From Atractiella rhizophila (taxonomy: Eukaryota), in NCBI GenBank assembly GCA_021432655.1, contig MU271362.1, positions 1 to 51,929 of the forward strand: 51,929 nucleotides of DNA. Reading direction: 5' to 3'. The translations under genes were made by a program, and so were the position numbers. The notes under the pieces are model-generated. The model did not search any database and had not been told where the DNA came from. It saw nothing but the letters and a program-made list of their open reading frames with translations. This document shows positions 1-51,929 of this stretch, piece after piece; within the stretch, counting starts at the first letter, position 1, and every line of letters starts with the position of its first letter.

Positions 1-2167
1 GGACCTCCACCTGCGTCGATGACGATGCCCACGATGACTATTCCGTGCGCGTCACTCAGTTGCGTTTTAAGATGGGAGAAGGGAGGACCCACTGAGACCG
101 ACGATGGTCACGACCTTGATGGAAGCGAACCAGAACTCGACTTCTCCATATCCCTGCACACATTTCGTCACTCTCCGCACTCTCCTCAGGTGGTGAGAGG
201 AAACTCACCCTTGCGCCGAAGAGGTTGATGCCAGTCAACAGGAAAAGTGTGAGTGTGATCCAAACCGCATTGGACACGCTGCTATTCCAGTACCGGATAA
301 GCTATTACCAACAGGCAACATCAGTCAATCATTCATCATACAAGCGAAAGGTGTGAAAGAGACTCACGACGGCCGCTGCTGCCAGTTCGGTTGGGAGCAG
401 AATAGCATATACCGCCCAATAGGCCTGGAAAGCGTCAGCCTTCTGATGCATGGGCAGATTAAAAAGTGAAAGCGCACCCAGCCCATAGCGAACGACAACG
501 CAGGATCCACAAATCTGCGACCTGTCCATTCATCCATCCATCAGTATCTCTTCTCCCCTACTACGGTGATCATGCGAAGGGGACGCACTGAGGGAAATGT
601 GTCCGCCAGCAAGGGGCAGATGAGCAACCATTTCTCCGAGCTGTCCATCACAATTTCACTTTTGGAACAGTACAAGGAGGCAGACGCACGCTGATGAGTA
701 CTGTCCAAGTGACACTCCCAAAAATGGAATAGGCGAGGAGGACGCCGAGCGGTCCGCCGTTCTTCACTGTACAACACATCACATCTCAGGTCGTGTGTGG
801 CTGGAGAGGAGGGGAAGGAGGGACGAACGTGAGTTTGCGGTTCCTGTCGCGCTCATCATGAGTTGGCTCTGCAGCCTACTGTAGTAGCAAGGAGGTGAGA
901 CGTACCAACGAATAAGCCGGTTCCAATTACTCCACCTTCATCCAAGTCAAGGAGTCAGTTTTCGTCGTGTTTTGACAGGAAAAGCAGGGAAAGTAAGAGA
1001 AAGAAGAGACACACCAATACTCAACATCGTGACATGACGATTCTTCAATCCCCTCCTCAACCCTGTACTCGTAGTCTTACTGACCTCCTCCACATTCCAC
1101 TCTTCCCTCCTGACCACTCCCTCCTCCTCGCTCTCCTCGCTCCCATCCCCATCGATGGTCTCGCCCTCCGTATTCCTCCTCGAAATCAACCCCTTCTCCT
1201 CCTCCTCCCTCCCATCCCTGAAAGCCCTAATGAACCCAGCCGCCTTCCCGAGGCCCAACTTCCTCGCCGCCCTCTTCACCGTCTTCCTGTGTCCACTGCC
1301 CTCAATCGCGCCACCCAACTCCCTCGAGCGCATAGCCGGCGTCGCAGCTCGGAGGGAAGGATCGTAAGACGAATACAGCGCCTCTCCCTCACCTCCCACA
1401 CTCATCCCACTGCTCCTCCTCCCCACTCCAACCGCACTATCCGTCTCAGCGTAGCTCCGAACCGGTCCGTCGCTCGACGCTCGAAAGACCATGTTTGCGC
1501 CGGAATGGTCGGGCGAGAGCTCGGAATACTCCCTCCTGAGCGGCGGCAGTTCGGGATAGCTCGCCTGGACGCGCAGATGGGGGACGTGCTGCTGTGGCGT
1601 GTTGGCGACATTCGACGGATTGTCGTATGTCGACCCGGGCGAGAAGGCGGGAGACGTGGCTGAATTCGGGTCGTAGTACTGAGCGGGGATGGGAGGCACG
1701 GGTGGGACGTCCCTTATGGAGGACTCGTACGAGGGAGTGGAGTAGTTGAACGCTCGTCCCCTCTCTGCGTCTCCGTTTCCCTGGGAGCTCGACGAGGCGG
1801 AGATCGAAGCGGAGTACGGCGACGAGTCGGCGGAAGGGATGTGCGTGCGAAAAGCGTGCAGGACGGAGCGGGACTCGTCCATGTCCTCTTCTATGTATGC
1901 CAAGCCGGGGGAGAAGGAGGAGTAGGCGGAGTGGGGGTTGGGCGAGAGGTGGGAGTGGGCGGAGGCGCTCGACAGCGAGCCCGAGTGGGCGTGGGAGGGG
2001 ACATAATGCGTGGGGTGTGGAGGGATCGAGGGAGAGAGCGAGTGTGCGGACGAGAGCGAGGGATGCGCGGAGGAGGGCAGGAAGGAGGGATGGTGCACTC
2101 CCGACGGGAAGGGGTTCGAGTAGGACGAGAACTGGGAGCGACGTGACGAGTGGTCGTCGTTGTCCAT
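1..2167 (-). CDS. Amino-acid permease (APC/YAT family), multi-exon, runs off the left edge of the window
   Basis: Exon 1 (2167-1015) ends LRRGLKNRHVTMLSIG. Manual GT-AG splicing continues GVIGTGLFVG / TANS / LKNGGPLGVLLAYSIFG / LGEMVAHLPLAGGH / LLPTELAAAAV / YGEVEFWFASIKV, which are classic YAT-family motifs. Confidence 0.93.
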
Positions 2168-3273
2168 CTGCTATTACGTCAGAGTGATTCGAGGGAGGGT
2201 GGGAGTGTATGATACGCAGAGGGAGAGGAGGAGGAGAGGAGATGGAAGCGATGGAGAGGAAAAGAGTGAAGAGGGGCGGAAAGAGGAACTGCAAGCGGTG
2301 AAACTCACAGCCTGCTCTCCGGTCGGCGATCGCCCGAACTCTATTTACCCCGCCCTTTCCAACTCCCCCGAACTCTCTAACTCTCTCGTAATCGTATTCG
2401 CCACGTATTCGTTCATGGAACCCACAACATCCCCAAACCCTGTCTATTGCGCGCAAACCGAGGACTTGGGCGTATCAGCTCGGCTTCTAGGCGAACATTC
2501 GTCTCCCCATTCATCATACAGTGGGTCACGTTCCTCCTGTCGTGACGTGCAGAGTGATAGCTGTCTCCTGTCTCGAAGGCCGAATAGTGTGAGCGTTATC
2601 ATGACTAACGCTCAACGATTAAAGTCGTCTCATCAGCTCGCATTAATGACCGACCAATATTTCGTGCAATGTCACAGGAAGAACAAATCAATATAAACTT
2701 GTTCTAAGGAGGTTCATTGGTCCAGTAGACTCGGAATAGCATGACATTAAAGGAAAGAGGATGGATCTGAGGATGTGAGCCCGTCGATAAAAGGATTCAT
2801 GCCGAGCGCGAGCACGCGCACCATAGGGTTGTAGTTCAATCTTGTTATTGTCGAGTTTCTCTTGTTGATGTATCATGAACATTCCTGACAGCTCGAGAGG
2901 CAAGACTCTTCTTCGTGCATTTTAGTTAGGCAATCGTGAATAGAACCGTGGAAGACTATTAGAGAAGACAGGCGAAGCAGAGCATTTTGACGTGATAACT
3001 TGTACAATTCCAATAACCTTTCTGTTCAAACCCAATCACGCTCAACATCCTGTGTGGTAAGCCAACTAGATTTTTTGTCAGGACTAGACCAGTCTTGGCC
3101 CCAACAGGCTGACGATGGGAAGACCTCCGTTGCCTGCAAAGCCAGTTTCTTTCTTCCAAGGAAGAAGAACACGCCTCCGGTTGGTGAAAAAGCTTAAGCC
3201 TCGACATTGACAACCAAGTGGTCGTCCGGCTTAGCGCTGACGACGAAAGAAAAACCAGCTGTCAATGGTTCGC

Positions 3274-3752
3274 CTACCATCGTATCAACTTCTGTTGTAG
3301 CTCTGTTCCTACAAGATGGCGAGTGATCTCACCTTCGAGTTCGAGCAACCAGCTTGCCTGGTTGGTATGAATTCCCTCCATTGGCATTGGCAGGGTTGCC
3401 CCATTGGGACCAGTACGCCATTTTTTGCGATATTCTCCGAACTTGTTGTTGAAGTCCCGAGGATAAGCAATCGTCATATCCGCCCGGTACAAGTTCTTCG
3501 ACTTGCTCCTATAGTGTTTGCATTGTTGGTCAAATGAAGCTTGGACAAGGACGATGGAAATCGCACACACCTTGGAGGAGGAAACATGGAATATATGAGT
3601 GTTGGACTTAGTCTGTCCTCAGAATGAAATGCAACCTTGAACAAGAGTTGGGTAATGTCGGGATACTGTGGGTCGGCGAAATCTAGCGAAAGAGAAAACC
3701 CTACGGCAAAGCAGCCCACTTCGCCGATGATGGCTAGATCTTGCTCATACAC
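3274..3752 (-). CDS. Possible exons of a hypothetical protein
   Basis: Overlapping minus-strand ORFs with protein-like composition and nearby splice-like sites; no recognisable domain. Confidence 0.25.
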
Positions 3753-5084
3753 CTGATTGGAAGCTCAATCAACACCAACACCGGCAACGTTGGCAACAGT
3801 GGAGAAGTTGTTGCTGACTTTGTTTATTTCCAGTCTCACGCCAGAGCTGTAAAAACCGTCACTCAGGTCATTAAAGTCGTTATCGATGATCGCTCACCCT
3901 GTTGATTCTCGCATCTCTCGGGTTTGTTTGGCAATAAGTGGTGGTGTAGCGGGTGTACTGGATCTTTGGTCTTTGGAATTGGCTTTGTGGTTGCAGCTTT
4001 GAAGTGAGCTGGATGGCACTGTGATGAAGATTTTAGGGAAGGTCGACCCTAGCTCCAACTTGAGTCCGTCTATTTATACAACTTTGGCAGGAAGAATGCT
4101 GAAGATTGTGAACGTACGTGAATCGAAAATACGCATTGAGAACATGTCATCAAGCCTCCGTCCCCAATATCAAAATATGTTGCAATGAACCAGCCCCAAG
4201 CTGTAACAGAGTCAAGCCTTCTCTTCTCAGTGTCTAGTGACAGAATCGTGCGCCTCCTCCTTTCGCGACTTGCGCACTTGCGCATTTAGTTTCCTTCAAG
4301 CACTTTCTGAACTCTGGCAAATCTTTTGCCACAGGGATCTCTCTGTTATAAACGCTTGTAAAGCTGCAAGTGCGACACTTATACTCATTGGTATCTCGCA
4401 CTTCACAGGTAATGTAGTTTCCTTACATACTAAATGCAACATACACTCATTGTTATCTCGCATTTCGCAGCGCTAATACATTTGTCATCTAGCGTCAAAG
4501 GGCAAAGGCCTGTGCTCTGTCCTCCGTCGCACGATCCAGATGTCGAATGAAGGAGAGTCGCTTTCTAACCCACTTCTAGAATTAGGGCTTTGTGTCGGGC
4601 TTGCCCCTACGCATGGAGAGTAGGTCTCTTGCCATCCGAGACCATCCCGGCAGCGAGGCAGTCGATTGTGAACCTTGTACAATTCGAAGATATGACCAAA
4701 GCAGGGAGTTGTGGCTGCTTCATGTAATGGTCGACTTCTTGCCTGGCTTCGAACTCCGCTTATCTTTTGGTGTCTGTGTGCAATTTCAATCAACAAGCGT
4801 CCATTGTAAGGAGAGAAAGACTCCTCATCCTTTGGCTTCTTGGACTGGCCAAGTGCAGTCCCATCCTCGTTGTTCCTCTTCGCAATATCCACTGAAGTCC
4901 TTGACCTTTTCCTAGCCCGAGAATGTCCAGTGTTGCCATGGTGGCGCGACGTCAACGGGGAGAAGATAGTGAGGATTTATATGCTGGCGGCAGACAGCAG
5001 CCATGGGGCTGAGGACTGTAAGCACATGCAGCTGAGAGTGATGTGAACAGCTTACTATTAGTGCCGTTCCCCCGAAAACGTGCA

Positions 5085-5261
5085 CATGGAATCGTGTATC
5101 GTATCGTAGTCGTAAAATCCACACGCTGGCGATTCGATACGCCTTGGGAGCCGGACTCGTATCGAATCGTAAGTTGTGGTCCTTTTTTGTCTTCGATCGA
5201 TACACGACTGGCCATCGGACCCGGCGTAGCTGGTACGATTCGACTCCGATAGCCATCCCTA
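5085..5261 (-). mobile_element. Orphan hAT-type transposon terminus with subterminal GTATCG/CGATAC repeats
   Basis: Ends CGATAGCCATCCCTA (reverse complement TAGGGATGGCTATCG, resembling the Ac-type TAGGGATG terminus). The same 15-mer ends at 21988. Several GTATCG/CGATAC motifs lie inside. Confidence 0.55.
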
Positions 5262-6399
5262 CAGAAAGCCAGAAAGCGGGATCGACGACGTCATTCATTC
5301 CAGTTTGTTGCTGTACACCTTCCTCCTTCCTCACCGCTCAGTCTCCCACGTCCTGAACCGCAACCTGTTCCGCTACAGCCGTTCCCTCCTCTGCTTCACA
5401 ACCCCACATTCCTCTTCACGCCCTCACCTCCTGATCTCAAACACTCTCCCCGCGCAAGCACGAACCACCCTTCGGCTCCTCACCGAGCCACCACCTCTCC
5501 AAACTTGCATTCCATCTCTGCCACTCCCTCTTTGCAGTTGCGTTCACATAATCCTGACGAACTATGATCCGACGTACTGCGGAGGTTCTCAACGCGCGTT
5601 CACAGTTGATCTACTCGCGTGGCATAAGAGCAAATCCCATGCCATCATTACCCGTTTTCCGTCTCTTTTCTCCTTCCGTTATCCAGATAGAGCAGCCGGA
5701 GCAGTCCCACATACAGGTTGGTTTAGAGAATGCGGCAGAGGGGAGTCAAACAAGATGGGTTGATCGTGGTGGGTTGCTGGGCGAAACGGAGGGAATAATT
5801 TGGTTTAAAGCAGTACGCAGAGGAGGGGTGAGCACTGTAGCGCGGGAGCAGTAGAGAGGGTCGCAAACACATGCACAACTGCCACCTCTCTGCTCTTCGG
5901 CCAGTGCGACATCACATAACCGCTCAACTGGTTTTCTGTTGGATTGGTACGAACAACCCCCTTCCGCTCAACTGTCCTGTCCCATGCTCCCTCCTTCCGC
6001 TTTTACATCTCGGCAGGAACACGTCGAGCGTCCATCTTTCAGCTTCGCCATTCACTTCCAACTTCCTTCGCCGGCTCGCTAGAACTATGTCGGGATATTC
6101 AGCGAAATGGGATGTTTGCTCATTTCTCATGTCCTTGTAGGGAGTCGTGGCGGGCAAGGTTACGGAATGGAGGAGGAGAATGGACGGGAAGCTGGCGTAG
6201 AGGGGGACATGGAGAGCTGATGTCGAGGAAATGGAAGATGAGAGGATGAGGATGATGATGGAAGAAGAAGGGCCTGGAGGAACAAAGCGTGTCCAGATGA
6301 GAAGTGGCATGGAAGAGAGCCGGTGCTGCTTATTTCGGAACGAGCGCTACTTAGCGAGGGTGATGAGATGAGACAGGATTGAGTGGCCTCTGGCTGCAC

Positions 6400-7566
6400 A
6401 GTCGGATGTGGAGATGGAACTGGAAAGATTAAGCAGATGGACTGTGTTGTGGGTTCTCTTTACTTACAACTCTTTCCTGTCTACGGCGCTGATTCCATGC
6501 GATACGATGGAGCAGGATGTTGCATTGTCGACGCTCTGCTGCCATATCCAAATGAAGACAACTCGCACTTTCTTGTCGGTTTTCACATCTGTCGTACAGC
6601 CAGAGTATCAAGAGACGAAACCGTGCATTGTATGCCTTCATTTCCTAAGACGAGTAGAGGCTGGACGACGGCAGCGATATTCAGACGGTCGACATGCTGA
6701 CCATCCGAAGGCCATTCGGACTGCTTCCTTTCAAGCCTGAATCCCTTTCGCCTGGGAGTGGAGGGGTTTGGGTAGTGTATCACCACTCGGTCACACCGAC
6801 ATTCTTACACCTGTCCATCCATCCTTCCGAACCGTCTGGAGATGGAGCGCTGGAGCGGAGTTGAGGGAGTGCGAGGATCCGTGAGAACGGAGACCCTACA
6901 GCTCGAGTGTCGAGACGGAGAGTGGATCGAACTTCTCATTGACGAGGGAATGGGAGGGAATGCAGGAACGGGGTATCCTCATTCTCAACTTATTCTGGGA
7001 TTCAATAGGCCCGTCGCAGGGAGATCTTCCTCGATTCTGCCTGCAGCATCACCCCTCGTCCCTCCGCGACTCACAAATCAAGAGTCATGGCAGTAAGCAG
7101 CTAGAGGTCTATACTGGGTTTTGTACAATGATATCGATAAAGGAGAGATGAAATCTGAGTGGACGGTCATTGGAGACTTCTTTTTTGAGAGGTGGATGGA
7201 AGAGGATTGCGTCGACGGGCTTTGGAAGGACGGTTCGAAAATGCCTATCACTTAGAAAACCTCAGTATATCAACCTCAGCCCTCGCTCTCATCCTATATC
7301 CTACCAAAAGGCAGCCGAGGCTGACGCGTTGCATGTTGTCAGAATGTATCATCGCTGTCGACTTCCTCGTCACCATTGGACTGCTCATCATCTACCGAGG
7401 CATCATCGATGGCCTCATGCCGTTTGCGAACAGGCTCAAGAGTACGTTCTCTTTCGTCCTTGGCAAGAATCTTAGGGGCGTAGCTGGTTGTTTCTCTCTC
7501 CCGGTTTTCGAGGTGAGAAACAGATACTTATTTCCTTTCGAATGGTCGCATCGCTTCCTGACTTGA
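6400..7566 (+). pseudogene. Degenerate paralogue of the F-box/LRR-like gene at 8657
   Basis: Fragments in several frames resemble the 8657 protein in the same order: MRYDGAG vs LQHYPGAG; SFPKTSRGW vs SFRTWGSRKW; LSGRSLETSFLRGG vs LSHLTRLNELILDGG; CIIAVDF vs CAVDSVDF. Many stops and frameshifts; boundaries approximate. Confidence 0.45.
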
Positions 7567-8656
7567 TGCGAGGAAGAAGATAAGCTTGGAGCCATCCCGA
7601 TCGAGCGGCGTCCTTCCTCCTCTCCTTCGACGAATGGCCGCCGTTGAGACAGCAGCAAAGCAATGCCTCACAATCTTGGACTATCTTCCGGCTCACTCGC
7701 TCAGGACCCAAGAAGATGGAAGTGCGCGAAGGCGAAAGATGACTGAGAGCCCACGCCTGGTCATGTAAGGCATTGTAGTTCGAAGGTGAATGAAGGATGA
7801 TGAGAGATGGAGGGGAGGATGACGAAAGTGACAAAGGATACTGAGTAGTTAGGGACACATAGCTGGAGGCGAACGGGAAGACAGAGAAACGAAGAGGGAG
7901 CAAGTTGCTGGATGTCATTTGTAAGTAATTCAAACTCCAAAATATCTTGGAAACACACTTCTCTCAAAACACAAACCAAGGCTGATATTCTCTCCTCAAG
8001 GCATACGGTTACCCTACCAAATGCCAGTCTCTCAACTCCGCATCTCTCATCTCGTCCTCTGCTTGGCCCACGAGGGAACGACAGCGGTATTCATCATCAT
8101 GTTCCTTTCATCGGCGACGAATTTTGAACTATGTTAACTGGTCATTGCAGCCTGGGAAAGGGGACAGAGGAGTATCAAACCAAGATGTTCACGACTGCGG
8201 GCACAGACTCTTTCAAACATCCACCTCTTGAATCACGGCATTCATTCACGGAGTTACTCTCTGTGGCCAACACCGTGACAGCCAGTCGTGGTCTTCCTGA
8301 AGTCCAAGTTTTCCGCCTTATGTAAACGCGCACGGCATACCTCTATCACCAGCAACGAACGATCCATCTATCCCCCTATTCTCCTTCATTCTCCCAAGAA
8401 CTTGCTCATCTCGGTAGTCTCGTAGGCTACAGTTTGGGATATCGGCTCATTTATATCGTGAAATTTTTGTTACAGTAATCAAGATGGGAAGGACGATGAA
8501 AAGGAAGATGAAAAGAACGACTTGGATGAGGAGGCTGACGATGAGGATGGTAAAGGCTTATGATGCTATTAAGGCACAATTTATTCTCCACCTTCAGCTT
8601 TCTTCTTCTCTTCTAATGTAGGTTATGGGGAGTAGTCTGCCTCGTCTTCTCAAAAG

Positions 8657-10100
8657 ATGACGGCGCTGGTCCATTTCATCACCCCTTTAGCCAGCTCCAA
8701 AAGGTTCGACCTCTCCATTCTACCATCTTTCCTATCTAGACTACCCGCGTCAGTTCACACACTCCGGATTTCGTTTATCTTGTCTCATTCATTGAACCGG
8801 GATTGGAAACCTGGAGTGATGTCCTCAAAATTGTGGAATTTATCACTTGAACGGGTCAAAATTGTGGTCAACAAGGATGGAGTAATCAACCTTTGCATTG
8901 CCATCAACGGTGAAAATGTCACAGTAACCTTTTTGAAGGTTGAAGGACATCTGTCGGCTGTCAAAAGAGATTTGCTATATAACGGACCGTACACTCGCAC
9001 GTTTCCTCTCCTTCGAGAGAATGCCATATTCACCCCCATGGCTTCATACTCCGAACACGAAGAACGCTTCATCCCCATTAGTGACGATGAATCATCATCC
9101 CTCCACACAGCAAGCATCATCCAACTCTCTGTCCCACCTCCAGACATTCTTCCACGCTCCATCTCATGCTTGCCTATGGAGCTCCTCTCTCTCATATTTA
9201 GTTTCTCCGACAATGCTTCCACCGTCTCTAGTGTGTCCATGCTCTGGAGACATGTTTCCGCTCCTTATTGGGACGAACCTGGTCTTGTGGTGGAAAAGCA
9301 TGAGCGGTTGCAGCACTATCCTGGCGCAGGACGACTGTGGGACAGACTGTTGCTTTACGAGAATATCAGTGTTGGGATGGCGCAAGAGGTCATCACAGGC
9401 TCGCCCAATGCCAGGGAAGTGGGGGTGTGTGCATTTTGGAATGATGAGGAGGTGAAGAGTGTGTTGGATGCAATCGAACGCTTGAAACGTGTGGATGACA
9501 TCAGCTTTAGAACTTGGGGTTCGAGAAAGTGGAGGAAGGAGGAGATTGAGAACTTTATGCAGAGGATGGGTGACAGGATCAGACGGCTCGAAGTTCTCGA
9601 CGTGGAGGACTCTCCCGCTGCAGCCTCAGAAGGCCTTCATCTGTCTTCTCGCCTTGAACACCTGGACCTCTACAAGTACCCACCTCTCCTATCACTCTCC
9701 CTCCCAAGCACCCTCAAGTGCCTCAAACTCTCCAATATTTGTCCACTCCCTTCCTCCATCTCAGAGTCCCTTCTGCCGCCTCTTCTGCACAACCTCACCC
9801 TCGTGCTTGCCCCCTGCTCCGTTACCGGAAGGACCTCCATCCTACCCACTCCGTTTGACCTATCACACCTTACACGCCTCAACGAGCTGATCCTGGACGG
9901 GGGTGAAGAAACGTCAAACGTCGTTTTCCGCAAGTTCTTCAGCACCATCAAAAATGCAAAGGCGATACGTGTGATAACACTCAAGTACTGTGCAGTGGAC
10001 TCGGTTGACTTCCCAGACTTCATCCACTGGTTCTTTGGGAATTGGCGGGTGAGGGGAGCTGAGAAGGGGAATTTGGTTGATGGAAAGGTCATAAGGTCGC

Positions 10101-10153
<53 letters not shown>

Positions 10154-10156
10154 TGA
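8657..10156 (+). CDS. F-box-like / leucine-rich-repeat-like protein
   Basis: 499-aa intronless ORF with F-box signature ISCLPMELLSLIFSF...VSSVSMLWRHVS followed by LxxLxL repeats (LEHLDL, LKCLKL, LHNLTL, LNELIL). C-terminus disturbed by a poly(A) run. Confidence 0.8.
10106..10151 (+). repeat. 46-nt poly(A) homopolymer inside the ORF
   Basis: Counted directly; translates as 15 Lys, then ATG TGA. Confidence 0.97.
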
Positions 10157-10949
10157 GGAGTACAATGAGGAAGTACAAGTACGAAAGCAGCGAGAAGTCG
10201 GGTGTCTGGGAGCCTGGGGACAAGTAGTCGTGAAGGTATAGTTGAGCTTGACGTCAGACTCCGAACTCATCACTCCCACTCTCAGTACCTGACCACTGGT
10301 TGTGGACCCTGTTCTCACGCCACACTATCATTTAGATTGCAAAATGATTTAGGATTTGGCCCAATACCAGTCATCAACTGCTGCATAGGGCAACAGAGAG
10401 TGGCACCTTGCCACAAATCCAAAATGAGGCATCATTCACACCGCTGGCATTATGGGTTAAAGGAATGAGGACCCTTGTCTTAGGATTGAGTCCAAAGGAT
10501 TAAAGGTAGTGCACATGTGAGGGATTTTAAACGTATGTAGTTCATAGAACAACCGTGATTGGATGGAAGGATGTCTGCTCCGCCTGTTGATGCTTGGGAT
10601 GGCTGGAGTTCCTTACTGTTACCTTACATCTGCATTGAAGAGTGAAGAATGGTGCATACATAGAACTTCGGACTAAGCCAATGCCGCTCTCCTCACTTAC
10701 AGGCAGGCTCTTTGCCTATTATATAATACCGTACAAGCCTCATCAAGCCTGCTGTGCCAAATTGGGCAAAGAAGACCCAAGTTGGAGATATAGCAAACTC
10801 TTCCCACATTGAGTCATAGTTTGATATGAGATCGCCAAAGTAAAGCTATAGAATTGAAATGGACGCATATAGTTGCAAGAGAGGACATTGCCTGTGCCTG
10901 CCAGTGTTTATGCGTGCATGACATTTTGACTGGATTATTATTCTTATCT

Positions 10950-11172
10950 GTGGCAGGGTTCTACTCTGGTCGACTAAGAGCCAATGCTGTTTTGTTGGAG
11001 GCAGGGTTGTACCCTGGGTATCTAGGAGGCAAGGATGTAGCCAGGATCCTGACAGAGGCAGGGTTGTGCCTGGGGCAGCAAGGAGGCAACGATTCAGCCT
11101 GGATCTTGTTCCTGACAGAGGCAGGGTTCAGCCAGGATCCTGTTCCTGACAGAGGCAGGGTTGAACCCTGGA
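10950..11172. repeat. Degenerate tandem repeat with core GGCAGGGTT, 5 copies
   Basis: GGCAGGGTT recurs near 10952, 11000, 11057, 11120 and 11153; the last three copies are preceded by CCTGACAGA. Confidence 0.8.
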
Positions 11173-12060
11173 GTACTCTTAGTAGCCTTGTTGGATGGGC
11201 AAGGATAGGTTATGTCTGTATGTATAAGACACATCCTAATCACTTATCCATTGAAATCCTCTCTTCATTAGACTGCTCTGGTTCATATTTAGCATATATC
11301 TCCAAGTAAACAGAGTACATTGAAAGTTACACAATTAATTTATAACAGTTAAGATATGTGATGTCTATGTGTTGTTAACTCTAAGTGCAATTTTGGCGAA
11401 ACTAGGCCAGGTTGATAGGTTATTAATAACAGTTGAAGAGAGGTCTGAGAACCAAAATTTCATAGAAACTGAGCCATGTAGCCGCTTAAGTGTGGTTATG
11501 GACATGGATGGATTGATACCCTGCTGAAGGTAGTGTATGCATTGGATGTATCCTTGAGCAATCAAGGGGCTGAATTGTGTAGAAACAATTTGATGTATAT
11601 ACAAACTTGAATGTATGACCAATGAATGATCAAGATGTTGGAGCCCTTGAAAATAGTAATACAATCAAAATAAAAACGTGTTAAGAACGATTTAACAAAT
11701 ATGACCTGTTACAGTGATTGTTTTGAATCATTATGATCCAAACAATAAGCAATAAGTAGACAATTAATAATGATTTACCGCCCATAAATAAGATCCTTGC
11801 TGAAAGATTTTGCATGAAGACAAGCACATATTACGCTATTCTAAAAGCCTTTGTTATTGTTACATCTACTAGTAAATGTAATATCAGTGAGAGTAATAAT
11901 ATAAAATATGCAATGGTGAGGCTCTGTCGAGGGAACATTTTATCACGTGAAGCATATAGAGCTAGATCATCTCAGTGGCAGTCATATATCATTCATATGT
12001 AAATTGCAAATATATGTGAACATTGTCTCCACATCCTCATCAGCTATCTTTGGTGGTAAC

Positions 12061-12167
12061 TGATTGACTGGGGAAATTTTCAGTGAAATTGCACTTTCCA
12101 CACAGCCTCTACACCTGTGTTGATAACCTATCGACTGGGGATGTTTTAAGAGCGAAATTGCACTTTC
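12061..12167. repeat. Short imperfect direct repeat, 2 x ~34 bp
   Basis: GACTGGGGA...GAAATTGCACTTTC at 12066-12098 and 12133-12167. Confidence 0.7.
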
Positions 12168-12483
12168 TTCACCATTTACTCCCTTTTTATATAATGTTTC
12201 TGATGCCCTTCTCCGTACTCTATATGTCGCCAATGAGCAGCATTCTTCTCAACGATCCTAAATCCCTTTCTATCACAAAGCCCCTGCTTCCCTTTCTGAC
12301 GTTCAGAATAGGTCATCCCCGAGGGCTTACCACACATCTGGCTTACCATACATTCGGTTTACCACCTTTGCATCTGTTTGTTGTTGTCCTATGCCCATAT
12401 CTGTGGTAACAGGGCACATCGTATCGAATAGATTGATTGCTCTTAGAACCGATCATCCCCACATGACATGCATTGTAACCTTG

Positions 12484-12972
12484 TGCTAGGGCAAACACGA
12501 TGTGCGGTCACTGATGGGCAATGCGTCTGTAGTGGAGGTAAACCTAAGAGATACTATAGCATGAGAAGACTGACCTGTAGTGGAGGTAAACCTAAGAGAA
12601 TACTCTGAGGTCACCACCACTACTACTCAATGTATATATACATATGTAAAGGCACTGCCATAAACTGTAACGTATGCTTCTTTGAAACATGTAAGGCAAC
12701 TAGTTCAGGAAAGCATTAAAGGGAATACTCGGAAATAAGAGATACTGAACAGTACTACAGAGAAAGGGTAGTAAGGCGAAAACGTAACGGTGCAGACCGG
12801 CGAAATGTATAAGGTTTGCTGAGCGGCGATTCATATGAGAAAGGGGAAATCGGCGAACAGCGCGGGTATGAGCAAAGCGGCGACGAGTAGGCATGTGCTC
12901 CCATGATGTGTTAAACTGGGTCACATGACTTCAGATGGTGCATTTCGGTAATACGTAGGGGCAAGCCCGACA
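12484..12972 (-). mobile_element. Solo LTR, subtype A, of the Ty3/Gypsy family
   Basis: TG...CA ends; reverse-complement similar to the LTR at 14899; perfect 5-bp TSD CCTTG at 12479-12483 and 12973-12977. Confidence 0.93.
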
Positions 12973-13769
12973 CCTTGATGCCCAAAAGTTATAAAAGACC
13001 CCTTGCCTGCACTTGTTCCCCAGACAGATTGTCATTCAAAGCGTTTATCCAGGACACCTCAAACACCTAAGCGTTAAACACCCCCTATTAACATATCAAA
13101 TCTAAGAAAACAATCAAACTGGCTTTAGTTACAGCTGCGTTTCATTGGCTTACAAGATCAACTCCTGCTCCCTGGCAACATCAAGTTGCGGCCATCCGCA
13201 TGAATAATATTGATCCATCCAGTGGGCCAGTCAAAAGTAGAACTCCTAGCCTTATAATGCCCCAGTGATCAACATGCTGACTCAGATATAGGGCAAGCTC
13301 GGTCTGGCACAGCTAAGAAAAGGATACCCCGTACACAGCCCCATCTTGAGGCATTCCGAGCAGGTGGCCATGTGATTAGCACTAGCCCTGACAATGATGG
13401 CTGATGAACCATCATTGCGCACCCACATCTACAGGCAAAGCTGGTGAGGGAGGCAAAGCTCACAAGCCTCACTCTGAACAAGCAGCCAAGGTTCAATGCC
13501 TACCCCATCTCTCCTGCATCAGCAGGACCAATGAAGTTGTAGAGACCAGTGGGTCTTCATCATATCAGTCTGGGTATGCTGAAATATGAAAAGTGACAAG
13601 CTAGCCCCCCAAAACACAATCGTCTTCACCCACTCCCCTTGAAGAGCTCCTGTCACTATTTGCCCACAATTTTGAAAGCAACTGGCAGGATGCCGTCCGA
13701 TCCTCCAAGTTCAAAAGTAGTTACTGGAACCAGTGGGAGAAACAAACTGCAAAAGAGCGCAAAAAGAAC

Positions 13770-14898
13770 ATGAAGAATAAAGTCATGAACGACATGGGTC
13801 TAGAGACAGACAAACCATTCCCTGGTTTCCGCTCAACAGTCTACCCCATCAAGGACCAGAAAGAAAAGAAGTTGGAGGACCTGCTCGAAGGGGAACCGTT
13901 TGATCTCTTCGGTCACCCAGTCAAAGGAACCCACTCCATCATGAAAGGACTCCATTCTGCCACCGACTCACAGTTAGTGTGGGCAGAACATCAATGTAGG
14001 TTCCTGTGCGATTCAGTAGGTCTCGGAAAGACCATGACTGTGACAGGGACCTTAGCCTATCTGCACCACCTTTATAAAACACCTCCACTACCCCAAACCT
14101 GGAGAAGATCCAGGAAGCAATAGTGTACGGGCTCCTCAATTATCAAGGAGAATACAATCCTCCAGCTGGAACAGATGCTGTCAAAAGTCCTCACGATGGT
14201 TTGGGAAGAGATCTACCACCAGAAGTCGAGAGAGATGTAAGGAGAGGTTTCCCAAGATTACTTTGTACTTGTCAAGTCCACAGTCAATCGCATCGCAATG
14301 CTCCTCGAAGACAAGCACGACTGGATCGACCCTTTGAAGAGACGAGGAGAAGACACAATCAAGTACGCCACTCTTCTGAAAGAGAAAGCTAAGATAGCAC
14401 TCACCAGTTACACTTTCCCTCCTTTTCTGAGTAAGCTTCCTACAATCCACATCTAAGCTTATGTTTCATTCAGGAGACACACTCGTCTTTGCGGAGGATG
14501 AGCAGATGAAGAATCTTCCCTCATTATTCATAGTTCCTTATAACCTCATGAACCAATGGAGAACAGAAATTGAGAACAAGATGGATCCCTTCCACCTCTG
14601 GTACCTCATTTATGGCAATGACGTCCATTTCCTTCACAAGAGTCACAAGAATCTGTTGGAGAGAATGAGAAGGACTTCTCCAGCATAGTCGTCATCGTTT
14701 CAGATGGCACCTTGATGACAGAAGTGGCTTGAGAACAGGATTGACATCCACGGGTACGAGAGAAGTCAGAGGCTTGCAAGAAAACACCTTCCATCTTTGA
14801 CTATCGCTTTCGTCTTGCTGGAGTGGACGAACATCACACCTATTGAACAAAGAGGAAACTCACAGCAGCTGTTCACCAGGCATGCTGCCAGGCCCAGG
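13770..14898 (+). pseudogene. SNF2-family ATPase/helicase pseudogene, 5' part
   Basis: Motif I LCDSVGLGKT, motif Ia LFIVPYNLMNQWRTEI, motif II VDEHH near 14820-14840; premature stops and frameshifts; interrupted by the LTR element. Confidence 0.85.
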
Positions 14899-15347
14899 TG
14901 TCAGGCTTGCCCCTACGCATTACCGAAATGCATCATCTGAAGTCATGTGACCTACCTTGCCACGTTCTTAGGGTCACATGTTTACCAATCACCGCTTGCT
15001 CATGCCTGCGCTGTCCGCCGCTTTCCTCTTTCTCACACGAATCGCCGTTCAGCAAACCTTACACATTTCGCCGGCCTGCACCGTTCCCATTTTCGCCCTA
15101 TTGTACTTTCTGACTAGTACCGCTCAGTATATCTTATTTCTGAGTATTCCCTTCATTGCTTTCCTGTTCTAGTTATCTTACGTGTTTCAAGAAACATATG
15201 TTACAGTTTATGGCAGTACTTTACATATGTATATATACATCGAGATGTTGTGGTGGTGACCTTAGAGGATTCTCTTAGGTTTACCTCCACTACAGGTCAG
15301 TCTTCATGTCATATCATGCACTTAGGTTTATCTCCACTACAGACGCA
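14899..15347 (+). repeat. 5' LTR, subtype A, 3'-truncated
   Basis: Starts TGTCAGGCTTGCCCCTACG; similarity to other LTRs stops after CAGACGCA, where the sequence jumps into the RT C-terminus. Confidence 0.9.
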
Positions 15348-17718
15348 GCTTGATCATTTCCAGCAGAGGGATCGAACCGGATCCAGTGAAAGTTGCAGGA
15401 GTGATGGATTGGCCGGAACCAAAAAACATGAAGGAAGTCCAAATGTTCCTCGGTTTCGCTAATTTCTATCGCCGCTTTTGTGACAGATTCAGTCACATTG
15501 CACGACCTTTATATGAACTGACGAAAAATGGGGGTTTCCTGGGTCTGGGGGGTAGATCAACAACGTTCGTTCGCCGCTTTGAAACAGCTCATGACTTCGG
15601 CGCCCGTCTTGGCGCATCCCGAACAAATAGGACGGTTTTGGCTCAAAGTCGACGCGTCAAATTTCGCGACAAGCGCCGTTTTGTCGCAAATGAAGCCTGA
15701 TGGGAAGTTTCATCCTCTCGGTTTCATGTCAAAATCGCTCGACGCTGCCCAGAGGAACTATGACACCTACGACAAAGAAATGCTCGCGATTATGCGTGGA
15801 CTGCAAGAATGGAGACACCTTCTTCAAGGTACTGATGAGCCATTTCTGATCTTGACCAATCACAAAAATCCCGAATATTTCAGAATGCCACAAAAGTTGA
15901 ATCGGCGACAGACGCGCTAGATCACTAAACTTGCATCTTTCAACTTCACTCTTTTACACCATCCCGGACGAAACTCCGCAAAACCAGATGCGCTCAGTCG
16001 GCGACCAGATCACAAACCGGCGACTTGTGACAACTTTGACGTAGTATTACTCCCAGAACGTTTTTTCAACACGGATCGTATCACGATCAACGCGACTGGG
16101 AGCGCGGTTGCGCTCACAACACAAATGTTGGAGTTGAGTATACTGGAACGTGTGAAAAAGGTACCCGAACGGGAAGAACAAGTAGTCAAAGCCTTGAGAG
16201 AGATCCTAGACGAACCAGTCGACGCAGTTCGCCGACGGGAGTGGCAAGAAGTCGATGGCGCTGTCTATTTTCACGGAAAACTCTACATTCCCCGCGACGA
16301 CGAAATTCGCCGCTCGATTTTCCAAGACCTGCACGATTCGCAAATCGCCGGTCATCCAGGCGTAAAATCGACGATGGCTCTCGTAAAAAGGTACTACTGG
16401 TGGCCGGGTTTGGCGCATTACGTTCGCCGCTATGTCGGCGCCTGTCACACTTGCCACAGAACAAAAAACTTTCCTTCCCCACCTGTCGGGTTTTTGCAAC
16501 CAAACGACATTCCCACGCGTCGATGGCAAATTGTCAGCATGGACTTGGTTGGACCACTCCCAGAATCTGGGGGGTTTGACACGATTTTCGTCATAGTAGA
16601 CAGACTCTCAAAACGCACCCATCTCATCCCCACCCATTCGACGATGGATGCAGAAGGCCTTGCAAGACTTTTCGCGATCACGTATGGAAGTTACATGGAC
16701 TTTTCGATGTCGCAATTTTCGATCGAGGCAAAGAGTTTGTGTCCAAATTCACATCCGCGCTTTTTCGCCTATTAGGTATCAAAGGCTCACCATCGACAGC
16801 CTATCACCCGCAAAGTGATGGTCAGACCGAACGCATGAACCAAGAGGTTGAACAATATTTGCGCATTTTCTGCAATCACCTTCAAGATAATTGGGTGGAA
16901 GGACTTCCCAACGCAGAATTTGCGCTCAACAATCGCGTCAGTTCGGCGACAGGCGTAACTCCTTTTTCGCTCGATTGCGGTCAACATCCCCGCATGGCCT
17001 TTGAACCCATCTCCGACGAGGACGTTCCCGCGGCGGCGCAATTCGTCGAAAAGATGCAAATCGCCGACCGGGAAGCACAAGCGGTACTCGAGCAAGCAGC
17101 AGGTCTCATGGCAAAACATTATGACAGAAAACACGCACCGGCGCCCGAATATCACGTAGGCGATTTCGTCTGGTTGAGCGCGAAAAACATCAAATCGACG
17201 AGACCTATCAAAAGTTAGACGACAAATGGCATGGCCCTTTTCGTGTTTTGCAAGTTTTGGGTCCCCTCAACCTTAAACTCGAGTTGCCATCCTCATGGAA
17301 GATACATCCAGTGTTCCATGTAGGTCTAATACGAAAAGTCAACGAAGACGACATCCCGGACAGAGTCCAGTTGCCCAAACCACCTCCGGAATTGGTGAAT
17401 GGAATTGAAGAATGGGAAGTGGAGAAAATTGTCGATGGAAAATGGTTCGGTACCTGAAATAGAGTTTTCAAATATCGCGTTCGATACAAAGGGTATTCAC
17501 CATCTGAAGATGAGTGGATCAACATCACAGATCTAGAAAATTCACAGGATGCTATAAAAGACTATCACACTGCACACCCTCTCGCAGTTCGTCCCGATTC
17601 CATACCGAACTCCGCAAAAATCGCCCAAATGCGCGTTTTCGTAACCTTCGACGAAAACGCGCTGAAGGGTCTTCCTCACTTTAAGGGGTCCAACACCCCT
17701 ATATGCCTTGCCGGGTGA
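15348..17718 (+). pseudogene. pol: pol remnant: RT end, RNase H, integrase, chromodomain
   Basis: FLGFANFYRRF; VDASNFA...YDKEMLAI (RNase H); HDSQIAGHPG...CHTC zinc finger; SMDLV, STAYHPQSDGQTERMNQ (integrase core); GPF and IHPVFHV; EEWEVEKIVD...YRVRYKGYSPSEDEW chromodomain. Several frameshifts and stops; final frame ends at TGA 17716-17718. Confidence 0.95.
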
Positions 17719-17829
17719 AATCCTAGTCTTTGAGACTTAGGTCAAGGCAAGGCGCCGACTTGCTCCTCAACGGGCAAGTCGGCGACTTGGTCGTTGGTGA
17801 GTCCATTCGTCGCCCGTCAAAGACGAATG
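17675..17829 (+). ncRNA. Candidate structured RNA element, unit 1
   Basis: Helices CTCAC/GTGAG, AGGGGT/ACCCCT, GCCTTGCC/GGCAAGGC, CCTA/TAGG, GCCGACTTGC/GCAAGTCGGC, CATTCGTC/GACGAATG; compensatory differences relative to unit 2. Confidence 0.6.
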
Positions 17830-17899
17830 CTCATTGCGTCCTCGCACCATCACCAATGTCGCATTTAAAAATCGCCCTCAATCGCGAGGTCCCCTCCCC

Positions 17900-18059
17900 C
17901 TCACTTTAAGATGTCCTACTCCTCTACATGCCTCGCTGGGTGAATCCCTAGTCACATTGTTGAACATAGGTCTAGGTGAGGCGCCGGTCTGTTCCTCAAC
18001 AGACAGATCGGCGACCGGTTTGTTGGTGAGTTGTCCAGCCCGTTTTCGCAGAATGGACA
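17900..18059 (+). ncRNA. Candidate structured RNA element, unit 2
   Basis: Helices CTCAC/GTGAG, GCCTCGCT/GGTGAGGC, CCTA/TAGG, GCCGGTCTGT/ACAGATCGGC, TGTCCA/TGGACA; conserved loop sequences GGGTGAA, CTCAAC, GCCCGT. Confidence 0.6.
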
Positions 18060-18254
18060 CTTATTACACCAAAACACCACCTGGTCAACTTCGAAAAATT
18101 CCTCAAATTGCGAGGTACACAATGTCTCTTTGCTCCAACAATTTCATCTCTGTCCGAGCGGCGGCTGGTACTTCAGGCACTTTTCGCAAAATTGGCAAAC
18201 CTTACGAAGCAGAAGTTTCTGCTTACTGCAAGCACCACAGAAACTGGGGGGTGT

Positions 18255-18677
18255 TGTCAGGTTTGCATCTTACGCAAATCGGCGCCCGTTCGCCGGATTG
18301 CGTCTACTATCGCCCATTTGCGTTCCCTGCGAATCGGCCCCCGTTCGCCACTGCCTCTCCCGGCGCCCGTTCGCCCATTTGCACCTACATCACCACTTAG
18401 CCCAATTGTGCCTATCCTCCTCTTATTAACTCCGCGTAATCCCAGTGTCACTTCCCCTTTTAGTTCTCTTACATGTTTCATCTGCTCTCCTCTACGCACT
18501 GTGGCAGTGTTATTCCGCTTGTATATATAGATCAGAGAGTAGTGGAGGTGACCTTAGAGTATTCTCTTAGGTTTATATCCACTACAGGTTAGTCTTCATG
18601 TCATATCATGCTCTTAGGTTTATCTCCACTACAGACGCATCGCCTATCGGCGACCGCACATAGTGTCAGCCCTAACA
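18255..18677 (+). repeat. 3' LTR, subtype B
   Basis: TGTCAGGTTTGCATC...GCCCTAACA; highly similar to the LTRs at 19202 (inverted) and 27705. Confidence 0.95.
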
Positions 18678-18800
18678 CCAGGCGGTGCTCGCCATCACTG
18701 CCACGCCACTCTTCACACGTGTGGACGTAAGCACCCTCTTTTTGTAAGACGCAGCTAACAACCAGAAAAGGACATCTTCATGCAGCTCCTATCACTTAGA
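18678..18800 (+). pseudogene. SNF2 pseudogene continuation after the retroelement
   Basis: Removing the element and one CCAGG copy restores ...CCQAQ-AVLAITATPLFTR (helicase motif III TATP), followed by a GTAAG intron. Confidence 0.8.
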
Positions 18801-19201
18801 CTTGTCCTCATGACTCCAGTCATGTATTCAATAGTCGCAGAACTGGCGAGACAGATCCGTTCTGCAGGGTGGAGGGTAGGGCGATGCAGAAGAAGAGGAC
18901 CGTGATATTTGCAGAGAAGCTGAAGCTGCCACGTTGGGTACAGTATCCGAATCCGAATCACCATCCGCCTCCAAAGCCATTCCTTCGCTGCCCAGCAGGG
19001 GTGACATCAGGAGCATGAGACAGGATGTCAAGCACCGATATTGGGAGATCATCGAGGGAGATGATTATTTCAGCCTGAGATGACAAATGTGACACAGTAG
19101 TTCTGTGAGGTTGGACCAAGGTGGGGGAGGGATCAATGGACCTTCTCTTCCAACGATTTTTCCTCCTCCTCGTCCTTATCACATACTTCTTCATTGCCGT
19201 C

Positions 19202-19617
19202 TGTCAGGGCAAACACTATGTATGGTCGCAGACGGGTGATGTGTCTGTAATGGAGGTAAACCTAAGAGAATAGCATTGCACAAGAAGACTAACCTGTAGT
19301 GGAGGTGAACCTAAGAGAATACTCTAAGGTCACCTCCACTACTCTCCGATCTATATATACAAGCAGAATAACACTTGTAGAGGAGAGCAAATGAAACATG
19401 TAAGAGAACTAAAAGGGGAAGTGACACTGGGATTACGCGGAGTTAATAAGAGGAGGATAGGCACAATTGGGCTAAGTGGTGATGTAGGTGCAAATGGGCG
19501 AACGGGCGCCGGGAGAGGCAGTGGCGAACGGGGGCCGATTTGCAGGGAACGCAAATGGGCGATAGTAGACGCAATCCGGCGAACGGGCGCCGATTTGTGT
19601 AAGATGCAAACCTGACA
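19202..19617 (-). mobile_element. Solo LTR, subtype B
   Basis: Reverse complement of the 18255 LTR; TG...CA ends; flanks CCGTC / CCACC are an imperfect TSD. Confidence 0.92.
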
Positions 19618-21003
19618 CCACCATGTTCTCCCCCGTATGCGGGCCAATGAGTTCTTCAAACCCGACACATACCTCATTCAAGTCCCACTTGCTATCAATG
19701 AAGTGTGCATTAACACAGAGGAATGCATAGTGATTTTCTGAAGTCCAGTTGTCAAGTGAGAGATGGATCTTTGTTCCAATAGCCTTTCCTCATGCTTCAG
19801 TCAGCTGTTACAGAAGCTTCCAAATGCGCACCTTTAGATATCTAGCCATTTCTTCCATAGTTTTCAAAGCAAGCTTACATACACGCTCCTTCAGAACCTT
19901 TCAACTCGGTATTTCACTTGTTCTCACTATTCTCTTCTTCCGAAAAGCGGAGTCCTCCGTTTTTGGTATCTGAAATTTCAATCTTGGAGGCAGAAGGTAG
20001 TGTCTACTGAAGATATATTAGAAGTTCCTGAAAGGATGGACTTTCTACAATGCTGAATAGAAGGTCTTCTTTGACAACAAAGTGAGTAAGGAGGTCCTCG
20101 AAGATAGTAGGATTAAAACCCTATGTATCATATGGTCAGCTTCTACCGATTTCTAAAAAAGCACAAACCTGTGATCCATACTTCTTTGCTACTTGTCGCA
20201 GGACATCATCCATTCCTTGGTCCTTTCTTGCAGCTCTGGATCCCTCTTTCGAATAAATCTAGATGGAATATCAGGTGCACATGAGAACACTAAATGAATG
20301 ACTTTGCAGCTTAAAGGGATGAACTGGTATTTTACCTGCTGCCTTCTGCATCTCCTCCTCGGTGATCAACATCTCCTTGTCATGCTTTTCCTTCAAAAAG
20401 CTGAAGAACGACCTGATTGAGCAGCCATGATTTTCCAGGTGATTACGGAGAGTCTTCGTATTGCCATTGCTGGCAGCTAAAGAACGAACGACTCTAGGGC
20501 AATGATTGCACTTAAAGTACTTATCGCCTTCTTTATGCTTCGGTTTGAGATATCCAGGGACATCCTCCCACTTTAAGGAATGGTAGAAGTAATGGACAAC
20601 TGCACGGTGGTGATTGTAGGTGACAACTAAACCCTGTGCTTCCATCCATCAGTATTTTGACAGCAATGTAGTGCACATACAATGTCTTCAGTTGCCGTTT
20701 GGTTAGTGCCCCGGAAAGTTGACTTTGCAACAACGGAGCCATCAGAATGAAGCTGTCCACATTTAGCTATTGTCAGATGTTTCACAGGCACTGTCATGTA
20801 GAGCACACCTTTCTCTGCTTGTTGTCCTTCTTTAAGCCATCGATTTTCAATGGTAAGATCTCTGCAATCTCAGCTGCATCAATATCAATGGGGTCAGGCT
20901 CCAGCCTTGCATCCTCCAGCTCCTCTTGGTGCCCATCCTTCTCATTGACTGTGTAGGCTCCATCTGGTCCTATCGGATCAACGAGACCTTCGGGCAGAAG
21001 CAT
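19618..21003 (-). pseudogene. hAT-superfamily transposase relic with BED zinc finger
   Basis: YFKCNHC...NTKTLRNHLENHGC (BED finger); SLDNWTSENHYAFLCVNAHFIDSKWDL...GFEELIGPHTGENM (start of the hAT catalytic domain); cut by the solo LTR. Confidence 0.85.
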
Positions 21004-21839
21004 AGCATGGATGTGCTCTGCGACTGCACATAGATATGCTTTACGAGCATGGAGAATGACTTCAGGGACCGAAGATGGGGACGTTTGAAGCTCCCTACAC
21101 AGAGTAGCAAACGATTTCAGACCATCTTGATAACCGACATCGTTGACAGCAGAAGGGCATCATCCCGAGAGAGCTGCATGGAACGGGATGTCATTGTCTT
21201 CAGATTGAGATTCACTTGAGCAAGAAGATGTGCTTTAAGGTAAAGAGCGGACTGTTGCTATCCTCCCTTGCATATTACGCTGTTCTCCGCATAAAATGTG
21301 GGAACGTACCGCATTAGCAATGCAGGGCATGCTCCCACTTGCAGTGATAAGAGTCTTGAGACAAGTATAGCCAGGGATGTCAGTCAACCTTGACACTGGT
21401 CAGCCACACATGGACAGACTTTATAAGAACTCACTCTGCTTCCAACCCTCCCTTCCTCTGTATCTCACTCAAAACAGTTCCATCCTCATTATTCCATTTA
21501 ACCATATCCCTCAGCTTACGTTGCCTTTGAGGTCTCTTCTGCCGGTCTTCCTGAGGAACCATGATTGCTATACGAAAGTGAAAGCGAAAGTCAGAAGAAC
21601 TTGTCTGATCAGAGCTGAAAGGAAGGCACATTTTATAGACCGGGTCGTGGTGTCAGATCGACAAAGGAGAGCGAAGCCTGAAGGCCTTCGAGAAGGTTCT
21701 GAGCGGTTTCAGGTGCAGTTTTGAGTATGGCTGGTGCCCCCTGCAGAACAATTTGAGATGACGTTTCAACTCAAGTGAACAGGGAAAACGAAATATAAAC
21801 TCATGGCTGTAGAAACCAGACTCCATCACGGATTCCGCT

Positions 21840-21988
21840 GTATCAAGTCGTTCCAAGCCGGACAGCACGGGGAGGTAGACGTATCATATCGTATCGGTGC
21901 TAGTATGGTGGAAGAGTTGGACGGCCGGGTACGGAAACACGTATCGTTCATGTCTGGCAGAAACTTTACGATACGATAGCCATCCCTA
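21840..21988 (-). mobile_element. hAT-type terminal sequence TAGGGATGGCTATCG with subterminal GTATCG repeats; probable 5' end of the adjacent hAT relic
   Basis: Correct orientation upstream of the minus-strand transposase; same terminus as at 5261. Confidence 0.55.
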
Positions 21989-23099
21989 ACGAGTACTTCC
22001 ATGTCTCCTTCCTGACGTCTGTGCCGCACACCCATCTCATTTTGTGCCGTTGCTCGGCTGTCGAGCGCAAATCTGCTATACTTGGTGCTTTATAACAGAA
22101 TATTATTATAGGGGAATAAGTCCTTTCGAGTTGTACAAGGGAAATTTGAAACTGGTATTTGAAAGCTTTTGACTTGTGATCAAACCATGATGTGTCACCT
22201 GAAAGCCAGAGCCCAGTTCTACTACCGCATGTCCTCTCTGCTGCAAACTACGGCGTGAGGAAAGTGAAGTACGGTGGCTCGATGGAAATCTAAAGGGAGA
22301 ATAGTGACACACCCTGACTCACCCGCGTGCGCGGTCTCCACTTCTCAACCAAGCCTACCAAAGTTCATGCTCTCGCTCCCTAGCCATTGTCATGCCTACG
22401 TCCTCACATTCATGAAGCAACTCTGCCTCCCAGCACTTCAGAATTGCACCACACCTCGTTCGCTTAACCAAAACTGTGGTCACTACAGTCAGGACTAGAA
22501 AATCACAGACCAGCGTTGAACGTCACCAACGATGTCTTCATCCAAAGAGTCCTATCGCGGGCCACCAACCCCACAGTCAACACCTCCTTCGAGCATAGGA
22601 AGGAAAGGAAAGAAAGGTGGAGCCAAAATCAACCAGGTATGCACCTTTCTCGAGAAGCCTTTTTCGGGATCGTTGTTGCCTTTCGAACAATTTGTGCAAT
22701 TCCTGGCGTTTTGGGAGCTATGGCGTTAAGTTCTTTGCATTGTTGCATACGTGTGAAATAGACTCTGGTTGTGACAGAGAAATGGCTGCGTCCTAATCCT
22801 ACGTGGCAGTCTCCTTATCCATAAATATCCACACGACTCGCGAGATTCTGCCGAGGATAGATCTGCACTAGTTAACATTTCTACACGTTACGCGACTCCC
22901 GTATACCATGGTTCCACAATCAACCTTCCAGTAGAACATTCACCGAGTCTGGAAGGACGGAAAGTGACATGGTTGCAAGAATTTAGTTATTGTGCAGAAG
23001 CTCATGCCCATGATGCTCAATGGAGGTCTAATAACAATATTACAGGCCAACCTACCTTCTCCCGCGAGCACACCTATGAAGCAATATCATCTCCCAACC

Positions 23100-25966
23100 A
23101 TGGTGACGACGCGCCAAATCCGCAAAGAGCCAAGGGCTCCAGTACGACGGAAGCGCTCCTTCTTCGGTTGGATCAAATTCCTCCTCACCACTCTTGCGTT
23201 CTGGACCCTCATCACCTACTTCGCGAGCTGCAAGCTCTCCTCTCCTGCCTCATCCTCCGACCTTTGCGCAAAAGCCGACCAACTCTCCCACCTCCGAGAC
23301 CAGTATCTCATTCAACCTACCCTCTCTTTCGCCCGTACTCACCTGGACCCTCACGTCCGGCCGTATTATGAGCCAGCATCTGAAGTCCTCCAAGAATCCT
23401 TCAGCAAGTACTACACCGGTCCCATCAAAAAGTACGGGGACGCTTCCGTCAGCTACGTTTCGTCAAATTGGGAAAACAATGTCAAACCCGTCCTCGCTAC
23501 AGTTCCAGCAAAAGCCGTCTACGGAGCACGTCAAACAAAGGCTGTAGTCTTCGAGACCGTGGAGCCTCACGTTCCTGAGCAGGTGAAGGAATACGCTCAA
23601 CTGGCACAAAGAGCTTGGGACGATTACGTTCACACTGTCTATCTCCAGATATTGAAAGCGGGCAATGAGCTCTCCCTCCAAGCACAGACATACGCCCCAA
23701 TCGTAAAATCGTATTATCGACGATACGCGATTCCCGCTTTCAAAAGCGTTCACAAGACCTCGAGTGTCGTGTACAAGAGCTATCTGCTACCAGCTTCCAA
23801 GGAGGCGTGGAGGATCGTGACCGACATTATCGTTCCATGGATCAATGCGAAGGTAACCCCAGTTGTGCAGCAGGCGTATGCGAAGTGGGTGGAACCTCAC
23901 GTGGAGAAGGTCTACAAGCGCAAGGAAGCTCCCGTCGCCGTTCAACCTAGCCCTTCCACTCCTGTCGCAAGCACCTCAGCGTCTAATCTCCAGCCCACTC
24001 TCAGTTCTGCTTCCGTCGAAGAAACAGCTTCGTCATCTGTAATTACCTCAACGTCGAAAACGCAAGAACCGACGACGACTGCTTCTCAAGCGTCCAGCTC
24101 AACTTTGGCGGAGGTAACTGATGCGACTGCAGCGGCATCTATCGATGATGAAGAAGACGAGGATGATTTAGAGGGTCAGTAAGTTTCGTCAAGGCCGACA
24201 GCACAGTCCTTGATGGTTATACCAGATTTCATCGCCGAACTTCGAAGCGTCGGCCAGGTCACTACCTCAACAGCGTCTTCTGAAACTGCCAAACCATCAA
24301 TCGTGAAGAAGATTCGACCTCAGCGTGCGGATATGGAAGCTAAGCAAAAGGAGTGGGACGAAGAGACCGACCGACGGATCGCTGAGACCAAGGAGAAATT
24401 CATCAACCAGCTCGTCACCCTTCGAACGGAGAAAGTCGAGGAGAGCAACCAGAAGTTCGAGAAGTCATTGGCGGACTTGGACATTCAGGCTGACGCCCTT
24501 CTGGGGAAGTTGCAGAAGTATTTTGGGAAGAAGTTAAGCGCTTCGGAGAAGACTGATGAAGAAGTGAAGGAGATGCTGACCGATTTCGAGAATGTGGGAA
24601 AGTCAGCGGTGAAGAAGATTACTGATGCGACGAAGAGCTTCAAAGAGGAGCTCGGACAGTTTAATATGACGATGGAGAGAAGAGAGAAAATGATGATTGT
24701 CGCGCTGCAGAAGTCCCTGACTGCCCATGCCAATGCATATGAGGTTTGTTGTCCTTTCCACTATTCGACAACAAATTGATGGAGCTTGACAGACTGCGAT
24801 GGGAATTCCATGGTCATATACAGTAGGTGTTACTCGACATGATTGGACGCGTGTGTTGCCACTCTCTTTTTCCTTGGGCAATTATTCATGGAAGAACAGG
24901 TTATCATGCCCTTGGGAAGAGATGTGCGGCCGCTTCAATTGATATGGAGGCAATCCGCACCGGAAGCATCAAAGTGAAGGAACTTCGAAAATTACAAGTA
25001 TACCAAAACCTCGAAGGATTTGCGGAAGATGCCGATTCGCTGCTGGATCAATTTAAGGACCTCATTAAGCGGACTCTTAAGAAAGGACAAGAGAAGATCG
25101 AGCGAGAGAAGAAGGCAAGCAACCTGGCCGCCGAAGAGGAACCTCTAGCGTCTCCCATCGACAAGGAAGCGGTCAGCGCGTCTGAAGTTGCGTCTGAAAG
25201 TGCGCATGGGGTTTCCAGCGTCGTCGACTCTCCCGATCCCATCGCCACAAAGGATCTTGTCCCTGAATCCAACGAATCTGGCCCAACTACTGCCGTTGAA
25301 CCTGAAGAGGTGTCAGAAAAGCCCTCGACCTCTGGACCTGTTGATGCTGATGATGACGTGGAGTCACCAAGTCCCGATGCCCCCGATGAGAGTATAAATG
25401 GCAACTCCAGCGGGAACAACTCTCCAGCTGGCGCCATTCCTGAGGAACCTATCGAGACAGAGCGTGAAGCGATGGAAGAAATTGCATCGGAGCTTGGAAC
25501 GGAAGTAGTGCCTGAGGAGGAAGAGCAGCACGAGCCGATCATCAACGGCGACAGCGGAGAGGAAATGGTCCCTCCCTCTAGCAATAAGGATGAAGAAGAC
25601 ACTACGCCTGCTAAGACAGCGACGCTGGCTGATACCGAAATAGACGGATCCACTCCCGCTGATCCTGAACTAGATGGTACTACCCCGGTTGAGCTTCCAG
25701 TTGATGTCGATGTTGCTGTTGAAGATGGAAAGACCCAAATTTCTGTGGAGGATGCAGTAGAAGATTCCATTACCTCACCAGACGCCGAGGAATTGTCCAA
25801 GGAAGATCCCACATCTGTCGAAGAAGAGCAAGAGGTGAAGCAGGAGGAGAACAGCATGCCAACCGCCGCAGCAGAGGAAGTTGGAAAGGAGCAAGTTCAA
25901 GCCGTCGAGGATCTCTTGCGGGAGCATACAGAAGAAGAAACTAATAGGGATAGGATTGAGCTATAG
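23100..25966 (+). CDS. She10-like N-terminally anchored, coiled-coil, acidic protein, 4 exons
   Basis: Basic patch plus hydrophobic anchor (FFGWIKFLLTTLAFWTLITYF), amphipathic helical region, S/T-rich linker, coiled coil. Spliced exons give MGIPWSYTVGVTRHDWTRYHALGK, resembling the She10-family W..GVT..DW..YH.L motif as recalled. Ends in RIEL. Start codon uncertain. Confidence 0.7.
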
Positions 25967-27134
25967 GCAGCCGTGGACACTCGTTTTACTTATTTTATCA
26001 CCTCATTCCCAGTTCCGTTCGTTGAATTTCCTTTCAGTCATTCATTGATACCCAATATCTGCTCGTGACATTCTTTCGTTCAACATTCCCCTCTCCAAAA
26101 TGTGATATACATGTACTTTGGTTGGCTGGTCGACAATCTCACACGTTTGAAACAAAAACCTAAACTCTGCCTTTGCGATAACCCCGAGCGACTGTGTCTT
26201 TGTCGACTCCTATGAATTGCCCTCCCAAGCCAAACAGCCCGTCGTCTTCAAGTTGCAGGTCTGATTCCGTTCCAGTTCTGATTCTGCATAACTTGCTCAA
26301 GAATGGCCGGGAACAGTGTGTTGCTAGATTGCCAGATATCCTCCAACTCGGAAGACGAGTCCTGAGTGCATTTAAGTATTTGCAGGCTTTTGCAAAGAAG
26401 CAACGACAGTTTGACATGTTCTTGTCCGCTCCGGCTGCTCATTCAAATAATAGTATCCTCAGCGGGCAGCTTATACATGTCTTCAAAACCTAATGAAGGA
26501 AAATGGTCTCCGGCCTGGGGCTTTTTCGATTTCCTCAGGTTGAAACCACCAAGAGCGGATGGTATATGGCGAATAGTACAGTCGTGTCGACAGGTTGATG
26601 AAAAATGATAGAGTGTCCAAGCCTGAGTTGTCAACGCAATGTTCAGTGCTCGGCGTTTCAACGTCCCATGTTCAACTACAGCTCAAGCTGCCTCCAGATC
26701 GCAATGGTCATCCCCGACCTGAACGAAGTTTAGGACGGTCTTTGTCGAGCTCAAACACGATCATCCGGTGACATTCCTGCTGCACGCAGCACTTACCGAC
26801 TTGCATCCGAGCCCCTCAAGGGGCTACTAACTTTACAAACCTGGTCCCGCCTCTTTTCTGCCCGCCCAAATCTAACATTACAACCTGCACCTGCCTCTAA
26901 GCGTAAACACAAAGGTGACATCTGAGAAATGAAAAGATAACTTCCTGATCAAGTGTCTTGTTCATTCAAATCTTCAAAACTGATAAGTTTGTGTCTCACG
27001 ATTCAGACATGAATTGTACAGAATTCTCTTTCCAGCCCCTTTATTCTTGCCAAAATTATTGCAAGGAAGAAGCAAAGACGTGCTCATGAAATAATGAGAG
27101 GGAACAAAAGAAACATCATTGAATGCTCAGCAGA

Positions 27135-27597
27135 AGCCAAATAGTAGCCATCATAGCTGTACCAGCATTGGGGACAAGCATGTTCACAAGGATTCTGTAC
27201 TTTTTTCCTTCGACAGAAAGTGCCTTGGAGAATCCAAGAATTGCAGCCTTTGCAGTCAAATAGTTGGCTTGTCCAAAGTTCCCAAACAGCGCAACGACGG
27301 AGGTAGCATTCACAATTGACCGTATTTCTGTGCGAGGAAATGAGGCCATGCTGCTTTGGTGCAGGAGTAGGTGCCTTTGAGGTGGACGGAGTAAACCAGG
27401 TCCCATTCTGCGTCGGTCATGGTGGTAAAGGATTTGTCCTAAGGATACTGGCATTGTTGACCAGAATCTGCAGCATCGATTCAGCCTGGCTCAGCATATG
27501 GAGAAGAGAAGTATACATGAACTGTGCCAAAAGCATCAATGGCGGTCTTGATGACCTTTTCTCCTTCTGTCACAGAATCGGTGTTAGCGACAGCTTG
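27135..27597 (-). pseudogene. Fragment of a Fox2-type peroxisomal multifunctional beta-oxidation enzyme (SDR domain)
   Basis: AVANTDSVTEGEKVIKTAIDAFGTVH / ILVNNASILR / KSFTTMTDAEWDLVYSVHLKGTYSCTKAAWPHF / GNFGQANY.TAK...NMLVPNAGTAMMATIW; two frameshifts; retains an intron. Confidence 0.85.
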
Positions 27598-27704
27598 ATG
27601 ATCATGCTGCATTTTTGCCAAGGTTGAAAAGAGCTGGCCATACAAGGTACCTGAAAGCACGAAGAAGGCATGCACTTGTTATTACTATAATGCAACAATG
27701 TTGG

Positions 27705-28117
27705 TGTCAGGTTTGCATCTTACGCAAATCGGCGCCCCTTCGCCAGATTGTGTCTCCTGCTGCCCATTTGCGTTCCCTGCGAATCGGCGCCCGTTCGCCA
27801 CTCTGCGTCTCCTGTTCGCCGATTTGCGCCTACATCACCACTTAGCCCAATTGTGCTTATCCTCCTCTTATTAACTCCTCGTAATCCCACTGTCACTTCC
27901 CCTTTTAGTTCTCTTACATGTTTCTTCTGCTCTCCTCTACGCTCTGTGGCAGTGTTATTCCGCTTGTATATATAGATCCGAGAGTAGTGGAGGTGACCTT
28001 AGAGTATTCTCTTAGGTTTATCTCCACTACAGGTTAGTCTCCAAATGTCATATCATGCCCTTAGGTTTATCTCCACTAGAGACACATTGGCAACTGCACA
28101 TAGTGTCAGCCCTAACA
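27705..28117 (+). mobile_element. Solo LTR, subtype B
   Basis: TGTCAGGTTTGCATC...GCCCTAACA; no matching TSD (GTTGG vs GGCAA). Confidence 0.92.
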
Positions 28118-28335
28118 GGCAAATGGCCCCTCATTCACATAAAATACAAATGGGCAATGGGAGACACAAAGTGGCGATGGCAAGTGCAAGTCGGCAAATG
28201 TGAGACACAGACTGGTGATGGGGTGATGGGAGTGCCGACGGACGGACAGGTGCCGACTCACACAGAACTCAAATGGGCGACTGGAGATGCAAAGTGGCGA
28301 ACAGGCGCCGATTTGCATGGGATGTAAACCTGACA
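28118..28335 (-). mobile_element. Truncated, diverged LTR 5' end in inverted orientation
   Basis: Ends GGCGCCGATTTGCATGGGATGTAAACCTGACA, the reverse complement of a subtype-B-like LTR start. Confidence 0.75.
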
Positions 28336-28519
28336 ATTGAATAGTAAGTACTTTCCTCACTAACCTGCACCAATGAATGCTACATCTAACAATAATATAA
28401 GTGGGATTGCTGAAACAACAAATGCCTTGCACCAAAAATCCTGGAAGCCATTGTGTAGCCCCCTTAGATGTATTACCCTTGTGCAAAGATGCACCACACT
28501 ACTGCTGGTGCAACCGTCC

Positions 28520-30391
28520 GTTGTGCCAGAGGGTCAAAATGATGTACCTCCGTACACTAGTAGCATATGACTAAACAGGATTGTTCTCTCCTTCTCTCCA
28601 CCGCTTCTTATTCTTGAACAACAACGCAATTAAAGGACACAGACTGAAAAGTCAAGACTTGTCTTACACGTAGGTCGGGGACTGGCGCACGGCGCCGCTA
28701 CGATCCAGGTAATCAACAATCAAGTTGGAACTGGAACACCCTTGGCGTCCCAACCCATGGAAAACCATGAACCAGTGATTAGTTTATTGGTTCATGAAAT
28801 TCAACTAGTTTAAAGCGTCGAGAAAGACGTATTTCTTTAGAGCACCGTTTTCCAACGATAAGAGTACAGGGGGTAGCTAGCAGTCAGAACACTATGATGG
28901 CTTTACACTGTACAGCTCGACAACCAGCTTAGCCTTAACAAAACATCCCTTCGGGGAAACTTGGCAAAGTTACCAAATTTACATTCCAGCTCGACCAAGT
29001 AACCGCAGGAAACAACTACTTATACTTTTAACTTACCCTTCGTTGACACGTCAAAATGGCAAAGGTCTTACCTTGATAACTTAAAAACTGGTTAGCTCCG
29101 CACTAGCGTTTTAATATATCGAGATTGCAGGCTTCTAACTATTTTTGGAATCCAAGTGTGAGACGAAGTATTTGTCGTAGATCCTGAAGCGTAGGAAGAG
29201 GAGGTCTCATACTTTAAAGCTCCACCATCTCAGAGGAGGTACTGACTCAGAAGCGCTCTTTTTACACCTGAGCGTTAACACCGGTGACGAAGTCGCAGTT
29301 CGCGAGCTAACAGGCGTTGAGACGATTCACTAGGTTCTCCCTTAGTAGTAATCCTCTGGCTCTTATGAGTTCCAACTGTCAAGCATAAAACCCAACCTGG
29401 AGAGCTTGAAGCGCTTTCTCAGCGACTTCCGATTGCGGAGCTAGAACCAGTTTGAACTTTAGATTGGCTACGGTGTCTGCGGAAGCCGGAAGTACGAAGG
29501 AGAACACAAAATTGAAAAGTTTCCGTGACTTACCAAGCCCTAGCTTTAAAGCTTGAGACCGTAAGGTATCGGACGTATGAAAACGCGTTGTAAACGTCAG
29601 ACGACGTACCGAAAGAAAGCGTTGGAGGTAATTTTAGTACAGGTTTTAAAGGTCACCGTGTCTTCACTACCCGCTCACCAGACCTTAGCAGCTCTTAACC
29701 TTATAGGTATGTGCCTTTCTAAGCGGAAGGAGGTCTTAGAGTTCGCCGCCACATCGTAGCGGTCACCACCGCCCTCGACTCTGTCCTAGACAGCTCTCTG
29801 CTTTGAAGGTACGACCCTATCTTAACTCGCTCTTGAGAGGATCCTTACTTGGTCGTAGTTACTTGCACCGGAACCCGGGAACCAGGTCTAGCGTAAGTTA
29901 ACAGTACTGGAAACCTATGACTAAACCCAGAACCAAACGACGTATTAAGAGCCACGACTAGTGCTGCCTTCCCCTCAGCTTTTCACTAAACGGCAATAAG
30001 CTGCTCATTTGGACTTGCAAGCCGCACAGCAAACTTTTCGTTACGTCTTTTGGAACGTGTAGTCAACGCTTCACTGGCCTTTCCGTGGTTACATTTTCTA
30101 CTTTTGAAGTAGGAAAGCTCGCTTCACGTCCGATGTTTACTTCCACAGGTCGAGTTCGTCTATATTAAACTGAGAAGAAGTTCCCTTCGACCTGCTCGCC
30201 CTCTTCCTTTCTGCACTTCTTAACCTTCCGTAAGACCGCTTTTGTTAGACAAGGGTAAACTTAGGAAGTACGAGAGCTGAGCTTAGACGTGGGCTTTGAG
30301 TTCAAGTTAAAGCTTTCTCGTAACCTGGAACTAAGAATGCAAAGGGTGGTTGTGTGGAGTGGCTAACTAAAGACACTCACGAAGTACCGGC
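28520..30391. other. Mirror-image block (reversed, not complemented) encoding an F-box/LRR-like paralogue; probable assembly artefact
   Basis: Reading the + strand right to left without complementing gives 350 open codons (30107 to 29058) containing SPITSVPLEILDMILMEV...CAKVCRLWNA, and later LDMSHFGSITRLTIDGGHENSNL. Left boundary approximate. Confidence 0.88.
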
Positions 30392-30465
30392 NNNNNNNNN
30401 NNNNNNNNNNNNNNNNNNNNNNNNNNNNNNNNNNNNNNNNNNNNNNNNNNNNNNNNNNNNNNNNN
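30392..30465. other. Assembly gap (74 N)
   Basis: Run of n characters. Confidence 1.
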
Positions 30466-32687
30466 CATAGCCCTCTTTTTCCGCCAATGGGATGAAGATG
30501 AGCTGCGTCTTGCGCGCATGCCTGGAGTTAGGCTCACTGAAGGAATGACTTGACGTATAAATACATATGATGTGTCGACAATGAGACGTGCTGTCGTGAA
30601 CCGCATATCATTGCACATCCATTACACCTGGAAGCGTCCTTGGAATCAAACACATTATAAGAGTGCTGATGCAACCGTTCCGGCGGAGCAGTGGACGGAT
30701 TGAACCTCAGTCAATATCCTCCACCAGCCACAGAACGCTCTTATTTCACCGTCACGACTAGGATAAGATCAAAACCCTCGAAACTGGGCAAAAGAGGTCA
30801 GTTGGCTGATAGGTCACAAAATACGTTGGCCCTATTGCTCCTCTAACCCCACTGACCAGTAGAGTATATCTTATTGCGAATGGATTGTGGTATGCGTCGG
30901 GGAACCAAAGGCAGAAAGTTTGGGCAGGAAAACATCCTAGCTGATGAGGCATTTCATAACAGAGACGAGAGCTTCCGAGCATGTGCATTCCATGAAGAGC
31001 CCAGGGACAGAGTAAAATGAGACTAAGTTACATGCGTGAAGACTGAAAAAACAAACAGCCAATTTATTTCTTTGCTGAGTTCCTTGCCTGCTTCCTTATT
31101 ATCATTCAAAATGGAGAGGGACATACCGATAGTGCTTTCAGCGGATCCTCTTTGCATTGTGTCAGGCGCTGCGTCTCTCTTCTCTTTCCCATCCCAGCCT
31201 TGTACCATTGTTGGCAAATACTCTAGTTCTGCTCTAGTCATCTTTCCACGAGTAATACCTCTCTAACGATTATTCTCCAAGGACTATATATTTATTGCTG
31301 ACAGTAGGAGGAGGCAGTAATGACAAAATATTCGTAGTGATCAAGCCAATGACATTAGGGGTGCTTTTAGGGTGAGAAAGCGCCGGGTATGGTGGTGGTG
31401 AGTGCCTATGTTGCAAATTACAGTAATGTTGGCGAAAGATGTTGACATCTCAAATGTGGAAGGATATGAAAGGTAGCCCAAATATCGTGATCAAACGCTT
31501 ATCGAAGAACCTCTCACGCGTTATGTACGGTGGGAGGAAAGGGTTCTATTTGCTAAGCAGTGCCAATTAATATACGCTGACGGGATCCAGTGAGAGAGAT
31601 CCGCTCACAGCGATGCGATCCTCACAAATGATGACCCTAATCGTCCTCACAGGTGTTCATGTTCAACCTCTGTTTGGCGGTTCAACGACGATGAGTCGAC
31701 AGCACAATCAATTCTGCTACATTTCTGTCTATGTATTTTTGTCCCCTTTCGAGGTGAAGATCTCAGGAACCAAACCACAAACAACACGAGTTTTAAAAGG
31801 ACGTCTATTTGTTAACCAGAGTAAAACGTTCCTTGAACTTTCAAGTCGCGACCTTGTTGCCTGCGGAAGTCAAATCATTGTTCCCTTGTCCTCTTCGCTG
31901 CCTGTCCTTGTTATGGGTTCCCTAAATACCCATCCGTCGTATAAGAATGGCTTGTTAGCGACTCCATCCGCAGAGTAACGCGTCGTAAGTGGTGGAAACG
32001 TAAATCGCACCTTCCACAACTGTACAACTGGAAGCAAAAATAGGGAGACAATGATGCACGCCCCGACAGAGAGCGAAGCGCGTCTGTTGCTCTCTTTGCG
32101 GATGAGTCGGGGAGCTGAAAGAACGGAAACTTTTGGGAGGTTCGAGGACTCTTCTGCGGTGGGAGTGCAGAACGTGGCGGAGATGATGGCCGTGGATGAA
32201 GGAGTATCGAAAGATTCGGTATGCTTTCTCCTGTTCTTTCAGTTATCGAATACACCTTGAATGGACTAGCAGGAAGAACATCACCCCCGTATATATGAGC
32301 AGCAAGTGAGCAAGTTTCCTGTCATTCCGCCAAGCGAAAGCCCATACCTCTCCATTCATAGATGGACGACAATGCCTCGCACCCTGAACTCTGGGATCAC
32401 GAGGAACCGTCTGGTGCAACGCTAGTATGCAGAATTTAGACTCCCTGTATAAGTCACTCACTCCATCGTAGATCGACCTTTTCCTACGCCCCCTCCCCTT
32501 TCCCAACCTGATCTACCACTCCTTTCCTCCGCCTACCCAAAGAAAGCAAAGAAGCCGACGACTCGACCGCCGAACCGCAGAGCTTCGGCATGGCCCATAT
32601 CCTGCTGATGCCTCCAGCTGCCGAGAGGAGAGGGAGCCCGGGAAGGCGACTAGGCAATCAGGACGGAGGAAGGAGAAAGGGAAGGAG

Positions 32688-33848
32688 GTGAATTTGGATT
32701 TTGGATGGCGAGAAGTTAGTCCCACTATGAGTCGGAAGAGAAGGGTCACGGAGCTGGATGTGAGAGCGGCGGAGACGGCCCAAAAGAGGAGGAAAGTCTC
32801 CATCTCGAGTGAGCTGAGGAATGAAGTCCTTCGTCTCGAGCCCGAATTGGGAGAAGGGGATGTGAAGAGAGGGGAAAAGCGAAAGGCGTTGGGAGCGGGA
32901 GACGGAGAAGGAGTGAATGCTAAGAAAAAGACAAAAGTTCTACCGTTGTCAACTGTCCAAGCGATGAGGAAATCGAACAGGACTTCACGAACGCCAGTAA
33001 AGTATGGGGATGACGATTCCGTGTCTGTCACGATCGAGGGCAACGAAGGTGTTGGGTCGACTAGCAAGATTACGCTAGATCAACCAGATGTGTCGAATTT
33101 GCCACTCCTTCACGATCAACTCCTCGCTCCAGCGGACTTCACTACTTCGTCGGAGCAGCTGATTCCGGTACCCCTTCAAGCAGTCAAACGAAAACGCGGT
33201 AGGCCACGAAAAGCCGTCTCAGCTCAGGAGTGTGGAGAGCTAGTCTCTCAGCGCCTTCCTCACCTCCAGTACGCATCTGCAAAGAACGCGGTCGCTTCTG
33301 CTACGATGGGCGAGGGATTCGTGCCGCTTCCTCCAAACTCAAGTCCGGTCGTCGATGGGCTCGTCGATGGAGAAGATTTTCGGCCTATGAACATCGGTGT
33401 GTCAGCGGAAGCAGATATCGCGATGAGGGAGAGCGTAGAGTTCCCTTACCATCTGCTAGAAAGTATGTCTGGCACACAAGGAGGCAGGATGGCTGGAAAC
33501 TTTCCTTCCACTTCGGACGCACGTCTGGGGTTCGCCTCAGAATCCTCCCCTTCCGTACCAACAGGTGATCAGATACTGCCACTCCAATTGATCAAAAGTC
33601 CTTCGACTCACCTTCCAGACCCTTTATCCAGTGGTCCCCCTTTGACCCTGCAAGTGGATTCCACTCCCCCTTCATCTCCTCATCAAATCCAAGTTGTTCC
33701 CTCCTCCCCCTCACGATCCCCATTTACCAGTCGCTCCATTTCTGCTCCCCCTCCTGCCTCTCCTTCTCTCAGGCTCCCTCTCCGGGCCTGTCAGAGTGGA
33801 GTCACTCTGCATGGAACCTCGGCAGCTCGATGTAATGATTACACATGA
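32688..33848 (+). CDS. Low-complexity, probably nuclear protein with an AT-hook; upstream exons likely
   Basis: 386-codon ORF with KRKRGRPRK AT-hook, several NLS-like basic clusters and a P/S-rich tail; frame is also open upstream to about 32470. Confidence 0.6.
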   Translation: MNLDFGWREVSPTMSRKRRVTELDVRAAETAQKRRKVSISSELRNEVLRLEPELGEGDVKRGEKRKALGAGDGEGVNAKKKTKVLPLSTVQAMRKSNRTSRTPVKYGDDDSVSVTIEGNEGVGSTSKITLDQPDVSNLPLLHDQLLAPADFTTSSEQLIPVPLQAVKRKRGRPRKAVSAQECGELVSQRLPHLQYASAKNAVASATMGEGFVPLPPNSSPVVDGLVDGEDFRPMNIGVSAEADIAMRESVEFPYHLLESMSGTQGGRMAGNFPSTSDARLGFASESSPSVPTGDQILPLQLIKSPSTHLPDPLSSGPPLTLQVDSTPPSSPHQIQVVPSSPSRSPFTSRSISAPPPASPSLRLPLRACQSGVTLHGTSAARCNDYT

Positions 33849-33921
33849 ATAACCTTAGGATGCGGTACTTGGGCGAACCATGAGTAAAAACGGCGTTGTG
33901 ATTTCACCACTTTACAGTTGC

Positions 33922-34527
33922 TTATAGCTCATTATTAGCGTTGGAACGACGACAACATACCTCTCGAACTCGATCTCTAAAAGCCTCCAGCATTTTCGCG
34001 TAGCCTTCCAGCTTTCTCCTCCTGTCAATCTCGTTATGAATAATTATCAAACGTCGCTTTCTTGTCTTCAACAGCAATTTCAGCTCGTCCTCTTCTGCAA
34101 AACGACTCTTGAGTCCTTGGAAAACCCACTCCCAGTTCTTCCTCTTATCTAGCAACATCAAACCCTCTTCCATCCCAGCCGCAAGTGTTTGTGCTCCTTC
34201 TACACTCTTACACAGACGAACCTTCTCCCTCAAGTCTCCATCCGGAACAGCTCCGCAGAGACGATAATGCTCCATTGTAGGATACAGCTTATTCCCAACC
34301 TTAACCTCGCAAGGAAAGAAAGGATGGAGTCTTTTCGCGGGCCCTCGAGCATCGGCTGCGATGAAGAGCGGATCGAAGCTCTCGTCTTCTGGAACATTGT
34401 AGATATCTGTTTTTGCATCGAAAGGACGAAGCAGCCATCGGCAATCTTGGTGAAGCACCACGACCTGGCTTTCTGAACCAAGAGGCTTCATTCGAGATGA
34501 GGCACGCGAAGGGCTTTGTTTTGACAA
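33922..34527 (-). CDS. Divergent NADAR (YbiA-like) domain, probably the last exon of a larger gene extending to ~35600
   Basis: LHPFFPCEVKVGNKLYPTMEHY ... LREKVR...AQTLA ... W...LKSRF...LKLLLKT...LI matches the NADAR pattern (F.....G..YPT.EHY; KF.....LL.T). Confidence 0.65.
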   Translation of the reverse strand: MSKQSPSRASSRMKPLGSESQVVVLHQDCRWLLRPFDAKTDIYNVPEDESFDPLFIAADARGPAKRLHPFFPCEVKVGNKLYPTMEHYRLCGAVPDGDLREKVRLCKSVEGAQTLAAGMEEGLMLLDKRKNWEWVFQGLKSRFAEEDELKLLLKTRKRRLIIIHNEIDRRRKLEGYAKMLEAFRDRVREVCCRRSNANNEL

Positions 34528-36958
34528 TGCATACGTCAGTTCTGGAGATCGAGCTGAAAGTATGTAAGCAGTTTAGCTAATTTCGATAAGGCACTGCAGT
34601 CGAAAACCTCACGTGAAAATGCCACAGGTTCAGTTTCTGGTATGTGCTCGAAATACTCATCAGGCTCTGTCGCTGATGATGACCCGACAGAGGTTACTGA
34701 AACCACTTTATCTGGTACCTTTAAAGAGTTAGAATCTGGTGCACATATCGAGCGTAGAGAAGCGGCCGTTTCCCAAATGTGCCATGGCGGCAGTTGATTC
34801 GGTGCAATCCATTTTGGACATGAAGGAGGATCTAGACGGACGCTGAGCACTATTGCAAAGGCAAAAATGAGAATGACCAGACACACGGAAAGATCACATA
34901 CCACTGCGAGGTCGCTTTGGTGACAGATCAGACTTTTCGTAGAGTTTCTTCGATTTGTTAAATACCCAAGCCTGCCTCTCTCCTGTCTTAGGATGGACAA
35001 CATCAAGAGTGCTGCCTTCTCGCGGGGCGATGATGCCACTGATCATTTCTCTCCAAGCCTCAAAATCAACTGGCGTTCGTTCTAGTTGCCTTTGTGCTCT
35101 CACACGCATCCAACGCTCCAACTGGCAAAACCAGAGTACTGAACCTGACGGAAGCTTTGGCTGCACAGCTCACAAAATGTGAAGGAGGAAGGAGCGAACC
35201 GAGAGGGAGGGTACCACCATTGGGCATGTACTCCAGATCTGGATAGAAAGCATGATTGTAACATCGTCCGGACTGTTCTTATCCATCAACTCCATGGGAA
35301 TGGATACTGAAGATGGTAACGCGTGACGCACGCAGACTTTAGCCTGGTGATTGGGTGGTTGAACTGTTGGGTGTTGATTAGCATTGCACTGATTGTTAAA
35401 ACGAGAGCGTACTGTACTGGGCCCGGTAACTGACATGTCTCTCACATTCGCCTTTACAGTAATCCACGGTGTGTTCACCCTGACAAAGAGCATCGTAGCA
35501 AGCAGGGTCGTAAGGTCTTTCGAAATTTGAGGGGTAATTGGCCTCTGCAACCCTTTGGAAACGCAACATGTTACCTCATAGGCGTTGCGAGCAGGATTGT
35601 CCATAATATATGTAATCTCTACGTGACTTCGAACCTTTGATAATCCCACACCACTCCTTCAGTCGACCTTATTCTGAAGTGTCGACATGTTTGCTATCCT
35701 TTCCTCGGGATCCTTGCTCTCCATTCATTCACCAACGAGTTACCTCGAACTTTGAGCCAATCCTGTGCTCAATTTGACCTCCCTTTGTCAATGTTTGGCC
35801 CACCGCATTTAATAACTTTCATATCGCATTTCATTCGACGAATCAAGACTCGATCAGTGCTGATGTGCACCCCAAGCTTCCTTCAACCTGCTGACCCCCT
35901 TATTTCGCGTAGGAGCGGGAGCGGAAGAAGGGGAAGAGTAAGTGGAGACGGAAGCTCGTAACTTCCCCTCGAGCTTTAAGCTGAATCAACTCCCGATCAC
36001 CGTAACCTTCACTATCACGAGCAGGCATTATATAGAGCTGACTAAGGCAGGCTGCAAATCGTGACTGGGTAGCCGCGAAGGCAGTGGCCATGATCCATCA
36101 AAATAAAACCAGCAAATGAGCCCTGAAAGAGCTAGATGGGGTTTGGGGTCTGGGTACGTTGAGATCTGAGGAGTAAGAGGAGAAGCAAGCTTGTCCCATT
36201 ATATCACTATTACAGTCTAGTTCTGCCGAGCCAAGTCAAATTGTTTCGATGGGTTTTTATGAACAACGTCCCAGCTGTGGTAGTCCTACCCACGAATGCT
36301 GAAAGCAGCAGAAGTATATAGCTCTCTGTACAGTTGCATCGGGGGAGACACAGTTGAAGACGAGCAGGAATATATATTCATCATCGAAAGGAAAGAATGC
36401 TAACTAAGAAGCCTGATCGTGCCTTTACCTTTCCATCATCAGTTACGGACCGTCGATGTGTGAAGTTGTAAACGCTATCCAGGCCATTTGATCAAGGTCC
36501 TTGGCAAACCGACATTCCACTCCTTGACCGCCATTGCATATCCTATACGCCGTGGTACATTGAGCGGTGACGATCTCAGAGGAGCCGGAGCGCAATCATT
36601 CAACAAACCGATCAGTGTTGGTTCTACTGTAAGCTTGGCAAGTTCTACTGCAAGGAGAAGGTTTTACCGAAGTAGCCAGGAGAGCTGAGGGGCCGTTATT
36701 CCAACAACGATCCTCATTTAAATCTCCAACCCTTTTCAGTTGTTGGCGCAATGAGCAAAGGTTTACTTTTACCGCCAACCCCACTTTCTCACTGGCTTGT
36801 ATATTGACTGTCGCTGGAACTCTCCTTCACCAGACGGCGTGTTGCCTCCTCCACCTACCTCAGTCCGTCGGTGTCTTGGCTCCTCGCGCTCCTCACTTGG
36901 TTAATATATTGTCTGGACGCGGGCGACGATGTCAGCCGAGATGTATCCCGGAAGTAGG

Positions 36959-36965
36959 TATAAAA
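36959..36965 (+). promoter_or_regulatory. TATA box of the peptide gene (second copy at 39005-39011)
   Basis: TATAAAA beginning 65 nt upstream of the ATG. Confidence 0.6.
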
Positions 36966-37023
36966 GGATCGTTGGCTGAGCCAACCCGCCAAAATCAATT
37001 GATATTAGCTGAAAAGAAACAAA

Positions 37024-37293
37024 ATGAGATTCACTACCGTTACTTCCTTCCTCACTGTCATCCTTGCTGCTCAAGCACTCGTTCCAGTAAGCTGCCTCTT
37101 CAAAAACGCGACGTGTTACTGATATCTATCATAGTGGTGCAACTGCCCTAGTTCGTGGTTTCTCTTACGAATTGCATAACCGATGAATGATTCTTGCACA
37201 ACAGCTGGCGTTGCCTGCTCCGGTGAAGCTTGCACTGCTGCACAGTTGGCTGCTGGATGTACCACGAAGTGGGATACTGGTGTTGGATGTTAA
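37024..37293 (+). CDS. Small secreted cysteine-rich peptide, 55 aa, copy 1
   Basis: Exons 37024-37086, 37135-37150, 37205-37293 with GT-AG introns give MRFTTVTSFLTVILAAQALVPWCNCPTGVACSGEACTAAQLAAGCTTKWDTGVGC; signal peptide plus 6 Cys. Confidence 0.82.
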
Positions 37294-37681
37294 GAGACTG
37301 AAGTTCGTTGATTCCTCCCTCATTGACGTCTGAAGCTCAATTCCGTGCTCTCACCGAATCAAGTGTCAATCAAGCGATGAATCTGATGTAGATTCTGATG
37401 GAATTCATGTTTTGTTGCACGCGTCAAATTGTGCCATCGCTTTGCGACCTGAGTCGGGTCCTACATCAGGACATCGTAATTTGAGGTTGGATGGACACTG
37501 TAGACGAAAACTTCGTACAGGTTTCCATACTAGCAGCTATTCAAACTCATTCCAGCGTCTCCAATACTTCCGAGGCAGCAGCAAGGAGGAGCGATTCTCT
37601 CGATGCTATGAAAGTATCAAGACGTGATCCGAAGTTCAGAGAAGGGTTCTCAAGAGTAGTGATAATTATGCTGCATCTCAA

Positions 37682-38832
37682 CTACCAACAGCTCTCCCCA
37701 GAGGCCGAATAAACGCCATCCTGGTAAGGCCAGATGCGCTCAAACTTTTGGCGCGTCATCTTCTCTTTTGCCTGCTCCCAACATTCTTCTTTGAACTCCT
37801 CCAAGGATTTCTTTGCCTCCTCATATTCGTCCTCGTCCACCCTGCCTTCTCCATCGCCGCAATTAACCAGAAGCTGAGACGCGACAGATTCCCAACCTTC
37901 GATCATATCCACCTCCTCCGATTCGCTCTCAAGTACCGCTCTTTCTTCCTCAGAGAAAGAGACAGGACAGTGTGCACCGTTTCCAAACAAAGCTGGCCAA
38001 ACGTCAGATAGCTGGATCAGGCACCGACGCAAATGGAGGAGGGAATGCTGGTTCCAAGTACCGGTAATAAGGTCAAAGGGACCTTTGAAAATGCAAGCAT
38101 CCTCATCAAACAGCCCCTGGCGCAACTGTGGATAGGGAGACAGGAATGCGAGATATACCTTGTGCAAACGTGCCTGCCACATTTCTCGCAAGACCACCTT
38201 CTGCAGTTCTTCGTCGAGCTCGCGAAGTTTTCGGGTTTCTGCGGCCTTGTAAGGCCGTCTGGTAAGGAGACTAGGCCGGATGCACTACCTTGCCAGTCAA
38301 AATGACGCGGAACCTTCGCCTGTAGGAAGAGCGGTGCGATCGTGGTCGACTGCCAATCAAGGACGGCAGCGATTTTTGGAACAGCTTCGGCGTTGTTGAT
38401 AACAATATTAGCTGGTGATAGATCTGGATGATGGAGTGCTTTTGAGAGGATTGGAGGTGGAATAGTGCTGACAAGCTTTGGAAGTAACTTCTCGAGAGCC
38501 AGAAGTGTGTTGATATGGATATTAGGATCGTTTTGTGAGCCATCACGAAACATGGGATCGGAATTATCATGAGGAGAGGCGGTTTTGAGATACTGGATCT
38601 CATTCCTAATTATTGCGGTGAAGTAATCTATCGGTGAAGTCCCTGAAGCCGTGATTCAGTGAATGTGAGGAGATAATGGAGATGCGCTACAAGGTCCTCT
38701 ATCTAACCCTAACGATCCCTTCCCGGCCCAGAATTCACGACTGACAATGGGACCGATTCTGAAATCGTTGGAAATGTCATCATCCGGGACATCGTCACCG
38801 TCGTACAAGCGACGGCGTTGGAGGGATTCATC
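37682..38832 (-). pseudogene. 5'-truncated, frameshifted duplicate of the kinase-like gene
   Basis: Lacks the N-lobe; 1-bp deletion near 38222 relative to the intact copy. Confidence 0.9.
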
Positions 38833-39069
38833 ACTCACTGGCTTGTATGTTGACTGTCGCTGGAACTCTCCTTCACCAGACGGCGTGTTGCCTCCTCCAC
38901 CTACCTCAGTCCGTCGGTGTCTTGGCTCCTCGCGCTCCTCACTTGGTTAATATATTGTCTGGAGGCGGGCGACGATGTCAGCCGAGATGTATCCCGGAAG
39001 TAGGTATAAAAGGATCGTTGGCTGAGCCAACCCGCCAAAATCAATTGATATTAGCTGAAAAGAAACAAA

Positions 39070-39339
39070 ATGAGATTCACTACCGTTGCTTCCTTCCTCA
39101 CTGTCATCCTTGCTGCTCAAGCACTCGTTCCAGTAAGCTGCCTCTTCAACAACGCGATGTGTTCCTGATATCTATCATAGTGGTGCAACTGCCCTGGTTC
39201 GTGGTTTCTCTTACGAATTGCATAACCGATGAATGATTCTTGCACAACAGCTGGCGTTGCCTGCTCCGGTGAAGCTTGCACTGCTGCCCAGTTGGCTGCT
39301 GGATGTACCACGAAGTGGGATACTGGTGTTGGATGTTAA
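39070..39339 (+). CDS. Small secreted cysteine-rich peptide, 55 aa, copy 2
   Basis: Same three-exon structure; differs by T7A, T27A and one synonymous change. Confidence 0.82.
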
Positions 39340-39729
39340 GAGACTGAAGTTCGTTGATTCCTCCCTCATTGACGTCTGAAGCTCAATTCCGTGCTCTCAC
39401 CGAATCAAGTGTCAATCAAGCGATGAATCTGATGTAGATTCTGATGGAATTCATGTTCTGTTACACGCGTCAAATTGTGCCATCGCTTTGCGACCTGAGT
39501 CGGGTCCTACATCAGGACATCGTAATTTGAGGTTGGATGGACACTGTAGACGAAAACTTCGTACAGGTTTCCATACTAGCAGCTATTCAAACTCATTCCA
39601 CACCGTCTCCAATACTTCCGAGGCAGCAGCAAGGAGGAGCGATTCTCTCGATGCTATGAAAGTATCAAGACGTGATCCGAAGTTCAGAGAAGGGTTCTCA
39701 AGAGTAGTGATAATTATGCTGCATCTCAA

Positions 39730-41662
39730 CTACCAACAGCTCTCCCCAGAGGCCGAATAAACGCCATCCTGGTAAGGCCAGATGCGCTCAAACTTTTGGC
39801 GCGTCATCTTCTCTTTTGCCTGCTCCCAACATTCTTCTTTGAACTCCTCCAAGGATTTCTTTGCCTCCTCATATTCGTCCTCGTCCACCCTGCCTTCTCC
39901 ATCGCCGCAATTAACCAGAAGCTGAGACGCGACAGATTCCCAACCTTCGATCATATCCACCTCCTCCGATTCGCTCTCAAGTACCGCTCTTTCTTCCTCA
40001 GAGAAAGAGACAGGACAGTGTGCACCGTTTCCAAACAAAGCTGGCCAAACGTCAGATAGCTGGATCAGGCATCGGCGCAAATGGAGGAGGGAATGCTGGT
40101 TCCAAGTACCGGTAATAAGGTCAAAGGGACCTTTGAAAATGCAAGCATCCTCATCGAACAGCCCCTGGCGCAACTGTGGATAGGGAGACAGGAATGCGAG
40201 ATATACCTTGTGCAAACGTGCCTGCCACATTTCTCGCAAGACCACCTTCTGCAATTCTTCGTCGAGCTCGTCGAAGTTTTCAGGTTTCTGCGGGCTTGTA
40301 AGGCCGTCCGGTAAGGAGACTAGGCCGGATGCACTACCTTGCCAGTCAAAATGACGCGGAACCTTCGCCTGTAGGAAGAGCGGTGCGATCGTGGTCGACT
40401 GCCAATCAAGGACGGCAGCGATTTTTGGAACAGCTTCGGCGTTGTTGATAACAATATTAGCTGGTGATAGATCTGGATGATGGAGTGCTTTTGAGAGGAT
40501 TGGAGGTGGAATAGTGCTGACAAGCTTTGGAAGTAACTTCTCGAGAGCCAGAAGTGTGTTGATATGGATATTAGGATCGTTTTGTGAGCCATCACGAAAC
40601 ATGGGATCGGAATTATCATGAGGAGAGGCGGTTTTGAGATACTGGATCTCATTCCTAATTATTGCGGTGAAGTAATCTATCGGTGAAGTCCCTGAAGCCG
40701 TGATTCAGTGAATGTGAGGAGATAATGGAGATGCGCTACAAGGTCCTCTATCTAACCCTAACGATCCCTTCCCGGCCCAGAATTCACGACTGACAATGGG
40801 ACCGATTCTGAAATCGTTGGAAATGTCATCATCCGGGACATCGTCACCGTCGTACAAGCGACGGCGTTGGAGGGATTCATCGACGTCCTTTTTGAAATAA
40901 AGACTTCCGATTTGAGAAAACGACAGTGTTGACCATTGATTCTGCATGCCAATGGTATCTTGAATGATCCTGCCCAAGCGTTTGCTATCCAATAATTTTT
41001 CGGGTAAGTGGTGTGTTAGCAGGTCACCTTGCACAAATTCGTAAAGGATGTATTCGGATCCAACGGAGTCACTGGAAGCGTCGCAGTTCCAAGCAACAAC
41101 ATTTGGGACGGGAAGTTTGAATTTTCGGCGGACGAAAGACATCGTAGCAACTTCGCTCTGCGTTAAGAGTTTCTTCGGACCTGCGTTTGGGAAAGGAAGA
41201 CGGGCGACGAGCTTTTGTCCTGCTTGGAAGCTTAGCAGAAAAAGACGGTTGTTGCTTCCTGCAATTCTCAAGTCAGCACTTATGAGAAGGAATGCGCAAG
41301 AGAAAAGAGTACCTTCAGCAAGAGGTTCGAGTGATGTGCAGGCTTCAGGAGTAAGCCCAAGCGCTTTACAGCCTGTGGCTTTCAAGGCATCAACATTGAA
41401 TTCAATGTGACGAAGGTGCTTTTCTGTTGAAGTTACATCAGTCAAGTATCAATTATTAATAGAAAAAAGGTAGCGGAGCACGGTGATCCTCGTTGTAGAG
41501 CCAGCGTGCCTTTGTATCGAAGAGATACGGTTCTGTTCCACTTTTCAGAGTATCTCCCTGAGGACAGACACACTACTCGCCGTGTTTAAGCAACGAGCTC
41601 ACGGCGCGTCTGGCTGTGGTACCAATTGAAAGCGAAACTTGGAAGAGGTGTTTGGACATCAT
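39730..41662 (-). CDS. Protein-kinase-like phosphotransferase (APH-like, Aim9/Fmp29 family), multi-exon
   Basis: FDTKARWLYNE, GSNNRLF, VARLPFPNAGP, SEVATMSFVR, VGSEYILYE, FSQIGSLYF, LDRGPW, HPDLSPANI, VLDWQ. First exon (ATG at 41662) is inferred. Confidence 0.88.
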
Positions 41663-42049
41663 CTGTGTCGTAGAGGGGTTCAGTTTGAAAGGAAGCGAGA
41701 ATGTAAGACGGACATAAATTCCCTGATTAGAATACCCCCATCCCATTCTGGACAAGATGACCAACAGATCGCGTCAAGAAGGAATGCATGCGGTCACAAT
41801 GAATTCATGGTCGATAGAAATTAGCTGACAGCGTTTAAGTCATGCAATTTGGCTCGAGAAGATGAACAAGCGACGTCAATTTGTTCCACTGGCACTGTTC
41901 CTCCATACGCAGACTGCAAGCATTGTAGAACCCTTGAGGATACACATATCGATGTGATACTTCCTGCTGACTTCTCAGGACAAGCAGTTCACAGACTTGC
42001 TGCATCTCCCAGAACAACTTCCTCAAAAGCACAGAATACAGTCCAGTAA

Positions 42050-45000
42050 AGCCCTGTGGAAAGTCCAGGCCGGTTTTTTGAAGGATTACCAGTTCTGGTT
42101 TTTTACCACAGTCCACTCCGGTGAAGTTGCAAGAATACCAGGTGGCAATCCAGGGTAATTCAAAAGGGAGGACTGGTAAATTACCAGAGAGAGTGGAGCG
42201 GGGATGAAAGGACCACACCTCGGTTTCCAGTGCTCCAGACTGGTTATTTACTTGTGTCCAGACTGGACTCCAACAGGTAAATAACCAATTATTTTACCAT
42301 CTCACCCAGTTTCTGTTCGATATTCTCACAGGGACTCCTTATTTGATTACCGGGCACGGTATTCTCAAAATCGCCGCTCTTGCTCACATATTCTCGCAGA
42401 AATATTGTTATGAAAAGAGAAATGATAATTGCAACCCGATGTTGTGTGAATCCCTGGTTCCCTCTAGACACAGGCTATCAGCCTAGCCACAAACAAAGCA
42501 AGTAAGTCGAAGGAAGACAAGCAAGAGAGCACGAACGGAGCCTGCTTTAGCAATCTGCTAATACGACACCTTCACCTTCGCCTTCACCTTCACCTTTCCA
42601 CCATTCACACACCCCCTCGTCCGCCTTCTGTTGCCTCTATCCTGCTTCCACTCCGACTCCTTTCCAAGGCACAATAACGATCTGCATGACCGAGTAACGA
42701 GTAATTAGAAGAAGACAACATTGAACCACCATGAAAATGAAGAGGACAAACCTTGGTACAGTTTCTTGCGCATCGCCGTCGGAGCTTCCTCTTGCGCTTC
42801 GCGTCCTCCAAGTCCTTGTACAAAACTCGCTCGAACATCTCGATTGCTACAAATGAAGCCTACACCCGAGTTAGAGGCAGAAGACGACGAAGGTACTGAC
42901 ATGACACAAGAATGAAGGTACTAACCTTCAACTGCTCATCACCAATACCCGGTCTGCTGCTCCACTACTCTCTTGACGTATTATCGGCTCGATTGGGATG
43001 AGGGTTCCTTGCATAAACGTAAGACAAACGAGTTCGAAGTTGTCTGCGAGAAGGCGAACCGAGATGGGCCGAAAGTGCAAAATGAGTGTTTGAAGGAATC
43101 TAAGGAATAAGGAATGTTATCAGCGTATGTCAAACGTTTGAAGCAAGGCAAAAACGTAAGTCCCCCCTCCGCGGAACAGCTACACTTTCGAACCAAACCA
43201 AAGTTCGCGAAAACGATTTCCACGCCCACAAAACCATACTATATATTCTAAAACACTCACAGAGTGTGAAGATGCGGCTAGAGCACCTTCCCATCCCCTT
43301 GTACGCGTTCACTACATTCCTTCGAATTCCTTCACTCCGAGACCTTCCCATCAACCGACGCGTCGCTACTTAGCTCGAGACATAAGAACCATCTAAGAAT
43401 CCACATTCATTTGTCATAAAGGAGACCTGATGTTGAAATGGCATCGAATGTTCATCGAGGCGGGGTTCCCAAAAAGTGCTGAAGGCGAGGAAAAAAACGC
43501 GTTTTTCGCGTCAAAAACCTGCGATGGGGTGGGAACGAGATGGGGGGATGTCGATATCGATTTAGGAGGAGGATGCACGGGAATAATGCCGTTTGAGGGA
43601 GTCGAGGAGGAGTCGAGTTCGTCGATTTTGAAGTTTCAGCACGGTCTGAGACAAATGTGGCCAAACAATCCTCGAGCAGACGACGGACAGCAAGTCCTCA
43701 ACTCAACAACAGCTCCAGCTCCAGCGTAGCCTGAGCACCCTCAAGTACCTGAGTCAAACTATTCGAAAGAAGGGCGGAAGATTGATGATCTGAGGTGGAG
43801 GGGTGGCGAGGTGATTCTCTGGTGTGTTTCTTGTTGACTTGACAGAGAAGTCGAAAAAGGGTAGCGTCTGCATTGTGGCCTGGGCATCTGTGCGGTGACA
43901 GGCGTTTACAGATGCGAAGTTTGCACTTTGGAGACTTCTCTGTGCAAGGAAGTTCGATTCTCACTTTGTCTGATTGCAGCGCTGTCGCTGTGCAGCAGAG
44001 GGGCACAGGTATCTTCCTCATCTGCCTATGCCTATACCTACCACAGCCTACCACGACGAGCAGCCCTTTTTGACGATGGACGGCGCTCTCGAATTAACTT
44101 CAGCCCATAACGATGACTCCATCCTCCAGCACTGTGCCTAAGCAGAAGAAGATCCTCATGTCTGTGGACTGAGAGCTATTGCAACAGTTTTGTAAAAGAC
44201 AGAGAATTTCCTTCTGCTTTGGTACAGTATCTGGAGGTGTACAGGATTGGGATCTTTATCTGGTATGGTCTTCCTCCGGTTTTTTTCTCTCTGCTGAAGA
44301 TTTCTTGTGTTCGGTAGCTCTCATGCTCTCAATCGTCTCCGCCATGACTTTCCCCTCGCCATCTATCATCTTGCCACCGCCCATCTTTTGTGGCTTCACA
44401 ACGATGCCTCTCCACCTCTCCCGCTCCCTTTCCGCAGGAGCAGAATCTTCCGAGGTGTGGATGTGGATGGACAAAGTGCTGGTCTATTGGCCAAGTTCTC
44501 TCCCGTCTCGGAACTTGTTGAGGGCTACGACATGTCGATGGCCGCCTGATGCCGAGAGATGGATCACAGAGATAAACCTCAATAAGCTAAGTTCTTTCTT
44601 TTGCTCAGGCATTAATATAACTCGTTTGTTTTGTAGTCCCGACTCCGCTTTGCCAGGGCCCACTTGCTCTCCCTTCCATTGCTGTTATCATATCAATCCG
44701 AAATCAGCTCCTCAGTGCGTAATGTAAGTATAAGAAGAATAGGGAAAAGCGAACCTTTCCTTCCGTAACATCCCTCAGACAGACCGTCAGTCCCTCTCTC
44801 TCATCCTCCTCTGCCTTTCCCGCCTCCCAAACCTCCATCACCGCTCCAACCATCTTCTTGAGCAAGAAGCATGGACAACTTTCCATGCTTCTTGCTCAAC
44901 GCCTGAACCTGCTCCTTCAGTTCATTCCAGTCTCTCCTTTCACTCAACAACTTCACGATCACCAAAAGCATTCGTGTCGTCGAAGGCTGGTCAGATGCCG

Positions 45001-45476
45001 AACTGGTTTGTTTTTCGAGAGCGAGAAGGGCGGAAAGCGCTTCTTAGACCTGTAAAATTCTCTATTCAGCATGTTTTGAGCCCTGATAAGTAGAGAAATC
45101 GCGACAAACATTGGGAATGGCTAGCAATTCATATCAGCTCGTCCACCTGGCTCGCGAAATCAGCATGCAGCAGTTAGTTCAGCCTGGCATTTCTGCTCCA
45201 AGGAACAACTACTCACCGAGGTGAGTGTACTACTTGATCCTGATTGAACTCGCGGTGGCGTCGCAGTGGTTTTGCCTGCAGAAATGCGAATCATTGAATA
45301 CTGGCTTCCCAGTAAAAAACAGCTAAAAAAACCTGTTTACTCACCAGTAAAAACCAGGCTCGACGTTCCCGCTTTCTCGCCGGGTATTGGTTCATTTTTA
45401 CCAGCCTTGCCCAGGTAAATTACCGGCACTAAAAACCAGTGGTCAAAAAAAACTGGCCTGGACTGTTCACAGGGCT
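42050..45476. mobile_element. Segment bracketed by ~32-bp inverted repeats: possible non-autonomous TIR element, or two MITE relics
   Basis: AGCCCTGTGGAAAGTCCAGGCCGGTTTTTTGA at 42050 vs TCAAAAAAAACTGGCCTGGACTGTTCACAGGGCT ending 45476; shared subterminal GGTAAATTACC motif; no clean TSD; no transposase recognised. Confidence 0.5.
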
Positions 45477-46429
45477 AATCTACCGGAGCCGCCATCTCTT
45501 CAATTCCTCACTGTCCCGCGTTTAGTCTTCCTTCCCTGCTCAGCCTTCCTCCTTGCCTCCTGTCACCTTGAACCAACCTGACCCAATGCTCTCCTTGCAC
45601 CTCAGAGCTCGAAAGCAGCCCTCGACATTGCTGCTTCTATCACCATGGTTGGCTGTCTACCGAACTAGGAAGGATTGCACGATCAGTATGAGCGAATGGT
45701 TGGGGATAGAAACTGAAGCTTGAATAGTAGTCCGACGATCATCTTTTGCGGATGGATGAAAGGCGGCGCAAGGATCGAGAGCGAGAGGTTGCCTAACCCA
45801 AGCACTCCAATGTACCGGACCTGTCAGTTGCTGCCACCCACCTACGTCGAGGAGTTGAATCAAATTCTGGACGGAGGGAAGTCGTTCCTCATCCGTGATA
45901 ATCCTGGCGGCAGAGCCGGAGTGGAACGAGTGGAGAATAGACGGGAATGCTCACGATCACACAAAGCCTTGATTGCTTAGTCTACACCAACGATTCCGTT
46001 TACGCCAAGGATGCGAAGAACAGAGGGGAATGAGGAGAAGGAAGAGATCGTCAAACGCTTCGTCATCGGTTTGCAAGGTAGACTCACAATCAAGGTTGCA
46101 GATTATCACCACATCTGCTTCTCTTGTGAGTGGAAAGCGGGGAACCGCCCCACGGAAGAGAGGGAGAAGGAGGCAGAGGGCAGATTATACACTTAGTAGC
46201 GAAGGTGGAGGTTGTCATCGATGTCGAGGAGGAAGCGGATCGCAAACTCAACAACAGAATGTACCCGCCAGCAGAGTTCAGACGCAGCTTGGGACGCTTA
46301 TGAGGGACTTGAGCCAGATGAAGAGCAGCTGTTCGCCAATACGACGTGGAGAAGGCCCATGAGACCTTGAAAGGTAGTGAGTGTTTTAACATCTTATGGC
46401 AGGTTGGCTAATTCTAGTGTACCGTGGAA
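45475..46429 (+). repeat. 955-bp direct repeat, copy 1
   Basis: Matches 48395-49349 at offset 2920; one substitution noticed (46398/49318). Confidence 0.95.
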
Positions 46430-47261
46430 ACATCTTTACGGGCACTGCCTCCCACATTTACGAAGAGTTCGTTGAACAGAACAGAAAGTGCGTGTTTTTG
46501 CCACAGACACTTGTGTCACGCCAACTGTGGTTTAGTTGGCTGGGGTTAGACGATAGGACTGAGCGGTCGCGCAGAGGTGAACATCTCGGTGCGAGAAAGC
46601 ACTCTTGTGCAATGTAGACAGAAAGGACTCGATTCGGCTGCAGTTGAACCCCTCAGTCAGTAAATCAGCTAAGATTGAAATCAGTGAAGATCCATGACAG
46701 AGCATTTACGTTCAATCCCTCCATCCACCCCATCCACTGCCTCCTGGCACTCCGTGTTCTCCCTCATCAGCATTGTTGGCTCTTTGCTCACGCTTGTTCT
46801 TCCCCCTTCCGTACTCCTCCTTATTACAGTTCTGCGTTCCTATTTCCCTTAGACTTTCGACAGTAAGACCTACGGCCAGCTACTTTGAAATGGAACTAGG
46901 ACCACCAGGTGGTTTTAAAGTTCGCATTGAGGGAGCCAGAACTGGGGGGGATGCTGGCGCTGAGGTGGTTTCTATGTGTCAATAAAGCAAGGGCCGCTTT
47001 TATTTCTTTGCGATTGTTATGAGGCGTAAACCTGGAAAGTGGTCCTCACAGCATGGGCGGGGATTGTCATTGAAAACCGCTGGCGAATGAGAGTTCGACG
47101 TTGTTTGTACGGTCGCTAGAAATTTAGGGGTCTTTTGGAACGTCCATGCTCTGCGTAATGACTAGCAGGGTTTAGACACGCCTCCTATAGCAATCAATGG
47201 GAAGGAACCGCAGTTAGTCACAAGGGGATTTAGACATTGCAGATTCAAAACAGACAGCGAC

Positions 47262-48359
47262 TTAGAGAGGAAGTATGTGTTGTCGTGGTCCAGCCGGAAC
47301 AATACCATGTGGATTAACCTAAAAGGCTGTCACACATAAGACAGAGAGGATCAAAACTCAACGCACATGTCCATGACGGTTGTAACCGACCTTCAAATGT
47401 TCAAAGTTGGTCGTTGACTTGAATGCATCATTCTTCCAGTAGAGTTGACGAAGCTTCCAACTATGGATAAGTACAGCGGAACATTAGAAGACACTTGCAG
47501 CTTACCCATTTGTGAATGTGAGGATAATCGCTGTCACATTATCAGTTCTCGCAATGCGGAACATATCATACAAGAATACTTGCTGTCGGATGTCCTTGAG
47601 ATTGCACTGGAAAGGAATTCCTCAGCTGTATCATGTAAAATAGACAAAAGTGCACCCTGAAAGTAGAATAATAAGCGGGATCAAAGCGAATCATTGTAAC
47701 GTAAAGTCTGACGTCTGCTTCTGTCAGGCGTCCGCCAACGAGATAATCGCCTCCATTATTCGCAAGTATGCCTTCGATGCGATCCATCGCTTCGAAGAGT
47801 GGATATACGGCTGCTTCATATCCATCTTGATCCTTGGAGAAACCGGCTTTGTACACACCGTTATTAATCTGAGATTCGATTAAAGATAGCTCTGAGAGAG
47901 TCATCGACTTACATCGTTGTAGACCCTGCAGGAAGACAATGAGCGATCTCATTGGAAATACAGCTCGGAAAATCCTACCATTCGTTCAAAGCATCGATTT
48001 CACCCCTCAAATCTTTTGGATACAGGTCTAATTCCTTATTTGTAGCGAACTCGTCGAACTGTGTTGCGCGTCAGCACGCTCAACGGCTCAAGAAGCTTCA
48101 CACCTCTGCATGAAGCATCCTGATGATCTCGCTGCTCTCATTGTTCACAATTTTTCCAAGCTTCCGATCCCATAGCACAGGCACCGTAACTCGGGCACTG
48201 TATCCAGGGGACGCCTTGTCGTATATCTCTCTGAGCATAGTTACGTTTTCCAGAGGCTCCACATCCCACGTTCCGTCTTTTATGGGGTCTTTCTTCGCAT
48301 CGATGTCGTCTGGCCGTTTGAAACCCCATGGAACTTGGGGGTAGACAATCGAGACGCCT
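47262..48359 (-). pseudogene. Glutathionyl-hydroquinone reductase / Ecm4-type GST, 5'-truncated
   Basis: RVTVPVLWD, IVNNESSEIIRML, INNGVYKAGF, LTEADVRLYVTMIRFDPAY, VNPHGIVPAGP; exons for the N-terminal CPWA active site are absent, cut within an intron by repeat copy 2. Confidence 0.9.
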
Positions 48360-48394
48360 TTAACAATTATCAACGATTTCATGCTCCAGAACAA

Positions 48395-49349
48395 CTAATC
48401 TACCGGAGCCGCCATCTCTTCAATTCCTCACTGTCCCGCGTTTAGTCTTCCTTCCCTGCTCAGCCTTCCTCCTTGCCTCCTGTCACCTTGAACCAACCTG
48501 ACCCAATGCTCTCCTTGCACCTCAGAGCTCGAAAGCAGCCCTCGACATTGCTGCTTCTATCACCATGGTTGGCTGTCTACCGAACTAGGAAGGATTGCAC
48601 GATCAGTATGAGCGAATGGTTGGGGATAGAAACTGAAGCTTGAATAGTAGTCCGACGATCATCTTTTGCGGATGGATGAAAGGCGGCGCAAGGATCGAGA
48701 GCGAGAGGTTGCCTAACCCAAGCACTCCAATGTACCGGACCTGTCAGTTGCTGCCACCCACCTACGTCGAGGAGTTGAATCAAATTCTGGACGGAGGGAA
48801 GTCGTTCCTCATCCGTGATAATCCTGGCGGCAGAGCCGGAGTGGAACGAGTGGAGAATAGACGGGAATGCTCACGATCACACAAAGCCTTGATTGCTTAG
48901 TCTACACCAACGATTCCGTTTACGCCAAGGATGCGAAGAACAGAGGGGAATGAGGAGAAGGAAGAGATCGTCAAACGCTTCGTCATCGGTTTGCAAGGTA
49001 GACTCACAATCAAGGTTGCAGATTATCACCACATCTGCTTCTCTTGTGAGTGGAAAGCGGGGAACCGCCCCACGGAAGAGAGGGAGAAGGAGGCAGAGGG
49101 CAGATTATACACTTAGTAGCGAAGGTGGAGGTTGTCATCGATGTCGAGGAGGAAGCGGATCGCAAACTCAACAACAGAATGTACCCGCCAGCAGAGTTCA
49201 GACGCAGCTTGGGACGCTTATGAGGGACTTGAGCCAGATGAAGAGCAGCTGTTCGCCAATACGACGTGGAGAAGGCCCATGAGACCTTGAAAGGTAGTGA
49301 GTGTTTTAACATCTTATAGCAGGTTGGCTAATTCTAGTGTACCGTGGAA
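48395..49349 (+). repeat. 955-bp direct repeat, copy 2
   Basis: See copy 1. Confidence 0.95.
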
Positions 49350-50085
49350 CAGTTATGATGCTCGTTGAAGTAGTACAGTACCCCGCCTCAAAATCTCTCC
49401 CTAAACATGGTCTGCTGCCACCTGCCACCTCCTCCCCGCCTGTGCGTTCAACGCCTCTTTCACTAATGCATCCCACCTAACATTGGGATCTCAGTCATGA
49501 AGCCTGGGGGATGGACGTGATAAGGTTCTTCAACTGCAAAAGGCATGGTTGGAATCAAAATCTTGGATCTGCTTGCTCAGATGGATTCGTATCGTGATAG
49601 AGGGTTCTCGATCGCTCGATGGAAGACGAAGGAGACGTGCTGCTCGACCATCATCTCAAGAGAGACAACCGCAGACGCAATCGTTACTCAGCTTCTCCTC
49701 CAGATGATTCCATGGAAGACCAAATATCGGTCATCGCCCAATCTTCAACAAGCATTCACCCTGATGCTCTAACCATCTCACGACTCAGAGGACACTCGTC
49801 CATCTGCTCTCGTCCATCTGCTCTCTACACCGCATACAATTCAGACTACCGCTGTAATATCGGCGCAAGTCGAGCTGCTAAGCTGCCACAGGGCCGTCGA
49901 GTTACGGTTACAGGATGTTGAGTTTATTAATAATCCGTCACTGATTAAAGCGAAGCCTGATCAAAGTCCTTTTATTGAGTTTGTCAATATGACCTGAATA
50001 GAATATCGACTTGAAGGTCCAATCTCTTTGAATTGCTCGGAGATGACAGCAGTAGAATCTGCTACGGTTCCTTCTTTCAGATCTC

Positions 50086-50202
50086 CTGATGGCCGAAACT
50101 GTAGGATCTCTGATGGGCGACGTACTGTGGAATCCCTGATGGGCGACGTACTGTGGAATCCCTGATGGGCGACGTACTGCGGGATCTCTGATGGGCGACG
50201 TA
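50086..50202. repeat. 26-bp minisatellite CTGATGGGCGACGTACTGTGGAATCC, about 4.6 copies
   Basis: Units start at 50086, 50110, 50136, 50162 and 50188. Confidence 0.92.
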
Positions 50203-50368
50203 TAAAAACAGGGAACTCACTCTCCCGCTCGTCAACGAAGCAACAGTATGTAGAACTTCATGGTATAAAAGCCAGTTATAATGGGTCATGACCCTCCTCA
50301 CACGAAAATCTGGCTTGGTCTCTCCTAGGTTTATCCCACTCAATCTTTGCAGGTAATACATAAACGTA

Positions 50369-51080
50369 ATGTCTGAGGGATCGCTATTTCCACAAAGCGC
50401 TCGAGCATTCTTCCCATCTGGTCACTCGCTAGTATTCAACGTCAACAACCCTAAACGGCGTGCAGTTCTAGCGATCAAGCCCCAAGGAAGTTTGTACACT
50501 TTCCTCAGCTATCGCAGAAACGAAGTGGATCTCCAGTACTTCTCCAACAATGGATCAATTTCCGAGGCAGATTCCCCCGGCGCAGAGCCCTTGCATCTCC
50601 CTAAAGACACATACCCGGATATCCTTCTGATCAAAATCTGGAGCGACGGCAAGCGTGAGACCCCGATTACTTTGCTCAATGATCGAAAGAACTGGCTTAA
50701 AGGAATGGCATTTTTTTTTGGCTGATTCTGCCGGGCATTGCAGTCACTTCGATGATGGAGGAGCCTGCAAAAACAAGTTCGAATTCTTCGTTGAGAGATT
50801 TGTTTTCGACAAAGACGTCCTTCCTACGAACCTCAGGGTGCGACAACCTCCTATGAAGAAGCCAGGATTGATCGCTCAGCATATTGGCATTTCTTGCGGG
50901 AGATTTAACGAATTCCCTATCCTCAAAAGGGTTTGTCAGAGGTGGGGTAGAAAAACTGTACGCTGGTTCTTTCCCTGTTCTCAGCAGAGCCTGCTGACGC
51001 AGCGCCGGTCCTTCCCCTCAGGTGTGAAGCCTCTTGAACCTGAGACCCGCTTATTTCGGCTGACCAAACTCTGTTACTAG
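50369..51080 (+). CDS. Hypothetical protein split by a frameshift at a T9 homopolymer
   Basis: Two overlapping ORFs join if the T run near 50711-50719 changes by one base; no domain recognised. Confidence 0.35.
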
Positions 51081-51929
51081 TTTTTCACCCAATCAATTCC
51101 CCATACCGATGGCACAACTGGTCCTACTAGCTTCGTCTCACGAACGGCCACGAGCTTCAACAGCCCTGCGATACATTCTGGTGGGTCTGGCATACACGCT
51201 CAAGTCGCGAGGCCCTTACTGTACGAAGGGGTACCATTACTTCAGGTCAGAATTACCAACTTGATATTTGGAGAGTGGATTCCGCTAAATTCACTTGTTT
51301 TAGGAACTATCTTTTGAAGAACTCCTCCTAGGCTTTACAGGGCCTACGCCATCAGATCACGCTACCAGTTCTTCTCACGCGCCCTCTAGTTTGAGCTCTG
51401 GCGACGTCTTCACAACGCACATCTCTAACAATGTCAATAGAAGGATGCATCTTTCAATCGATTCAGAGCATGATGATGGCAGCAAGACGCCTGATATACT
51501 TCAAGTTCTCCAGAAGGTTAGCCTTATTTAATTCATTGCCTTTCTTCTTTTCTCGGTTGTTACGACTACTCCCTCTTTGTGCCTCACGGTCCCCCGTCAC
51601 CTACCCCACCTACCTCCCCTAACTTCCATTACGAGGCAGTACCTAGAAGCGACTAAAGTTAGAATCGACTAAATGACTCACTCCCCCAAGTTGACGTCGG
51701 CTTAGCTCAGGAAAGACAGATGTAACGTGTTCTCACGAAAGAGCGTAGCTCTACAATTGGAGACGCGCTGGCGAGTCAGGATAGCAGATTGGGGTCGGTT
51801 GATTTGGTGTCAACCGCACTGTGTTCACAGAACACCGTTTTTTGTGCGTGAAAGACAAGACAAGTTGCTTGAGAAGCATTTACACCCTCCGTCACGGGCA
51901 TTTCTACCGTTTGAATCTCTCGTTTTCAG

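Follow-up and report, generated by a model that had tools for sequence, protein, structure and literature searches.

A degenerate LTR retrotransposon of the basidiomycete Atractiella rhizophila carries, between its pol gene and its 3' long terminal repeat (LTR), a segment that occurs twice in tandem and folds extensively in silico. The question raised by this locus is whether the repeated segment represents an RNA structure maintained by selection or the neutral outcome of a duplication. The window analyzed here comprises 51,929 nt (contig MU271362.1, assembly GCA_021432655.1, positions 1-51,929, forward strand). The original prediction described two covarying units, each spanning from a UGA to an AUG sequestered in a hairpin, and suggested a conserved functional RNA, such as an internal-initiation or reinitiation element, a packaging or dimerisation signal, a nuclease-resistant fold or a ribozyme.

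Carrier element and organization of the duplicated region

The carrier element is a dead, 5'-truncated copy of a Ty3/gypsy chromovirus. Its pol remnant (15326-17718, plus strand), recognized from the open reading frame list, Pfam matches and 102 chromovirus pol relatives (30-49% identity), comprises the end of the reverse transcriptase, RNase H, the integrase zinc finger and core, an SH3-like domain and a chromodomain, and it contains frameshifts and an in-frame stop at 17455-17457. Pfam matches (RT_RNaseH_2, RT_RNaseH, Integrase_H2C2, SH3_Tf2-1, Chromo) include the chromovirus order RT_RNaseH_2, Integrase_H2C2, SH3_Tf2-1, Chromo, and the 3' LTR has TG..CA ends. The 102 chromovirus pols were retrieved with the pol tail, with X at its stop, as the query, the best being at most 49% identical; the 86-aa tail alone, used as a protein query, retrieved no relatives. 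Among these relatives, pol ends a median of approximately 17 residues past the chromodomain, and the 45-residue tail found here is uninformative because 32 of the 102 have tails of 45 residues or more. The 3' LTR (TGTT...AACA; 18252-18677, plus strand) was delimited by self-blast (90-91% identity) and by direct reading of its flanks, and further copies at 19202-19622 (minus strand) and 27702-28117 (plus strand) both look like solo LTRs. The polypurine tract (AGAAACUGGGGGG; 18239-18251, plus strand), immediately 5' of the 3' LTR, was read from the sequence and assigned by its position relative to the LTR start.

The duplicated segment lies downstream of the chromodomain end of pol and upstream of the polypurine tract and 3' LTR. 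Alignment of 17674-17802 with 17899-18031 by blastn (75.4% identity, 134 columns, E 4.8e-19) confirms two diverged tandem units; the predicted unit length of approximately 155 nt, however, corresponds to the structured core, whereas the repeat period is approximately 225 nt. The whole tandem duplication (17616-18120), which Tandem Repeats Finder did not report, consists of two structured cores and three copies of a spacer motif, all read on the plus strand. Spacer copy 0 (17616-17674), beginning with AAAAAUCGCC and lying within the pol tail frame of the window copy, precedes the unit 1 core (17675-17829), which was delimited by its minimum free energy (MFE) fold and the same helices in the RNAalifold consensus. 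Spacer copy 1 (17830-17899) separates it from the unit 2 core (17900-18059), which was delimited from the pair table, the family letters at private sites and the MFE, and spacer copy 2 (18060-18120) follows, with the third spacer motif beginning at 18094 and the array ending at 18120. From pol to the 3' LTR, the order is head to tail, with two full units and a third spacer motif, compared with the at least three copies by which the available text of PMC11963269 defines such arrays. The perfect 12-bp hairpin reported ahead of unit 1 (17631-17662) is real: it is formed by a private insertion in spacer copy 0, corresponds to a 26-column gap in the other spacer of the alignment, and also forms when the whole 3' UTR is folded.

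This hairpin introduces the principal rival explanation, namely that the 3' UTR underwent a neutral tandem duplication, in which intra-strand template switching, at reverse transcription or at replication, produced the hairpins and kept them matched, without selection on an RNA function. Plant Ty3/gypsy lineages often carry tandem repeats of unknown function between pol and the 3' LTR (PMC11963269), and template switching is able to create and maintain hairpins without selection (PMC8794818). The 12-bp hairpin, private to one spacer, is of the type that such events produce.

Predicted fold of the units

Both cores are predicted to form a junction closed by the outer helix P1 (CUCACU/GGUGAG), containing hairpin H2, the long H3 and H4, and followed by hairpin H5. 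In unit 1, P1 is formed by 17675-80/17796-17801, H2 by 17684-17700, H3 by 17705-17753 (inner stem 17722-17741), H4 by 17754-17783 and H5 by 17804-17829; the corresponding positions in unit 2 are 17900-05/18025-30, 17909-17925, 17930-17982, 17983-18012 and 18032-18059. P1 and H2 are part of the fold beyond the helices originally named. H3 has the internal loop GGGUGAA, and H4 comprises 10-12 bp with the loop CUCAAC. H5 forms hairpins of 8 bp and 6 bp, both presenting the loop GCCCGU, with arms that are not alignable between the units (9 of 29 columns identical) and a 6-bp stem that shuffled sequences reached in 622 of 20000 trials. The RNAalifold consensus independently gave the same helices, and, with the whole 3' UTR folded, P1 is absent from the minimum-energy structure.

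The MFE of unit 1 is -73.1 kcal/mol (z -6.49), which none of 200 shuffles matched; the window copy's unit 2 folds modestly (-55.9 kcal/mol, z -2.23), and the whole 651-nt 3' UTR has a z of -9.06 (20 shuffles). Since the minus strand folds nearly as well (-72.8 and -53.4 kcal/mol), folding energy is not decisive for the strand, and the near equality of the strands is compatible with a neutral origin of the hairpins. The loop-loop pairings suggested originally are found as complementarity in both units, between the H3 tip and the H4 loop, and between GGGU of the H3 internal loop and GCCC of the H5 loop; these candidate contacts show complementarity in each unit but no covariation. The first of them is kept despite an indel in the H3 tip, with 5 Watson-Crick pairs in unit 1 and 6 in unit 2, pairing that shuffled H3 tips reached in 1269 and 157 of 20000 trials, respectively. 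This retention across an indel argues against a purely neutral duplication.

Compensatory changes between the units

The units are 26% diverged, with 97 of 131 core columns identical (74%), and the core is better kept than the less conserved spacer, in which copies 1 and 2 share 39 of 73 columns. Between the units, unpaired motifs of 7-8 nt are unchanged, and the longest blocks of exact conservation (12 and 10 nt) are the two strands of P1; P1, being invariant, is therefore without covariation support. The named helices are present and have been kept by compensatory changes, as originally predicted. H3 reads GCCUUGCC/GGCAAGGC in unit 1 and GCCUCGCU/GGUGAGGC in unit 2 (one doubly changed pair and two wobble changes), and H4 reads GCCGACUUGC/GCAAGUCGGC in unit 1 and GCCGGUCUGU/ACAGAUCGGC in unit 2 (three double changes and one wobble change).

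The main pairing test used 100000 random placements of the 30 differences between units 1 and 2 as the null and compares just two sequences of shared ancestry, with all data coming from one family; here, 35 of the 39 unit-1 pairs survive in unit 2 (null mean 28.7, P = 0.0036) and five pairs, distributed across three separate helices, are changed on both sides (null mean 1.04, P = 0.0013). With the differences confined to paired columns, the probabilities are 0.018 for pairs kept and 0.0005 for doubly changed pairs. In the true alignment, 96.1% of cells are paired, compared with 27.6-42.1% when partners are slid by 1-3 columns, and these slid-partner controls contain 0-1 doubly changed pairs instead of five.

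Paired and unpaired columns differ at about equal rates (17/78 and 13/49), a similarity in favor of neutral duplication. That explanation does not readily account for five doubly changed pairs over three helices, nor for the single G.U pair in H4 of unit 2, where one switch would be expected to leave a perfect copy of the partner arm. It also sits poorly with unpaired motifs that stayed exact while the spacer drifted, and with the one-sided changes not private to the window copy, all three of which give G.U on the plus strand only, as fits a plus-strand RNA. On balance, we regard a neutral origin as doubtful, although still a realistic alternative.

Variation among family copies

Family variation was read from genome-run contigs (X1, X3 and X6), with 40 of the 82 variable sites listed. 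These contigs reveal a high-copy family carrying both units, and the bridging of both units by at least five listed X1 contig pieces and one X3 contig indicates that the duplication is older than the spread of the family. Three private changes (17912, 17977, 18001) weaken the helices of unit 2 in the window copy; at each of these sites, essentially all other contigs have the pairing base. Two of these (17912 T>G and 18001 A>G), private with respect to all covering contigs, represent damage of a dead copy and explain two of the four broken pairs in unit 2.

A compensated H4 pair occurs within the family as well: 17763 C>T and 17774 G>A, together on one X6 contig, convert C-G to U-A, and in X1 both changes are found in 2 contigs at an identical depth of 3547. 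In addition, 17777 A>G yields a U.G pair in five contigs. Pair-breaking variants comprise 17734 G>T in three X1 contigs (4128/5446 depth units) and 17829 G>A in X3, and a divergent X6 contig has two of six H5 pairs broken and the P1 pair at 18026 lost. Of the motifs GGGTGAA, CTCAAC and GCCCGT, all described as invariant on the basis of the two units, CTCAAC and GCCCGT vary in the family (18000 C>T, and 17815 C>T in five contigs, respectively).

The helices were kept by compensatory change during sequence drift, in a lineage later amplified to high copy. The claim of a conserved functional RNA structure gains support from the compensated helices and from the presence of both units in many family copies, and the element probably depended on the shape of this RNA.

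Translation, splicing and RNA decay

In the window copy, the pol frame does end at TGA 17716-17718, inside GGGTGAA of unit 1, and ATGs are present at 17827 and 18053, each in the 3' arm of H5. In favor of a translation element (internal initiation, reinitiation or readthrough) or a self-cleaving ribozyme, one conserved motif contains a UGA and both units have an AUG in their last stem. Nevertheless, a functional span from UGA to AUG did not hold up across copies. One-nucleotide insertions shift the pol frame to TAA 17682-17684 in eight X1 contigs (+C after 17614 in five, +A after 17615 in three) and in the X6 contig, and a second in-frame stop lies four codons past the UGA. AUG 17827 opens a frame of only 13 codons and is AUA in the sole X3 contig. 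The frame from 18053 crosses the polypurine tract into the LTR, is disrupted by indels in several contigs, and has LTR-derived pieces as its only database relatives. Used as a protein query, the 199-aa frame over unit 2 matched only two proteins, both under the name of Atractiella rhizophila and via the LTR part only. On the reading favored below, the UGA and AUGs within the motifs are incidental, and internal initiation and reinitiation are unlikely. No Rfam ribozyme family was matched even at E <= 10. A translation element or ribozyme, taken together, appears extremely improbable.

The conserved blocks could also be read as splicing signals instead of a helix, with GGUGAGU as the 5' splice site and CCUCACUUUAAG as the branch point and 3' splice site. 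The cores would then be separated by an intron of 114 nt (17797-17910). GUGAGU agrees with the consensus for fungal 5' splice sites, fungal introns typically have such spacing, and the AAG of unit 2 is preceded by a run rich in pyrimidines. Against this, AAG makes a poor 3' splice site, and CUCAC deviates from CURAY, the branch consensus. Two joints were reported among the contigs, neither with these borders or with GT..AG ends, and splicing would leave the compensated helices unexplained. We consider it very improbable.

Another reading assigns the units to RNA decay, either as an exonuclease-resistant fold leaving a stable 3' fragment or as a post-stop shield against nonsense-mediated decay. 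The long 3' UTR, exceeding 500 nt ahead of the LTR, and duplicated compact junction-type folds with candidate pseudoknots that begin at the pol stop are consistent with this. In contrast, no Rfam flavivirus or other resistant-RNA family was matched at E <= 10, and the known ring-type resistant folds are smaller than the fold described here and do not resemble it. Flavivirus 3' UTRs carry xrRNA and dumbbell structures as tandem, diverged junction-plus-pseudoknot copies beginning soon past the stop codon. The units resemble them as duplicated structured 3' UTR modules (PMC12081666) but lack an Rfam match and differ in size and helix plan, and we consider decay blocking quite improbable.

No Rfam 15 family (ribozymes, xrRNA, tRNA-like, snRNA, snoRNA and others) reached its gathering score. 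The cmscan of 16500-19500 at E <= 10 gave six weak matches, none near that threshold, and the only one inside a unit was mir-1677 on the minus strand (18 bits vs 84). A covariance model of the two units found no match in a chromovirus locus of the viral collection (L004; integrase 43% identical) and no further match in the rest of the window. DNA-pattern searches returned no relatives in viral contigs (two patterns) or in prokaryote genome contigs. Three metagenome loci obtained with a DNA pattern were rejected as unrelated high-GC sequences without blastn similarity to 15301-18700.

Possible link to reverse transcription priming

The exact conservation of both P1 strands could also reflect priming. 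The P1 3' strand (UGGUGAGU...) would then be a copy of the primer-binding site, held by a CUCAC that mimics the tRNA 3' end (...CUCACCA), and the 3' UTR would serve as a binding site for the primer tRNA or for the initiation complex, or would guide strand transfer. Yeast Ty3 has a two-part primer-binding site, which is loosely similar to this arrangement. A 137-nt X6 contig consists of 99 nt ending at the LTR 3' terminus, one G, and 38 nt that match 17795-17832 with three differences; a primer-binding site would sit at this junction and likewise start with TGG, and in other Ty3/gypsy elements TGGTGAG/C... has been reported as a primer site of the tRNA-Trp type (PMC2582038).

This junction, however, comes from a single low-depth contig, which could be a nested LTR insertion that landed by chance before TGG or a deletion derivative, and no such junction occurs among the 8 of 18 X1 loose ends listed. 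The window contains no 5' LTR plus internal region and, according to ARAGORN, no tRNA gene over its whole length. Past approximately 13 nt, the sequence misfits the canonical tRNA T arm, and the units have no significant similarity to the LTR (for the best match, 18 of 300 shuffles were as good). A priming link is unlikely in our estimation; if true, full-length copies would have a 5' LTR followed by TGGTGAGUCC..., and the host would have a tRNA ending in ...CUCACCA.

There is also a slim prospect that the units mimic the primer-tRNA/primer-binding-site duplex within the element's own RNA. Embedded in a kissing-loop fold, such a duplex would allow the 3' end of the genomic RNA to capture the primer tRNA, reverse transcriptase or the 5' initiation complex. 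Such a mimic would be a chromovirus counterpart of the Ty3 two-part primer site and a source of short LTR-primer-site-tail derivatives.

Discussion

We hypothesize, at roughly even odds, that an old tandem duplication gave rise to the two units, each a copy of a selected, family-specific, cis-acting multi-helix fold in the 3' UTR of the genomic RNA. The module would be part of the 3' untranslated region of the plus-strand, full-length RNA, where the conserved unpaired motifs displayed on helices may serve as binding sites for a host or element protein, two copies possibly providing higher avidity. By analogy, the fold may act post-transcriptionally on unspliced RNA, in its export and cytoplasmic use, its stability, or its packaging and dimerisation. 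This proposed action is modelled on transport elements located between the last gene and the 3' LTR in simple retroviruses and murine LTR retrotransposons, and the units share with elements of the MTE, RTE and CTE kind a location in this untranslated stretch, which here runs from the pol stop (17718) to the polypurine tract (18239) and LTR (18252).

CTE and DR elements have an architecture of repeated binding sites, the CTE being one long stem with two mirrored internal loops. In MPMV (CTE) and in avian sarcoma/leukosis viruses (DR), structured RNA downstream of the last reading frame and ahead of the 3' LTR acts on unspliced RNA (PMC4829213, PMC3856414, PMC11379458), and the units described here share the repeated structured RNA in this position. 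They differ from the CTE in being branched junctions, in which no NXF1-type binding motif was identified. To function, MusD MTE and IAP RTE depend on a pseudoknot and on a kissing contact that a hairpin loop makes with an internal loop (PMC3362945). The chromovirus units resemble these cis-acting multi-helix LTR-retroelement RNAs by description, with candidate contacts of both kinds ahead of the 3' LTR, but belong to a fungal host and form a duplicated module, and their contacts and any role in export are putative.

Plant Ty3/gypsy elements (Retand, Tat/Ogre, CRM) contain family-specific tandem repeats at the same position, between pol and the 3' LTR, with unknown origin and function (PMC11963269; PMC3648361, PMC7004042). 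In contrast, only two 225-nt units and a spacer stub are found here, diverged by 26%, strongly folded and with compensated helices. The plant arrays have been described as DNA repeats, and the available text of PMC11963269 makes no mention of secondary structure, stem-loops or hairpins (0 matches).

Structured cis elements for the export or packaging of unspliced RNA are already well studied in retroviruses and two mouse retrotransposons, and in the literature searched none was found for a fungal LTR retrotransposon. So far, the predicted fold concerns one family in one species. As a selected 3' UTR structure, it would give a handle on the expression and packaging of intron-poor genomic RNA in an intron-rich basidiomycete host and, if portable, would offer fungal expression work a candidate RNA module.

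Carrier element and tandem arrangement

The two RNA units are carried by a decayed, 5'-truncated chromovirus (Ty3/gypsy) whose pol remnant (15326-17718, plus strand; Pfam and ORF list) shows the Pfam domain order RNase H, integrase zinc finger, Tf2-type SH3 domain, and chromodomain. In the window copy, frameshifts and an in-frame stop (17455-17457) disrupt pol. The polypurine tract (18239-18251) adjoins a 426-nt LTR (18252-18677). The 520 nt from the pol stop to the polypurine tract form a tandem duplication: blastn aligned 17674-17802 with 17899-18031 at 75.4% identity, and a spacer motif beginning with AAAAAU occurs three times (17616, 17867, and 18094), which results in a repeat period of ~225 nt, comprising a 155-nt structured core and a 70-nt spacer. 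The original prediction had described tandem units of ~155 nt; the helices, motifs, stop, and AUGs all lie where it had placed them, while 155 nt is the length of the core alone. A private 26-nt insertion in the first spacer produces a perfect 12-bp hairpin (17631-17662).

Further LTR copies are located at 19202-19622 (minus strand) and 27702-28117 (plus strand), and the window contains no 5' LTR followed by an internal region. Inverted LTR fragments lie around and beside the truncated element (12479-12975 and 14896-15347; 18252-18677 on the plus strand versus 19202-19622 on the minus strand), and nested insertions make up this region. Every LTR copy contains a near-perfect hairpin of ~47 nt (19296-19342, plus strand; other copies at 12551-12642, 15228-15347, 18520-18639, and 27965-28086), which, being just 3' of a TATA-like GTATATATAG, would sit at or near the transcript 5' end; in Rfam, it resembled mir-iab-4 alone, and weakly (28.5 bits versus a gathering score of 73). 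At the U3 start (18279-18375), a motif of ~14 nt, GGCGCCCGTTCGCC, is present three times, twice exactly and in the middle copy with one base off. In both units, the loop of helix H5 displays the GCCCGT core of this motif as well, and the U3 motifs and H5 loops together give four plus-strand GCCCGT within 17812-18370.

Elsewhere in the window, direct repeats of 99-100% identity, ~2.05 kb and ~2.92 kb apart (36788-40571; 45475-45774 and 48395-48694), are recent segmental or tandem duplications whose frames have no Pfam match, and a 26-nt repeat occurs in four to five tandem copies (50098-50201). The sole ordinary host-gene signal among 42 frames scanned was a minus-strand frame with a glutathione S-transferase C-terminal domain (47569-47985; Pfam, E 2.6e-9).

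Predicted fold and retention of pairing between the units

Unit 1 (core 17675-17829) was predicted to fold at -73.1 kcal/mol (z -6.49), with P1 (CUCACU/GGUGAG) enclosing three helices: H2; a long H3, which has an inner stem and an internal loop; and an H4 of 10-12 bp. H5 follows outside P1. RNAalifold applied to both cores gave the same helices, and folding of the whole 3' UTR (z -9.06) retained H2-H5 of unit 1, P1 being absent. Unit 2 (core 17900-18059) folds more weakly in the window copy (z -2.23) because of changes at 17912, 17977, and 18001, which are private injuries of this dead copy, since essentially all other copies (contigs) carry a pairing base there. Folding energy by itself did not separate the plus from the minus strand.

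The main rival to a selected fold is a neutral 3' UTR duplication whose hairpins would be kept matched by template switching. Such duplications are common in plant Ty3/gypsy elements (PMC11963269), template switching is able to keep hairpins matched (PMC8794818), and the private 12-bp hairpin shows that such events do occur in the same region. With the structure fixed from unit 1 only, unit 2 retained 35 of the 39 pairs, including five with both bases changed (three in H4 and one each in H2 and H3), compared to means of 28.7 retained pairs and 1.04 double changes when the same 30 differences (20 transitions and 10 transversions) were placed randomly (P = 0.0036 and 0.0013, respectively). Restriction to the 17 differences in paired columns gave P = 0.018 for retained pairs and 0.0005 for double changes, and when the partners were slid by 1-3 columns, pairing was 27.6-42.1% instead of 96.1%, with 0-1 double changes instead of five. 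Retention of the helices through compensatory change, as originally predicted, is confirmed.

Although just 9 of 29 columns are identical between the H5 arms of the two units, a hairpin presenting GCCCGU forms in each; its 6-bp stem was reached by 622 of 20000 shuffles. Complementarity between the H3 tip and the H4 loop is retained despite a 4-nt indel, with five Watson-Crick pairs in unit 1 and six in unit 2 (1269 and 157 of 20000 shuffles, respectively); the data had already been seen when these two shuffle tests were set up. Leaving aside changes private to the window copy, the three one-sided changes all result in G.U on the plus strand, consistent with a plus-strand fold.

Variation among family copies

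Contigs of a genome run (X1) yielded 259 pieces on 17440-18280, with identity to the window of at least 99% (108 pieces), 95-99% (86), 90-95% (50), or lower (15); the family is high-copy and fairly young. At least five of the listed X1 pieces, together with one rhizosphere-run contig, bridge the two units; the duplication therefore predates the family spread, and the 26% divergence of the units thus arose in a lineage still able to move.

Within-family variation, drawn from 40 of the 82 variable sites, is mixed, some of it for the structure and some against. Among the former, an H4 pair changes from C-G to U-A through 17763 C>T plus 17774 G>A, both being present on a single contig of another run, X6, and both in two X1 contigs at equal depth; in addition, 17777 A>G creates a U.G pair in five contigs, and 17815 C>T would retain G.U in the proposed GGGU/GCCC contact. 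Among the latter, 17734 G>T disrupts an inner H3 pair in contigs accounting for most of the depth at that site, the final H5 pair is opened by 17829 G>A, and unit 2 of one divergent X6 contig loses a P1 pair along with two of its six H5 pairs.

Two X1 contigs diverge from the window behind 18032, after ...GGTGAGTT, with new sequence beginning ACTCACC; as this is the exact complement of GGTGAGT, the P1 3' strand would form a local hairpin in those variant copies.

Translation, primer-site, and splice readings

A translation role for the UGA-to-AUG span, also part of the original prediction, fails on the stop, AUG, and frame details. In eight X1 contigs, 1-nt insertions at 17614/17615 shift the pol stop to a TAA at 17682-17684, and the frame past the UGA reaches its next stop after four codons. 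The frame from the first AUG, which one contig lacks, is 13 codons long, and the frame of the second enters the LTR and is disrupted by indels in several contigs. Relatives of this second frame were LTR pieces only, its LTR-derived part matching two Atractiella rhizophila proteins.

In a 137-nt X6 contig, the 3' end of the family LTR is followed by one G and 38 nt matching 17795-17832, a stretch comprising the P1 3' strand and H5 of unit 1. The junction is at the place of a primer-binding site, and the match begins with TGG. It may represent a true 5' junction or a short deletion derivative, in which case the conserved P1 3' strand would be a primer-binding-site copy, its partner CUCAC resembling a tRNA 3' end; alternatively, it may be a nested insertion. 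Similarity of the units to the LTR was not significant, and ARAGORN found no tRNA. A 5' splice-site reading of GGUGAGU is also possible, but splicing is supported by no contig joint.

Potential role of the units

Rfam gave no match to the units even at E <= 10, a covariance model built from both found only these units in the window and one distant chromovirus locus searched, and for fungal LTR retrotransposons, no structured 3' UTR RNA module with compensated helices came up in our literature search. Two units of one family supply this evidence, which is real but thin, and the functional role is one that we infer. In place and style, the nearest known functional relatives would be the MusD/IAP transport elements and, in simple retroviruses, the CTE/direct-repeat elements; the MusD element requires kissing between a loop and an internal loop together with a pseudoknot (PMC3362945). 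The best-supported reading is that the units are a selected plus-strand RNA fold in the genomic-RNA 3' UTR, kept as two copies, which may bind protein and act post-transcriptionally in export, stability, or packaging.

Follow-up and report, generated by a model that had tools for sequence, protein, structure and literature searches.

The first 51,929 nucleotides of contig MU271362.1 of Atractiella rhizophila (assembly GCA_021432655.1), the stretch of DNA analysed here and called the window hereafter, hold a block of 1594 bp (28798..30391, unstranded) in which plus-strand text is written in reverse order and uncomplemented. We regard it as almost certain that this mirror block is an in-silico assembly fault and not new biology. 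Comparison with a normally written allele shows that the true sequence is the block reversed in place, with its gene on the plus strand; so reversed, it encodes residues 46-463 of the allelic protein P0127, with introns and four single-base indels. The original prediction had already proposed a scaffolding or gap-filling error, and this explanation is borne out by the allele, which spans both junctions, by a public contig that bridges the block and the adjoining gap, and by the occurrence of a second mirror block.

Evidence for mirrored text

The longest stop-free stretch in 28798-30391 measures 68 codons on the plus strand and 84 on the minus strand, against 164 when the text is only complemented and 350 when it is only reversed. 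The last of these, an open frame running from 30107 to 29058 (29058..30107, unstranded) that had been pointed out in the original prediction and was recovered here, is the longest reverse-only frame of the whole window. As regards composition, the excess of TA, AC and GT that had also been noticed was confirmed: the three dinucleotides stand at 0.96, 1.19 and 1.04 in the block and at 0.62, 0.88 and 0.89 elsewhere, while AT is at 0.39 in the block versus 0.95 in the rest of the window. The dinucleotide polarity is accordingly inverted, with an index of -0.125 compared with 0.065 ± 0.020 in the rest of the window, and a cross-validated Markov model gives -50.6 for 28520-30391 compared with 36.5 ± 10.0 for 94 other windows of the stretch. 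It is only when reversed and left uncomplemented that the block reads as native sequence, both in its polarity and in its match to P0127. Since the open frame, the polarity, the Markov score and the likeness to an in-window paralogue (P0001) and to a profile of its family, described below, all point the same way, the mirrored text is real, and chance falls far short of accounting for it.

That the reverse-only frame and its family likeness could be a chance product of repetitive or biased sequence has a probability close to nil. It is true that mirrored native coding DNA yields frames of up to 220 codons, the maximum among 117 overlapping block-sized control tiles, and that, on its own, the paralogue in the window shows no more than a modest likeness (E 1e-4 to 2e-4). 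Against this, none of 2000 base shuffles contained a reverse-only frame of at least 350 codons, the family profile scores 27.8 bits on the reversed block while 500 shuffles gave at most 1.7, and the reversed text and a database protein, P0127, share 98% identity over 391 residues. When the whole window was compared, no mirror copy of its other parts was found for the block 28798-30391.

Regarding the limits of the block, the original prediction placed its start at 28520. The sequence 28520-28797 is ordinary, being matched as written by public contigs over 28326-28634 (with 2 other letters) and 28460-28695 (with 6), and by one that reaches 28797, so the block is 278 bp shorter than had been thought. 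The first change-point of the Markov score, at 28545, was considered as a left edge and rejected, because the score is flat over 28545-28800 and both the contigs and P0127 give 28798. On the right, the block adjoins an N-gap, as had been stated: 74 N at 30392..30465 (unstranded), the sole N-run in the window.

A normally written allele

P0127 (KAH8921842.1, hypothetical protein BT69DRAFT_1298399, Atractiella rhizophila, 518 aa) was among the 99 proteins obtained when 1.84 billion representatives were searched with a profile; used in turn as the query of a word-based search, P0127 found no match but itself among 5530 candidates. Of 153 family proteins, 106 match the region when it is reversed; as written, it is matched by 7, all 7 in the flanks only, and on the reversed window 98 of 98 matches lie inside the mirror block.

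P0127 is collinear with the plus strand if the two flanks are read as they stand and the block between them is reversed in place. Its residues 1-14 are found at 26668..26709 (plus strand, 14/14 residues), separated from residue 15 by a segment of 1,993 bp. Correctly written coding sequence resumes at 28703..28797 (plus strand) with residues 15-46, which contigs cover as written, and the match across the left flank and the junction amounts to 41 of 42 residues (15-56). Within the reversed block, residues 72-463 match at 383 of 391 positions, in consecutive segments of 201/203, 89/91, 44/46, 4/4 and 45/47. The gene ends at 30466..30553 (plus strand), again correctly written, with residues 491-518 and the stop codon (28/28 residues).

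The edges of the block thus fall at assembly discontinuities, and reversal restores continuity to the base. The codon of D46 straddles the junction 28797/28798, and among 16 junction positions tried, the one after 28797 gives 17 of 17 residues while the remaining ones give 5-8 of 17. At the other end, P0127 implies 79 missing bases at the gap (27 codons less two bases present), to be compared with the 74 N of the record.

The two alleles correspond to the same locus, with the matches lying in order across the insertion, the flanks and the reversed block, and they differ in several respects. KAH8921842.1 is written normally, on a separate contig of 79,461 bp, unlike the mirrored block of this record, from which it differs by 9 substitutions and four single-base frame differences, and it lacks the 1,993-bp insertion that follows residue 14 here. 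Its gene model also omits eleven residues that are in frame in this record. These residues, which correspond to 29367-29399 as written (read in the reversed block), align with the family profile, and the NCBI model seems to treat their 33 nt as an intron. As these in-frame residues are dropped, the P0127 model may contain faults of its own.

The 1,993-bp segment (26710..28702, unstranded), present here and absent from the P0127-type allele, contains one copy of a repeat together with a fragment of a short-chain dehydrogenase, and the same 4 bases open and follow it. Its right end (28520-28702) had fallen inside the block as initially delimited. It could be either an insertion polymorphism or the counterpart of a deletion in the other allele. 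The dehydrogenase fragment lies at 27119-27490 on the minus strand (Pfam adh_short, E 2.9e-9), and a high-copy repeat is located at 27702-28117.

Reversal or complementation

Text of this kind could also arise if the block had been complemented in place, by a whole-scaffold reverse-complement that skips lower-case (filled) bases or by a colour-space slip, in which case the gene would lie on the minus strand. Text like this is well known to come from case-blind complement tables and from base swaps in colour space, and a lower-case-skipping reverse-complement or a colour-space swap would leave the complement in place. Inside the block this explanation is indistinguishable from reversal, the same 106 of 153 proteins being matched. 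Nevertheless, it would leave P0127 residues 12-46 and 491-518 on the plus strand and residues 71-466 on the minus strand in the wrong order, whereas reversal in place reads through the junction without a mismatch and, at the second mirror block, completes a plausible intron and frame. We therefore judge complementation in place to be very improbable. The complement-only version that the original prediction had put forward for read mapping meets the same objection, as the central part of the gene would then fall on the minus strand between two plus-strand pieces; since complementing has this consequence, the repair to be made is reversal in place.

Public contigs across the locus

The independent data consist of contigs of four public runs (X1-X4), not raw reads, and cover of the block was judged at 85% likeness. 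X1 and X2 come from one sample. The runs carry the P0127-type allele and not the haplotype of this record, as indicated by a G at 28751, with which residue 31 is the E of P0127 instead of the Q encoded in the window, and by the direct joint 26709->28703 in X1 and X2, exactly where residues 14 and 15 of P0127 meet; because of both features, the runs are a test on a close allele and not on the haplotype itself.

Within this scope, the block 28798-30391 as written is covered in none of the four runs (contigs of the other allele, 85% likeness). Moreover, in X1 and X2 one contig, known here from its two flanking sides, joins 28797 to 30466, at single-copy depth: 230.9 in X1 and 335.6 in X2, where its neighbours show about 215-220 and 300-345, respectively. 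X3 is patchy around the block and X4 offers 2 contigs only, both at 26354-26713, so that each was counted solely for missing cover. The text as written is thus missing from independent contigs, one of which bridges its place, the bridge being seen in one sample and both observations in another allele.

Could the mirrored DNA be real?

We know of no polymerase that makes a reversed, uncomplemented product. Reversed, uncomplemented database sequences have nonetheless been read as polymerase products under the name of "swinger" sequences, the one biological claim for such text that was encountered, and PMC4942731 claims such GenBank entries, including a block in an insect mitogenome, as biological. 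The transformation described there is formally the same as the one found here, i.e., a 3'-to-5' inversion, uncomplemented, within regular DNA (PMC4942731), and the block does equal a contiguous piece of the opposite strand with A<->T and C<->G exchanged. According to this explanation, the mirrored DNA would exist in the strain, as the result of a polymerase or repair event with reversed polarity or with an A/T and C/G swap (PMC4942731). In its favour, the contigs tested come from another allele and not from the haplotype of the record.

Several layers of evidence stand against it. The two mirror blocks each stop precisely at a discontinuity that is invisible to the cell, the N-gap in one case and the end of the window in the other; the length of the gap fits the missing codons; and the allele is normal. 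Molecules holding the text as written, which the swinger hypothesis by definition requires, were not found in the contigs of the four runs, which represent another allele, and one contig of that allele bridges the place. PMC4942731 itself says that its author alone describes such sequences as swinger-transformed, and while it interprets them as polymerase products, the block edges at assembly discontinuities and the existence of a normal allele point in the present case to software. Altogether, we consider an event of reversed polarity or base swapping in the strain to be extremely improbable. The wider proposition, that the strain carries kilobases of mirror DNA which knock out genes through an unknown copying mechanism, deserves equally little credence, given that every test run points against it.

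A second mirror block

The assembly fault recurs, two mirror blocks being present within 52 kb. The second one (51549..51929, unstranded) ends the window, and its identity with 46431-46785 is 96.4% in an alignment of 360 bp (E 8e-165); in the self-comparison, 51546-51907 read backwards is 96% identical to 46431-46788. The latter (46431..46788, plus strand) is a partial duplicate and the normally written counterpart, as judged from the self-comparison and from the Markov score, which is +7.8 for this copy and -7.9 for the copy at the window end, identifying the second as the mirrored one. Reversing 51549-51929 in place would plausibly complete a 49-nt GT..AG intron over the junction and continue an open frame. 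Both blocks extend a contig 3' end, running from a clean junction up to a discontinuity, which for the second block is the window end and may not be the scaffold end.

A third candidate, at about 12400-12900, where polarity is low, was rejected: when reversed it has no counterpart in the window, and it matches other repeat copies as written.

A possible mechanism

In the preferred explanation, a fault of assembly, an assembly step would have extended the contig ending at 28797 rightwards into the gap by 1594 bases, with the text of the extension being written in reverse order and uncomplemented, and the leftover of about 79 bases would have been padded with 74 N. The position of both blocks at contig 3' ends, together with the occurrence of indels in base runs, suggests that this step was gap filling or contig-end extension. 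As for the logic error, a minus-strand extension may have been complemented without being reversed, or a plus-strand one may have been reversed. A long-read gap filler such as PBJelly might be a candidate for the program behind the fault.

The fill would have been drawn from low-depth reads prone to base-run errors. Each of the 10 single-base indels (4 versus P0127 and 6 versus the paralogue) can be assigned to a base run, in a block where runs of at least 2 account for 48% of the bases and runs of at least 3 for 17%; in 8 of the 10 the extra base is in the mirrored text. This pattern suggests low-depth reads with run errors, although natural indels favour runs too and the comparators may err. 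The idea that the frameshifts would all lie at the outer end of the extension did not hold, one of them being near the junction.

In the Creative-Commons literature of PubMed Central and bioRxiv, no published description of such an assembler fault was found, and the same collections of Creative-Commons articles yielded nothing relevant on the A. rhizophila assembly.

The gene hidden in the block

The original prediction held that the block hides a real gene from annotation. This is right for the present record, in which the gene is hidden, and too strong for the species, where an allele is annotated as KAH8921842.1. The distant paralogue in the window, P0001 (the 8636/8657 protein; 8636..10153, plus strand), whose own allele is annotated as BT69DRAFT_1282502 (P0002), is about 23% identical to P0127. 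The parallels between the reversed peptides and this paralogue, reported earlier, are present, with 24% identity over 137 aa (E 9e-5) and 40% over 48 aa (E 2e-4).

The similarity of the reversed translation to the F-box family, on which the mirror claim had been made to depend, was recovered with a profile of 60 relatives of P0001 searched against 3488 segments of 12 frames. An F-box-like motif (29553..29663, reverse-only, with coordinates taken from the match to P0127 187-223) lies within profile positions 194-327 (E 1.7e-7), and a conserved motif of the leucine-rich repeat (LRR) region (28826..28924, reverse-only and after frameshifts) corresponds to profile positions 440-472 (E 1.6e-7). P0127 itself remains below the Pfam cut-off for F-box-like (E 0.075, 13.3 bits versus a cut-off of 24.3), which is passed by 2 of the 8 relatives scanned, P0102 with 31.2 and P0100 with 27.9 bits. 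The relatives all belong to A. rhizophila, 60 of 60 in one search and 68 of 68 in another, and the family is a lineage-specific expansion in this species.

From a structural perspective, a 36-member profile compared with the PDB found mostly F-box or F-box/LRR chains among its best matches, with FBXL5 at the top (E 1.6e-4). The model of P0127 has a mean pLDDT of 67, with low confidence in the N-terminal 180 residues and values mostly of 70-97 over residues 180-518, where it shows repeating strand-helix units; the model and the structural matches thus place an LRR solenoid on the C-terminal side of the F-box-like part. Among 48,161 chains, the closest to the model are FBXL2 and FBXL17, both with Z 13.8 (rmsd 6.9 with 287 aligned and rmsd 6.1 with 285 aligned, respectively), and Foldseek gave no match at E <= 0.001, its best being TIR1 (E 3.4e-3). 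As in the FBXL-type SCF receptors FBXL2, FBXL17, SKP2 and TIR1, F-box-like helices are followed in the P0127 model by a beta-alpha repeat solenoid. The fungal protein differs from these receptors in its sequence, with about 14% identity and an F-box that falls short of the Pfam threshold, in its N-terminal part of 180 residues modelled with low confidence, and in having relatives from one fungal species. Judging from fold and family, the hidden gene would encode a protein with an F-box and leucine-rich repeats, most likely a substrate adaptor of an SCF-type ubiquitin ligase.

In the allele of this record, the insertion separates residues 1-14 from the rest, and an in-frame ATG remains at 28757 (plus strand), that of M33 in P0127 numbering. 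The four frame differences from P0127 may be read errors or may be real.

Implications for the use of the assembly

The mirror text has no biological import, as it is a fault of the record and the gene is already annotated from the other allele. Its importance for data quality is modest: genes beside gaps or sequence ends become invisible to six-frame annotation and to homology searches, and gene-family counts and presence/absence calls drawn from this assembly will be wrong. A scan of dinucleotide polarity constitutes a cheap means of finding mirror blocks, for which reversal in place is the right repair. Furthermore, the case provides a worked, mundane explanation for reversed, uncomplemented database sequences of the kind claimed as "swinger" DNA in PMC4942731.

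Other features of the window

The paralogous F-box gene itself contains a run of 46 A (10106-10151), which no GT..AG pair frames and through which the allele P0002 reads straight, with about 44 fewer bases; it may be an assembly fault of another kind or a real gene-breaking insertion. A head-to-tail duplication (36788-38832 / 38834-40881; 2,048 bp, 99.0% identity, 18 mismatches, 3 gap bases) could correspond to two haplotypes set side by side by the assembler or to a recent tandem duplication. On the minus strand at 39733-41448, two long frames show a weak phosphotransferase (APH) likeness, below the cut-off (E 0.026 and 0.0037), the first of them overlapping this duplication. A direct duplication of 955 bp with one mismatch was also recorded (45475-46429 / 48395-49349), and the counterpart of the second mirror block, 46431-46788, starts directly after its first copy.

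Among the repetitive elements stand five copies of 400-460 bp, 77-91% alike and in both orientations, that resemble solo LTRs and were delimited by self-comparison at 12479-12975, 14896-15347, 18250-18677, 19202-19624 and 27698-28117. An integrase remnant is present at 15921-17215 (Integrase_H2C2, E 2.8e-20), and a unit of ~26 bases can be seen by eye to recur head to tail, in three to four copies, at about 50110-50200.
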